NCBI GenBank assembly: GCA_010093815.1
Contig: ML996584.1
Strand: one strand, 5' to 3'
DNA length: 64,000 nt
Origin: Pseudovirgaria hyperparasitica
Taxonomy: Eukaryota
Shown: in pieces, positions 1 through 64,000 of the stretch
How positions within the stretch are numbered: the stretch's first letter is position 1
Layout: every line of letters begins with the position of its first letter
The notes under the pieces: model-generated
The model's database searches: none
What the model was told of the DNA's origin: nothing
What the model saw: the letters and a program-made list of their open reading frames with translations, nothing else
Program-made: the position numbers and the translations under genes

Positions 1-1290
1 AGAGGCATAACGGTATTCGTGGGGGAATTGTCTATATTAGTAATTATAGGCGCACCTATCTTTAATACTACTCTAATATTAGTATCTAGAACCATATATA
101 TATATATATGTCTAAGTATACTAGCTACGTCGTCTTCTATTTTAGTATCTTCTATATTCTCTTTCTCCGTATGTTCCGACGGTAACTATAACTATATCTC
201 TATAGNNNNNNNNNNTCTAAGTATACTAGCTACGTCGTCTTCTATTTTAGTATCTTCTATATTCTCTTTCTCCGTATGTTCCGACGGTAACTATAACTAT
301 ATCTCTATAGCTAGTGTGTTTGCGCGTAGATAAGCTTCGCTAGGCACGACGATATTTATAGATAGATTATCTATATCGGTAGTTATAGCCGTACCTATCT
401 TCGATACTACTCTAATATTAGTATCTAGGACCATGTATATATATATATATNNNNNNNNNNTTATAGATAGATTATCTATATCGGTAGTTATAGCCGTACC
501 TATCTTCGATACTACTCTAATATTAGTATCTAGGACCATGTATATATATATATATCTAAGTATACTAGCTGCGTCGTCTTCCATTTTAGTATCTTCCACG
601 TTCTCTTTCTCCGTATATTCTAATAGTAACTATAACTATATCTCTATAGCTAGTATGTTTACACGTGGATAAGCTTCGCTAGGCACGACGATATTTATAG
701 ATAGATTATCTATGTCGGTGGTTATAACCGCGCCTATATTCGATACTACTCTAATGTTAGTATCTAGAACCGTGTATATATATATGTGTCTAAGTATACT
801 AGCTACGTCGTCTTCCATTTCAGTATCTTCTATATTATCTTTCTCCTTATATTCTAGCGGTAACTATGTCTACGTACCTATACCTATAGTATCTATATCT
901 AGTTTAGCCTCTATTATATCTATGGTCGTAACCGTCGGTACTAACTTACTATTTATAGCCGCGATATGCTAATTGAATTCTCTAGTAACGGTTTCCTTAA
1001 CTATCCTATAGAGTATAGTAGTATCTATACTACTAGTTTTAAGCTCTATTACTACTTCTTTACTTACTATCTTAATAATAGTAGCCCTATATATATTATA
1101 ACTTATTTTAGATATTAGGTATGGGCCTCGGAGGTACTAGATGTAAGGTAGGAGGGCGCTAACGCTTAAGGCCTCCGCACGTTATATATACGTATTACGG
1201 TTAGCTATTCTATAGCTAGTAGTTAAACTAGGATAGTCGTAACTCTCGTTATGTCTATCTATTTCTATATACGACTTAGGCCATAGGTAG
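1..1290 (-). pseudogene. RIP-degraded unknown gene with 78-aa (234-bp) tandem repeats; runs off the window start
   Basis: Continuous minus frame (...HIAAINSKLVPTVTTIDIIEAKLDIDTIG...EDTEMEDDVASILRH...) with only TAA/TAG stops. 234-bp period (CTAAGTATACTAGCT at 556 and 790). Confidence 0.5.
30..870. repeat. 234-bp tandem repeat (~3.5 real copies; contains two 10-N scaffold gaps)
   Basis: Unit recurs at 111/216, 555 and 789. N gaps at 206-215 and 451-460 are each flanked by identical 95-bp overlaps. Confidence 0.85.
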
Positions 1291-2099
1291 TAAGACGGCG
1301 TTAATAGCGATAAGATATAAAAACTAGATTTAGGCGGTAGAAGTTAAGTCGCCACGTTTAGTAATTATAATATAATTTCGATAAGTGCGGAGGAAGTAAA
1401 GTATATAAGTAAATGTTTAATTATTAGAGTGGATCTTATACGATTACAGTCGTAGTAATAATATAGCTAGTAGGACCGGGCGTATCCCGACATGAACTAG
1501 ATAGACGCCGGCTTATACTAGTATTGTAATATCTTAACTAAATATATATACTATAGTTATATAGCTAGTAGAATCGGGCATATACTAATATATAGTAGGT
1601 AGAAGCCGTCTTACGTCGGATCGTATCGCCTTAGCTAAGTACGCACGCTACTCTTACTACCTCTAGCATCCTTTTCATTATTCTATTAGTCTTTAAAAGC
1701 GATATCTATATCCTCTATATCTAAGGTACTTTTAAGGCTTTCGAAGTTACTATCTTTAGAGCTTATAGATTGGTCTCGCGACTTCCCGGGTACTAATAGT
1801 AGTATATATAGTATTACTAGAGGAAGGGTTAAGTCGTTTAGGTGATGCTATCTACTACCTATAATACTATCTCTATGGGTATCTCTACCGTTATAGGCGG
1901 TGGCTTTCTATTACTATTATTATACTAATTATAGCGAGTATAGTATTAGGGACAGAGGGGCGGATTTATTCGAGTGTAACCTATATATAGCCGTCTATAC
2001 TATCATGTGTTAGTCGCTGGTTTATATTTCGTTTTACTTCGGGTATACTATCTATATCCTATCTAAGGCCGAGGAGTATTATACTATTACTATATTCTA

Positions 2100-2872
2100 G
2101 AATATATTTAATTACTAACTATAGGAGCCATCTAATATCTACCTCTAGTTCCGTTTTACTTATTATATACTTAACTACTAGCATGATAGAATATATAGTA
2201 GCACGGCTCTAGTTAAGTGCCCTCCTAGTCTTCGTTACGTATTAGACTCTAATTTACTATATAAATACTACCGAATTAATACACGAAGCGTCGCTATGGT
2301 CTTTCTACTAGTTAGATATAGGTACTAGTATTTCGAGGAATGCGTTATCGTTAAACCTAATCGTGAATTTGATTTTTCTCGTAGTATATATGTTAGTAGG
2401 CTATAGAACCGCTATAAGTATAGGCTATAAGGTCGTGGTATACGAGAGCTATAAGGTCGTAATAGATAGGGGTTATAAGGTCGCAATAGGCGGAGGTTAT
2501 AAGGTCGTGATAGGCGGGGATTATAAGGTCGTAGAATATAGGGCTATAATTACGCGCCTCTTCTTATACTCGGAGATAGTTTTTCTATAATATACGGTTT
2601 TCTATACTATAGTGCGTACCTAGTCGTAGATATGGTATAGCGCCTTTATCTCTATATACTCTACTACTCTTTCCTATACTACTAGGAATTCGCCCGCTAC
2701 CTTATTAATAATCTTATGTACTCTTTTTACGCCGAGCTCGTTCTTAGTTCGACGTCTATAGTCTACGAGTAGAGTAGCCGTATATACTTCTATATATAGC
2801 TACCTTATACGCGCCTCCATAGCTTCACGCTTTACTTATATATCTAGGCTTAAGATACGAAGTAGTATTATA
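2100..2872 (-). pseudogene. RIP-degraded unknown gene with 21-bp (TTxQPPx-like) repeats
   Basis: One minus frame reads ~255 codons with only TAA/TAG stops. 21-bp repeats GGTTATAAGGTCG.. at ~2420-2535. Boundaries approximate. Confidence 0.5.
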
Positions 2873-3937
2873 GTAATTACTATATTCGGACGGTTACTTT
2901 ATTATAGAATTAGATTTAATATATTAATTATATGTAGTTAACGTGCGTAGTTAATATAGTGTTTATAATTTATGGACTAATTATATAGTATACGCATGGT
3001 ATATCGTAGGCGTAAGAAAGATAGAGGTATAGATCGGACGATAGAGGTAGAAGCCGGAATAACAAGGCACCTACTAGGTAAACCTTGTTTATGTCCTTAT
3101 TATTCCTTAAACACACGTTTATAACACGTACGTAACTTGGCGTGGCGTGGTCGGGCGTGTAGTTATTTACTTTATATTATCTAATACCCTTAATAGAATT
3201 GGATAGCCATGATTCTTATCTTATAATATTATATCATAGGCGACTACGTCTAGGACGGTATATGGCTACGTATATACGAGGTGCCGCGTTAGTCTTATCC
3301 CATTTTATATTCATATACTTATCCCTAGGTACTCTCTAAGTATTATAAGTCTATATTTCGTCGTATTCGAGTGTCGTATCCTTCCATGCTTTTAAAATAC
3401 ATGATATTTAGGTTTACTATATCCCGTATATATCATGGTTAAAGTCTAAAGGTAGAGGCTTTGATTAGGGCGTATATTTTTTTATATTTTCTCTTTAGAT
3501 AGTAATATCTCCCGATATAAAGGCTAGAAGTAGTTTTAAAAGTATAAAGGGGATAACTAAAGGAAGCCTACGTTATTAGGCCGGGGCTCACGGTAGATAT
3601 AGAATTATATTTATTTCTTAATCGGTAGGTACTAGTTAACGTGCCTAGTGGCGCCGTATTATCTAATAGCGCGTCTATACTAGAGTAGACATAATAGAAA
3701 TACCCTTAATGGGTCTTTAATAGAGCTAAACTATCTACCTAGTAGGATATTATAACTATATCTAAAATAGATATAGAGGTATACTTACTAAGAAGCCGTG
3801 ACTAAGTAGCCCTAATATATAAGTCTAATTATATACTATTACTAATTAACTTCTATGTCTTTATATATCGTAATACCGCCGTCTCGGTCGGTATCCTCGT
3901 AGTCTTTATCGTTCTAGCCGCTAGTAGTTACTTCATT

Positions 3938-4022
3938 AGTAGTATTAGCTCTAGTAGTATTAGTTCTAGTAGTATTAGTTCTAGTAGCATTAGCTCTAGT
4001 AGTATTAGCTCTAGTAGTATTA
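3938..4022. repeat. 15-bp tandem repeat (AGTAGTATTAGCTCT, ~5-6 copies) in the helicase C-terminal tail
   Basis: Directly visible tandem array; pentapeptide repeat in the minus frame after the third knuckle. Confidence 0.85.
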
Positions 4023-6570
4023 ACTAGATTATTACTATTTATACGTGCTGGTAATTTAGTACGGCTGGGATAATAACGCTAAGTATAACTAGTAGTCCTA
4101 TAATTATAGTAAAACGTACCCGTAAGCGTCTTGGGTTTAGAGTAAACATTAGCTTTATAGCCGATGTCCTAATAGTTATTATATATAAGCGTCGACCCTC
4201 TTAGATACTTAATAGACTTATATCCTTTAACATTATATTTATAGTAGACTAGCGGCTTACGGGGCTTAGTACCATCGGTAGTTTATTAATCGCTTCGTTC
4301 TCCCCTCTCTCTAATACTAAGTATAGAGCGACCGTATTAGGGATTAGGTATATTAGAGAGTAGAGGGAGGCTATCTAGGTCGGGGGTCGTGCACGTGTAT
4401 ATCGCATGAATCTTAGAGTACTTATTCTATATCTTGCCGAGTACGCCGTCTAGGACTTTCTACCTCTTAAGAGATATAAAGTTAGTAATAATAACTATTA
4501 TCTATTTAGCGCGCGTAATAGTAATAATATTATAGTTTACTTCCGAGAGGAAGCCGAAGCGATTAGTTTAGACTAGGTCGATAAGGACTATATCGTTATT
4601 ATAACCCTAAGAACCGTCCCATGAACGCCATTGGACAAGCTTCTATACCGGCTTAGGTAGGGCATTAAATCGAGCTTTATCCGCTGCGGCAAGTGTAGTT
4701 AGAAGCGAGTTCCTAACTATCCCTTTAAACAGATTACGTTAGGCGGCGTATATAGAAATATAGAGTACGTAATCGAGTGCGACGCTATAATAGAAGAGCT
4801 TAGTAATAATCTACTAAGTGAAACGTAATAAGTCTATATTATATATTAAGTTATTTACCGTGTACACGTGATCCCCGTTAACGTTAGTATATATAACGTG
4901 TTAATAGCCGTAGATTCTAAATATTTATCGAACGGTCTCTGCGAGTAGTATATCGACATTATTTATTATATAGGGCGAGGTCGTTAGCTCACCTAAGTAA
5001 GTAATTAGCGATATAACGTTTATTATCCTAGGAACTAAGCGTTCTAACTCGGTAAGGCGAGTAGTTAGGAAACTATATTATATCTAGCGCTTTATGAAGG
5101 AGATCCTCTAGTTCACGGTCTATATATTAGTACTATTACGCTAGTAGATGTCGAGCTAGCGTAGGTCGCTAATATAAATAAATGTTAGTTACTATTCTAT
5201 AGTAGTATAATTAACGATAATCCTAAGTGTATTACTTTTAAGGATACACGTAGCCTCTTCTATTACGACCAAAATCGGATATATATTATAGACTACCTTG
5301 GCGATATTTATAATATATAGGGTCCCTATATAAATCTAGGCGTGGATAGTAACTAGGTCCTAGGTAGCGAGGTATAGCTTATTTATTCTATTATACTCCT
5401 TCTTAGGCATGTCCTTATTACGAGTATAACGTTTATAGATAGCGCGTAATAGCCGAGCCGTTTCTTTCTCGAAATTCTTAGAGATCTATTTATATTGGTA
5501 TTAAGATTTAACGAGTCTAACGACCTCGAGCGTAATATAACTAGTATATAGTTTCTATAGACGAGCACGGGGATCCGTGCTATATTCCGATAGTCGTTTA
5601 CTATAGTCGGCCTAGGCTTACGCGAGGATGGCACCGCCTATTATATTATTCTAGGTTGGCCCGATAAGAGGGTCGCCGCGACGAGATAGTCTAGCTATAG
5701 TAAAGAAAACCTCTCGATTAACGGCTTCGGGGCATCTTCGAAGAACGACCGGTATCTTTAGAGACTTATAGCGAGTAAATATATTACTTATATATTTATA
5801 TACTTTTCTTATAGCGTCGTTATAGGTTTCGTTAGTTAGGCTAATAATAATATATATATATATCCTATATATTTAGGTGGAACCTAGCGTAGGGAGGTGC
5901 GCTATTATATCGCTAGATAGGATAACTATCTTAGTAGTATAAGCGATAATAGGAGTACCGTTTATTTCGTTAATTAGAAGTATAGCTAGTAGTAGACGAA
6001 GCTATAAATAGCTCTTCCTAGCTTCTCCATAGCCATAAAGTAGAAACTAAGCCCTAAGTACGTCCGTTGCCTATATATAGGTATACCATTATTAGGGAGA
6101 TAGTTCCGAATATATAATATCCTAGAGATCGTGGAATCTTTTATAATCTTTAACGTAGCGGTTATAGTTAACGGGTTAAAGATTCAGGTAGTTATTACTA
6201 AGTATTAGGTTCTATACGGAGGGTAGTAAAGGGGATAGAATACTAGAGTGGACTTTAGACGATATTAGAAGTATATATATATCGGTGATAGGGCTAGTAA
6301 TAGAACCTTCGTCGCTAATAATATTATGACTATATTCTATATTCGTGTCCTTATTATTATCTAGGGATATAGATAATTTAGAAAGAGTAACGAGGGTATT
6401 CTAAGACTCTATACTATAATCTAGAATCTTATCGTTAGGGTTAGGGGACCTATATATTAGAGATATAGATACCGAGTCCATAATAACATTAAGGACTATC
6501 GTATTAAACGCATCCTAAGCGGCGTGGTCGTCTACGCCGCTATCTCTAGAAGCTTATACGGCGTAGTAGG

Positions 6571-6772
6571 TGTAATGGATATAACCAAGGTGTTACTGCA
6601 ATGGTAACCAAGATATATTATGATTTAACTTAGAGAGAATAGGGATAAGCCGTATGGTTATAGCTTTAAGTATAGTCTTAAGCGAGGTCACGTGATACCC
6701 CTATACTAGTCTCCATCCGTCCCGGCTCCGTTATATAATACTAGAGACAAGGCAAAGCCGAAGTCCATAATA
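6571..6772. mobile_element. Solo LTR (202 bp) inserted in the helicase relic
   Basis: Starts TGTAATGGA and ends TCCATAATA (RIP of TCCATAACA), an imperfect terminal inverted repeat. Flanked by the 5-bp TSD GTAGG at 6566-6570 and 6773-6777. Confidence 0.85.
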
Positions 6773-8224
6773 GTAGGTTAGTTTCTAGCACGTATTAATA
6801 CGTTACTTAGTAAGCTTATTATAGGTTTATACGCTAACTAAAGCCGGAACGTCCGTGAACTCTATAAGCGTGGTAAGGGACGACCTAATTATACTTAAAC
6901 TAGTATCGCTAGTCCGAATAAAATGTTTAGGACGAGCTCGAGTTATATTAGTAACCGTATCCATTAATATAATCGGTATCTTAGGTACTTTAGGAGGACG
7001 CCTAACCTTATTAAAGACTTTTAGAGCGAGGCATTCGAATAGGAGGACGCCTAGGCGAAATTAAAGGACTTTAAAGCGGTATACGTCGTTATTATAATCC
7101 TTTAAATCCACTTTAAGGTACCCACGACTACCTAGTTCCATATAATAGAATCCTTTCGTATCGATAGGATAGACGATAGCTAAGAGCGCCCGAGTAATAC
7201 CTAAGAGCTAGATATACCCGACGGTAACGTCTTGGAATTAGAATAATAGGAGATCCGTCTATTCGTCTTATAAGGTACTTATAGCGATATATATTAGGTA
7301 GTCAAATTTCTTATCGAATAACTCGCGGTAGGGAATAGAGATCTAGGGCCAAGTGTCCGGCCTACTTATTATACCGTATTATATATAGGGAGTAATAACT
7401 TCTATATACTATGAATTAATCGGATCGCTCTCTAGTTTAAGCTTATTATTAAAGCTAGTAAGATCTATAGGGTTACGTAGCGGTAGTAAGATACGAACTA
7501 TAGTATAAGTATCTAGATCTTCGAAGAATTGCTTTACTCGTTTATATATTATATCGGGTCCGACATATAATAGAATAGTAAAACCTATACTAAGAAGCTC
7601 GCTAGCTATAAGTTCGATAACCTAAAAGTCGCGAGGGTCTTTATAGAGGCCGGGATTAATATATAGTATATTGGCTTTATCCGCTTCGCTTATAATGAGA
7701 TTAGAAAGTTTAGAAAAATACTTAATGAAGTCGCCTACTTACTTAACCTTAAAGATCTATACTATAGAGTGGTCGGACGATAGGAGGATGTTAGTATAAT
7801 TGAAGCGGAGTAAGCTTATTAAGGATACTAATTTCCCTTCGTTAATCTATTAGAAGTAAGCACGTAACTTAATCTAAGAGCGGTACTTAGGGAATTCAAG
7901 GAATCTATATATATAACTAATCGACTCTTCGAAGCCGTAACCTTTACTATAAGCCTTAAATACTACTAGCTTAAGCTAGGCTTGAGTTTTCGCTTATTTC
8001 TACTTAAGTCTATCTGTTTCTCTACTAATACTATAGACATTCCTAAAGGTTAACTATAGATCGCTCTATATAAGAGAGATCTAATAGATAGCGTAAGTAG
8101 GAACGGGAGCCTTACTACTTTAGACCTTCTTAAGTTTATACTCGTCGTTAGGACGGTAGTTACTAGTAAGTATACTAAAGATAAGTGGTTTATTATCGGT
8201 TAAGATGGTAGTCGTATCGTAAGC

Positions 8225-8570
8225 TTCGACTTAAGTATAAGGCTCGGCTTAAACGTAAGGCTCGGCTTAAACGTAAGGCTCGGCTTAAACGTAAGGATTG
8301 GCTTAAATATAAGGATCGGCTTAAATATAAGGCTTAACTTAAACGTAAGGATCGGCTTAAACGTAAGGCTCGGCTTAAACGTAAGGATTAGCTTAAGCGT
8401 AAGGCTCGGCTTAAACATAAGGATCGGCTTAAGCGTAAGGCTCGGCTTAAACGTAAGGATCGGCTTAAGTATAAGGCTCGACTTAAATATAAGGCTCGGC
8501 TTAAAGGTAAGGCTTAACTTAAGTATAAGGCTCGACTTAAACGTAAGACTCGACTTAAACGTAAGGCTTA
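8225..8570. repeat. 18-bp tandem repeat (GGCTTAAACGTAAGGCTC, ~19 copies) encoding (E/D)PHVQA-like hexapeptides
   Basis: Visible array. The frame GAG CCT TAC GTT TAA GCC is continuous with the helicase frame; the ORF-track FKPSLT frame is a different one. Confidence 0.85.
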
Positions 8571-10079
8571 ATTACGTTAAGCGTAGACTAGTCCTAAACA
8601 TCGCCAAATATAACGAGTTCTTGATCCATATTATAAACTATAAATATAACCTCGTTAACTATTATATGGAATGGACCTTAAGGGTTAATAGAGTCGAGTT
8701 CGACGTAGTATTCGTATATAGTCGTAATTAACACGGAATAAAGTGTAGAAGGTAAGATTTAGGTTTAAAAACTAAGATAAGTAGAGGAAAGGTTTATAGA
8801 AGTTTTCTTTTATAACATAGGGACGACCAAAGGAAGCTAAGATTAATATAGGCTAAAGTAATAGTAGCTTAAGTAGTATATAAAGTGGGGTAGTATACTA
8901 CTATTATATGAGTCTAGTAGCTCGCCGACCGAGTATATAGTATATTATAGAAGGCTATTAAATCGGGGCTTAGGTAAATATAGGTATAAGTAAATAGTAT
9001 TATATAAAAGTTTAACCGTCTGATATACTAACGCTATAGACGCCGAGCCTATCTCCTAAATTCTACGGTAACTATCTCTTCTAGGTAGTAAGATATTACT
9101 AGCCATGCCTTGTCTATTCTATTTATGGTAGAGATACTATATATCCGTTAGTATACTAGCGCACGTGTCTAACTACCGCTTAAATATAACTTGCCTTATA
9201 CTATAATACGTACTATCGAGCCGATGTTATACCGATATTCATGGGTTTATATCTATAAACTCCTCTCCCGTAATATCGAAACCGGTAATATTATCTAGTA
9301 ATAGGACCATATAAGAAGGAGGCGGACTTAGTATATCTAGTTATATATAGACTTCTACTATCGCCTTAATAACTACTACGCTAGTAGGCGCTTCCTCCCC
9401 GGCCCTAAATAGTATATAATATTAGACTTTTACACGTTCGCTCGAACTCTCGAGTGTACCGGTATTATATATTAATTCGTAAGGTAATTAGGTTATAATC
9501 GCTAGTATATTAATATCGACGGGTAGAGTAGGCGGGACGGCGGCGCTCGACTCTCCTAATATAACGTTAGCTAGCTAATAATATAATAGATAAATATACT
9601 AGTCGCGTCGTCATTAACGTCTATCGTTTAAGTAGGTAAAGCGTTAACTACGCCTATATTAAGTAGACTAGGGCGTACCTATATACTATTAATAAAAGAC
9701 CTAAATCTAGTAAGGTATCCGCCGTATATATAATACTATACGTAACTAATAACCGAAAACCTAAGATATATAAATGGTGTTATGTCCACGGAAGAGCGAC
9801 GGTATTATACCGGTATATACCGGATATACCGGCATACATTAGTATACACCGCTTAGTAGTCGTAATATATTAATATATGCCGATATCTATCGGTGTATAT
9901 ATATCTCGAGCTTACCTACGCGCGCTAGATAGATGAATCCCGCTACTATACTTATAGCGCGACGTTCCTATATGGTTAGATTATAGTTAATACGTTATAG
10001 TAGGCTTCTAAATATACCGTTTATATCGCCTACGCGGAAAACCACCCGATCTAGTCCTAAGCCTAGTACCTATTTAATA

Positions 10080-10850
10080 GTCTACTATAATACCTAGTCT
10101 AAACTATCCTTACGAAGGATTATATTACTCGACTCGCTTAGTAGAATCGGGTACTCTAGGTAGACGCGACTATACCTATAACCGCCTATATCCTCTAGTG
10201 CATCCATAGACGAGCTAATAAATTCTAATAGTTTATTTATACTAAGACCTACTATATCGCGTATTTTTATACCCTTAATATTTAACGGCGTCGTGCCATT
10301 CTATATAGCCGTTATTAGTACTAGGGTGACCCGAGTATAATCGCGGATAAGGACTATAGGCATACGTATATAACACGGCGGCACGGCTACCTTAGAAGAT
10401 ATAGATACTAGTGGTCCGACGGTTAAATAACTAGGTTAGCTAGATATATTAGGCGGGTTCGTGGGGTATATATAATATTATAATAGCTTATCTAGCTCGG
10501 GGTATCGTTTTAACGTATATAATAGTATTTAGCCAACCGCCGCTAGTTACGCGTAAATACTAAGAATATAGTATTAAGTTAATACATGGTATCTACCCGT
10601 AAAATAGTATAACTACTGTTAATAAATATATATTTATCTGCGACCGTCTATAGGCAACGCTCTCGTTTTATATGGTAGTCCTTTACTTTCTTACTACGTA
10701 GGTTTAGTAATAGGCTAGTAAATTCCTTCTAAATCAACTCTTCTATGTATACCCGAAGTTTCTACCTATCGGACGCTCTAAATATATAAAGTAGGTCGAG
10801 ACTCGCTTCTACTCGGCTATTTATTCGCGGCTGGCCGGACGTAGCTATAG
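10080..10850 (-). pseudogene. RIP-degraded unknown gene, probably two exons
   Basis: Minus frames (M)ATSGQPRINSRVEASLDLL... and ...ELDKLL..YPTNPP...VYLEYPILLSE... carry only TAA/TAG stops. Function not recognised. Confidence 0.4.
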
Positions 10851-11827
10851 ATAGACGGAATAGGGAATAGTATATATTACTAGGGTAATAGAGAGACGAG
10901 ATATATATACTATATAATAGGTGTAGGTATAACACGTACGTTACGGCTATATTAACGCGAGTAGTCTATATAGTTATTAGTAATAACTCGTTAATTTAAT
11001 GGAGGCGGGGAAATATACGGCCGGTATCCGATCCTATACTAATATAGGGTACGTGAAATAACGACGTTAAATATATAATACTCTATATATAACGTTAAGT
11101 TTACCGGGCGATGGCCCTACTCTAGTAATACTATCTATATATAATAAAAGAGTAGCGTAGTATATAGGTATAATAGGATAGTAGACCGTCTTTACGACCA
11201 CGTGGATCTACCGCTAAAGAGGAATACTATAAGATCTAGTATATACTATTATAAACATACTATTATCTATTATATTTAGGTATACTAACTCGGTATACGC
11301 GAAATATAGATAACCGCTAACCCGTCGTGGTTCGCTATCATTTAAAGCCTAACGAGTAGAACCAAGGAATAAATAGTAGAAATAGTTAGACATAAGAGTT
11401 TTTAGCGATTAGAGGATAGTCTAGGTAGCTTAAGGGAAGGATAGAGGACCTCCGCGAAGCATGTACTTATATAATATTAATATATAAATATTTAAGAGAA
11501 GTACGTAATGCTAACTATTATCTCTATAATAGATTATTATTAATTAGTACTATTATTAAGAAGAGATAGATAAGCGTAATGATAAATAATCGTAGTAGCG
11601 AACCCTTATATTAAACACGAATAATATAACGTATTAGTATAGTATATTTATCTATTACGAGAACGTACATCTAGTTACTATAGTTTCTAACGGTCTATAT
11701 AAGAACGTATACATCGATAATATAGTAATATAAGTCTAACTATACTTATAAGGCTAGGGAAAGAATAAAGGAAGAGGAGGAGAAATATTAGAAGGGGGAG
11801 ATACTTAAGGAAGACGTTTCCCTAGTA

Positions 11828-11965
11828 AGAGCGTTATATACCCGGTATATACTTATTTATACTTATTTATATAGACTCGTTATATACCCGGTACTTATTT
11901 ATTAATAGACTCGTTACGTATCTAATACTTACTTAACCATAGACTCGTTATATGCCCGGTATCTA
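11828..11965. repeat. 34-bp tandem repeat (AGACTCGTTATATACCCGGTACTTA..., 3-4 copies)
   Basis: AGACTCGTTA recurs at 11873, 11907 and 11941, with a degenerate copy at ~11828. Confidence 0.8.
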
Positions 11966-12469
11966 ACGAGGCATAAACGCGAATAACGAAAATATTAGAA
12001 TCGGGTACGAGCTAGGTCTAGTAGGCCTAGAGACATAGTTTAGATTTTAGGGTATTAATATATATAATCTATCTATATTAGGTTAATACTATCCGTGTCT
12101 AGTTCCACCCGTGAATAAGGATTCTTTAAGTTCTATATACCTCTTTTAGAGGCGTAGAGTTTTTATACTAGCTAGTAATTATTAGGTAATAAGGAGGTGC
12201 ATCCCTAGATACTCCTTAGCTAAAATTATAGATAGTCATTAAATATAAGCCTTTTATAGAACTAATCGTAATAAACCACGATTATTCCTTAGAGATATCC
12301 TAGTATAGGATACGACTATCGAGTACTACTATATATAAACTATAACTTCCGCTATATACCGGTATATGCCGGTATACTACGGTAGACGGCGGTAGATAGC
12401 GATAGACTTACGACACGCGCCCGTGTTTTAACGCTACGGTCACGTTTCGTCTATTTATAGCCTAGAAGT

Positions 12470-15400
12470 CTAGGTTATATACCTCGTTATAGATCCCCTA
12501 ATTACTATACGTGTTTAACTAGAATAAACTATTTATAACTAACTAACGTAATATAATCTATATAGGGCGTAGGATATACTCTAGCTCGTAGACACGGAAC
12601 CTATCTATCATACGAGTCTTATTACTAGACCTTTAACCCGCTATATATAATAGTATAAGGCTACTAATAGTGTCGATATTACCTCTACCCGAGTTATTAA
12701 GTAGTTTAACTAACGTATCTAGAAATCGCGCCGCTATACTACTAGTTACGTCGATACTCTCCGTATTATATACCTCTAGAAATATACGGACTTTACTAAC
12801 CCGCTTCCCGTTAAGGTGGTTATTACCCTTATTAAACTCCTATACTATTATATAATTCTCCCTAGCCTTACTACTCTTTTACTAGTTATAGGTATACCTT
12901 ACCTAAATCGGGTCGAAGGCCTCTATAGATATATCTCTATCTAGTCGTATCGGCACGTATATAGTCTTATATATATAGATAGAAAGGACCCGTGCCTATG
13001 AAGGGTCCTTTTTAATACATTCGATATTCGTACCTTTTAATATATTATCTCTAATAAGCCGATTACGATAGTTACGTATAAAGGGTGTAACCGTATTAAG
13101 TAATATAAAACTACTACTATATACGTCGTGGAGGTCGCCGATAGTAGTCTAGTAGAATATAGATAGTCTATGGCTCTATAAGACGTAGAGTGTATATTTA
13201 CTCCGGCGTGGCTCCTTTAGAATACGCCGCTGGCCGACTAGCTTACGTGTATTATTAAGCTACTCTAGGCTAGGGGCTACTAATATACTAGTACTAGCCG
13301 CCACCTCTATACTACTAGAGATTTTAGTATTTATCGTGCGTATATCTACTACTAGTATCTACTATAGAAACGTCTCCCTCTTATTTAAACCTTAATATAA
13401 TTCCTTTACTACGATATAAGATTACTCTAGTAGCTCTACTAATATTAGATATAACGAACTATAGTGTTTAATAGTATTAACTAGGTGCGATAATATATAG
13501 AACTTTAGAAAGTTAAAATGATTATCCTCCGATTTATCTCCACGATATAGTATAAACTAGTATTTTAGGTCGTCTAAGCGTAATATAGTCTCTTCTAAGT
13601 ATACTAGTATCTACGTATTATACGTATAGTACGCCGCTAATATATATATATATTAATAACCGCCCGTACTACGCTTAGGAAGTGTTAATTATAATATAGG
13701 AGCGGTTTAAACGCGACTATAAACACTACTAGTATACGCTTAAACATTGCCCCCGTCCATTATATTACTAAAGTTATATATATAAGTAGGTTATGACGAC
13801 CGAATACCCTAATAGACGCGAATCGCTTATTAATCGCCTTCTTTACTCGTTCTATAGGGGGTATACTAGTAAATACACCCTTTAACTTATATCCCGTACG
13901 CTCTTAATTAATAATATACGAGACTATCTAATTAAACGTATGTTCTAATATACCCTTATATAGTTAATATAGAATGTCCGGAGCGACCGCGCGGTGTATA
14001 TTAACTCTAGTAAGTAACTAGGTAAAATTATCTAATGGCTCTATCCACCTACTAGAATACCGACTCTTAACCGATTAGCGAATATAATAGCCCTATACTA
14101 CTAGCGCGAAAGACGTCGACGAAAACGATAAGACACCGGGTATACTTATCCCATTATCTATCTTACTACTAGTGTACTTGCTACCGTAGCTATTAGTTAT
14201 TAACTTATAATATATACGGTAAATCTATTCCTATAACGACGAGTATATATGGAACTTCTATATACTAGTAATGGCTTCTCGTAGATACTATCGTCTGTTA
14301 CTAGGGACTATATATATTAGATATATATACCGATAGGATACACCCGTGATAAGCACCTACTCCGGAAAATCTATAATATATAAAGCTAAACGCGGATAGT
14401 ACTTACGCGAGCCGCTATCGGTATATAATACTAATACTCTAGTACTCTATATAGCCTATAACGCTATATAATAATTAGTATAGTTAACGACTCTATCATA
14501 GGCGGACATACGGGCTAGAACTTTACTTATAACCTAATAGAACATAAAGCGATTCGCTACCGTTTCTAGCTTAACTACTAGTAATAGAGTAAGTAGTAGA
14601 AATAATAGTAGACTCCTAGATAAGCGGACGTTTAGTAGTAGATTATAAATAGATAGGTAGACTAGCTATACTACTCTATTACTACTATAGTTAGTAAGGT
14701 TTATCTTATCCGAAGATAAAATAATAGGGATAATAATGGTACTATCCGGAATAGTAGCGTGTATATCCTACTAACTATCTACTATATAGGCTTTACTATA
14801 TACCCGGTTACCTAAACTAGTAAATTATCATACCGGCTTAAACACGAGCTTACTAGTAAACGGTTAGTATCTAAGAAGGAATTCCACTAACGTAAGCGGA
14901 TCTCTATACTAGTATTCGACTATAGTAGTACTAAATATATTATAGCTACGCTACTAACTTTCGTACGGTATCCCTTTAGGGTAGTATAATAACTACTTAC
15001 GTACGATATTAGATTTTAGTATAAAAAGGTCGGGGGGTATAGCGGAAGTCTATTTAAGGATAGTAGTTAATTTATCGTATACTATATTCGAAATACCGAA
15101 CCGATTCGTCTATATTATAAGGCGCTCTATAAACTTACTATTGAATTAACCGAATCGGGCCTACTAAATTAGTTACTACTATAAACCTAGACTATATATA
15201 CTTACGTCGGACGGATTATTACGTCTACTCTAGTCTACTATAATATATATACCGTTCTCCTCTTCGAACGTTTTTATTAAATATATAGTACTAGACGCCC
15301 TTATCGCTATAGACATAGTATTTCTACTATATATATTAGACTAATATACTAAATTAGTACTATGGCTACTAGTAACGCCGTCTATAGATTCTAGGTCCGA

Positions 15401-15770
15401 AATAGAATTAGGGAAAATAGTAGTATCTTTATATAGGGTAATATTAGTAGTAGAAGTATCTAATTTCATAGGCTCGGACTCCTAATTAATACTTAATAGC
15501 TAAACACTAATAGAGCGAACTAAAGAGTTCTATTAACTAATATAACTACGAGTACTAAAGCCGCGCCGTGACCCGGTCGATAGTAGTAGCCACGGGCCTA
15601 ATAGTTATAATAATAATGGCGATACGGTAAGCTATGCTCGTCTATACGGTTCCGAGTTATGGTGCCTACGGATTATATAGTATATACTACTAATCTTTCT
15701 ACTATAGTATTAGTAGGAGACTACGGCCCGTAGTATCTCGAGGTATAGTTACTATAAAGGAAAAATACTA
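12470..15770 (-). pseudogene. RIP-degraded Plavaka-family transposase
   Basis: De-RIP motifs in order: TIPDGTIVIPIILSSDKTNLTNYSGNRVAWPVYLSIYN (~14645-14755); CYPRLALYIVDFPEQVLITGV..CPIC (~14310-14400); VAPDILHQLYKGVLEH (~13940-13990); HFNFPKFHMLSHLVDTIKHYGS...E..H..KELYQGSNK (~13380-13520); C-terminal FWLNTYSDWGIYNEVY (~12480-12530). Ends approximate. Confidence 0.88.
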
Positions 15771-16007
15771 TAGTATAATTATTAGTGGATGGTAATAATA
15801 CGGTATACGGTAGATATTCTAGGCGTATACCGGAAGAAGTTAGGTGTAAGCCCGTTGAAAGCCCGATATATACCTACTAACCCCCGACTTCTACCCGGCT
15901 CTTAGCCCCTTGATTTCTATATACGCTCGCTTAAAATTATTAATAATAACGCGTAAGCATTACGCGTCTATAAAAACACTATATTAGTCTACGCCTAAAC
16001 CTTTATT

Positions 16008-18147
16008 ATGTCTACTAGCTAGTTATTATCCCGCTACCTAATATTATCGCCTAGTAGGTTACCGACCTATTACTAATGAAAATATCTACTAATCTCTTAT
16101 ATATCTTCTCTATAGAACCTCTAACACGGAAGACGGTTAAGGGACTATCTAGCTACCGTGGCGGTAATACTAATAGAAGATAATCTAGTAACTATAGTAA
16201 ACTAAACGGGATAGGTAAACGAAGATGCGATATAACGTAGACACGTATTAGTATTAATAATAGGGACTTACACGACAGCCATCGACATAAAAAATATATA
16301 TATATATACCTAGCTTATCTCGACGCGTTTGTTTATCTACTAATAACCTAGTAGTCTAGGTATACCGGTAGCGAATATAGTAGTAACGCCCTATACAGCT
16401 TAGACGTTACGGTAATATTCTACTATAATAGTAACTAGGGATATAACGGCCTCACGTCCTCTCCTCTACTATATTAGCTATCTAGCTCGATAGAAGAAGG
16501 TAGAGAAATAGTAGTAGAGAGGGAACTAACTATCCGTGAAAAGAGGCGGTTCTATAGAGATAGTCTCTAGTCTTACGAACGAGACCGGTACCTCGTAATA
16601 ATAGAGATTTCGATTACTATGACGTTTTTAGGCCGGTTACCACTAGTATTTAATTGCCTTAATATATGGCTAGATAGTAGCCTAGATAGTTTTAGGATAC
16701 TAGTATAATCGGCCTAGATAGCCGCCGGAGATATTAATCTTAGTAGCTACTACCTTAATTATAATTTATAAAACACACCTCCTATCTATATTATTACACT
16801 AGTAAAGGAAGATATAATAGACTTCCGTTACTAACTCCTCTCTAGAGTTAGATAGATAGTATCTAAATACTAGAACTAGGAGATAGCCAAGAAGAGAAAA
16901 GCTAGTATAAGTAACCTAATATATAATAACGCGTATATAGGAGTAAAGGTATGTTACTTACGTCATGTTAGATATATTACTAATTATTAGTATAATACTA
17001 GCGTAACTTAGAAAATGTTTATAGGGCTAGTAGTAATTAAGACTCTAAAGTTAGTTCTACTATAGTCCCTAAGATTCCTTAGATTAAAGGAGTACTATAG
17101 TAGTATATTCTAACCGATCCTACTATCCACGATTACTATTATATATATTATAATAAGGCATGCTCTTAACGAATATAGTAGCGGGCGGGCGCCGAACTCG
17201 TCCTTCGGTCGCTATAGATTCGCACGCTCTCTACTAATACTAGGTATATATATATACCTTTATCTAATTATATACTAAATTATATAGAGGAATAGCGAGC
17301 GCTAAGCCTAACATGGTCGAACTAGGCGCCCTACCGTATCGACTATATTTAAAAATCGCTAATAGCATCGGTATTTATAGTACTAATACTAATTAACCTA
17401 GACACTATATATATAAACCTATATAAAGATAACCTAGATAACTTCTCTAAAGTAGATATAGATAACTTAGACGAGAGCGAGGAGTCTAAGCTATCGGGTA
17501 ATATAAGTATATACTAAAGTTATAGAGACTATATAGATACTAACTACTATGAAAAGGATGAGTCGGATACTCTAAACTAGTTAGATGAGTGCCTCGAATC
17601 ATCTTATACGCTATTAGATATGGGTAAGAGTTCTATACTACTAGTAGTGGCTACGGATAAGATTATACTATCTCGGGTATTAAGTATAGACCCGCTCTAA
17701 GTAACCGCGGGAACGGTAAATAATAGTATATATATATATAGTATGAATAAGTCTATTACTAACTTATTATCCCTAGTTATAGCTACCTTAACTAGTAGTC
17801 TATCTACCCCGACCGATACTTAAATTAAAATAAAGTTAGATGGTGGCGGACGTTCAAGTCGGGTCTTTAACCTATATATAAAGAGTATATACTTTTAAGA
17901 GAAGTCGGATATTAGTATATAGCTAGGGAACTATATAGACTACCACGAGGCCGAATAGATAATATAAAAGAGAATAAAAATAGTAACTAGAAATATAGAG
18001 GGAAGTGTCTAGTGGAAGAAAAGGTTATTAAAGGTAGTTCTAGATAAGGACACCTTTTAATAGATAAAGAACACCGCCTAAAGGCAGAAGAAAGGAAGGT
18101 CTACTATATTTTATTATAGCTATATAGTCGGAGAGAGCTTAGAATAG
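16008..18147 (+). pseudogene. RIP-degraded multi-exon gene divergent from the transposase; DUF6532-like central domain
   Basis: TATAAAAA at 15969 and ATG at 16008. Intron-like GTATGT...CTAA...TAG at ~16949-16990. Segment PILLSTITIIYIIIRHALNEYSSG (~17115-17185) resembles the P.P..TIAL...AI..AL.EW.TG pattern of DUF6532 from memory. Acidic linker and basic C-terminal domain. Confidence 0.55.
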
Positions 18148-18510
18148 TACTATTTAATTTAAGTTCCTAGTCTAATTAATTTTTAACCTCTACTCTCTAT
18201 TATATACTATCTTTCTAGTATTAAATTTAAAGACTATAATTAAATATACTAAAGATATAATTTAGAATAATAAGATATATAGAGTTATAGAGATACTTTA
18301 GATAAAGATATTACTTTAGAAAAGAGACTTCTATTAAAATAAATAGAGTATATAGAGTAGATAGAGTAGGTAGAGTAGATAGAGAAGCTAAAATACTATA
18401 TACTATTTATTCTATAAGAGTAATTAGTATATAGTAAATAAGTAGTACTAGTAAGCTAATTAGTATTAAGAGAATAACTAGTACTAATTATCCCATTAGT
18501 ATAAACAGTA

Positions 18511-18690
18511 CGTTCGGTATAAACGGGACGTTCGGTATAACTAGTACGTTCGGTATAAACGGGACGTTTAGTATAACTAGTATGTTCGGTATAAACGGGA
18601 CGTTCGGTATAAACGGGACGTTCGGTATAAACGGGACGTTCGGTATAAACGGGACGTTCGGTATAAACGGGACGTTCGGTATAAACGGAA
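18511..18690. repeat. Subterminal 18-bp tandem array (CGTTCGGTATAAACGGGA x10)
   Basis: Units start at 18511, 18529 ... 18673, about 140 bp inside the proposed element end. Confidence 0.9.
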
Positions 18691-18832
18691 TACTTAGTAT
18701 AAATTGTATAAAGCCGTCCCGTTAGGATAGATAGTAAGTAGGTCCGCCTAATGGATATAATGGGATGAAAGAATACTTAGGGAGTACTTAGGAGTACTTG
18801 GAAGCGCTGTATCTTTCCTAATATAGCCCGTG

Positions 18833-21064
18833 ATTAGAGAGAAGTAATATATCTCCTACTAAAAATATATCTATATACTACGAATATATATCGGGTAGCG
18901 TGTCTTTGCTCTAATTATTACTATCGTCCTTATCTTTATTAATAATCGATAAGGACGTAAGATAGATTAGCGATAATTAGGTCCGCACGGCGAGATTCTA
19001 TACCTCCTTACTAATAGTTATAACTTACTAGTATAATTTACTATAGTATTATTAGAATATTAATATCTCCTTCTAAAAATTAAGGATAGGGTTTAGGCGT
19101 CTAAGCTAAGGTATCCCTAGAATTATATTCTATTAGCTAATATTAGCTATGATAAATTTATTAGACATCTACTATTTTATTATCTTTAAGTTATAAACTT
19201 CGTAATTCGTTATAGCTTTATCTAAAGTTCTAACTTTATATCTATTAACTATAATAGTTCGGCTAACTTTACTAAGATCGTACGATAATCTATACTCCTT
19301 TATAAGAATCGACGAAATATAGTTATCTTCTATACTAGTATCCACGAGGGCCTATATAGTTTTATTACTATTTACTATAGGTAATAATACTTTTAGTAAT
19401 ATTAGGTCTTTACTCGCTAGAAGGCGCTACGGCTCCTCCTAAGTATATATAATTTAGCTAAGGACGCGGTTAGGTCTTATATACTAGTCTATTCTTTTTT
19501 TAGATTCTTATAGTTAGATAAAATATATTCTATTTCTCTATACTTATAGTAATAAAGTGCGCTATAATCCTACTATTTTATAATAGGCGTTATATTTAAG
19601 TCTATACCTTATTCTTTTCCGTGTTAAGAAGTACCACCTTAATTATTTTAGTATCCTCTTAACGCGTTTCTACCCCGATTTACGCTCTTCTAGTACTAAT
19701 TATAGTAAGGTTACTCTTAATCGAACGTATTTAATCGACCTCGTTTCTAACCCGTATAGAGTTTATCGGTTTTACCTAGAGAGCCACGTTCCTTAAGGAT
19801 ACGGTAGTATTTATTAGCTTTCTCCTCTAATTCGTGTAGATAGTTAAAACTTAATAATACTATTTCTAGTCTTTCGTGGATTAATAGAAGTAGTACTTCG
19901 CGAAACTAGAATATACGAATATTTTTCTATAGTATAGGGATATTATTCTATAGGTTTTAGAGGTATTATAGTAGTTAAGTAGGTGTCTAGTTCGGTCGTT
20001 ATACTACGCTTCTTAACTTAGATAGTGCCTTTCTTTTACGTTCTCTATCTGTTCCGAGGGTATTTAGTATAAATATAGCTAAATATTCCTAGGTTATCGT
20101 AGATAGTAGCTATACTTCCTTCTATCTATTCTATTAATTATAGGATTATAAGTCTAGGTATCGTTCTCTAAATAAAATATATTATACTTTAGTAGAAAAG
20201 AGTAGAGGGTTATCGAGGAAGTACTTTTCGTAGTCTCTCTTCTAGTCTTTCTACTCCTTTTAGTTCTTCTCTATAAATATAGTCGGGTCTTTAGATTTTA
20301 GTATACCTAGGGAAGAAGTAGAGTAAATTAGTAACGAAGCGGTCGGATATATAGTGGATTATTATAACTCTAATAGTAGGTGAACTAATTCCGCCTAAAT
20401 TAGTATAGGAAGTCGTCTATCTACTATCGTTTAGCGTAGTTCTTTAAGAGACTCCTTAAGTTCTTATCTCTTTACGAGGAGTTTCGCGCGTTCTATCTAT
20501 TCTTTAAGGGTTTAAATCTCTTAAGTCTAATTCGTGACGTATTTCTAAAGTTTAGTAATAGTTTATTATAATACCTCGCGTGGCTCTACCACGACTTATT
20601 ATCCGACTTTATATTATTAGAAGTTACTCGGCGTATCTACTATTTCTTTATCTAAAAGCTCTATGATTTAGTCTAATATTTCTACTTCTCGGTTAGAAAC
20701 GGCCGGGATTAATACCAATTATAGAGGATCCCTATTATTTAATATAGTATTACTTATCTCTATAGTAGATCGTGTCAACCTTCTCAGTTCTAGTTAGACT
20801 ATCTTAACTATAGTACTATATAGAGAGTAATTTAAATATAAGAATAGGGTTATTAGATAGTAGTATAGTTAGATAGAATAATAGGGTGTATTCTATTATA
20901 GAATAAATTACTACCGAACCCTTTCGGTAGGAATCCGAGAGTATATATATAAAGAGACGCCGATCTATCTAGTACGTGACTATTTACCGCCCTTTACGTT
21001 ACCTCCTAACCCTATTAGCTAAGGTACGTGTAGATTAGGTTCTATCTAAGGCTAAGTTCTAATA
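18833..21064 (-). mobile_element. Ty3/gypsy LTR retrotransposon 5' part (LTR, gag, protease, start of pol), RIP-degraded and interrupted at 18833
   Basis: Reverse complement of 61831-64000 (18895-21064, same length). Protease ALVDT(G) at ~19330-19352. pol reads LPD(V)YS(Q)Y(A)D(V)F(S)... up to 18833. LTR ~20837-21064. Confidence 0.88.
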
Positions 21065-22345
21065 ATATACTCGACGAATAGTACCTAAAATAGATATATA
21101 TATAGACTATTACTAGCTAGCTAAGCGACTTACTTATTGGCGAGTCGGCGACGAGTAAGTTACTTAACGAGTTTGTAAAAAAGTCTTCTAATCTCCTTAA
21201 CTTTAGTAACCTCTCTACTATCTCTACCTTATCTAAACCTCTCTAAATTAGTAACTACCTTCTACCGGAGCGTCTTATTAATATAGTACCTATCTATAGT
21301 ATATTTAAAGAAGCGTAGAGCCTACTAATTAGCGTAGCTATATATAAATATAATATAGAGAAAGTTCTTAAAAGTTCGAGATTACTAACGTATCTAGGTA
21401 TACTACCTACGAATCTATACCTTTATTACCGCCTATACAAGCTTAATAGAATTAAAGTTAGATAAGTATAGTAGCGTATACCGTATAATATAGCTAGCGC
21501 TAAGTATAAGTGGCTTAATCTATTAGTTTATATAAAGTGCGAGATTATCTATAATAATTATTATTATACGCCCGGGGTATTTTACCTTAAGGGTAGGTAA
21601 TAGATATACTTATAGCTAGGTATAGAACTTATCCGTTAAGAAATAACCTTCCTTTATCTAATAGTAGATAAAACCATTAGCTATAATAGCTCTATATACG
21701 CTATACGTAGGTCCTCGATTAAGAGTACTAATCTTAGTTAGAGTCTATCCTTTTAGTACTCTAGCTTAACGCCTCTATCTAATTTTCTTATTAAAAATAA
21801 CCTTATCTAAGAAGATATATAAGTCTACTAGTAGCTCCGTGATATCCTTAAGGTATAAAGTACGCGCTATCTCTAAGCGCGTACTACTAATACGTTTTAA
21901 TAGCTTACGATCCTACCCTTACTCGGATAACTCTTTAGATAAAAGCTATTTAGATATAGTAAGATTAAACTCTTTATATATCTATCTAGCTATCTTATTA
22001 AGGTATAGCTAGCCCTTACGAAGTAGTCTCTTAAGTAGTTATTATATTATATAATCGCTTAGTTAATAAGGTAGACCATAACGTATTAACCATGGTTTAT
22101 TTCTCTATCTATATATCTTAAGGTTAAACCTTATTCTATATACTATATTCTTACTAACTTTAGTAATAGCGATAATCTTATTAATAGATATATTATGTTA
22201 TAGAAGGAAGTCGATTCGTCCGTATACGGAATCAGGATAGATAATACTCTAGGGTACTATATATACACGCGTTAGTAAGTTAAAAATACTAAATATTATA
22301 TATACTAACTCTTATATACTATATTATATAGTTATAGACTCTATA
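21065..22345 (-). mobile_element. Tc1/IS630-type (DD34E, DDE_3) DNA transposon relic
   Basis: Minus frame from ~22260 de-RIPs to ...IFLDE.IFNEK.GWRR.AR.PKG...IIMDNLALH...YTPPYSPDFNPIELVWAVMK.WIRR, with 34 residues between the second D and the final E. About 1.3 kb long; TIRs not resolved. Confidence 0.85.
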
Positions 22346-23113
22346 TATGTGTAGTGCGGTGACGATGCCGTAAAATGTTAATTATATATAAAAACGCGTG
22401 TTGGTGGCACAGACGTGCATCGGGCGCCAAGCTTTCCCATGTAACTATGGACAAACGGATCCTTCTGCAGACTCCTTCCGACATGCTGCAACACCCTCGT
22501 TCCATGGTCCACGCTGACAGCCCTGTTCAAACGCTCTATGATCCAATAATCCGAAGTTATTACCCGGTACGCTCGGAAACGGGTAGCGGCAGCGTGTGAG
22601 AAATAATATGCCATGTGCGTGAGAAGTGTGAATGCCAGGAAAGATGAAATGCAAATATCATTCGAAAAGTAAAATCCTCTTCACCGTAACCAATAGCCAT
22701 TCTCCTATGTGGAGTATGCTGCACGCCAAGAAGAACAAAGGGGCACAGTGTAACCATCCTATCCTGTCGTTGATCAAAACAAATGCTCACGAATTGACTC
22801 AATAGTCCTGTTTGATATTGCTTCTTTGCAGCATCCTCACCGTCCATTTGGGCCTAGCACAGTCTGGAAGTCTGGATTGTAAAGCCGAGCCCAAAAGTCG
22901 TTGTACATGATGTGCCGCTTGCACTTGCTCAATAGCTGGAACTAGTGGCGTATAAGCATGCTGCACATTGGAAGTCCAAAGACTCGACGACTGATTTCTG
23001 GGTCAGACAAGAACGGTCATCCGGGTTCCTGGAACGAAATTTCGGTGAGACTATGGTGATTTGTGTGTGTTCACTCGCTTACCGGTTCGCCTGAAGATAG
23101 CAAATCGTCAACC

Positions 23114-26100
23114 CTAATCGCCGCATTGCTGTTCTTGGCGATTTCGACTGGCTGAGATTCGTGCTGTCCAGTCATTGCCCAGACCAGCCCCGTCAAGCTC
23201 GCTCTCGCCACACTGATGAACCTGCGCATGATCGACGAGAGCAGTATTATGGTGATCACCATAGGAGGAGGAGGCGTCATGTGTGAGTGTCGTGATCATT
23301 GTGGGTTTCTGCGCCGCACTTGTTTCATGAGCTTCGTGAGTCGGTGATAGTAGACCATTTTTGTCTTCAGTCATGATGTCTGGGGAGAGATCGGATATCT
23401 CAGATCTTGGTATGTTCATCAAAGAGTCCTCTACCGGACACGCAGGCTGACGAGGCGTCTCGTTCTGATGACTGATGGATGCCTCACAGTCAACGCCTCT
23501 GTCTAGATCTTCGGCTGCGAGATTGAAGTCCTCCAGCTCCTGCGTGCTATCCCAGGGGGGACGCCCAGATTGATCCATCTGCGGCCTTTCTGTTTGCATA
23601 AGCGGAGATCTATACATCGCATCAGTTGGATGACTACATATCATTATTATCCGTTGCGAGCTAATTACTTACATGGCAGGACCTCCTACTCCACTCGCCC
23701 AAAGCTGCTTCTGCTCCATCTCTCTAGCTACATCGAACTTGAAGTCACGAATCTCACCAACAGACGGTAGCGCCTGATACGGTGCCAATGATAACGACGA
23801 TTCGATTCTTCTTTTGCAGTGCACCTCTGGCTGCAGTATGGATGGAGTACCGTAGTGGCTGACGCTCTCAATAATGTCAATGCACGAGGCTGCAGAATCG
23901 CCGGTAGCTCTATTTGTGGCTTCATGCATATGCATATGCATCTGCACCTCGTTGTCTTCTGCCGGAGCCCTTGAAGCTTCCGGCTCCGCGATTGTATCGA
24001 CGACTTGCATATCTCGTCGATATTGCCTCGCCAATAAGCAATTGTCTTCGGAATCGCCTGCCGTACCTATCAGAGCTTCGGCGGACTGCTTCAGCGCATT
24101 AATGTGTGTATTGCTGCTGCTAAGTCGCCGCATCATGTCGATGTTTGCATCACCTGCTGCACGCTCTAAGACAATTGCAGGTGCGTTATTCAATGCTTCC
24201 GAGGTTATGTTGTCGTTGTCCGGCCTATTAGCAGTAGAGCTGTTAATTACGTCCGACGACGTCTCATTCAGCAGAGTATGCTGGCAAGGAGATATCGGGC
24301 ATCCAGTCTGTGCATCGGCCATATCATCCTCACGCATGATGATAGACTGTGGTCTACTATGATGTAGTTGCGCCTCGAGCACACTATCGTTGTCTAAGAC
24401 AGCTGCCTGTTTGTCCTGGTGTAGATGACCGTGGATAGACCTTGTGCTGATCACGTTGTTGCAGTCCAAGGATGATTCTGCCTGGTTGCAATAGTCTCTC
24501 ACTTCGTTTATGCGTTCCGGAGAAGCCAGGTCTGCAGTGTGTCCATTGGAAATAGCCACATCACAGACTACGATTGGCCCGGGTCCGGAGTGCGTACTTG
24601 CTTCACGTACACCATCAGCCTCTTGAGACGCTGCAGTGACAGCGTGTTCTTCAAGCATATCAACATCTTGCCCAACCACATCAAGACCAGACCTTGCACA
24701 GGAACTAGGCGCCCTTGCCCACTGCACATCCCCACAAAGCTCATAGTCGGGGTCAATCTGCGCACCCAGAAAGCCAGTGAAGTCTGGAAAGGCAGCTATC
24801 AATTTCTGCCACTTCTCCCTTCCGAAGTAGACTAGACGTTCCCAGTTGTCGCCAAGGCTCAGCGTGAGGTCTCTGATGAACCGTAGAGCGAATTCTTGAC
24901 TTGCAGTCGAGAGACCGAGGCTCTTGAAGTCATCGACTATGATTTGTAGGTGTACAACTGCTATGCCGATGATGCTTCGGCGCACGTTGATGTAGCGTTG
25001 CTCCTGGGAGACCGTGGAGAGCTTCCCCTGGAGCTTTGTGATCGTGATGTCGCGATCGTGGAGGAGTGCTTGCCATTGTGTGATTGCGGCTTTGTGGTCC
25101 ATAGACGCATTTTCTGTTGCTCGAGTCATTTCTGTAAGAGAGTTTCTGGTCTCTCTCAACGTGTTGGACAAGGCCTTGAGCTCTGTCTGAAACCTGTCTG
25201 ATGCAGTGGTGGCCTGCTTCTCCTTAAGTCGCAGTCGAGCATCGAGCCAGGTACATCTCCCTGACTTGTGTGCAGCGTCTTGCTCCGCTACCTCAAGTTT
25301 TTGTTTTGACTCCTCGAATTTGCAGACTGCGGTAAGATGCTTCTTTTCGAGACACTCTATCTTCGCCTTGTAGCTTTGTTTCAATGATGCGAATGCCTCT
25401 TCCATCGTGGTCTTTTCATTCTCGCAGCTCTCCCTTAAAGCCTTACGCTCCACTGCCGCTGCCCCGAGTCTTTTCACGAGCTCTTGATGCTTTGCGAAAC
25501 TCCCTGCGCGAGCTCTGTTCCACAGCTCTAGATTGCGGCTATCCATAGCCTTCTGATTCTCCCTCGCCGCCTTCCATCTCTCTGCATGAGCTCTCTTCAA
25601 ACGCCCAACCTCATCCTCACCAGCCCTCTTCAACTCACCAATCCGATCCTCAACCCCCTTCCTCACACCCCTCTCAGCAGCCAACTCCCTCTCCAAAACA
25701 CCCCTTTCCTTCTCCACAACCCCCAGTCTCTCCACCACCCCATCCCTCTCCCTCTCCACAACCCCCAACCTCTCCAAAACCACACCCCTCCTCTCCACCT
25801 CCTCATCAACCAACCCCTGCATCTCCTCCGCCCGCATCGCCATCTCCTCCATCCGCTTCCAATCGCTATCCGCCTTCCGCACACGCAGTCGCTGCTCTCT
25901 GACCTCCTGCTCTGCCTCTGCCAGTGCTTCCTGGGTTTTCTTGAGCGTGGCTTGGAGGGTGGGGACTTGTTGCGCTAGGGCTTCGAGGGAGGGGAGGCGT
26001 GCGTGCGCGGCTTTCCATTCTGAGATTTGGGTTATTGGTGTGGAGTGTGGGAGGTGTGGTGAGGAAGGGAAGGAATGGGGTTGGGAGCGCAGCCGGGGGT

Positions 26101-26692
26101 GAGGGGTTGCGGGTGAGTGAGGGCGTTTTTTGGGGTTGAGGGGTGGTTGTGGGTTCAGGGGTTGGAGTTTTGGGGGTGGTTGGAGGGTTGGGGGGATTGG
26201 GTTGATGTTGGCTTGTGAGGGTGCGTGGGCGATTGGGGGGTTTGAGATGTGAGGTTCATATCGTTGAAGGAGGGGGAGTGGGAGTGCTTCGCTGGTTTGT
26301 GGATGCGGGGAGGCTATGTTGTTTGGGACTAAGACTGCTGCGAGTGGTCCCGTTGTTGTATCGGCGAGGTATTGGTCGTGGATATACGGAATTGGCACTG
26401 CTGCTTCTGGTGCAGAGCATGTCTTGACGGCATCTTCACGTCGTTGCTTTGAATTCTCAGAGGCGTGAGTCTGAACGGTTGGCGTTCCTGGTGCGTCTGT
26501 CATGGGTGTATCATGTTGATCTCCGATCTGCGGCACGAGGTCTTCGCAGGATGGGACCATAGGCGAGTCTACTCTGCTGGGGGCGTCTGGTAGAGCATTC
26601 ATTGCACGGTCGACTGCCCTCGACGAAGCTTGCTGGGATTTAGGTAGCGTGGATGTGTCCACGGCAGCCTGATCTGGCTTGGTCGGATCCAT
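23114..26692 (-). CDS. Large orphan protein with Pro-rich N-terminus and long coiled coil
   Basis: 1007-aa ORF 23669-26692 with heptad/E-R-rich central region. Probably joined to the same-frame ORF 23114-23644 through a short GTAAGT...TAG intron (~23634-23672). 3' end uncertain. Confidence 0.7.
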
Positions 26693-27354
26693 TTCGTGCT
26701 GAAGGTGAGGTCAAGATCTTCGAGTGTTTTGTGTTTGATAGTCTTGTACGACGATCAAGGAGGTTGTGAGAGATGGAATGTTCAAACACGCTGACTTGGA
26801 AAGACGTGTATGAAGGATATGAAGCTGAGACGACTCAAAGAAGCCGCTTGAGCAAGGTGTATGATGGAAGAAGTCAATTGCGTAGAATGAGGGGGTTTAT
26901 ATAAAGATAGTCGGAACAGAATAGTCACTTTGCCAAGGCTCGGAGCCAGGACCGATGGTTGTAGAAACATATCGAGCACAGGCAAGCCTCGGATGTACAA
27001 CAATGTTGATCTGTTCGCTCTACACAATGTCACTCTGGGAGACAACAAAAGGACTCCAACACTGAGGCGGATTAGGTGATATGCTTTGACAGAAGAGCGC
27101 AGTATGCTTCGGAGTCCAAGTATGGCTTGCAAGTCAACCGCACACCGTCTACGTGAACCACAAATAAAAGGCAACTTTTGATATATAGCTCTATGTGATA
27201 GGATTCTATTGCCAATCAAGAAAGGAAAACGCCGAGAGGAAACAAAGAAAGGGATCCGAAAATCTATAATACGGTTCATCTAGACTTGAGAAAGAGAGAA
27301 AGAAGTGGTCCTTATCAAGTTTCCACCACAGCAGAATGACCTCACTCTCTTCCC

Positions 27355-27401
27355 GGCTCAAGTGAGTCAGGCAGAAGTGAGTCAGGCTCAAGTGAACCAG
27401 G
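27355..27401. promoter_or_regulatory. Three 15-bp repeats carrying two TGAGTCA (Gcn4/CpcA/AP-1-type) sites
   Basis: GGCTCAAGTGAGTCA GGCAGAAGTGAGTCA GGCTCAAGTGAACCA, ~670 bp upstream of the 26692 ATG. Confidence 0.35.
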
Positions 27402-27450
27402 CCCTTGTCCGGCATCGCCCCTTGTGTCACCATTGCTGTAGTGAACCGAC

Positions 27451-28061
27451 TCAATCAGAAGTGACTGACATCGCGATAGGCGTTCTCGACGACGAGAGCT
27501 GCCCGTCAGTGTTACAGTGAATGCCCGTCAAAGGCGCCCCACCAAGACACGTCAAGTACGAATCTGCCGCGCTGAGATCATTCGACGACACGCTTAACGA
27601 CGCACTCGAGACTCTGGAAGGCACGAATTAGCACCAGTACCCCAAACTCGCCATCTCAAGTAGACCGAAACTCACGCTTGTGACTCTGTCTGTGCTCCGA
27701 TAACATCGATCCCAAACCTCGCTTCGCTGACAAAACTCCCTGGCGTAAATCTCCACGATAGCACCTCATCGGTGTTATCTGAGGTACAGTCGATCCAGCC
27801 GGTGGGGGGCTGCTTCTCGATGAAGCTAGCTGTGCAAGAACCTGATATGCTTTCTGACACGGAGTCGAGCTGATGTTCCACGGTGAACGTGACGGAGCTG
27901 TTGAAGCCGGTCCCTGGCGGCCAGGTAGCACCAGGCAGACCTGAGTTTGGGCCCATGAAGTGAGTTGAGAGTTGGCTAACGAACCATTGGTCTGCGACTG
28001 CGGTAGGGAGATTGAGGGAAAGAAAGGTGAGGGCTGAAAGAGTAGAGATAGTTGAGCGCAT
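27451..28061 (-). CDS. Small secreted 4-Cys protein (~183 aa), effector candidate
   Basis: Signal peptide MRSTISTLSALTFLSLNLPTAVA. Intron 27614-27675 (GTGAGT...GCTAAT...CAG). Exon 2 ends SYLTCLGGAPLTGIHCNTDGQLSSSRTPIAMSVTSD*. Confidence 0.8.
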
Positions 28062-29299
28062 CTTGAATGTAGTATCGAGCAGCTAAGACTGAAAGTATCA
28101 AGTATTCGAAATGGAAATAGTCTGACTTGAGAATAGAGAAAGAACCCTATCAAGCAGACGTAGGCAGCATGTTATATGAGGGTCATATGCAACGCAGTAA
28201 CGTGAAATAAGGCCAGCAAAGGAAACACCAAAATCGATAATGGCGAGACGTTGCAGCGCTGGCGGAGTGAATCAGCGTCAGCAAGAATCCTCTCGCCACA
28301 ACCATGACCGCTCGATCCAATCCAACGGTAGTGGCAATATTTGACTGCCATTCTGTGTACGAATCGATGATTACAAAAAAATGCCTGCATCCCGAGACTG
28401 ATACACTCACTATTGGCCAAGCAGGCTGTGCTCGATGAAACCATATGCTCTTTCTGTACGCCGCATAGCTTTCCAGTAATGTCCTACAATGCAAAATTCG
28501 ATGCCTTCAGCATGCAGGGGAATCAGCCAATCCTAGGAGCCATGAAGCAAAGCCACCACGAGCCCCCAGTAGTGACAGCGCGGTGACTTCTTTCAAGTTG
28601 CGCAACGACGCTCGATTTCAGTCGCACCAAACCGGCGAGACCCGACTATCGTCCGCAGCTTGAGTAACATGACGTGAGGCTGAAGCTGAAGGCGAAGTAA
28701 GACTGCGAACAAGACGGTGGTTATATTGCCGGTGTTCCGCTCTGCTTGCATCAGCTAGACAAGGACGCGAGCGTGTATATGGTCTGAGCGTGGGTCATGG
28801 ATGTGGGTCGTGTCATCTATGCAGCTTCATCTATGTCAAATAAGGGGCGACATGTTGCTTAGTGAGTGCTACCGAAGAGCAGAGGGTGAGTTCATCAATA
28901 CAAGCGTCTACAATAGTCCGGAAGAGGAATTTTAAGATGGGTGGAGAGAGTTCTGGTATCGATCACGAAAATCTCGCGCGCTCACGTGATTGGTGCAGAG
29001 CACATTGGTGGACACTTACGTCATCACGGACTTGCCCCTCATTGCGTACCTAGGTACTCGGCGCGGGTATGCTGATCATCCCGCAATACGACGCCATATT
29101 CACGTCACAACACAGCATCCCTGATTTGAGCAAGCAATTCTTGCCATACGAAGGCTGCCACGGTACCTGTTCATCAAGAAAAGTCCACGGTACACAGTGC
29201 TACACGGCACCATTGAGATGCTTATGTTGTGATTCATCTATATTTGGGACTATTTTACATGCCCAGGGTATTCGATGGTTGTACGAAAACAGCTTTCTC

Positions 29300-29945
29300 C
29301 TAGTTCAAGGCTTGGAGAACGTTCTCGGCCTTGGTGACGGTGACGCTGGGAGCTGCGTCCTCAACGTAGATTTGCTTGACGATTGGGCCGTCGAGCACAG
29401 CAACATAGCGCTGGGAGCGTGGTCCTCCGAGCAGACCCGTGGCATCGAAGCTCATACCGATTTCCTTGGTGAACTACAGTGCTCAATTAGCTCTCGTGTC
29501 GGTGTCTCGGTCATGTACTGAAGGTCAGAACTTACGGCACCAGTATCGTCAGCAAGAAAGTGGACGGCTGGGGGCGCTTCAGCACCGCCGGTGAGCTTTT
29601 CCTTCCATGCTTGAGTCGTGAAGGCGTCGTTCACGGCAACTATGTAGATACCGGCGACACCCTTTTCTACGAATGCTTGTGCGTTCTCAATGTAGCCGGG
29701 GACTTGGGAGGAGCAGGGAGGGGTGAAGGCGCCAGGAACACCAACAATGATGTCTACTCAATAGTCAATAAAGGTCAAGATAGCCACTGTATGCATGGAT
29801 ACTGACTCTTTCCAGTGAGCTGGCTGATGACAACAGTTCCCTGCTCAGGGTTCTTCTCCTTGAGAGCAACGGTAGAAGAGATGGAGGCGCCAGTGGCAAT
29901 GGCCTTGTGGCTACCACTCTTGATCTTGTCGATGAGTCCAGACAT
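29300..29945 (-). CDS. Prx5-type peroxiredoxin (Redoxin; Ahp1/Pmp20-like)
   Basis: MSGLIDKIK...IIVGVPGAFTPPCSSQVPGY...VAVNDAFTTQAW...FLADDTG...GLLGGPRSQRY; two introns. Confidence 0.9.
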
Positions 29946-30810
29946 GATGTATAGTGTAGATTATTTCGAAGTTTAAAGTCGGAGAATTGATGTGTAAGGT
30001 TTGAGGAGCTCAATTGAGAGGGTAGCAGCTTTTTAAATAGTGAGACAGCTCCGTGGCAAGGGTGTAATGGTAATTATAGTCAACAACGCCCCACCTTGTC
30101 ACAACAATTCCATTTTCTAATGCGGGGCGCGGCGCGGCCTTAAGGAAGAACCCTGACATCACAACATCTGGCTCGATCATGGCTTGATTAGACCAAGATT
30201 GATCTAGTCACCTGCAGAAGGTTGCAGGTTCAAAACCCAATCAATTGTGCTGCCCTGAACGCCAGCTTCCTGATAGACCATGTTAACCGATTCAGTGGGT
30301 AATGCGGGCCGGCGGCTGATAAGGTAGACAACAAACACGTCGCATTCCCTGTTGCAATGCATGATTCCAAATCATACTGACGTGGATGAATTGAGGGCGT
30401 TAGGCTATAACTCCCGAGAATACCAATAGTGCCAGTCCAGTCTATATCGTCAGAAAAGATCAGATACTGTGAAACCTAGCGACTGAAGACTCTTCTTGGG
30501 TATCTCTATAGTTCGACAAAACTGGCGGCGGACGGAGGATGAAAATCGACAGGTTGAAGAGCACAATACATGAACACTGTTACCCACAGTTCCTGGAAGA
30601 GACTTGATCAACATAATCAAAAGTTTGTATGATGTTCTGGTACTTGATAGTAGCCTGATATCGTCTCCTCGTCCTGTTTGCTTAACAATCAAAACAAAGC
30701 CTCCAGGTATCTCTACACGTTCAAAGAAGATGGCAAAGTCACTCATAAGCAACAAGAAGATGAACGCCATCGCCTTAAACACGACCCAAATAAACAGTCC
30801 CAACAAAGGA

Positions 30811-33800
30811 TTATGATGCTGCTGCTGCTCTGACCCGAAGCGCAACCTGAGCAAGTTTCTGAAAGTTCAGCGTGTCAGCGTCCTTGGGCATGAATTCACC
30901 TGCAGCAATGCAATGCACGAGCATGCGAGGGTCGTAGTTGAGATTCGGCAGTAGCTTGGGTGTGATCAGGAAGTATTGGCTGGTGTTCTCCTCGCAAGAA
31001 ACCTCGACAAGACGTTTGTGGACCATGCGCTCATTTCGAGGGTCCATGCCCTGGTTGATCTCGTCGACGATGCGGAAAGGAGAGCGAGCAAGAGATTGTA
31101 GAGAGAGCAAATAGAATATGGTGGAGACTGAACGTTCACCACCGGATTGGCGACGTGCATCTAGTGCACAAAGTGGTTCGTTGTCCCTTCAACGCAATCA
31201 GTGTCGCCTTCATGAGCTGAATTGATATTATCCAAACATACCTGAACCTCACCATGATCTGAATCGCCCACTTGTCGAAGTCATCGTCTTTGTGTACAAG
31301 GACTTCACCTGCGCAGCCGATGGCTTCAAAGTTCTTCGAAAATGCGCCGTTTATAAGTGATACAAGCTGGTCAAGACGGGGTTCCCATTGCTCCCGCGTT
31401 TCTTTGATCTCGTCTTCGAGCCTTTGGATCCGCTCTTGAGCTGTAGCCAGCTTCTCTTCCATAGCATCGATTTTTCTCTGCCGAGCTTCGTATTCCTCGA
31501 TCGCGTTGGAATTAGTCGTGCGGATCAGTCTCATCATTGCAATTGTCGCCTCTATCGTATCCTCCAGTGATTTTGAATCCAATTTGTCTTGTGCGAAAGA
31601 ATTGTGTAGTTCCTCTACCTCTTCGGACCGGCTGTTTGCTATACGCTTGCAATCCTCACCAATACTGATCGCTTGCGCCTTCAGGGTTTTGTGTTCATGG
31701 CTCAGCCGGTCCTTTTCTGCACGAGCGTGATTCAATCTTTCCGTAATCGCTTGGTTCGCTTCTTCCAATGAGACTACCTCGGATTCAGCTTCTATCAGCA
31801 TCAGTTCAGCTTCAAGTAGCGACTGATACTGTGTCTGGAGGGCCTCGATGCTTTTCTGGAACTGGTCAGTGTTTCGTTTTAGATAAGCAGTTTCAAGAAC
31901 CTCACCGCATGATCAATCGATAGCCTAGCCTTCTCGAGAATGAGATTATCTTGATCACGTCGAATGGCGTCCAAGCGTTGCTTGTCTTGCTCCGCTGTAG
32001 CTTCGAATTCTGCCTTTTGTTTTTCGTACATTTCTATACCGTGTCAATACATTCATTGCTTTCCCCAGGATAGTTGTTTTCTTACCTATATTGCTTGGTA
32101 GCACCCTGAATTGGGCCTGTTCTTGCTGTGCGTCATGCTTTTCCCGGTCAAGATCACTCTAACCCTGCTTAGAATCATACGTGCATAGCATTTACAACAT
32201 CTCCACATACCTTGGTCTTCTCAAGATCAACCTTCGCTTTCCGGGCCACGTCAAGCTCAGTTCTCTTGTTTTTGTTTTCGTTAGATAACTCATTGAGCTC
32301 ATCTTGCAGTTCATCTATCCTCTGTTTGAGAGGTCTTGCTGCACCTGCATCCACAGGAGCGTCACTCCACACAGAGGCAGGTCGTAAAGCTGTGGTGGCT
32401 ACAGTATACTTGCCATATCTTTTGGACACGACATATTTGTCATTTTTGTCCGACCATCTCTGGATCTGGCTGTCCACAAGAAGATTGTATTGGGCTTGAG
32501 AAACCTCACCAAGCGTGACCGCGTGTCGATGAATGTTAGCCTGCTCGCAAAGCATTGACAAGACATCATCAGGACCTTCGAGGTAATCAACTATCCAACC
32601 ATCCAGTCCGTACTGGGCGAGCTGGTCGTTTGGAATATTCTGCCAATGGTCCAGCTTCTTTCCTATCATATTGATTGCTATGTCGGAGAGCCTCAAACCT
32701 TCTCTTCCAACGAGACTCTTTTGAAGCATATTGTAGTCCCCTAGTGTCGTACATGTGAATGCTTTCAGAGTCCCTTCAGGTAGGGCCCCTTCGACAGCAC
32801 TCGCGTATAGCGGATCTTTGACAGAACATTCTACGATTGGTGGCCCGTAGATAGGTCCTTCAAACTGTTGACGGTTTTCCTTGATCCAGTCCCAGGCCGT
32901 CGCAGCATCTTTCGATCTGCTTTGCAACTTCTTGGCCTGTTGGCCATGGGCCGTGCCCAGTTCCTCCAATTCTTTCTTTAGTCTATTTTGTTCGGACTTC
33001 CGTTGCTGAGCTTGAGATTGGATATGACTGAGGTTCGCCTGGATGTCTGCTGCCTGACTATCGAGCTCCCGTTTCTGCTTTTCCATTTCGCGTAGCTTTG
33101 CGTTGCATCCAGCAGAATCGTATTCCGGTGGGGCATTCTCTAGGCGCTGCCGAGCATCTGCTATCTTCATCGATCTATCTCGTGCCTTGTCCTTGTGAAG
33201 TTTGATCGATTTTTTCACCTTTGCCACCGTCGTGTCAAAACTGTCAATCTCTTCCTGGGTCTTCTTCAGAGTCTCCGTTCTCGACCGCACACTGCTGTCT
33301 ATCTTTTTGACGGAACTTTGACGTTGATTAACAACTTGTTTGATCTGCTCTGCATACTTTTTCTTGTCGTTCGTTGACTGTAGCAGCGGATTTACATCCT
33401 TTTGCAATTGTGCAAATTGCGCTTCAGCATCCTTGAAGTTCCGCCTCAGTCTTTTGACCTCTTCTACCGCCTCACCGTACTGGACGATGGGCCGATACTG
33501 CTCTAGTGCGTCAATCTTGACTTTATACTGGTTCCGCTGTATCAACAAATCCACGTCTTGTTTCGCAGCGCTTTGTTTTTTCTTCAGGTCTGCCAGTCTT
33601 TCGAGTTCACCTTCCTCGGACATTTGATCAGATTTCCGCTTCTTATATAGCTCCTTCAGCTGTGTATACCACTCCCTCATCTCCAGTGGCGCAACTGCAC
33701 GTTGTGTCTCCTCCAGAAGAGCTGTGGGCGTCATAGCGGAAAATGAGGAAACACGGTCCTGAGGCAGGAATTGGCACAGATTGTCGATTTGTATGGAAAG

Positions 33801-34506
33801 AGACTGACACAGCTTTGAGACTGCAGCATTAGTCGCGGGGGATCCATTGATAGAAAAAGTAACTTTGCTCGGTTTGATCAGGCATCGGACCAAATGATTC
33901 CTGCTCTTCTCATGGCCTCCGGCCAACTCAATCTCAATTTCCGCCGAGTCTTTTCCATAATGTATATGGTCCGATAGTTGGTCCGCGCGTCCGAGAATCT
34001 ATAAGCTGTTAGTGGAATTTATAATCATAGAAGAGATGTGCTGACCGAAGGTTTTGAGCCCAAGCAAATACATATTGCGGAAACGATCGAGCTCTTGCCG
34101 CTTCCGTTTGGCGCAATTATGAAGTTCAGACTAGGGCCAAAGCGAATCTCCGCAGCAGTATACGCCATGAAGTTTCTCAGCTTCAGGCGCACTATCGAGC
34201 CAGCCTGAAACTTAGAAGCAGACCCATGCGTAAGAACGCTCTCGTTATTGAGGCTGAGTTCTTGTCCAGGGCTTGATGGGCTTGCTGGGCTCTGAGTATT
34301 CTAAGTCAGCTATAATACTAAGGCTATTTTGACTGGACTTGTCAGTCTACGAGTGGGATTCCTACATGGGACACGCCATTGTTCAGTCGCCGCCTCTTAT
34401 TAGCAGATGAGCCAGGAGTTTGGTTCTGAGATGGCACTGTGACATCCGAATCTTCGTCATCTGACGAAATTGACCTCCGTGCAGGAGTCATTACTCTACC
34501 TGGCAT
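30811..34506 (-). CDS. SMC5: Structural maintenance of chromosomes protein 5
   Basis: N-terminal [14 protein letters not shown]...[30 protein letters not shown]; coiled coils and hinge; C-terminal [35 protein letters not shown]. Multiple introns. Confidence 0.95.
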
Positions 34507-34534
34507 GACTTCTTGTCTTCATGAAGTGAAGCTG

Positions 34535-34640
34535 CTCAACGCGCGGTGGAACGCGTCTGGGTTCTTGCTTTGCGCTATACGGTTTAGCGCGAGCAATATC
34601 ACGTGATTACGCGGCACTCAGGATGGATCGAACGCGATGT
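34535..34640. promoter_or_regulatory. MCB-like (ACGCGT/ACGCG) cluster and a CACGTG site upstream of SMC5
   Basis: ACGCGT at 34551, further ACGCG cores at ~34539, ~34609 and ~34632, CACGTG at ~34600, all within the 257-bp FUM1-SMC5 gap. Confidence 0.4.
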
Positions 34641-34763
34641 CTTGTTTCTGGACTGAACACTCGTTGGTCTGTATTGTTCGCGACTATATTTTCTAGATAC
34701 GCTAATTTCACAATATTCTACAAGCGCTATGATGCGAATCTAAAGGCGATGCCGTGATGCCTA

Positions 34764-36482
34764 CTATGATTTCTCTTTGGGAGCGATCATCAGCTCTGGT
34801 CTAACGTATTTGTCGAAGTCCTCCTCGCTCAGGGCCTTCAGTTCCATGGCGCTCTCCTTCAGCGTTAACCCTTTCTTGTGAGCGTTCTTTGCGACCTTGG
34901 AGGCCATGTCATAGCCAATGACGGGATTCAAGCAGGTCACGAGCATGAGACTATCCGGAAATTAGCATACGTAAAGGGTGATGGTATTCCTGTTTGGCTT
35001 CACTTACCTTTCCTTGAGAATAGCCTTGATCCTGGTCTCGTTGGCCTCCAAGCCCACGACGAGGTTTTCTTCAAAACTCCTCATACTGTCAGTCAAAATC
35101 CGTGAACTATGGAGTAAATTATGAATCATGACGGGCTTGAAGACGTTCAGTTCAAAGTTGCCCTGTGAGCCCGCAAAAGTTGTTGCGGCATTGTTACCGA
35201 ACACTTGCGTGCACACCATGGTCAGCGACTCGCACTGAGTCGGATTGACCTTCCCTGGCATGATTGAAGATCCAGGTTCATTCTCTGGAAGATTGAGCTC
35301 ACCAAGACCGCAGCGTGGGCCAGAGCCAAGGAAGCGGATATCTTGAGCAATCTTGAAGAGCGAGGTGGCAACAGTGTTCAGTTGTCCATGGGCTTCGACA
35401 ATAGCATCGTGTGCAGCGAGAGCTTCAAATTTGTTTGGCGCAGTGATGAACTCGTGGCCGGTCATTTTGGTCACTTCTTCCGCTATCCCTTCAGCAAATC
35501 CCTTGAACGTGTTGATACCGGTCCCGACTGCAGTCCCGCCTTGGGCCAACATTCGTAGGCGCGGGAGAGCCGACTTCACTCGCTCCATGCCAAAGTCGAG
35601 CTGGGTAACATAACCAGAAAATTCCTGTCCAAGCGTCAAAGGAGTAGCATCTTGTAGATGAGTTCTCCCAATCTTTATTATCTTCTCGAACTGCTTGCTC
35701 TTCTTGTCGAGAGCATCGCGAAGGCTCTTCATTGCTGGCAGGAGCTGCTCTTCGAACTCAAGAACCGCGGCAATATGCATGACCGTGGGAAAGGTGTCAT
35801 TCGAAGAAGCTGACATGTTGACATGGTCATTAGGGTGTACTGGCTTCTTGGATCCCATGGTGCCACCAAGTATTTCGATAGCTCGGTTCGAGATAACCTC
35901 GTTCGCATTCATGTTTGACTGGGTGCCGGATCCAGTCTGCCAGACGACTAAGGGGAAGTGCTCAATAAGTTTCAAGGAAGCAACTTCCTCGGCAGCCTGT
36001 TGAATGGCTTGACCGATCTTGGGGTCTGCTTATAGTTAGCATGTCCCGTCACATACGTCCGAGCAGCTCATACCTAAGCCGAACTTCAAGTTTACAGTCG
36101 CCGCGGCGCCCTTGAGGATACCAAAAGCTCGGATCAGCGGAGGCGGCATGCGGTCTTGTGGCTGATTGATCTTGAAGTTCCCCAATGATCTCTCCGTTTG
36201 GGCACCCCAGTATTTATCAGATTCAACTTGAATCTCGCCAAAGGCATCGGATTCAGCTCTTGTAGATGCGCTCATGTTGGAAGTTGCAGAGAAGGCGCGG
36301 GTTTGTGATACGAGAATGGACCGTGTGATTGCACGAGGAGTGATGAGGGAGTTCCTAGCAGTAAGCTTTGAGGATGCTCCCCGAGCTATATACCTAGAAG
36401 CGGGGGTAATTGAGCTTGCGACATAGGCGAGGGAGCTGCCGCCGCGACAGGCGCGCGCTGTTGGGACCACTGAGCGAAGCAT
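34764..36482 (-). CDS. FUM1: Fumarate hydratase class II with mitochondrial presequence
   Basis: [38 protein letters not shown], signature [15 protein letters not shown]; two introns. Confidence 0.97.
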
Positions 36483-36885
36483 GTGAGGTTTTGGATTGCC
36501 GAACGAGATCAATTGGGTTTTAGATATTGCTGAAAGAGACCAGTGTCGATGCTGTGAGGTGGAAAAAAAGATCAAAACTGAAGTTATCGGGAGAAGTCGG
36601 CCGAATGTTCTGCGCAATTTCACGGCGGAAAGCTCCGCCCCGGTCGGACCCGCTCCCGTCCCCGGCAAGGCTACCCGGCACCCGGCTGTACTGCTTTCAA
36701 AGTTGTCTTTTCATGTACACACATCTGCAAGTGTGTCTATGGGAAAATCTTAGTTTACGCAGCCGATGTATTATCAAAGGGTATGTAGAGCCACGCCATT
36801 CCTGGAAGTTTGGACCTTTTTTATCGCAATGTTTTGTATGATCATTGTCTGAGCCTACACATGTGGTCTATCGAGATCTGACTCA

Positions 36886-38725
36886 CTATGGTGCATATCT
36901 GAATCCTTCAATACCTTCAAGAGCTGGCCCTTTACCTTCATCTGCGAGTCGGTTCTGTCTCTTGAGATATAGTGACATACAGACTGTTACAAGAGTATAG
37001 AACAGCTGCATAGCAATTGTAGCCCACATCCCTGGAAGGTATTGCTGAGTTTGATCAGCAGTTGTATCAACGTATTGCAAACCATGATGAGACTCACAGG
37101 CGCATCTTGAGTTCGGAAAATTGTAGAGCCTGTGATTCCACCAGCCGCTCCGATCGAAATCATTGCGGCAGCAATCACCCCTTTCCTTTCGATTTTGGCC
37201 GTCTGGCTTTGTCCGTAGGAGAGCGTTCCGGGGACGTTGGCTTGAGTACCGAAAGTTGCAAGATACAATCCAAGATAACGCACACCAGGAGGCTTTGCAT
37301 ATAAAATCACGAGCAAGCCAGCGACTGCTGAGAGCGATTGGAAGCACAGCACTGTCCATCTGGTACGGTACTTGTCGGACACCCATGCCATAGCCATCGA
37401 CATTATGATGGCAAAGACGTAGCATGGGCTACTCAGAATCTGAGCAAGAGCATAACTGAAAACTTCAGTACGATCTCCCTTGGAGAATTTCAAGAATGAC
37501 AGACCTGAAACCCATTCCCTCCCGAAGAATGATCGGCTGGAAATAAGAAAGTGAGTAGACACTAGATGCTGCCACGAAGTATTGCATTGAGCTGCGAGTC
37601 TTGTTAGTTCATGGTAACTCCAGAATAGCACAGACTTTAGGTGAGACATACTACACGGCTAATTTCCAGTCCCATAACATTCTCATTGACTCTTTGAACG
37701 TGGGATGTACGAACTGCCTGGCCTCTTTGTCGATCTGCATCCTGCAAATAGCGATGTTTCGTTGCCGGGGAGTCAACCACTTCGCCTTCTCTGGAACTAA
37801 GAAGTATAAGTAAAAGCGTCTCCACATCTTTGGCCTTGGGTATCTTACACTCTACAAGAAAGAACGGAGATATTATACCGGCAACGATCGTCGCGATGCC
37901 TTCGATAATGAAGATCCAGCGCCACCCCTGGCGATACGTACCATTTCCGACTCGGATCAAAGAAAGTGCATATGCAAGAATAGGTCCAAATCCGGAGGCT
38001 AAGAGAGCTGCCATATAGAATAGCGAGACCCGCTTTGCCGTCTCATACTGTCTGTACCAGGATCCAATGATGAATACGGCTCCAGGGAAAAGACCCGCTT
38101 CGAACATCCCCAGCAGCGCTCGGCATACAGTCAGAGACACCCAGCTATGGACGAAGCCCATCCCGAGTACGCAAGCGCCCCATGATATTATCAAGAAGCT
38201 TAGCCAAAGTCTCGCCCCCAAGCGTCGAATTACCATGTTTGAGGGAAGCTCGAAGAGGGCATAGCCTGCGTTGTTTCAGTCAAGGCTGAACACTGTCCCA
38301 TTTGGGGTGCTCACCGATGAAAAATACTAGTAGTGCTATGTTGTATCTTGCGCTAAGCGATGCATCAGTAATGCTCCTCGTCCACTGTGAAAAAATCATC
38401 ACACTCACCCAACATTTAACGCTACATCGCTACTCAGACCAGCGATATACGCCGCTGAGATGTTCGTTCTGTCTAGCAGCGACAGTCCGAACACAACACA
38501 CAGCATAGGAAAGACGCGCCAGTCTAACTTCTTCCTAACATCAAGCTATCAGATATCAGGCTCCTATATGTGAATCATTACTTACACCAAGGCCTTCTCC
38601 TCCTCGGCAGTCCATGTTTGTGCTTTGTCCGCCACTCCATGCTCATGCTCCTGCTCAGACACCTTCTCGGAACTAATGGGACTTATCCTCTCGACATGAT
38701 AAGTCTCGGTTTTGGTGTCGGCCAT
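36886..38725 (-). CDS. MFS transporter, anion:cation symporter (Dal5/Tna1-like) family
   Basis: KLDWRVFPML...LDRTNISAA, FELPSN, RALLGMFEAGLFPG, GWRWIFIIEG, C-terminal GFRYAP; multiple introns. Confidence 0.9.
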
Positions 38726-40158
38726 GTTGGAATGGACTCAAACCCAGTCACGCTAGAGCTAGGTTGATAGAGCAGCGTGTCTCAGAATAAAATCCAAACA
38801 CGAACATACATTCCCGGGCCTCGCACCTCATATACATAAAACATCCCCACCCGCATCCCATCTCTCCCACTCGTTATTCCCGCCTGCCACTCCTCGAATC
38901 GCATGGCCAAGCCCATCCCCAGACCGCCACATTTCTTGGCCTCTTCAAAGTCCCAGCACAAGCCCATCAAGAAACCAGGAAAAAACATCCACGCCGCCCA
39001 ACAAGCTACCAACGCATCTATTGGGACGTTTCCCGTGCCATGAGGTTTGCACTCGCGTGCGCATGAGTCTGGCCCGCTTCTTGGAGCTGGATGCCAAGTT
39101 CTTGTGCCGGACAAAACGCGGGGAACGTCGCGGGGTTGATTATTACCGGATCGTAGGATTCACTGTTTCCTAAGGCAGAAGTTTTTGTTGGAGTGAGGAG
39201 TTTTTGCGCGGTATCTTCTATGTGTGTCCTGGTGGGAAATGGTGCTTTTCGTGAATTGTCGTCTGTTGTTTATTAACGTTTCAGACTTAGCACTGTTAGC
39301 AGGACGGACGAATGTTTCTGCTCGAAGACAACAACGTCTTCATACGAAGTGGCTTTGCTAGCATCGATTGTGTCGTACTTTTTATCTTTTTGCTTCATCA
39401 TGAGTGGAATGTGAGTATATTTATGGGACAAGAGGCCTAGGCAGGAATCGTGGTAATCGTCTTGGATCCCCTGTAAGGAATGTAGTACAGCTGCTACGAC
39501 AGTTATGATTCGGTGTCGTCAACAGACACTAGCCAGGTCGACTTCACATAACCTGACACTTGTAACCCAGATCATAGAAGGATTGAAAGAGAGAATGCCG
39601 ATTCTGGTAGACTGACGTCAACGAGAAAGCCCTTTCCAGACAGGAGTGGATATAGGAGAGATACTTCAGATCAGGTCCAGATTTTCTTGTGTTAGTGTCT
39701 ACGCTCTGAATCACAATTTGAATGCACAAGAGACAAGAAGCATGGAGAGTACTGCTCTACTGTGTTTTTCAAGATTACTTCTCCGGCAATCTATTTTCGG
39801 AGTTTGTAACCTCCAGTCGGTCTTGTTTCGAGTCGGACATTCCATTCTCTCTGATCCTATCCTTCCACTGTCTTCTGCCAGTGTCTCCCTTTTCTCTGTA
39901 TGGCTTGTAGCCCGAAAAATTCCAACCTCGATAGATCTGTTCATCCTCGTGTAGCAATACGACAAGTCAGACGTTAGACGAAGGGATCTCGACAGGCGTA
40001 GATGAAGCAGATACACGAGAGACCCAACAGCACATCATGAGAAGCAGGATCATACCATAAGGATACAAGAACCTCAACCGCGTGCTCCAGTCTCAGCAAG
40101 TACGCCATCAGCAACACCATCCAGCAATCCCACACAGAACCTCCACAAACAAACCAAC

Positions 40159-41864
40159 TCACACCTTCCGAACCTCCCTAACCCTCTCCACACCCCCCTT
40201 CTCCCCCAAATCCACATGATGCGCATCCTCAGCCCCCACCAGATCCGCCCCCTTCTCCACATGATTCTGCCCGCCAAACAGCCCATCCATCTCCTCCAAA
40301 CTCACCTTCTTCGTCTCGGGGATCCACAGCCACACAAACACCGCCAACAGCACATTCACCGCCATAAACATGTAAAACGCGTAGAACCCACAGTTCTCCA
40401 GGAAAGTCGGGAAGAACTGCTGCACGATGCTGTTGACCACGTTCTGCATCTGGCTCGCCATCCCGACGGCCTGGGCGCGCACATTCATGCTGAAGATCTC
40501 CGATGTCCAGATCCATGTCGTCGCGCCCCAGGATGGCTTGTAGAAGAAGGCGAAGAGGAAGAGCAGGAAGACGATGCTGATGCCTACGGGCTGCGACTTG
40601 ACCCCGGCGCCGTAGCTGGGCGTTTGCGTCTCGACAGTCGCGACGATCAGCATGCACACCGCCATTCCGACTGCGCCCGTGATGAACAGAAACTTGCGCC
40701 CGAACCGATCCACCGTCCACGTCGCATTCAGCGTGAAGATGATCCCAAACGTCGCGTTCAGCGCGTTAATCAGGCTGATCGTGTCGTCCGAGTTGAACAC
40801 CTTCTGGTACACCTTCGTCGAGTACGTGTTCAGCGTGCCCTGGCCCGTAATCTGCTGGCCGGCATTGAGCACAAAGGCAAGGAACAACCTGTACCTCACG
40901 CTGCGGTCCTTCCAGAGCGCCGAGTACGAGCTCGAGATGGCCTCCTTTTCAAACTCGATGGCCTCGCGGATGACGAGGATTTCGTCCTCGACTTCTTGCT
41001 CTGTGTTGCGCACGCGGTGCAGCGAGGCGCGCGCGGCGTCGATGCGGTTGCCGTGCTGGATGTACCAGCGAGGCGTCTCCGGGATGAAGAAGACCTGGGC
41101 GAGGATCAGGACGGGCACGAGGATTTGGAAGATGACGACCATTTTCCAGTCCCATTCGCCGAGGGCGACGACGTGCTTGGAACAGGCGTATTTGACCCAG
41201 TAGCTTTGGGATGTGTTAGCTTGAGGAAACAAGATGAGAGAAGGGGGGATAGGTGGATAGTGGAAAGGAGACGTACGCGATGAACGACCCGACGCTGTAG
41301 AACATTTGCCAGAAACTCATGATCTTGCCACGGATCTCAGGGGGCGATAGCTCTCCGATGTAGATGGGTCCAGCAGCTAAATTCCACATCAGCGCCCACT
41401 ACAGCCCGTGCGGAACTGATGTACCTACTTAGAGCGATACCCTGAGCGAGACCAATAACCACACGCCCAGCAATAAAACAGCCAATATTCCCTCTCGGAC
41501 TGAACGTCTGGATGAACGTGGCCACGATGGTGAAGAACGCCCCAATCGCCATGCCCCATCGCCGACCAAGCTTGTCCGCAATAGGACCGCCCATGAAGAA
41601 GCCAGAGATGATGGCACCGACATTGTAGGCCGTGTTGACCGCACCAACCATCTGAGTGTCCTTCGGGGTAATGTTGAAATAGGCAAACCAGTGCTTCGAG
41701 CCCTGCACGGCGTTGTACACCGAAGCGTCATAGCCGTAGAGGACCATACATGATGCCGCCACGAGGGAAATGTACCTGCCAGCCACACATCATCAGCAAC
41801 GTAGAATTCGAGCACTCCCAAGACACACTCACCAGTTGTACACTCTCTTGCCTCCGACCGCCAT
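40159..41864 (-). CDS. MFS sugar porter
   Basis: MAVGGKRVYNW|YISLVAASCMVLYGYD, DKLGRR, PETPRW, QQITG, VDRFGRK, PETK motifs; three introns. Confidence 0.92.
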
Positions 41865-42624
41865 ATTGACGATATTGCTGCTCCCGTATCAGAAGAAGCT
41901 TTTGCCCTGGGAGGAAGAAGTAGTAGTAGAAGATGTTGCAATCCACAGAGTCTGCGATCCCGGATAAAACCATACAAAGAAACGATATATATAAATGCTA
42001 CACGGCCTACATGGTTCAGGTTTCTCCGTCTGGCATACATACACCAACATCCCTCCCATGCACTATTCCCCAGTCCCCGGATGCTAAGCTCTGATAAACG
42101 AGTATGGACTGGGCTCTGGACAAGCCACAATATGGAGTGTAGCCCTATGGGTACCTTTAAGGAGGACCCCGCAACCGCATATGGTTGGTTGGTGCTTGAG
42201 ACTTTAAACAAGGCATCGGAGGCCCCGCAGATCGCCTTAAATGTAAGCCTTGCTGCTAAGGATCTGAGTGGACGGACCCTTGTTTCCTTCATAATCCACC
42301 AACCAGCTAACATCGTTTCGAGGACGCAACACTACGAGAAGTAGATTTGATTCCATCAAGAGATGTGCCATGGGACAGGTAAGCTATGGGGCGTTCCGAG
42401 TGTGGATTGATCTTCGATCACGCACGGCTTGCTGGACAGTACTTCGACGGGGATATACGGGGTCAGTTGAGCAGAAAATGAATGAGCTGAAGCTCCTCGC
42501 AGAGAATGGTTTTGGTAACATTCATCCAAATTTTATTCTGTTGTTACATCATAGAGAGAGCGGTCTGCGCCTACACATTGCGATCAGAGCGACTCCCATT
42601 CGTCATAGAGTAGTCTCACTCCTT

Positions 42625-43990
42625 TTAGTCAAAGTTGAAAGCCTTGCTGTACGCCTTCTTCTCCTTCTCTCGTCTCTCCTTGACCTTCTTCTTCAGGCTC
42701 GCTAGTTCATTTGTGATGTTTGAGTCGCCTGGAACGTGCTTCAACGCCTGTTCGAGATCCTTGATAGCTTCTTCCTCATCCTTCTTCGCAGCCCGTGCAA
42801 GTGCGCGTCGGTACAGGGCTTTACCCTTGTCTTGCTCACTCACGCCCTTCTGTCCTAAGGCTTTGGTAGCAGAGTCCAGAGCTGCATCATTCTGCTTCAG
42901 CTTGAGCTGCAACAGCGCACTATTCGAGTGTAGCGAGAAGCGTAAGGCAGATAGTTGTCCCTCGAGCTCTTTGGGATCGCTCTCGAGCGGTGTCGGGTAC
43001 TCATTAAGATATCGCAGGCCCTTCTGATATTTGTCCACACCAAGACTGATATCTCCAGCCTTGAACGCCTTATTTCCCATGTCCTTCAGTTCTGTTGCGA
43101 TGTTGACAATGTCGGTGCCCTTCCAGTCGCCGCTCTGCTGGTCTTCCGGAAAGTCCTCATACGGATCGCCAGTGGCATCGGCTTTTTTCTCCGTGGCCGC
43201 CTCGTAGTCCGCACCTTTGAGCTCCCCACAATCCACGATCGTAGCCTGCTTGCTTGGCTTATCACCAGATGGGCACGGTAGGTTCTCAATCGTGCGGACG
43301 ATGGACTTGCCATTGATGACCTCTCCGAACACGACATGCTTGTTATCGAGATGAGGGGTGGGAACAGTGGTGACGAAGAATTGAGAGCCGTTGGTGCCTA
43401 TATGAGCCATTAGGTCAGAAGCTGGTCGACATGCAAAGCGCACAGCGACTCACCTGGGCCCGCATTGGCCATGGAGAGCAGGAATGGCCTTTCATGCTTG
43501 CGCTCGAAGTTCTCATCCTCGAATTTTTCACCGTAGATCGATTCTCCACCTGTACCGTCACCCTTTGTAAAGTCTCCTCCTTGGATCATAAAGCCCTTTA
43601 TGACGCGATGGAAGAACGATCCCTTATAGGACAGAGCCCTGCCGGACTTGCCCTCACCCTTCTCACCCGTACATAGCGCCCTGAAGTTCTCGGCGGTCTT
43701 AGGAACGACTGCATCAATGGGTCAGTTGCCGGTGCGCAACGACTGGCGTATTCATCTTCATCTTACTGTCATCGTACTAGAGAAACGTGAGCCAGAGGAA
43801 CCGCAGAGATGGCCAAGGAGTTGTGAGTAGACTTACGAGCTCAAAGGCAACTCTTCCGAGCCGAGATCCGTCGATCTCGATATCAAAGTAGACTCTGCTT
43901 CGTTCTAAGACGCGAAGTGAGCACAGTGTATTGATACTCAAGTGGGGTAGCGGGGAAGCAAGCTCAGTTACCTTTCGAGCTCGACGCCAT
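42625..43990 (-). CDS. CPR6: Cyclophilin-40 (PPIase plus TPR; Cpr6/PPID)
   Basis: [57 protein letters not shown], then a TPR region. Includes a 10-nt microexon at 43767-43776. Confidence 0.93.
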
Positions 43991-44641
43991 GTTCGAATTG
44001 TTATGCGGGTTGATTGTCTTGTGTTCTATTCTGGACAGAGGAAATCTCGAGTCAGGCAGTGTGTTGAAGAATGGAGTTATGTTAGAGTAGGCGAAGCTGT
44101 GCAAGGCTTAAGATGCAGACGCAGATCTGGTGGAATGTTCGAGCACCTGCACAAGCTTGAACGTGGTGCCCGTGCGCAGCTTTCCCGTTTCTATATTCGG
44201 CATTAATCACTTATAGTTGTAAGCATTCGGGAACTCAGGAGATCCTACAAAAACGAAGTAAATTTCTGCTGTATAGCTATGTGATTGGAACATTGACGCC
44301 CGCTAGCCACCGCCTCGCTGGCAGAAATGCAAGTATGTAAACTGCCTGATCGATAATCGGGCCGCTTTTGACTCGCTGAAAAGCTCAACAAGCTAGGAAT
44401 GAAAGCAAGAAGTAAAATGCCATGACCTTGTACTTATATCTCATCAAAATGCCTCCTCTTTTATCAAATCAGTAAGACGGACTCGGAATCGTAGAGACTC
44501 GAGCCGCTGAAGAAACGTAAACCGAAAAACTCCGCCCAAGTTGCCGCTGTCCAAAGCCATACACGTGCCGGGTATCATTCGTCAAATGCTTTCGTCGTGT
44601 ACACGCTGTAATCAGTCATGCTCCTCTTCACTCGTTATTGT

Positions 44642-47600
44642 TCATTTCTTCTTCCTGCTAAAGCTAGGAACGATGTTTTTGAAACCAGACTTCTCCTTAT
44701 CTCCTTTGGCCTTGTCTTTCTCCGGCGCCTGACTGCTACTGCTGAACTTCGGTAGAGCTGTAGCATACTCATCATCACTATCACCAAGACTAGGGTCGAC
44801 ATGGCTTCGTCCGATTGTACCTCTGGACATTGACTCTTCCCAGCCGTGAGAGGAGCCCGGTGGCGTATCACCAGCAGCAGAAGCGGACGCAGATGCAGCA
44901 CCGCTACTCGGTGCGTAACGTGAAGATAGTGCTTTCGAAGATATGATCGAAGATGGTTTGGCGCCCGATCCTGAAAAGGTACGAGGCTTGGCATGCTTCA
45001 TTGTTACAGGAGTTGACGTGGGCGATGTCTCGTCGTCATCTATTTGCGATTGGGCGGCCATAACTTCGCGACGACCAGGCCTCCTGCTAAGATCAAGAAC
45101 AGCGCTGGTCTCTAGTTGTTCGACGAGCTCCTCCCACTGAACGCTTAATGAGCTGCTGGGACGCTCTGCACGCTCTGCGCCAGCCAGACAATCTTTTGTC
45201 CTCTGCTTCAACGATTGACATTGTGCATGGAACTTGGCCAAGTCTCCGTCTCCTTCCTGTATGTGATGTGCTGTGTTTGCGTGCTCAAGCCATAGTGTAA
45301 CGAGACCCGCAAAGTTTCGCGCGTGGTCAATAAGATATGGTAGAGATGGAAATCCCTCTCTCGATGTGGGCGGGAGTCGCTGCAAAATTGCAATAGGGGT
45401 GCTGTATGATGGGGGGATCGGTGGGCCGTTACCGGATCCCGATGGAACCGAGCATACGGTGTCGAGGAAAGTCCTGAATTCCTGTCGGTGGGCGGTCAGG
45501 AAGCTGTTCATGGGCTCCATCCAGTGTTCTTTCGAACCAAAAGTTGACATGTTGGCGAGGCCCTGTAACGATTTTGCAATTAGCGTATAGGTGCGACGAG
45601 CTCGCATCTTCGGCTTGTCTGTCCTGGGATTAGCACATGCAACAAATATATCTGCAATCACATCATGCTTACCTTTGAGCAATCCAAAGAGATTGGGATT
45701 CAGGACGGCGGGACAAAAGAACCGCAGAAAGAGAAATCCAGATACACTACTGTATGCAACAGTCCTAAGAAAGTCCCCAAAGCGATCTTCAGCGCAACCC
45801 CGAATATGGCGGAAGATGATTCGGAGTTCTTGCGGACAACGATTTGCAGAGTTGAATATGGCCTTCCAGACTTCCTCTGTCCAACTGATAAGCTTCCGCC
45901 AGTTCTTGTCCAAATCGTGAGATGAGAGAACTTTGTTCGGATCGACTTCGCAGTCCGGATCTTTCTCCAGAATTTCGTTCATCTTGTCTGAGAGCGTTTC
46001 CTCCAAGTACTCCTTTCCTAGACGCCTCATGTGTAGATCAAGGGACTTTGTCAGAAGAGTATTGCCTCGGAATAGGAGGTTAGCTTCGAGCTTCGCGTTA
46101 TTGCCCATATCGCGGACAAGAAGCTCACGATCACTATTCAATGCAACAGATTCACTTGAATCAGTCGAGCCCATTCGGCGGCTGAATCGGAGTCTGCTGG
46201 CTGGAGTTTCCTTTTGTGTGCCATCAATTTCCTCCTCGACCAAGGCCATGATCCAATCCCCAGCTTGTCCGGAGACTTGGAATATGTTCAAGAGGTAGTC
46301 TGATAGTCGCTTCAGTTCGTTTGGAATCATCTGAGCTAGCTGGAGAGTTAGGCCGTTCGAAAATTTGTGCAGTAGTTCTGACATTGGCTGGTAATCCCGG
46401 GCCATTAGGATGACGCTATCATCTGTGGAGACCTTGAGCATCACTTCTCCGACTGGATTGGCGTACATGTTGTTCAGCTGCCACCATTTATCGATCGGCT
46501 TATTGCTCTCAAGATCATCAAGATAAATATCAACTTTTCCGACAGTCTGGTCAAAAGATAGTGTGTTGTAAATGCCAAAAGATTCTGTCGAGGTGAGCGC
46601 ATCCTCTGCCGCCTTTCGTGCAACTTCTTTGCGCGACGGCTCAATAGGTCCAGCTCCAGCAGGCCGTCGCTTGAGGACTATAGTGCAGCTAGACATGACC
46701 GCTGGCAAATCGGTAAACTCAAAATCCTCGCCCCAGAATGGATGACTTGATTCGGCAATTACTGTGGATCTCGCGCGGATTTCGTTGTCAAGGAGAACCT
46801 CAATGTAATAGCCTCCTTGGAGGACCGCGCCATTCTGCCCTTTGGTACTAGGTACGGCAGGCGTAGAGGAAGTGAGCTTTGCCTCCATGATTCGCATCGA
46901 GAGTGAACGCTCCATCCTGAACATATCTACCGTCGAAGAAGAGAGACCAGGAGAGGGCATGTCGCCGTTAGGACTCTGCTTTGGACCATATAATTGAGGT
47001 ATCGTGAAGGCTCGAAGGAGAACGATCCAGACTTCGTAGAGTACACGTGATTCAAGGGACAAAACAACCGGTCGAAGCAGTGATAAAGAGTTTGCCGCCG
47101 ATGTATACTGTGGATATATTGCAATGCAGAACTCATTATCCAAGACGGAAGGATTCAAACGTTGAATGGCGCTGCGTGAAAGATGCGATAGCTGAACCAC
47201 GGAGACTAATGTCACGTCTGTGTCGGCGTATAACTTGAGCTCCCCATTCTCTCGCAAGGTGCACGATACCTTACGCCATTTCCGCGCTCCTTGACTTTGC
47301 ATCCTAGTATTACCTGGCCGGCTGGACTTTGGCGTTTCAGGCCTTGTTGTGCTGCTGCTGCTACTGGAGCTGGAAGTATCCCAGTAAATCATTTTGCCGA
47401 CTTTGATGATAGGGGCTTCTTTCAAAAGGGAGACCTCAGAGTGTCTACGACTGTCTACAAGACGTCGTTCAGTTGCGAGTGCGGCCTGTGGCTTCGCCAT
47501 TCGGTTGAGAATGCCCTTCGGCCGTAGAGGTTGCCAGCAGAGCAATGCTGCGAACCAGGAATCGTAGGCATCCTGAGTAGGGGGTCGTAAATGCACCTCG

Positions 47601-48517
47601 AGGCTCGAGTTGTGCAGTGCAACCTCAATGTAGGATGTGACACTCTCGGCGTCGTAGCCACTCCGTACTTTACAGCCTCGGAGGTCCGGAATGAGGGTCC
47701 TGTGGTACGAGGATGATTCTCCACGGGGCTCAAATACTAAGCTTCCTGATTCGTCATTAATATAACAATAAGACATCGACCAGTTGCTTGAGGCGCCTCG
47801 TCTGAAAGCAAGCATTCCCTGCATCTTTCCGGACGAAGTCTTCATCAATCTCAGAATCTTGCGAGTGTCAGAAGTTGTCGTTGGAGCAGCCCATGAGTCT
47901 GGGTGGGTAGTGCTGGAGCTGTGCGGTAACAGCATTGGTTGCTGCGGCGGAAATTTAATCAGGCGGTTTCGGTTTGCATTAGTTGACCGATGACCAGTAT
48001 GATACATAGAGGAGGAAGCCGTAGCTGGGTCGTCGATGGAAGGATGGCCAATCGACGTTATAATGTCGTCGGCACTTCCTTGATAGGATCCGGAGGCAGC
48101 AGCATGCACAGATCCAACACGGTGCCTGCTAGTGACAAAAAGATTGGACGAAGAAACGTCTCTGGCGGTCCTTTCTTCCATGGTACGAGTCCTAGGTCTC
48201 AACTGAGATTCTTTTGCACCGCGTAGGCTTACGTCTCCTTCATTAGCATTTCCACGTGCACCATACGCTCGAGGAGTCGTATTTCTTGGACTTTCTTGGT
48301 TTGAACCGGACCTTGGTGATATGGGTGGGGAGTTGACCATAGATCCGTCTCGAGAATAAATCGATCGCTCCCCTAGCTCGGGTTCAGGCGTCACTGCTCG
48401 TATGGTAGGCGCAACATGGGATCGAGATGGAAGAACTCGACCCTCTGGTAGGGATGCCTGTGTTGTGTACGCCTCCGATACATTCTTTCGTCGGCTGGCC
48501 TGCCTGCTTTGGTCCAT
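44642..48517 (-). CDS. Ras GTPase-activating protein with PH-like and C2 domains (Bud2/Cla2-like)
   Basis: LFRGNTLLTKS arginine finger, SGFLFLRFFCPAVLNP, LIAKSLQGLAN, C2-like PFWGEDFEF. Intron 45619-45672. Start taken as first ATG (MDQSRQ). Confidence 0.9.
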   Translation of the reverse strand: MDQSRQASRRKNVSEAYTTQASLPEGRVLPSRSHVAPTIRAVTPEPELGERSIYSRDGSMVNSPPISPRSGSNQESPRNTTPRAYGARGNANEGDVSLRGAKESQLRPRTRTMEERTARDVSSSNLFVTSRHRVGSVHAAASGSYQGSADDIITSIGHPSIDDPATASSSMYHTGHRSTNANRNRLIKFPPQQPMLLPHSSSTTHPDSWAAPTTTSDTRKILRLMKTSSGKMQGMLAFRRGASSNWSMSYCYINDESGSLVFEPRGESSSYHRTLIPDLRGCKVRSGYDAESVTSYIEVALHNSSLEVHLRPPTQDAYDSWFAALLCWQPLRPKGILNRMAKPQAALATERRLVDSRRHSEVSLLKEAPIIKVGKMIYWDTSSSSSSSSTTRPETPKSSRPGNTRMQSQGARKWRKVSCTLRENGELKLYADTDVTLVSVVQLSHLSRSAIQRLNPSVLDNEFCIAIYPQYTSAANSLSLLRPVVLSLESRVLYEVWIVLLRAFTIPQLYGPKQSPNGDMPSPGLSSSTVDMFRMERSLSMRIMEAKLTSSTPAVPSTKGQNGAVLQGGYYIEVLLDNEIRARSTVIAESSHPFWGEDFEFTDLPAVMSSCTIVLKRRPAGAGPIEPSRKEVARKAAEDALTSTESFGIYNTLSFDQTVGKVDIYLDDLESNKPIDKWWQLNNMYANPVGEVMLKVSTDDSVILMARDYQPMSELLHKFSNGLTLQLAQMIPNELKRLSDYLLNIFQVSGQAGDWIMALVEEEIDGTQKETPASRLRFSRRMGSTDSSESVALNSDRELLVRDMGNNAKLEANLLFRGNTLLTKSLDLHMRRLGKEYLEETLSDKMNEILEKDPDCEVDPNKVLSSHDLDKNWRKLISWTEEVWKAIFNSANRCPQELRIIFRHIRGCAEDRFGDFLRTVAYSSVSGFLFLRFFCPAVLNPNLFGLLKGKHDVIADIFVACANPRTDKPKMRARRTYTLIAKSLQGLANMSTFGSKEHWMEPMNSFLTAHRQEFRTFLDTVCSVPSGSGNGPPIPPSYSTPIAILQRLPPTSREGFPSLPYLIDHARNFAGLVTLWLEHANTAHHIQEGDGDLAKFHAQCQSLKQRTKDCLAGAERAERPSSSLSVQWEELVEQLETSAVLDLSRRPGRREVMAAQSQIDDDETSPTSTPVTMKHAKPRTFSGSGAKPSSIISSKALSSRYAPSSGAASASASAAGDTPPGSSHGWEESMSRGTIGRSHVDPSLGDSDDEYATALPKFSSSSQAPEKDKAKGDKEKSGFKNIVPSFSRKKK

Positions 48518-50154
48518 GCTGACCGAACCCCCGCAATGGTGCGAAGAGTCGTTGGATCCAGATCTTTTGTCAGGTTCCTGCCAACTGCGCAGCACCGCAA
48601 GTTAGGCAAACGTCTTTTCTAATTTATAGCCAGCCAAGTCGACTGCGACGTCGTGCCAGTATTGAATCCTGGCTCGTCCACAGTTGTAACTAACTGCCCC
48701 ACGTTGCTGGAAATGGCGAGGCCAGATACGGCGTCCAGTCACTCGACCACGACGCAACGCGCTTCGCAGAGTTATCTCAATAGCACCCTTCAGAATATCC
48801 TACGACTGGGCGATGCAGTAGGGTCCTCTCATGCGCATGAGGATCGAAAGGCGACGTCGTGGGGCTCTTGGCGGGTAGCGGTGCAAACGACTGCTCGTCA
48901 GAAGGAACGGTGAGCAACGAATGGTGGAAGCATGTCGCACGTAGGACACTAGAGGGCGATTGAAGCGCGCAGAGAATGAGGCAGTACGGAGCGAGGATGA
49001 TAACGGAGGAGGCCTGAAAAATGAAGGGTTTGATGTTTCGCGGCGACCTGGAATGAAGTTGGGTGAGGAACAGACAGTAGCTGCAGCCAATCCCGAGTCA
49101 TGGGCAGCGGGAACGTGCTCCAATCCACCACCTCAGTCGGGTTCTCTCCTACACGGAACAGTCAAGACGACAAAAAGGCCAAAAGAGAGATATAGAGAGA
49201 GAGATTGGGCCAGTTGAGCAGTGCACAAACTGCAGCAATAATGTTGTCGGAGGAACTGCAACAAGTGTTATCATTGGGCTTGGTACCTATACCTAGTAGG
49301 TTAAAGCATTTCCCCAGATCAAACACATCCGTTATTAATTTAACCCCAAGCTTCGGGTCCGGCCTGCTAACGCCCCTCGCACGAGGGCGGTGGTTAATTA
49401 GTTCCTTTGTTCAATGTTATTAGAGGATGTTGCGGTAGATTGCACGAAGCACAGGACGTAGTCATGTCATGCAGTTCTCTGTTAGCTCTGATAAAGAGTC
49501 TGCTGCCATCTAGAACTGCCAGATCAGATGTCAAATGCTTGAGGATCGTCAGTTGTCAAGCCGATGCTGCTCGCTAACCGAATGAGCCGGCGAGCCAGCT
49601 GTATGCATGATGCGTCCCAATTGCATTAGTCCAAAAGTCTATATATATAGATTATTAGGGGGTCTGTGTCGAACAGCAACAGTTACATGCAGAGGCATGC
49701 GAACCAATGGAATTCATCTGTATAGAATACCACAGGTAGTGTAACCCTGGCATATCGCATACCCAAAATGGGCTCAGGGCTTCTGCGCCGAGCACCGGGT
49801 GTTGTTCATCAATAAAAGTCTGCACGCACCGCTGTTTCGGCGAGCACGTTTCAGAAAATAGGAGACAGGTCAAGTAAGTAAGCCAGTGCTGAAGCAAAGA
49901 TAAGGTATCATTCGTGTTCCTGCGTAGACTCGCCAATCTCCATAACGTGATATAGTAAGCAATAATAAAAAAACCTCAACTGCGTCGACTCGGGGACTCC
50001 GTCCGTCGTCATATCCAACAGCGAGCAGCCCAAATTGTAACAGGATAAGTAAAATAAATATATCATATTTGCACGTGAGAACCCGGTAAAATGTTCATCT
50101 GCCTGGTCTGATCGAGGTTCGTCGCTTTGCGATCCTCTCAGAGATGCAGCTAGC

Positions 50155-51132
50155 CTATCTGAATGACGTTTGGTCAACGTTGGGAAGTTCGGCGCTGATT
50201 GGGCTCACAGGCTGGACGTGACTGCCACCAAGGTCTCCACTCCCAGTCTTGCGGAGCGCTTGGCGCATGGTCTCGATATTGAGTTCGCCACTTAGAGACG
50301 GACTGTGTGTCCCTGTGGCGGTGGTTGGGCTCCCAGGAGCCTTGACAGCATTGTCCAAGCCTCGTACAGATGCGGCCACACTTGTAGGAGGAGATGGGCT
50401 ACCAAAATTGTGCGAGGACGCAGGCGAACGCACCGGGGACGGTGAGCGATTTGTGGTAGAGGAAAGGCTCATCAGATTCAGAGCGTCTCGGTCGTCTTGA
50501 TCGTGCTCAGCTTGGACGACGTCCGCGAATGAGATGAAGCTCAATCGGCGGGGATCTCCTGTATCAATAGAGCCATAGTTCGATCCTGCCTCATCTTGTA
50601 GGTGTAGCGGTATTGCTGGTGGTGGAGCCAACTCTTCTGAGGCTGGAGAGGCCTGAGACATCGATTCGTGAGGGGTGCCACTGACCGCTGCTGATGCGGG
50701 ATGGTGAGCACTGTGTGTAACAATCTGGACATCATCGGGATTGAGATGGTCGTCAGTAATGGCTATAGTGGATGCCTCAAGCGCTGGCGGAATGTGATCT
50801 TCGGTGGTGATGTGAGCTGGAATTGCGGGGGAAAGCTCCCCAGGTAGGAGGGTGCTCTCCTGCACATTGCGTTCGAAGATCTGTGAAGAAGCTGGGGAAT
50901 GCATTCGAGGAGATGATGAACGATATCTCTGGCTAGGAGATGCAAGACTGGGAATCCGTGGGCTTCGACCTGGTGAAGTAGCTTGCGGTGATGAGGAGCT
51001 CTGGAGTGATGCAGCATTCAATGGAGCGGGTGTAGAGGTTGGCCCAGCACCCTTCTCGGCGTCTTTCTTCTTCCCGAAGCCAAATAATCTACGTTTTCCG
51101 CCACTCTTGTCTGGTGTCCCAGAAGCGTCCAT
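50155..51132 (-). CDS. Ser/Pro-rich hypothetical protein
   Basis: 325-aa ATG ORF with ordered islands (SSQIFERNVQE, EDHIPPALEAS, RRLSFISFADVV) in a low-complexity background. Confidence 0.8.
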   Translation of the reverse strand: MDASGTPDKSGGKRRLFGFGKKKDAEKGAGPTSTPAPLNAASLQSSSSPQATSPGRSPRIPSLASPSQRYRSSSPRMHSPASSQIFERNVQESTLLPGELSPAIPAHITTEDHIPPALEASTIAITDDHLNPDDVQIVTHSAHHPASAAVSGTPHESMSQASPASEELAPPPAIPLHLQDEAGSNYGSIDTGDPRRLSFISFADVVQAEHDQDDRDALNLMSLSSTTNRSPSPVRSPASSHNFGSPSPPTSVAASVRGLDNAVKAPGSPTTATGTHSPSLSGELNIETMRQALRKTGSGDLGGSHVQPVSPISAELPNVDQTSFR

Positions 51133-53076
51133 CTTCTAGTGTGTGTGCTGGGTAGAAAGCGCTCGAGTGACGCTGTTAATGCTGGAGAGCGATCCAAGGC
51201 CCTCTGGAAGCCGTTGAAGATGTATGCAACAACTCTGATAGTAGTCAATGCACTGGGCACAGTAAATTCCGCTAGCCTTCGGAGGAAAAGATGCAGAGAC
51301 GCTGCTGGAGGTGGGCAGCGAGATTTAGCTCAAGACGGATGTCGAGCGGTATTTCGGCAAAGGCTATCAAGCTTAGATAGCAGAAGTTTGGTCGTTGGGA
51401 GAACCTCTGGACTCGGGATGGATCTGAGTAAAGGAGTTCTATGGTTCTCGCTTTGTCTTGAGTGTAAGGTCGACTGGAAGGGTAGAAGACGAGACGAGAC
51501 GAGACGAGAGTGAGGACGGTAGCGCAACGAAGTCGTACGCTTGGAGGGAGGGTGTAAGTTGCGCAATTGGTGGGACGCCGTGGCCGAGGAATGATGGAGA
51601 GCTGGGGTACCTGACACAACACCAGGGGCACAGGCTGAGTTGCAGGAGCGGCCACAAATGGGAGGTATATGTGTGCTGTATGCTGTGTGCTATGCTGTGT
51701 AATTATAGAAAGATGTCTTCTGCTTTAAAGAGACGAAGTGAAAAACAAAAAATGCGAGACTGCTTTTGCCCGTCGCGTCGTTTCAGCAGCGTGGTGATGT
51801 ATGGTGGCTTACGTATTCACGGTTCCGTAAAAATAAAATACGCGGCCTGAGGCTACGTAACACTCTTACCCCCCTACTCACTTCTCTTCCAACATCTAAT
51901 CATTATTATGGCCCCGGACAAAACATAGAAACTCAGCCCCCTACGTCGTCGAATAAGCACAACTTTGACTTCCCACTTTACAATGTGTCTCGTGTCTGCT
52001 TTCCCGTTCCTGTTTCTGTTCCTGATTATGTGGATCAGCAGATCAATACATGTTGGCTTTGCTTTTGTCATGGTTGGTCGGCGGTTAAGGCCCACGGTAT
52101 ACGTCATGCCCTACGTAGTGAGTGCATAGGTAATCAGGACCTATTTAATTAGGTGGTGTGTATTAGCCAACACTCGCCCTGAGCCTGTGCCTGTTCCTGT
52201 AAGAAGCCAAGTCGCCTTACCGGGGTCTACATATGCACACTGTAGCCTGGACCTGACCCGGCACATATGTGGATATACAGTATCCGACTATTACTCCGCA
52301 AAACACTCTTGGCCACTATCACCGTCCTGTAAAAACACGCCCACTGCACCGCCAAACTCGGCATGTTGTCCGAGAGTGATAGCCAGAATGAGAAGCGACA
52401 GGATGGGTCATTGGGGCGCCCTGCTGTGCACCGTATGGCTGGTCGAAGCCCCGGATGCAATGTAGCTGCATTTGCACGAGCGTCTTGTGTGATGCTACTG
52501 CTCATACTCTTCTTGACGGGCATGCCTCTTGATCTAGCATGCTCGCCACTATCAAGAATATGGAGCCAGTCGCCTAGTATAAATTGTAAGCCCGTCTCCT
52601 ATCTCTATACGTCGAATTCCGCACGCAACGTGATGCTTCTCCCATGGTAAACAACTCCCTTGACATTCTGCACTCATCACATCACCAAAACACTCCGGTA
52701 AATCTTTATCGTTCTTAATGGCACACCGCATCATGTATGAATCTTGCTCCTTCGCCCGTATACCGCCTTTCAGCACGTTGGCCCAATTTCTTGAAACTCA
52801 GGTTACAGGTACAGACGTGTGCTACAAAAAGAGCACAATGTGCTAGCATCACATTTATTCTGCGTGCGAGTCCCTGCGAAAGGTTACCTCCCATGATTGA
52901 GGGAATAGACTAAGAGATCTGCATAGAGTGATCTGGGAGGCTCCTGCTCTTTCTTGTGAGCACTTTCCCTATCTGAAAATGATACCCTATCTGGGAAACT
53001 CAAGTACTCGCATTTTGCACAAACGTTGGTCTTGAGATGTCATGCCGACATCGTTAAACCCTCGAAAACTCCTAAT

Positions 53077-54695
53077 ATGTTACTGACTTCATTGATAGCA
53101 GGCAGTGCTTTTAACCAGTATGCGTCTGGTCGAGTCGCAAAAGATAAACACACAGGCCGCCTGCCTGCGATGGGCTTTAGTTCATGGAACGAGTATGGAT
53201 GCAGCATCAACGAGTCCGTGTTCTTGACTGTCGGAGAGCGTCTAATCTCAACTGGCCTCAAAGATCTGGGCTACGAATACGTCAACATAGATGACTGTTG
53301 GAGTGACAAAGCTGTCCAGCGTGACAAGGTCACCAAGGAAATACGCCCAGATTACACCAAGTTTCCCCGAGGCATCAAGCATACCGCTGACCGGATCCAC
53401 GCCCTGGGCCTGAAGTTGGGCATCTATAGCGATGCCGGTATGACTGATCCAGCGACAATCAATATCAAACTCTACTGACTCGAAATTTCAGGATCCTTGA
53501 CCTGCGCAGGCTATGCCGGCTCTCTCGGCCACGAAGACATAGACGCCAAAACCTTCGCCAACTGGGGCATCGACTATCTCAAATACGACAACTGCAACGT
53601 CCCTGCCAAATGGCTGGACGAGTACGAATGGTGGCCAGAACGCTGGACCGGCGGCTCCCTCGACGACGGCCAACCCTCACCGCCCAACTATGATTGGGCT
53701 ACCTCGAACACGGCCAGACGCTTCGTGCGCATGCGTGACGAGCTCGAGAAACAGCATCGTGTCATCCAGTACTCGCTCTGTGCGTGGGGCCATGGCCACG
53801 TCGATATCTGGGGTAATACGACGGGCCAGAGTTGGCGGATGTGGGGCGATATCGCGCCGCAATGGACAGGCCAGGACGGCTCTGCTTGGGGCTTGAGTAT
53901 GTTCGTTGTCTATAGGTCATGAATGGGGGAGCTAATATGCATGTAGTGCCCATCGTCAATCACGCCTCGTTCTTCGCCAACGTCTCGGACTTCTGGGGAC
54001 ATGGCGACTACGTACAGTTCCTCTCCTCCCCCCTAGGCACTAGCATATCTAACAACAAAACACAGGACATGCTCGAAGTCGGAAACGGCAACCTTACACT
54101 CGAGGAGAACCGCTCGCACTTTGCTCTCTGGGCAGCCCTAAAATCCCCTCTTATCATCGGCACTCCCGTAACCCCCCCTCTACAGTCTCTCCCATCACAC
54201 ACCCTCACTAACAACCCCAACAGCTCGACAACATTCCTCCCTCAACCCTCTCCATCCTCTCCACCCCCGCCCTAATAGCCTACAACCAAGACCCCACCTA
54301 CGGCCGCTCCGCCACCCCCTACAAATGGGGCCTCAACCCCGACAACACCTGGAACCGCACCCATCCAGCCGAGTACTGGGCCGGTCCATCCTCCCTCGGC
54401 ATCCACGTCTTCATCCTCAACACCCTGGACTACGAAGTAGTGAAAGTGGCGGTGTGGGCCGAGGTTCCGGGCTTGCGGGCGGGACGCAGGTATCGGGTCA
54501 CGGATATGTGGAGTGGAGAGGACTGGGGCGTGTGGGAGGGGGCGTGGATGGGGGTTGTGAGGGCGCATGATACGATTGCGGTGACAATTACTGAGGTTGA
54601 TGGTGAGTTTGTTTGAGGGGAACCAGGGGAGGGGTTTCTTGGGGAGTACTGGCTGACTCTGGTTATATATAGGGCGGCATCCGTCTCCGGAGTAA
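53077..54695 (+). CDS. Secreted alpha-galactosidase (GH27)
   Basis: [73 protein letters not shown]; about five introns. Confidence 0.93.
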
Positions 54696-55171
54696 GGAGG
54701 TTTGAGGGCGTTGGAGAGAGTGAGAACTTGCATACCTAACATACCTATCAATGCCAGTTTTCCAGCTGTTGACAGCACTTGATTCCGTTTCCTACACTGT
54801 TCAAGTGGTTTGAGGCCCAATTCCCGCTAGCGTTTTGCCCAATTGTTTCTGATTCATACTTGATTCTCGGATCGCAGTTAGCACGCTTGTGTCGACCATA
54901 TGCAATCACAAGCACAATCACAAACACAGCTCGTAGCACAGAAAAACGCTCTTCGAGAACGGGTAAATATATTTCATCATTCGCAAAGCAAAACTATCAC
55001 ATGCCGCACTGCCAGAATGCAAACTCAAAACTCAGGACGCAAACGCAAAACGCCAAGCCTATGAAAAACCCACACAAAGTCCATGCCATGCCATGCCATG
55101 CCATGCTCATTTCACGCTTCAAAATTCCATTGGTATAATGCTCATTCCCCAATGTCCCCACTACCGTAACG

Positions 55172-56753
55172 CTACCGACCCTTGTACCTGTCGTCACGAT
55201 CATATCCCCGGTCCCTACTCCGGCTTCGATCACTCACGTAGTGTCGCTCTCTTCCATGATCTCTGTCTCTGTCCCGACTCCTGTCTCTGCTTCTATCGCG
55301 GCTCCGCGCCGAATCGGCAGATAAGTCGCGACTCCGGTCTTTGCCTTTGGCGCGCCGACTGACGCTGCGACTGAGGCTGCGCACGCGGTCTTTGATGCTG
55401 CGAGAGCGGCTGCGGCGGGGTTTCCCACTGCGATCGGATTTGGCGTCGTAGTCCGAGTCGGACCCATATTCGGAGTCTGCGTCTCTGCGCCTTGCACTAA
55501 GATACTGTTAGGTCGCTGAAAATGGTTGCTGTAAGAGGAGACTTATGGCTTACGATCTCTTCTTATCAGTCTTCTTCTCCAGCGCACGCAGGCCCGCACC
55601 GCCCAAGACAGCCCCGAGAAGGGTTGGAAATGCGCCGTGACCGACCTCATGCCCGACAAAGCCTCCACCGATGGCACCGGCAAGACTGGCCGCGATCTTG
55701 CGCTCGCGGTCGTCCATGTTCTTAATGCGGTCCTTGACGCCGCGTGACTTGTTGCGCACTCTGTCACGGTTTGAAGACTTGGCACGGCGCGAGCGGGACT
55801 GTGAGCGGTCGCCTTCAGACCGGTCGCGGGAGCGATGTCGTCGAGAGCGGCGTTCCGGTGAAGACGGCTGCGAATACGAGCCTTGCCGGTAGAGTGGCGC
55901 AGCGGCTGCCCCTCCTGCTGCTGCTGCGGCCATGGCTTGTGGTGGTGATGGATACATGTTACCTGGTTGCGGAGGAGCGTAGTCGGCTGGGTTATAAGGT
56001 GGTATATAGTATTGGTCTTGATTCGGGGGACCTTGACTTGGGTCAAACGGCGCACCATTCGCAGGGTGAGGTGGATATGACCCTTGATATGGACCGGAAT
56101 AACCTCTTGCTTGCGCATCAAACCCTTGTCCGTCTGGAGGAGCGTAGTTGTTCGCACGATATTGAGGAGACCGCGGAGGGCTGTATCCTGTTGGATAGGA
56201 GGGTCCGGAGGGTCCCCGATTGTAGAACTGTTCGCCTGTCGCGGCACCAGCAGCGGCAGGTCCTGCAACTGTTAGCTTTTGCGCATTATACCTCTAAGTC
56301 CAACAGGAATACTAGACTGGCGATTCGTAGCTCGTAGCTTCTAAAGGCATGGACAAACAACGTACTGTGATCTGGTGGTTGGCCGTCGCGATCGCGATCG
56401 CGACGCGAGGAGCGGTACGGGTCCTCCATGCTCTGTTCTTCTCCCTTCCGCTTTCTCGAGTCTCTTCTCCTTCTCCGTCGGCGAGCTCGACGTGCTTTTT
56501 CGTCGGCGGAGGTATAAAAATCGTCACTTGTATAGTTCTCGCTCTCCTCCGAGTATCGTCGGCCGGTACTGGCTCGTCTTCCTCGCTCGTCGCTTCTCGA
56601 AGGCTTGTTGCTCGCGGCTCTTCTTCGATCTTCGCGTTCTCGTCTCTCTTTCTCCTTGTAGTATCCGCCAGGTATCGAGTCGAAGAGTTTGTCGGGGATT
56701 TTGTCAGCACCGAGGGCGATGGCCTTGAGGGCCAATTTCTGGTACGCCGTCAT
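55172..56753 (-). CDS. Arg/Ser-rich protein with glycine-zipper segment
   Basis: Exon 1 MTAYQKLALKAIALGADKIPDK...; middle exon ASLAGAIGGGFVGHEVGHG..TLLGAVLGGAG; last exon RS/RD-rich ending YKGR*. Introns near 56270-56370 and 55497-55553. Confidence 0.75.
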
Positions 56754-57818
56754 TGCTCAGCCCGGTCGCTCTTCAGGCCACCCCGGTATGAAATGTGCGT
56801 AGGCGATTCACGGTGACGTCGCGTGGCAAATCTGACCAATCAGTGGCAAGCAGACAGAGAGCACCGACGCTGATTGGGCAAACAGGTTGGGCTGTCAGAC
56901 TTTGTCGGCCAGGGCTGCAGACTCCGGTGAAAGGGACGTGCAAGGTGGAAGATGAGGCAGTGAACCGGAACTGAGTCGTCAGAAGAATAGAAGTAGTACA
57001 AGAGGACGGTCGGGCATTTGTAAGGGGATTAGAGATGCATGGATGCACGTCTGCGTCTCCGTCCTCGCCTTCAGGCTGACTGACTGGAACCGATTCAGCC
57101 CAAACACGCCACGAGGAGGAAAAGGGCAAAGGGAGACAGGAAAAGGGAAATGAGGGAGAAAACCCAGTGCAATGGATCCCTGCCAGATCGTGCTTTGGCA
57201 GGGCTTTTAGGTAGCAGTAGTCGTAGCAGTAGTAGCAGTAGTAACAATAATTACCTTTAAGCAATATCAAAAAAGCAGAACCAGATTATTGTCTTTACCT
57301 TCCTCGCTCCGATCATCCAATTCCCGTTCGTTTATGGAAAGCACGACGTCATCACCATAACATCGTGACTACTACTACCATTCACTCCATGGATGCACTC
57401 CTTAGCCCGCTCCCACTACTGCACCACCAATACGCGCATCAATATACCCATTGCTCATCCACTCGGCCATCATATCTAGTCCGTTCTTAGCTCTTCTCGT
57501 CGCCCTATGGCATTGTTGATGCAGACTTTTGGCCTGCAGGAATTCGATTACAACCCATCGCATGGGGTATGTATCCGCGGCGCCCAGTAGCTTCATGGAT
57601 CTGCCGGCATCCAATAATCCGATTGCTTCACCGCTCCTTGTATGCCACAAATGAAGCCTTAGTCAGCGTGCTGTAGTATCAGGCTCATATCTGGTGGGAC
57701 AAAGAGCACAGTAGCAATTCGAATTCGAGTGCCTCCACGGAATACCTCGACTCGACACTGTAGCACAGAGCTTGTCATTGTATTGGACTGTACACTCGTC
57801 TGAGGTTGACGCCGTACT

Positions 57819-59594
57819 TCAGTGGCCGCTGCTCTTAGTGGTGGCAATCTTCTTTGCCCGTTCAATCCAATCCGTGGCGATGGAGTTGATGTCGCTTGAC
57901 ATTTGCTTCTCTAGGATCTCTCGAACCAGCTCCTCTATCTTTTCTGACCGACTAGATGGAATGTCCAAGGTATTCTGTGGAGCTAACCATTTGCGTCCTA
58001 ATATGGCCGTATTGCGAGTACTCGGAATGCGGAGCATTTCTTTCTCTGCAACAAACCCTACCGCCGCGGTCAATTGTTCCAACCATATACATAGAGCGGC
58101 ATATGCAGACGGTTGCTTTGTATCCCGTTTGGTGAGAACCCCAGTCTCAACGCCCCTCCGCGGCTGCTCAACAGTCTTGTCGTCTTTCGCTCCGAATTCT
58201 GCTGCAGTGCTTTTGAGCGAGCCGGCAGTCGGTGCCCGGAATTTATTCCCGCCAAAGTCGTGGCTACAACACGGTATCGCTACAAAAGGACAGCCAGCCA
58301 TCGATGCGAGCAAAGGCGTCCAAGCGGTAAGCTCGTCAGCATGATTAGACACGATGAATGTTCCCTCTGGAAATGAGCCGTCATGGAAATCGAGAGCGAA
58401 ATCCTGAGATGACCTTGGAGATTCAGGTGCCTTCCATGCATCCTGTAGTATTTTTGGGACGCAAACCATCTCTTTTAAACTGTCCGAAACAATTTCTTGG
58501 GGTAACGCGTCCCAAGTCTTCCTCTTCCTGACATCGAAGCCCCATCCTTCATACCCTTCGCTTCGAAGCAAATACACGAGAAGGCCATTACCACAGCCGA
58601 TGTCGACGAAGCCCGGAAATTGTTCGTCGTTCTGGTACATCCTCTTCCATAATTCGATCAGGAATGCTGCGATGCCCAGATCCTCAAACACATGCTTTGC
58701 AGGGTCCGTCTTTTCTACCCAGTCTTTGACGAGATCTTTCGCATACTTCAACTTCAGCCGTGTATACGTGTCTTGGAAGTCCTTCTGGGGCACGACTTGA
58801 TCATGATGAACACGTTTGACATAACCAGCGGCACGACCAGCCATATGCTTTACAATGGTTCCCTGTAGATTTAATGCCGTTCGAGATAGCCGTGTAGTAG
58901 GCTGAGTGCCGGTGAAATAGGAATAGAGTATTTGCATATCGCCAGCGCCTCCACTTGTGAGAGACGTGCTGTCTTCGCATAAGTTCGGCTCCGCAGGAGT
59001 CGGCACCCAAGAATAAAGCATGGCGAGGCCCTGTATAGCTGGATGAAAGAATGGTACTTGGTCGACATTATCCACGTGAGGTATGTATATGACTAAATGC
59101 CGCACAACCTGATTCGTAACAGGCACAGACTCCCCCTTGCTGTCCGATGAAGACAGTTCTGCGCCATGATCTGAGCGTGAGTCAAAATACCAGCATGTTT
59201 GTACGAGTGCTTTGTCTCTCTCAGGATTGCGTGGAATAAGCTTTCTAATAACTGTTCTTTGCCATTGCCAGGAAAGGGGGAATTTGTTTTCAAATTGACA
59301 GCTCAGGGCAGCCAGGCATAAGCCATCAGGAATGTCTCTTCTCAAAGCTCGAGGGTGTAGTTCCGCCTTCATATGCGGAACAAAGTCGCTCGAGAAGCCT
59401 GTCAATTGATCCCATGATGCAGAATGGTCAGTACGGCTGTCGTAAAGTATTTCTGCACGAAACAATAGACTTGACGTGACGTTCGGACTGTGGAGAAGAG
59501 TGTCCGTTACAGTATGGAAATGTTCCGGGGCACTGCGGTGATTCTGAGCGGGTAGTGCAATAAGCCAGGGGGTGTCTCTACTCATTTGCGACAT
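57819..59594 (-). CDS. TRM44: tRNA(Ser) Um44 2'-O-methyltransferase
   Basis: YVKRVHHD, TDPAKHVFEDLGIAAFLIELW, FVDIGCGNGLLVYLL, SNHADELT, IPCC, LRIPSTRN. Confidence 0.92.
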   Translation of the reverse strand: MSQMSRDTPWLIALPAQNHRSAPEHFHTVTDTLLHSPNVTSSLLFRAEILYDSRTDHSASWDQLTGFSSDFVPHMKAELHPRALRRDIPDGLCLAALSCQFENKFPLSWQWQRTVIRKLIPRNPERDKALVQTCWYFDSRSDHGAELSSSDSKGESVPVTNQVVRHLVIYIPHVDNVDQVPFFHPAIQGLAMLYSWVPTPAEPNLCEDSTSLTSGGAGDMQILYSYFTGTQPTTRLSRTALNLQGTIVKHMAGRAAGYVKRVHHDQVVPQKDFQDTYTRLKLKYAKDLVKDWVEKTDPAKHVFEDLGIAAFLIELWKRMYQNDEQFPGFVDIGCGNGLLVYLLRSEGYEGWGFDVRKRKTWDALPQEIVSDSLKEMVCVPKILQDAWKAPESPRSSQDFALDFHDGSFPEGTFIVSNHADELTAWTPLLASMAGCPFVAIPCCSHDFGGNKFRAPTAGSLKSTAAEFGAKDDKTVEQPRRGVETGVLTKRDTKQPSAYAALCIWLEQLTAAVGFVAEKEMLRIPSTRNTAILGRKWLAPQNTLDIPSSRSEKIEELVREILEKQMSSDINSIATDWIERAKKIATTKSSGH

Positions 59595-60067
59595 GCCTTG
59601 CTAGAATAGCTGTATAATCAGCTAGAAGGAGATATGAGGGATCGAAGTAGCATGGCTCAAGTAACCAGTGCAACTCGTAGCTATGGCTCCTGATGTTGTC
59701 GTACCTTTCACATGCGGCTCCTCATCGTTATTGATTTTCTGGTGTCGTGCTCGAAATGAATATGTTTGTGGCAGCCACGTGACATATATAGTGCCAAGGA
59801 TGACTAAAGCCCCACAACCAACCGAGCACACTTCGAAATCGACCGACGCTTCACGAACGAGGTCTGTATCGCACGACAGTCAGCAACTCAACAACGATAC
59901 CGCCAGGTAAGTTCTTATTCCTAGGGCTGGTGGATGTCTTTGTCATGGAATATCACCTTACGATGGCTTCCACTCGCCGCTGGACCTGAGAGCTTTGACT
60001 GACCGTATTCGCCACAGACTTTTTCTGAACGATCACATCGCCAACACCTTTGTAACCAACCGCAATC

Positions 60068-60450
60068 ATGGGTAAAGTTCACGGTTCGCTCGCACGTGCG
60101 GGTAAAGTCAAGTCCCAGACACCCAAGGTACGATAATTTCCCCTAAGAAGCGACACCCTACACGGAATCCAGGACGGAAGAGTCAGCGATCGCGCAATGT
60201 CTTCACGAGGCCAGCCTCGCATGGATGAAAATTTGTGAGCCTGAAAGCAGAAGCTGACTTGCAGGAATAGGTTGAGCCTCAAGAGAAGAAGAAGAGCCCC
60301 AAGGGCCGCGCGAAGAAGAGACTCACATACACCCGCCGTTTCGTGAACGTCACGATGACCGGTGGCAAGCGAAAGGTAGGCAATGTCAACAGTCAAATTT
60401 AAGGTCATGGCTCACAAAGATTCCAGATGAACCCCAACCCGACCTCATAA
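60068..60450 (+). CDS. RPS30: 40S ribosomal protein S30 (eS30)
   Basis: Exons 60068-60127 ([20 protein letters not shown]), 60271-60375 (VEPQEKKK...GGKRK) and 60427-60450 (MNPNPTS*). Missed by the ORF track. Confidence 0.97.
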
Positions 60451-61496
60451 GAAGCGTAGCACGATTGGGGTGGATGGTAACGGCAGTGGTGGTCCTTTGA
60501 TGGTCTCGTTCAAACAAATCTGAAAAAATGGTTATTCCTCTGGATCATCGGGACTGGATCGTTTATGGATGATGTGATCGCCGGCTGATAGGTCTGGCTC
60601 TCGACTTTATGTCATGAACGAATATTGACCAGTCCTTGGTAGGAAGGGGCATACTCGGCGCATCCTGTATATGTGATTGCTTTCCAATTCAATATGCTTG
60701 CTCTGGGACACAGCGCTATGCGAATGCTAAGTGCACCAAATTGATATGCGAATTGAGTACTAAAATAGTAGTCAAGTTGAAGACTTGAAAATGTTCTACG
60801 ACACGCAGTTATACAGCTGAGGGTTTCATGATCAAAAGCCAAGCGAGACTACAGTATAAGACTCACTTTCCTGCTAACAGCTACGCTGTGTCTGACCAGC
60901 TGATCGTAAAATCTTGGCTTCATCCTACCTAATCACTCAGCCGTATGATGTCCGGATCCTTCGAAATGTCGAAACGGTTCCGGTCCCTGGCTGGACTCGG
61001 CTGCTTCTAGAAGTGTGATCTACTGTTAGGATTTCTCGCATGATGACGTACGTTTGCAGTGCTTTCGCTAGAAGCCAGATCTGGGTAGTCGGATTTGACT
61101 ATGTTAGAATCGGGCCAAGAATTCATGCAGTGAAGAGGTGTCCCCAGTACGAACACCCTGTATAATTGGCCTTGCACGTTCGGAAATATCACTCATGATG
61201 TACTCAAAGGTATTTTACTCAAGACCTTCGTGTCCCTTTGGGTGACACAGGCTTCAACAGTTCGTTCCTTCACGGATCTGCGAGAAGACACTACGCTAGG
61301 ATGTAGGGTTCGCATCGGCAACGACAAGGTCGTAGGATGTCGACATACGCGTCACAAGGCAAAGAGAGGTACTACCCCTACTCACATTCCCACGACGTTC
61401 ATCAAAATGTAGCTGATTGATCACTGCCACTTTTTGTGGCGTACCTGCACTCAGCTGGCTGAGATAGGACTAGCGTCATGAGGCTGAGCCCGAATA

Positions 61497-61830
61497 CAGT
61501 AACTAAGTTGACGTACCTACTAATGAGCCAACCTACTAATGAACCACGTGATTTAAGTACGACTCCAAACGCCTATATTAATAACTATATACTTAAAATA
61601 GAGGGAATTTATATAAATAAGCCTTATATACCTCCTTAGAGACTATCTATCTAGTCTATAGTAATTAAGTCTCTAATTCCTTAAGCTTTTCCGTACGTTT
61701 AATAGCTTAAACTACCTCTACTACTACCTTCTTCTTCTCCTTATCTATAGCCTTCTTTATATATATAATATTTATAAATTACTTATTAAGGTCTATTTTA
61801 ACCTTCTTCTATTTCCTCTTTTAGACTAGG
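61497..61830 (-). mobile_element. 3' end of a Fot1/pogo-like DNA transposon relic
   Basis: TA|CAGT at 61495-61500, then repeated ACCTACTAATGA(G/A)CCA. Minus frame de-RIPs to KRKQKKVKIDPNKQFANI..IKKAMDKEKKK, like Fot1/Pot-type transposase C-termini. Cut by the gypsy at 61830. Confidence 0.6.
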
Positions 61831-64000
61831 TATTAGAACTTAGCCTTAGATAGAACCTAATCTATACGTACCTTAGCTAATAGGGTTAGAAGGTAACGTG
61901 AAGGGCGGTAAATAGTTACATACTAGATAGATCAGCGTCTCTTTATATATATACTCTTAGATTCCTACTAAAAGGGTTTAGGAGTAATTTGTTCTATAAT
62001 AGAATATACTCTATTATTCTATCTAACTATACTACTATCTAATAACTCTATTCTTATATTTAAATTACTCTCTATATAGTACTATAGTTAAGATAGTCTA
62101 ACTAGAACTAAGAAGGTCGATATAATCTACTATAGAGATAAGTAATACTATATTAAATAATAGAGATCCTCTATAATTAGTATTAATTCTAGCCATTTCT
62201 AACTAAGAAGTAGAGATATTAGACTAAATCACGGAGCTTTTAGACGAAGAAATAGTAGATACGCTAAGTAACTTCTAATAATATAAAACTAGATAATAAG
62301 TCGTGACGGAGCCATATAAGGTATTATAATAAACTATTACTAAACTTTAGAAATATATCGCGAATTAGACTTAAGAGATTTAAACCCTTAAAGAATAGAT
62401 AGAACGCACGAAACTCCTTGTAAAGAGACGAGAACTTAAGGAGTCTCTTAAAGAACTACGCCGAACGATAGTAGATAGACGACTTTCTATACTAATTTAG
62501 GCGGAATTAGTTTACCTACTATTAGAGTTATAATAATCTACTATATACCTAGCCGCTTCGTTACCGATTTACCCTACTTCTTCTCTAGATATACTAAAAT
62601 CTAAAGACCTAACTATATTTATAGAGAAGAACTAAAAGGAGTAGAAAGACTAGAAGAGAGACTACGAAAAGTACTTCCTTAATAACCCTCTACTCTTTTC
62701 TACTAAAGTATAACATATTTCATTCAGAGAACGATACCTAGACTTATAATCCCGCGATTAATAGAATAGATAGAAGGAATTATAGCTACTATCTACGATA
62801 ACCTAGAAATATTTAGCTATATTTATACTAAACACCCTCAGAACAGATAGAGAACATAAAAGAAAGACACTATCTAAGTTAAGAAGCGTAGTATAACGAC
62901 CGAACTAGATATCTACTTAACTACTATAATACCTCTAAAACCTATAGAATAATATCCCTACGCTATAGAAAAATATTTATATATTCTAGTTTTACGAAGT
63001 ACTACTTCTATTAATCCGTAAAAGACTAGAAATAGTATTATTAAGTTTTAACTATCTATATAAATTAGAGGAGAAAGCTAATAAATACTACCGTATCCTT
63101 AAGGAACGTGGCTCTCTAGGTAAAACCGACAAACTCTATACGGGTTAGAAACGAGGTTAATCGAATACGTTCGATTAAGAGTAACCTTACCGCGATTAGT
63201 ACTAGAAGAGCGTAAATCGGGGTAGAAACGCGTTAAGAGAATACTAAAATAATTAAGGCGGTACTTCTTAATATAGAAAAGGATAAGATATAGACTTAAA
63301 TATAACGCCTATTATAAAATAGTAGGATTATAGCGTACTTCGTTACTATAAGTATAGAGAAATAGAATATATTTTATCTAACTATAAGAATCTAAAAAAA
63401 GAGTAGGCTAGTATATAAGATCTAACCGTATTCTTAGCTAAATTATATATACTTAGAAGAAGCCGTAGCGCCTTCCGGCGAGTAAAGACCTAATATTATT
63501 AAAAGTATTATTACCTATAGTAAATAGTAATAAAACTATATAGGCCCTCGTAGATACTAGTATAGAAGATAATTATATTTTATTAATTCTTATAAAGGAG
63601 TATAGATTATCGTATAATCTTAGTAAAGTTAGCCGAACTATTATAGTTAATAGATATAAAGTTAGAACTTTAGATAAAGCTATAATAAATTACGAAGTTT
63701 ATAACTTAAAGATAATAAAATAGTAGATATCTAATAAATTTATTATAGCTAATATTAGCTAATAGAATATGATTCTAGGGATGCCTTAGCTTAGACGCCT
63801 AAACTCTATCCTTAATTTTTAGAAGAAGATATTAACGTTCTAATAATACTATAGTAAATTATACTAGTAAGTTATAACTATTAGTAAGGAGATATAGAAC
63901 CTCGCTATATGGACCCGATTATCGCTAATCTATCTTACGTCCTTATTAATTATTAATAAAGATAAGAATAATAGTAATAATTAGGGCGAAGACACGCTAC
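61831..64000 (+). mobile_element. Ty3/gypsy LTR retrotransposon 5' part (LTR ~61831-62058, gag, protease), RIP-degraded; runs off the window
   Basis: De-RIP knuckle CYKCGEMGHISSNC (63344-63385); A7 run then gag stop at 63404; protease ALVDTGAEDNYI (63544-) and ILGMPWL (63772-63792) in the -1 frame. Inverted homologue of 18895-21064. Confidence 0.9.

Follow-up and report, generated by a model that had tools for sequence, protein, structure and literature searches.

A probable giant, gene-carrying Plavaka-lineage transposon family inactivated by RIP in Pseudovirgaria hyperparasitica

Giant gene-carrying elements of ascomycetes are currently discussed almost only as Starships, which tend to occur in a single copy or a handful of copies. 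Among DNA transposons, En/Spm (CACTA) elements are large, carry more than one gene and have arrays of subterminal repeats near their ends; AcademH transposons, found in fungi and animals, are said to encode a helicase beside the DDE transposase.

Carriage of extra genes is also known for Plavaka: in mushrooms, some PlavakaA/B carry TET/JBP genes (PMC12730594), and the giant Plavaka elements of the red algae Bostrychia and Chondrus, 17.4-19.1 kb long, have accessory genes and tandem arrays (bioRxiv 10.1101/2025.02.11.637652). Plavaka has been described in truffle (Tuber) as well (PMC12581995). For the CMCT clade a CA..TG terminal rule was given (PMC12730594); published Plavaka termini are TGT..ACA and CATCA..TGATG (PMC12730594) and, in Tuber, CATAC (PMC12581995), with TSDs of 2-3 bp in fungal Plavaka (PMC12730594, PMC12581995).

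Here we consider a window of 64,000 nucleotides from P. hyperparasitica (assembly GCA_010093815.1, contig ML996584.1), the first 18,832 positions of which a sequence-only reading had taken for a single gene-rich transposon. In our judgement this stretch probably belongs to one copy of a giant, cargo-bearing transposon family of Plavaka lineage (CMCT DDE), killed by RIP, and comprises the right-hand part of that copy, 18.8 kb or more.

RIP damage and copy number

1..18832, no strand: a single RIP-degraded, multicopy repeat unit, of which this is the right-hand portion, 18.8 kb or longer, as supported by flat contig depth and RIP indices; its left end is beyond the window start

Dinucleotide indices showed that 1-22.4 kb of the window is RIP-degraded, in agreement with the damage claimed for 1-18,832. 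Over positions 1-22,000 TpA/ApT was 1.55-1.78, versus 0.52-0.85 in the gene island at 22-60 kb; (CA+TG)/(AC+GT) was 0.10-0.27, versus 1.12-1.45 in the island.

Copies were studied in public Logan contigs from two runs (X1 and X2) of one sample, possibly the assembly's own source. Pieces were aligned to positions 1-20,000 at ≥80% likeness; 21,590 of the 592,746 X1 records and 9,911 of the 180,325 X2 records could be placed. Thousands of contig pieces, with 80-100% likeness and differing by transitions, reveal a multicopy family: differences among copies were 1,235 transitions versus 15 transversions in X1, and 1,298 versus 16 in X2. Contig joints 6558>6770, 15452>16415, 4189>15695 and 18820>18695 were seen in one contig each, with short sides, and were set aside.

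Summed contig depth was flat over the 28 bins of 1-18.7 kb (X1: mean 23,823, CV 0.18; X2: mean 10,273, CV 0.19). The ratio of the helicase side (bins 1-18) to the transposase side (bins 19-28) was 1.07 and 1.11, with no step at 12.4 kb or at 8.6 kb in X1 or X2; in the last bin, occupied by gypsy sequence, depth was higher than over 1-18.7 kb by factors of 12.2 (X1) and 10.3 (X2). Flat depth followed by a jump of about tenfold speaks for a single unit, 18.8 kb or more in length, rather than for unrelated repeats in a mosaic. The evenness over helicase, transposase and partner gene thus supports the idea of one gene-rich element, and the parts other than the transposase, at the same level of depth as the transposase itself, are multicopy as had been supposed. 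The unit reaches the window start at full depth. Its copy number is very roughly 50-80, summed contig depth being uncalibrated as copy number and unsuited to ranking parts against each other.

Genes and tandem arrays of the unit

12450..15800, minus strand: relic of a Plavaka (CMCT-clade DDE) transposase, PF18759; Pfam core at 14,333-14,932, outer limits as in the sequence-only reading
16050..18100, plus strand: relic of a divergent partner gene; weak DUF6532 match at 16,787-17,206, frame changes near 17.0 kb
3821..8140, minus strand: relic of a long accessory ORF, about 1,440 codons with 75 in-frame stops; a single frame bears all features
4460..6046, minus strand: helicase core; Walker-A-like motif 6046-6011, motif II-like 5272-5249, AAA_12 5056-4481, motif VI-like 4525-4505
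4070..4246, minus strand: three CCHC zinc knuckles converted by RIP to Y-x2-Y-x4-Y-x4-Y, with TAY at all 12 key codons
8238..8568, no strand: internal 18-bp tandem array, 18.4 copies, from a tandem repeat search
18499..18688, no strand: subterminal tandem array of an 18-bp unit, 10.6 copies; the core recurs once, inverted, at about 18,716-18,722
1..911, no strand: tandemly repeated DNA with a unit spacing of 339 bp (105+234) and two assembly gaps of 10 N each (206-215 and 451-460)

Profile scans were made with Pfam in six frames over 1-22.5 kb; RIP damage lowers their sensitivity. Matches were obtained to Plavaka, to AAA_12, to DUF6532 (sub-threshold) and to DNAJC11, the last, which falls on the tandem array at 8.2-8.6 kb, being rejected as spurious (E 0.014; 15.4 bits, cut-off 27). 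Plavaka was the sole transposase or recombinase seen. The PF18759 match (E 9.9e-26; 91.2 bits, cut-off 26.3) covers profile positions 40-237 of 325; above the gathering score and on the minus strand, it bears out the Plavaka transposase proposed at 12.5-15.8 kb. No other transposase, tyrosine recombinase (DUF3435) or Rep was found in 1-22.5 kb, the unit's left part lying outside the window; as far as this interval goes, the scans are in line with the asserted lack of a tyrosine recombinase.

The partner gene, said to stand head to head with the transposase, is indeed present as a divergent plus-strand relic, although it matches DUF6532 only weakly (E 2.8e-4; 21.3 bits, short of the Pfam cut-off of 24).

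At least four further co-oriented minus-strand genes had been claimed. The one at 3.8-8.7 kb stood, as the helicase gene, while those at 10.1-10.9, 2.1-2.9 and 0-1.3 kb found no homology support: no Pfam match appeared even at E≤10, nor did any at that threshold in the minus frames of 0.9-3.9, 6.0-8.2 and 8.6-12.5 kb. At 2.1-2.9 kb a plus-strand frame that overlaps a 24-bp tandem repeat is more open than any other; positions 1-911 are open in plus and minus frames only because they are repetitive. Stop density in RIP-hit DNA is here a poor discriminator of coding from non-coding frames. Rfam and tRNA scans gave no match.

The accessory ORF has a stop density of 5.2%, the lowest among the six frames, and consists of an N-terminal part of ∼700 aa without assigned domain, an SF1B helicase core and the three CCHC knuckles. 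Its helicase motifs were named by eye. Pfam matched AAA_12 on the minus strand at 4,481-5,056 (30.4 bits, E 3.7e-7), and a profile made from 8 distant AAA_11/AAA_12 proteins matched 5,845-4,460 with E 5e-37. An exhaustive protein search gave 8 weak matches in all, the closest relatives being 21-26% identical (E 1e-5 to 8e-4), and no relative of the N-terminal 500 residues of the query; phmmer comparison of the helicase part with the PDB produced 0 matches at E≤0.01. Word-indexed protein searches with the RIP-damaged helicase and with the transposase relic were empty, as is to be expected when RIP destroys exact words, and this is not evidence of absence. The knuckle pattern was observed 3 times versus 0.07 expected, a count reached in 0 of 1,000 shuffles. 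A Helitron, with its Rep/HUH nuclease fused to a Pif1-type helicase, was considered and rejected: there was no Rep or PIF1 match, and the helicase is of AAA_11/AAA_12 type.

Units of the internal and right-end 18-bp arrays have the same orientation and agree in 12 of 18 bases with 3 transitions in addition; 58 of 5,000 shuffles do as well. A search for the right-end unit or its core, with RIP transitions allowed, returned the array itself and two weak 10-mers, nothing more; maps of motifs (CGGTATA, CCCGTG and others) displayed no convincing cluster.

Ends of the unit and the gypsy neighbour

18707..18994, no strand: zone holding the right boundary of the unit; the end read earlier, at 18,832 (...GCCCGTG), falls inside
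18833..21064, minus strand: 5′ part of a Ty3/gypsy-like retroelement far more abundant than the unit (gag and aspartic protease motifs, by eye), ending where RT should begin
61831..64000, plus strand: second, inverted gypsy copy with 92.5% identity across 2,170 bp, truncated at the window end

X1 depth rises from 29,467 at 18,706 to 102,431 at 18,995. A right end ...GTG with subterminal repeats had been placed at 18,832; the array at 18,499-18,688 and the boundary zone at 18,707-18,994 are compatible with this placement as an approximate one. If the unit ends at 18,832, the array is 144 bp away from it, and the apparent end ...GCCCGTG, ending in TG, fits the CA..TG rule of the CMCT clade (PMC12730594). 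This end agrees with none of the published Plavaka termini cited above, and the CAC..GTG ends formerly assigned to the element represent an EnSpm-type terminus, not one of those termini (PMC12730594, PMC12581995). Within the window the right end had no inverted partner (RIP-tolerant alignment score 58.5 versus 61.3 ± 3.9 for shuffles), and a repeat search of 1-22.6 kb detected no long TIR or LTR pair; a left terminus and a TSD were likewise not seen in the window.

To the right of the boundary, inspection by eye of the minus strand at 19,351-18,821 gave protease and pre-RT motifs of gypsy type; gypsy-like coding motifs extend leftward at least to 18,863, perhaps to 18,821. The neighbouring stretch is gag-protease only, which puts the break at the start of RT; RT and what follows it in the Ty3/gypsy order (RNase H, integrase) do not occur in the window. 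Of the earlier statement that the unit landed inside a gypsy pol gene, the adjoining protease and pre-RT motifs could be retained; Pfam gave no match on the gypsy part at E≤0.01 or E≤1. The gypsy self-match stops at 18,895 because the partner copy hits the window end at 64,000, so that it is silent on the junction.

Relation to known elements and alternative explanations

The unit resembles the giant Plavaka of red algae in its transposase, in having several accessory genes, in a length of 17-19 kb and in its tandem arrays, and in both cases the copies are numerous and for the most part degenerate (10.1101/2025.02.11.637652); for this type of element, ∼17-19 kb with accessory genes and tandem arrays, the size found here is at least 18.8 kb at a single depth level. 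The accessory genes differ, being PAG1-3 (N6-adenine methylase + SET; ParB-like + 2OG oxygenase) in the algae versus SF1B helicase/CCHC and DUF6532 here (10.1101/2025.02.11.637652); unlike the algal elements, the unit resides in a RIP-active fungal host and was inactivated by RIP. The six-frame Pfam scans of 1-22.5 kb, with their sensitivity lowered by RIP, had no match to PAG2 (PF01555 + SET PF00856) or PAG3 (ParB-like + 2OG oxygenase). The unit is like fungal Plavaka in its PF18759 transposase, fungal host and, with an end at 18,832, the CA..TG-type end rule; it differs from them, as they are described in the main texts, in carrying a helicase, in being much more gene-rich and in its apparent end ...GCCCGTG (PMC12730594, PMC12581995). 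No TET/JBP domain was seen in the unit by the Pfam scans of 1-22.5 kb.

Plant En/Spm (CACTA) elements belong to a related DDE clade and are likewise large and multigenic, with subterminal arrays; in contrast to En/Spm, neither a CACTA terminus nor a match to a Tnp2-type transposase was found, and the partner gene is DUF6532-like. EnSpm/CACTA sensu stricto was rejected, as the end is not TAGTG and the sole transposase match is Plavaka. AcademH has helicase and DDE transposase in common with the unit, but the transposase superfamily is another. Starships such as Enterprise (PMC8092012) are likewise large gene-carrying mobile elements of Pezizomycotina, although mobilised by a tyrosine recombinase and low in copy, whereas here no such recombinase was found in 1-22.5 kb and dozens of copies are implied. 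ToxhAT, a TIR-bounded 14-kb hAT of wheat pathogens, is also a DDE element of >10 kb with non-transposase genes, in ascomycetes and subject to RIP; it differs in superfamily (hAT), low copy number and effector-gene cargo (PMC6737239). With giant accessory-gene Plavaka (10.1101/2025.02.11.637652), truffle Plavaka (PMC12581995) and ToxhAT (PMC6737239) published, the novelty first seen in the architecture was overstated. A Plavaka with a helicase was not described in papers on Plavaka, DUF6532 or CACTA in ascomycetes, supplements aside.

The absence of a helicase-Plavaka link from the literature searched would fit a composite, in which a Plavaka element of ∼6.4-10.6 kb (transposase, DUF6532 gene and arrays) lies beside or nested in a separate helicase repeat, of similar copy number or co-amplified. 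No left end was seen, the sequence CACGCGC at 12,413 is similar to the right end in inverted form (CACGGGC), and the related 18-bp arrays bracket 8.24-18.69 kb. However, a match of 7 bases is near chance level (0.35 chance sites per 18.8 kb by a rough estimate), the arrays are direct rather than inverted, and the helicase-to-transposase depth ratio of 1.07-1.11, without a step at 12.4 or 8.6 kb, contrasts with a tenfold change where the family truly changes, at 18.8 kb; we consider the composite unlikely. Still less likely is a larger repeated block, moved or duplicated by other means with Plavaka as a passenger, be it a segmental duplication, a long repeat of tandem or subtelomeric type, or a Starship whose captain lies further left than the window start. 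The unit leaves the window start at full depth, tandem repeats interrupted by assembly gaps make up positions 1-911, and no termini could be verified, all of which such a block would accommodate; but the dozens of RIP-diverged copies implied speak against a Starship, and neither DUF3435 nor another recombinase domain was found in 1-22.5 kb.

Logan contigs being short, the order of parts over 18.8 kb rests on the assembly, which has N gaps. It is conceivable, but very improbable, that the stretch is a chimera of different RIP-diverged repeats with an unreal gene order. Exact duplicates of 95 bp flank the N gaps on both sides, just 52-61% of the sampled words of the stretch are present in the two runs, and at some places (e.g. 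3906 and 5497) the window's own letter is missing from the contigs; yet the N gaps all lie within the first 460 bp, 7,571 of the 21,590 X1 pieces are ≥99% alike across the stretch, and kilobase-long reading frames such as 3821-8140 persist.

According to the preferred reading, that of a giant Plavaka family, the unit carries the transposase and, divergent from it, a partner gene of DUF6532 type, together with a large accessory gene whose SF1B helicase (AAA_11/AAA_12) bears three CCHC zinc knuckles on its C-terminal side, and two related 18-bp tandem arrays, internal and subterminal. The Plavaka transposase would have mobilised the whole unit, the arrays may be protein-binding sites, and the helicase would be a maintained accessory gene rather than a chance capture. 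Dozens of copies of the family would have arisen before RIP inactivated it; the present copy adjoins a Ty3/gypsy element broken at the RT start. One could speculate further, and only tentatively, that a fungal giant-Plavaka lineage keeps its own UPF1-like SF1B zinc-knuckle helicase as a working factor, in transposition or in evading host silencing, with the helicase or the DUF6532 protein binding the 18-bp arrays; a helicase of this kind would then be known from a CMCT-clade DDE element for the first time. Judging by the rough copy number, such a lineage would have come to occupy on the order of a megabase in an ascomycete genome by the time RIP killed it.

If the giant Plavaka reading is true, a DDE family of at least 18.8 kb in dozens of copies would be a second route to giant elements in ascomycetes, and giant Plavaka elements with accessory genes, a red algal type, would be extended back to fungi, where the set of accessory genes is another. 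The role of transposon-encoded helicases could then be studied in a definite family. Repeat annotation calls for caution here, as units of this kind readily end up as several separate 'unknown' families.

Copy number along the unit

The sequence-only reading had taken window positions 1 to ~18.8 kb, degraded by RIP, for one large element whose non-transposase parts were probably multicopy as well. No second copy of 1–18.8 kb was found within the 64-kb window; sampled words of 9,000–18,900 were present in X1 and X2 (61% and 52%), two public DNA runs of the same sample, which may itself be the source of the assembly. We placed the contigs of both runs on 1–20,000 at ≥80% likeness, a threshold that copies diverged by >20% escape. 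From 592,746 records (X1) and 180,325 (X2), 21,590 and 9,911 pieces respectively were placed; by likeness the X1 pieces divided into 7,571 (≥99%), 6,063 (95–99%), 6,349 (90–95%) and 1,607 (<90%). Variable places among the copies comprised 1,235 transitions versus 15 transversions in X1 and 1,298 versus 16 in X2; with transitions dominant and transversions so few, the pieces are RIP-diverged copies of one sequence rather than chance hits.

Summed contig depth was flat over 28 bins covering 1–18,676 (X1: mean 23,823, CV 0.18; X2: mean 10,273, CV 0.19), the ratio of bins 1–18 to bins 19–28 being 1.07 and 1.11, and in neither run did it show a step at 8.6 kb or 12.4 kb. Over the final two bins it rose to 180,563 and 291,357 (X1) and to 67,827 and 105,569 (X2); at single places, X1 depth was 29,467 at 18,706 and 102,431 at 18,995. 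This jump falls at the Ty3/gypsy-like element adjoining the unit on the right; thus, a true change of repeat family is visible as a tenfold step. The even depth bears out the multicopy status of the non-transposase parts and gives real, and the main, support to 1–18.8 kb being one repeat unit, at least 18.8 kb long, the order of its parts being taken from the assembly alone since the contigs are short. Rough copy numbers via the median depth of individual contigs among those listed (312 and 204), summed depth not being copy number, were ~76 and ~50 for the unit and ~930 and ~520 for the gypsy-like element; for the latter, summed contig depth suggests a very abundant family of several hundred genomic copies.

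At 3,906, 5,497, 2,868 and other positions the window's own letter was absent from all of the run's contigs; either the assembly differs from the sample's reads at those sites or it derives from another isolate.

Domains and reading frames

Six frames of 1–22,500, translated with stops as X, were scanned against Pfam. Three families were matched (a further match, to DNAJC11 with E 0.014, fell on a tandem repeat and was set aside as spurious).

Coding features of the unit
14,333–14,932, minus strand: Plavaka transposase PF18759 (91.2 bits, E 9.9e-26)
4,481–5,056, minus strand: AAA_12 (30.4 bits, E 3.7e-7)
16,787–17,206, plus strand: DUF6532 (21.3 bits, E 2.8e-4)
8,140 to 3,821, minus strand: helicase ORF in one frame, 1,440 codons with 75 stops, fewest of the six frames
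4,246–4,070, minus strand: three Y-x2-Y-x4-Y-x4-Y patterns, 3′ of the helicase, 12 of 12 key codons TAT or TAC

The transposase and the AAA_11/AAA_12 helicase named in the sequence-only reading were thus recovered. When 1,200 residues of the helicase ORF were searched exhaustively with phmmer, only eight proteins matched (E 1.4e-5 to 8.3e-4), all eight of them AAA_11/AAA_12 SF1 helicases. A profile built from them matched 5,845–4,460 (E 5e-37) and nothing further in 1–22.6 kb, though it depends on the query, its proteins having been picked by the ORF itself. The N-terminal ~700 residues had no match in the searches run. The zf-CCHC claim is borne out by the three Y patterns, a number that 1,000 shuffles never reached (expectation 0.07); RIP converts TGY (Cys) and CAY (His) to TAY, and we therefore read the patterns as three CCHC zinc knuckles that RIP has erased. 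Towards its C-terminus the ORF has a tail with a 15-bp tandem repeat (3,921–4,022, 5.7 copies), which reads as a 5-residue repeat.

The proposed DUF6532 gene did yield a plus-strand match, but its score lies under the 24-bit cut-off. Even at E ≤ 10, Pfam matched none of the other three genes claimed for the unit (10.1–10.9, 2.1–2.9 and 0–1.3 kb). At 2.1–2.9 kb a plus-strand frame, over a 24-bp tandem repeat, is more open than any other, and of 0–1.3 kb positions 1–911 are a 339-bp tandem repeat. Half of the genes claimed are unsupported; the observation as a whole was mostly right. The six-frame Pfam scan of 1–22,500 detected no tyrosine recombinase (the unit's left part lies outside the window) and no Rep, TET/JBP, methylase, SET or other transposase.

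Termini and neighbouring DNA

Tandem arrays and gypsy-like parts
18,499–18,688: 18-bp array, 10.6 copies, 144 bp inside the candidate end 18,832, plus one inverted core copy
8,238–8,568: internal 18-bp array, 18.4 copies, unit related to that of the right-end array
1–911: 339-bp tandem repeat with two 10-N gaps (206–215 and 451–460)
19,351–19,097, minus strand: retroviral-type protease (motif by eye)
18,904–18,821, minus strand: stretch usually preceding RT (motif by eye)
61,831–64,000: second gypsy copy, inverted, 2.2 kb shared at 92.5% identity

A right end at 18,832 (...GCCCGTG) is plausible; it falls within the boundary zone 18,707–18,994. Its inverted counterpart was not found within the window by exact and transition-tolerant scans or by repeat search; when the last 140 bp were aligned locally with RIP tolerance, the score was 58.5 versus 61.3 ± 3.9 for shuffles. 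The 7-base CACGCGC at 12,413 resembles CACGGGC; chance would give an estimated 0.35 such sites over 18.8 kb, and depth is unchanged at 12,413. The unit continues past the window start at full depth. The units of the two 18-bp arrays have 12 of 18 bases plus 3 transitions in common, in the same orientation (equalled by 58 of 5,000 shuffles). Each 10-N gap is flanked by 95 bp exactly duplicated on both sides (111–205 = 216–310; 356–450 = 461–555); the gaps look like unmerged overlaps in the tandem repeat, an assembly artefact. Just 3′ of the transposase gene's end lie a 34-bp repeat (11,825–11,972, 3–4 copies) and a 10-bp repeat of CGGTA type (12,350–12,408, ~5 copies).

Right of ~18.83 kb, motifs named by eye on the minus strand read as those of a Ty3/gypsy-like element, in its 5′ part; a Pfam scan of this part gave no match. 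The element lacks RT, RNase H and integrase, and it is therefore broken at the start of RT rather than deep in pol; the unit does adjoin a gypsy-like element, as proposed. The match limit between the two gypsy copies, 18,895, was rejected as the junction: the partner copy reaches the window end there and cannot place it.

RIP damage over the unit was confirmed. The AT-rich compartments (1 to ~22,400 and ~61,500–64,000; GC 0.28–0.37) have a strong signature (TpA/ApT 1.55–1.78; (CA+TG)/(AC+GT) 0.10–0.27); CpA→TpA damage is the type typical of Pezizomycotina. Between them lies a 39-kb island with GC near 0.5, normal RIP indices and ordinary genes, including a fumarase-type lyase, RasGAP, cyclophilin-TPR and a methyltransferase. 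Two inverted gag-protease gypsy copies (18,833–21,064 and 61,831–64,000) bracket this island. Between the end of the first copy and the first DNA of normal composition, ~1.3 kb (21,065–22,400) is RIP-type and AT-rich, and matches neither the other gypsy copy nor Pfam.

Relation to known elements

We consider it fairly probable that the unit is a giant element of the Plavaka family, from an ascomycete with active RIP, whose accessory set combines a helicase with zinc knuckles and a DUF6532 gene; its right terminus is a candidate. AcademH is reportedly a DDE lineage with an encoded helicase. The sequence-only reading knew of no description of this architecture in ascomycetes. No helicase-bearing Plavaka was found in the literature searched on Plavaka, DUF6532 and CACTA+helicase+RIP+ascomycete, supplements aside; elements of this kind have, however, been described in other lineages. 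In red algae, giant Plavaka families measure 17.4–19.1 kb, carry three accessory genes and tandem arrays, and make up about 36% of one genome (bioRxiv 10.1101/2025.02.11.637652).

According to a fungal survey, Plavaka belongs to the CMCT clade, its published fungal families having ends TGT..ACA and a 2-bp TSD or CATCA..TGATG and a 2–3 bp TSD, and EnSpm having CAC..GTG ends and 3 bp; a TET/JBP gene is present in some Plavaka of Agaricales, and in Ascomycota TET was found only with Helitron and IS3EU (PMC12730594). Curated truffle Plavaka are described with CATAC TIRs and 2-bp TSDs (PMC12581995), and ToxhAT is a 14-kb hAT cargo element of ascomycetes (PMC6737239).

Follow-up and report, generated by a model that had tools for sequence, protein, structure and literature searches.

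Transposons are already known to carry anti-defense cargo genes, which include the TET/JBP dioxygenases of fungal DNA transposons and the viral helicase domains of insect retrotransposons. The TET/JBP accessory genes are common to unrelated transposon superfamilies, including PlavakaB, and are interpreted as aiding escape from host silencing in the available passages of Kojima 2025 (PMC12730594). The viral SF1 helicase domains of insect retrotransposons are reported to be accessory and to act as weak RNA silencing suppressors in a plant assay (available passages of PMC6338049, citing Lazareva 2015 and Morozov 2017). Here, we describe a gene for a different type of helicase found next to a Plavaka transposase in Pseudovirgaria hyperparasitica. 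The gene lies in a 64,000-nucleotide stretch of contig ML996584.1, and this whole stretch is referred to as the window. Our main reading, to which we assign a probability of roughly 0.65, is that the gene is a RIP-inactivated passenger of a large, many-copy Plavaka element and that the encoded helicase would act on element transcripts. The coordinates of the features that bear on this reading are collected in Table 1.

Table 1. Features of the helicase gene and its carrier, in window coordinates.
Feature	Position	Strand	Basis or extent
RIP-killed helicase gene	3845..8629	-	from the first in-frame Met, P0001 residue 31, to residue 1625, which is followed directly by three stops in a row (XXX)
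18-nt tandem repeat	8146..8624	-	5' end of the helicase frame; family D1, 18 registered copies, period 18
Family N-domain	6779..7825	-	P0001 299-647 aligned with P0012 159-521
Upf1-like SF1B helicase core	4409..6034	-	P0001 896-1437; RIP-aware profile
Three degenerate CCHC knuckles	4246-4205, 4183-4142, 4111-4070	-	pattern and alignment to intact triple module
15-nt tandem repeat	3922..4037	-	C-terminal tail; family D5, six adjacent copies, period 15; pentapeptide repeat, T/N/R/A-rich
Plavaka transposase domain, RIP-mutated	~14333..14932	-	PF18759, E 5.6e-25, 88.7 bits versus a cut-off of 26.3
Many-copy repeat block, helicase and transposase	2500..18435	.	summed contig depth, run X1

A RIP-mutated helicase gene

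The helicase frame occupies 1625 codons on the minus strand (window 8719..3845, translated as P0001), and the feature that the first-pass annotation had placed at 3843..8720 is real. That annotation had also described a single intronless frame. The continuity of the frame stands, as no frameshift is needed over the 1625 codons, but the frame is not open and is interrupted by 94 in-frame stops, which consist of 48 TAA, 46 TAG, and 0 TGA codons. A set of stops made up entirely of TAA and TAG is the pattern expected of RIP (CpA to TpA and TpG to TpA). The frame sits within a 22-kb RIP-mutated block, where the indices are extreme (positions 1-22000; TpA/ApT of 1.55-1.78 and (CpA+TpG)/(ApC+GpT) of 0.10-0.27) as compared to positions 22001-60000 (0.52-0.85 and 1.12-1.45, respectively). 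The window copy is a dead fossil without present function. The 18-nt repeat at its 5' end reads in the helicase frame as the hexapeptide E-P-Y-V-stop(TAA)-A, and since another frame of the same repeat is stop-free, the repeat is only putatively coding.

For the Pfam search, P0001 was read with X at the stop codons. AAA_12 matched residues 1222-1413 (E 2.4e-7, 31 bits versus a cut-off of 27), and no AAA_11 match was listed for this RIP-damaged read-through. A profile built from intact relatives aligned with residues 958-1508 in hhalign, spanning both helicase halves (probability 98.8%, E 8.5e-17), and the RIP-aware profile alignment spans residues 620-1437. The helicase columns scored 336 in the P0001 frame versus 53 and 44 in the other two frames. 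The motifs are in the correct order and consist of a Walker-A-like GYGEARKS (residues 896-903, 6034-6011), which becomes G-x-G-G-A-G-K-S only after RIP transitions are reversed, motif II VVIEEA (residues 1151-1156, within 5269-5252), ISDLRXL (residues 1183-1189), and ITITRAK (residues 1399-1405, motif VI at 4525-4505). At the 52 aligned columns that are invariant in the family, 20 residues agree without any correction and 30 others can be explained by RIP transitions. In addition, the family-specific motifs DPR.R and DLV.T.R.GFL.E are common to P0001 and the intact relatives. The AAA_12 match above cut-off, the alignment of the family profile, and the ranking of Upf1/NAM7 as the best solved relative support the original call of an Upf1-like SF1B helicase.

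The large N-terminal domain, initially described as unrecognised, proved to be in part the family's own N-domain. With the RIP-aware profile, the N-domain of P0001 scored 93 versus 47.4 ± 8.8 (maximum 73.6) in 40 column shuffles, and the other two frames scored 34 and 36. Residues 648-895 still match nothing. The predicted model of an intact relative's N-domain has a mean pLDDT of 48.8, with values of 58-83 in the barrel part. The best-modelled part looks like the 1B barrel of Upf1 and Sen1, with matches to SETX (8ftm_B; Z 6.6, rmsd 6.4, 128 aligned), Sen1 (8ram_O; Z 6.5, rmsd 3.3, 91 aligned), and Upf1 (2gjk_A; Z 6.0, rmsd 3.7, 101 aligned), each of which is tied with unrelated barrels of the FNR type (Z 6.0-6.6).

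Three zinc knuckles had been proposed at the other end of the protein. The pattern [CY]x2[CY]x4[HY]x4[CY] occurs 11 times in the six frames of the 22-kb RIP block (~44,000 codons), and 3 of the 11 occurrences fall in a single 177-nt section of the helicase frame (4246-4070). The residue that precedes the His position is G, G, and S in these three and is G or S in just one of the other eight. All 12 ligand codons are now TAY (Tyr), with no Cys or His remaining, and since RIP turns both TGY and CAY into TAY, we infer the knuckles rather than read them. The triple-knuckle module of the intact relative P0012 aligned with P0001 residues 1488-1555 with a score of 71 (34.7 ± 4.6 in shuffles), and that of P0014 aligned with the window knuckles with a score of 66 (33.3 ± 4.2); in neither case did any of 100 shuffles reach the score. 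Both the threefold spacing and the alignments with P0012 and P0014 thus uphold the proposed knuckles in this inferred form.

The helicase family and its intact members

Sequence comparison places the window helicase in a small, unnamed family of Upf1-like enzymes. The RIP-aware scores were 184-220 against transposon-associated family members (shuffles ~44-56) and 165 (P0009) and 130 (P0016) against ZNFX1-like proteins. When the family profile was compared to solved structures, Upf1/NAM7 ranked first (E 8e-46), followed by Sen1 (1e-37) and, in third place, ZNFX1 (6.7e-37), with Aquarius (1.2e-33), SMUBP-2 (5.8e-33), and DNA2 (4.1e-28) further down. Foldseek also returned Upf1 as the best match (E 4.2e-21), with a query model of low confidence. 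The first-pass annotation had linked the protein to ZNFX1, Hrr1, and Aquarius through the E-E-A of motif II (codons GAA GAG GCT). The codon argument behind this proposal is correct, as no RIP transition turns GAY into GAA, and the ZNFX1-like protein P0009 does share the E-E-A (V-E-E-A-A-E). The link itself is not supported, given the D-E-A present in seven of seven aligned intact family members, the lower scores with the ZNFX1-like proteins, and the first rank of Upf1. Moreover, neither a ZNFX1 nor an NFX1 Pfam domain was found in P0001 or in the ORFs of the L001 locus described below. As judged from its E-E-A, set against the D-E-A of the family, the window copy could already have been a variant or inactive form.

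The seven intact members all keep the catalytic columns (Walker A G-K-T, motif II D-E, motif III Q, and the arginines at the motif VI position), which makes the intact proteins look like active ATPases. The zf-CCHC domain was not found in six of the eight intact family proteins; P0014, the second intact relative with the module, has three knuckles at its N-terminus. The acidic tails of four of five intact lineages contain GW/WG dipeptides, which might serve as Argonaute hooks and are offered as a lead only. The distant Penicillium relatives P0007 and P0013, located on Mb-scale contigs, may be ordinary host genes.

One intact relative could be placed in its genomic context. On the metagenome contig L001, a pair of 148-nt direct repeats (391-538 and 12767-12914, 99% identical) encloses three ORFs, namely ORF1, a Pol with RVT_1, RNase H, integrase, and chromodomain, and the 1323-aa ORF3. 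ORF3 contains zf-CCHC (E 4.6e-10; three knuckles in the translation, at the N-terminus) together with AAA_11 and AAA_12. The 908-aa ORF1 gave no Pfam match and no zf-CCHC at E up to 0.01, a target-site duplication was not found, and the 148-nt repeats lack the usual CA ending. At L001, the helicase occupies the third ORF of a Ty3/gypsy LTR retrotransposon. The neighborhood check of intact homologs therefore found, at this one locus (n=1), a homolog inside a mobile element, an outcome in favor of the first-pass reading. With the window copy beside Plavaka and the L001 copy in a Ty3/gypsy element, the family rides two unrelated transposon classes, which suggests that the helicase helps mobile DNA in general.

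The carrier of the window copy

The Plavaka transposase is located 5.6 kb upstream of the helicase on the same strand, with the PF18759 match covering profile positions 40-237 of 325 and residues 324-523 of the frame window:8702-15901:-. In run X1, which consists of contigs from the source sample, the summed depth was 18,028-38,871 in every bin of 2500-18435, over the helicase, the spacer, and the transposase, and rose to 290,878-353,449 at 19100-21091. The depth over 2500-18435 was flat in run X2 as well, as expected if helicase and transposase were amplified together, although contig depths added up in this way do not give true copy numbers. Position 2500 is the start of the stretch compared, and the repeat block may extend past the start of the window. 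The differences in run X1 comprise 1312 transitions and 27 transversions. Taken together, the transposase on the same strand, the flat many-copy depth, and the near exclusivity of transitions support the earlier description of the gene as transposon-borne.

The ends of the carrier were not seen. None of the published Plavaka termini (TGT..ACA or CATCA..TGATG, with a target duplication of 2-3 bp) was recognised at the candidate end near 18.4-19.1 kb, and neither terminal inverted repeats nor a target-site duplication could be found around the helicase and transposase in the window, where the sole long inverted pair has 44-nt arms with 73% identity. The block probably has one end beyond the window, before the window start. 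As a result, the assignment of both genes to one element rests on their same-strand adjacency and the flat depth. The helicase could alternatively have come with a separate element, for example a gypsy-type one like that of L001, whose insertion lay within or next to the Plavaka copy. The missing termini around both genes are compatible with such an insertion, as is the fact that the sole intact locus seen has the family member as ORF3 of an LTR retrotransposon. However, Pfam searches of the six frames of 8701-15900 and of the minus frames of 15601-19200 and 461-3901 returned only Plavaka, with no reverse transcriptase or integrase. When the L001 Pol was compared to all six frames of 1-22500 in a RIP-aware scan, its score did not exceed 69 (shuffles 64 ± 7), as against 185 for the L001 helicase. 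Given these scans and the depth that is unchanged across helicase, spacer, and transposase, we regard a separate element as very unlikely.

A second explanation is that RIP killed the duplicate of a host helicase gene, or part of a segmental duplication, which lies beside a Plavaka remnant by chance. RIP strikes any duplicated DNA, the distant Penicillium relatives on Mb-scale contigs carry host-gene-like names, and the clusters of intact relatives are found on just one or two contigs each. A host duplicate is nonetheless difficult to reconcile with the 24,577 contig pieces of 80-99% identity that cover the helicase gene in run X1, with a summed depth ~60-120 times that of single listed contigs (211-401) and the same over the transposase, or with the position of the intact L001 relative within a mobile element. 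We consider this explanation highly improbable and retain the Plavaka passenger as the preferred reading.

Proposed function and comparison with known systems

Before RIP, the protein would have been ~1,600 aa in length, with an N-terminal peptide repeat, the N-domain, which probably includes a 1B barrel of the Upf1/Sen1 type, the SF1B core, three CCHC knuckles of the retroviral type, and a repeat-rich tail. Because the two carriers move by unrelated chemistry (a DDE transposase versus reverse transcriptase and integrase), the helicase most likely acts outside strand transfer. Both element types have single-stranded transcripts in common, and these would then be its more likely target. On such RNA, the knuckles would serve for single-strand binding and the 5'-3' motor for the remodelling or removal of RNA-protein or RNA-RNA complexes, and the element RNA would be either shielded from host RNA surveillance or silencing or chaperoned. 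In our preferred reading, the protein would therefore be an accessory of its element, protecting the transcripts as a helicase and chaperone for single-stranded RNA.

Alternatively, the helicase may take part in transposition itself. It would then be a DNA or RNA:DNA helicase with the task of opening the donor or target DNA, clearing R-loops, or assisting reverse transcription. Enzymes that act on DNA and R-loops are known among the Upf1-like helicases, with Sen1, SMUBP-2, and DNA2 among the solved relatives of the profile, and the CCHC knuckles of retroviral nucleocapsids also bind single-stranded DNA. There is also precedent in the Helitrons, which need a helicase for movement (available passages of PMC6431247). 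A single mechanistic role is hard to reconcile with both DDE cut-and-paste and LTR carriers, and the passages available from the Plavaka and LTR-retrotransposon literature name no helicase among the element proteins; we thus find a role in transposition unlikely. A broader proposal, which we consider doubtful, is that "transposon helper" helicases with an Upf1-like motor, three knuckles, and an acidic repeat-rich tail move between Ty3/gypsy and Plavaka elements as the TET/JBP genes do and suppress host RNA surveillance or small-RNA silencing. Such a suppressor could strip silencing or decay factors off element transcripts or could compete with host Upf1.

Among cellular proteins, Upf1/NAM7, Sen1/SETX, ZNFX1, Aquarius, SMUBP-2, and DNA2 share the helicase core and possibly the 1B barrel with the family described here. 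Identity is 15-25%, without orthology, and the N-domain and triple CCHC module are specific to the family, in which Pfam found no CH domain, NFX1-type fingers, or nuclease domain. The knuckles have the C-x2-C-x4-H-x4-C spacing, the G before H, and the tandem copies of retroviral/Gag nucleocapsid knuckles, which are located on Gag, whereas here they are attached to a helicase. Helicases encoded by DNA transposons are represented by the Rep/Pif1-like enzymes of Helitrons and the RecQ-type enzyme encoded by Academ elements. In contrast to these, the window helicase is Upf1-like and unfused to the transposase, and its DDE carrier should need none.

In the texts examined, our literature search found no description of an Upf1-like knuckle helicase in Plavaka or fungal LTR elements. 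As in the insect retrotransposons, an SF1 helicase is present as a non-essential accessory of a retroelement; the insect domain is an alphavirus-like Viral_helicase1 fused into a LINE or LTR polyprotein (available passages of PMC6338049), whereas here a cellular Upf1-like AAA_11/AAA_12 helicase has its own ORF, an N-domain, and three knuckles, and occurs in fungi-type elements that also include a DNA transposon. The closest parallel among Plavaka elements is PlavakaB with TET/JBP, which has in common the PF18759 transposase, a large multi-gene fungal element, and an accessory gene found across unrelated superfamilies, and which carries a dioxygenase in place of an Upf1-like helicase with CCHC knuckles; the word helicase does not appear for Plavaka in the available text passages and Table S1 of that source (PMC12730594). 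For the window alone the significance is smaller, as the copy is a fossil, and the intact L001 ORF3 is a concrete candidate protein with regard to quelling, MSUD, and NMD. Set beside the TET/JBP dioxygenases and the viral helicase domains, a cellular-type Upf1-like helicase with nucleocapsid-type knuckles on a DNA transposon as well as on an LTR retrotransposon would be a counterpart at the RNA level to the known anti-defense cargo.

Identity of the degraded helicase

The first-pass annotation described a single helicase frame at 3843..8720. A frameshift-free frame does lie there, on the minus strand, with 1625 codons and 94 stops (48 TAA, 46 TAG and no TGA). No ORF of at least 100 aa overlaps 3843-8720, and stops are scattered throughout all six frames. 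Positions 1-22000 and 62001-64000 of the window are AT-rich with extreme indices of RIP, the C>T/G>A mutation of repeats. TAA and TAG are the products of RIP acting on CAA, CAG and TGG, and the read-through translation (P0001, X at stops) contains 138 Tyr versus 6 Cys, 16 His, 6 Trp and 7 Gln, the bias expected when TGY and CAY become TAY. The window copy of the helicase is a fossil.

Features of the window and of L001, the metagenome contig locus that carries an intact family member
Feature	Position	Strand	Details
Window, helicase frame (P0001)	8719..3845	minus
Window, zinc knuckle patterns	4246-4070	minus	three, within 177 nt
Window, Plavaka transposase domain	~14333-14932	minus	PF18759, E 5.6e-25
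Window, tandem repeat	8146-8624		18-nt unit, one end of P0001 frame
Window, tandem repeat	3922-4037		15-nt unit, other end of P0001 frame
Window, tandem repeat	18463-18721		18-nt unit, 10 registered copies, just inside depth change (18.4-19.1 kb)
Window, tandem repeat	2399-2542		24-nt unit
Window, longer tandem repeats	17-911		105/234-nt spacing, broken by 10-N runs at 206-215 and 451-460
L001, direct repeats	391-538 and 12767-12914		148 nt, 99% identical
L001, leader	539-802		132-nt tandem duplication
L001, ORF1			908 aa, no Pfam match, no zinc knuckle
L001, Pol			RVT_1, RNase H, integrase, chromodomain
L001, ORF3 (P0012)			1323 aa, zf-CCHC (E 4.6e-10), AAA_11, AAA_12

RIP damage makes P0001 a weak query in direct protein searches. 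It matched Pfam AAA_12 with an E value of 2.4e-7 (31 bits versus a cut-off of 27), and phmmer against 1.84 billion representatives returned eight proteins (best E 1.5e-5, identity 21-26%), all with AAA_12 and seven with AAA_11. The same program found 0 matches in the PDB, a word-index search with residues 170-1570 gave zero at E up to 1, and plain tblastn, which cannot pass stops, missed the helicase itself. A profile of six relatives aligned to P0001 958-1508 with a probability of 98.8% (E 8.5e-17), and the match takes in the family-specific DPR.R and DLV.T.R.GFL.E motifs.

A RIP-aware score was also used, in which the residues that a codon may have encoded before RIP are weighted by probability and no sequence is reconstructed. 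The score is a log-odds matrix with an expectation of -0.71 per position; it took the place of best-ancestor-per-codon scoring, which was dropped because its expectation was positive. P0001 scored 184-220 against family members (shuffles, ~44-56), as compared to 165 and 130 against ZNFX1-like proteins, 137 against ZGRF1 and 106 against SMUBP-2. Against the family profile the frame reached 352 over residues 620-1437, and the helicase columns gave 336 in this frame versus 53 and 44 in the remaining two. When solved structures were ranked by the family profile, Upf1/NAM7 came first (8e-46), followed by Sen1 (1e-37), ZNFX1 (6.7e-37), and then Aquarius, SMUBP-2 and DNA2. The claim of an Upf1-like helicase was thus borne out, and we estimate a probability of about 0.85 that the window protein is a dead Upf1-like helicase of the same family as the intact relatives, located in a many-copy block.

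The motif II codons in the P0001 frame are GAA GAG GCT. The earlier argument that neither C>T nor G>A can turn GAY into GAA is correct; the link it drew from E-E-A to ZNFX1/Hrr1 is not supported, since D-E occupies motif II in all seven intact relatives and Upf1/NAM7 stands ahead of ZNFX1 in the profile. Given that order of solved relatives, nothing places the helicase in the ZNFX1/Hrr1 branch, and it is classified as Upf1-like only. For Walker A, the log-odds alignment's placement on G-T-P-I-I-A-Y-T was rejected because RIP cannot yield that stretch; GYGEARKS at residues 896-903, with an insertion following, is preferred.

Across all six frames of the RIP block (~44,000 codons) there are 11 matches to [CY]x2[CY]x4[HY]x4[CY], three of them clustered in the helicase frame. 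Gly or Ser precedes the His position in all three, versus one of the eight elsewhere, and TAY now stands at 12 of the 12 ligand codons. The triple CCHC modules of two intact relatives align at the same place: P0012 with P0001 1488-1555 (71 versus 34.7 ± 4.6 in shuffles) and P0014 with 1491-1529 (66 versus 33.3 ± 4.2). For either module, 0 of 100 shuffles did as well, and no score above 40 came from the other five frames. These results agree with the three knuckles proposed from the initial reading.

The N-terminal domain, initially called unrecognised, is in part a family feature. A region of ~450 aa before the helicase is common to the intact relatives P0002, P0003, P0005 and P0006 and two cluster mates, and P0001 299-647 corresponds to it (93; 40 column shuffles, 47.4 ± 8.8, maximum 73.6). 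Residues 600-900 alone match nothing in the family (36; shuffles, 40.6 ± 6.0). AlphaFold modeled the intact relatives poorly, with mean pLDDT of 54.4 and 48.8, and gave no fold for the first ~200 residues of the domain. The sole confident part of these models is a beta-barrel immediately before RecA1. Its best matches include the SETX, Sen1 and Upf1 barrels (Z 6.0-6.6), and unrelated FNR-type barrels match it equally well; the models tentatively suggest the usual 1B barrel. The best ESM Atlas score was 0.87, to unnamed clusters and under the level that counts.

The many-copy block and its Plavaka transposase

A Plavaka transposase domain is encoded 5.6 kb upstream of the helicase on the same strand. 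No further Pfam domain was found in the plus and minus frames of 8701-15900 or the minus frames of 15601-19200 and 461-3901. The 5.6 kb between the two genes (8720-14300) has no Pfam match in six frames. A Pol near the window helicase was not detectable.

Depth was taken from X1 and X2, two sequencing runs of one sample, using contigs of at least 80% likeness, which placed 24,577 and 10,411 contig pieces, respectively, on 2500-22400. The summed X1 depth, which is not a copy number, is 18,028-38,871 in every bin of 2500-18435, single listed contigs having a depth of 211-401. In X1, the differences comprise 1312 transitions versus 27 transversions. The depth and the transition excess fit one many-copy, RIP-diverged unit that holds both genes. 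At 19100-21091 the summed depth rises to 290,878-353,449, more than 10 times that of the helicase/Plavaka block, and this segment is a different, far more abundant repeat or element. Together with the transposase on the same strand, the flat depth supports the original suggestion that the helicase is transposon-borne, and we consider it probable that the helicase is cargo of the Plavaka element.

No element termini were found in the window. The tandem repeat at 18463-18721 may be subterminal in the element. A contig joint (4189>15695) was considered as an internally deleted copy and rejected as too weak, its shorter side being 21 letters. X3 and X4, runs of another sample labeled as the same species, give almost no cover of the helicase/Plavaka block and cover parts of 21.1-22.4 kb; the block may be strain-specific, or these runs may simply be thin. 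Among the sequencing runs listed, none was an RNA run containing the stretch.

Intact relatives and a retrotransposon carrier

The family alignment, run against metagenome contigs, returned one locus, L001, which contains three ORFs, all on the same strand. The flanking direct repeats enclose all three; a purine run lies immediately 5' of the 3' copy and TGGTAGC immediately 3' of the 5' copy. No target duplication was found at L001, and the repeats lack a terminal CA. L001 391-12914 is a retrotransposon of the Ty3/gypsy type whose third gene is the helicase. It has the look of an intact chromovirus with very short LTR-like repeats, and its knuckles are on the helicase ORF instead of ORF1. The neighborhood check proposed for intact homologues therefore has one result, in that the sole locus from the metagenome scan lies inside a Ty3/gypsy-type element.

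P0012 has three knuckles at its N terminus and an octapeptide repeat at its C terminus. P0014 (37% identity to P0012) has three N-terminal knuckles as well, and P0003 and P0011 (41% and 40%) both begin past the knuckle region. A word-index search with P0012 returned itself and one Penicillium protein. With A2, the alignment of the intact family, as query, 50 proteins had E values up to 1e-5; apart from P0012 and P0014, which are family-level, these are ZNFX1, SMUBP-2, ZGRF1 and similar. A scan of viral contigs yielded five loci with generic matches, four spanning 42-100 query residues in the Walker A region and one (L006) with 26% identity over residues 503-995.

The acidic tails that follow the helicase contain GW/WG dipeptides in four of five intact lineages (P0012, P0003/P0011, P0005 and P0006), at or near the extreme C terminus in three, and 5 of 11 tail Trp residues adjoin Gly. 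These dipeptides are possibly Argonaute hooks, a putative assignment from sequence. In the window tail, a TAG after S-G (P0001 residue 1602) could formerly have been Trp or Gln.

Proposed function and comparison with known systems

The catalytic columns are invariant across the intact family. Our analysis shows a family of predicted Upf1-like ATPases in which a triple CCHC module recurs and whose members are found in two classes of transposon with unrelated chemistry. Because the two carriers differ in this way, the helicase would serve a need common to both, most simply one met on single-stranded transcripts. The knuckles would bind the transcript and the motor would translocate 5'-3', remodeling RNA-protein or RNA-RNA complexes, such that element RNA might be chaperoned or shielded. 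This RNA-protection mechanism is our preferred reading of how the helicase works, held with low confidence.

In the portions of the literature searched, and leaving Iyer et al. 2014 aside, there is no description of an Upf1-like knuckle-bearing helicase in Plavaka or fungal LTR elements. Accessory genes of transposons are already known; on those same portions, an Upf1-like knuckle-bearing helicase among them is new. TET/JBP is, according to PMC12730594, an anti-silencing gene common to several transposon superfamilies. The precedent for RNA protection comes from insect retrotransposons, whose viral SF1 helicase domains are reported in PMC6338049 to be accessory and weak silencing suppressors.
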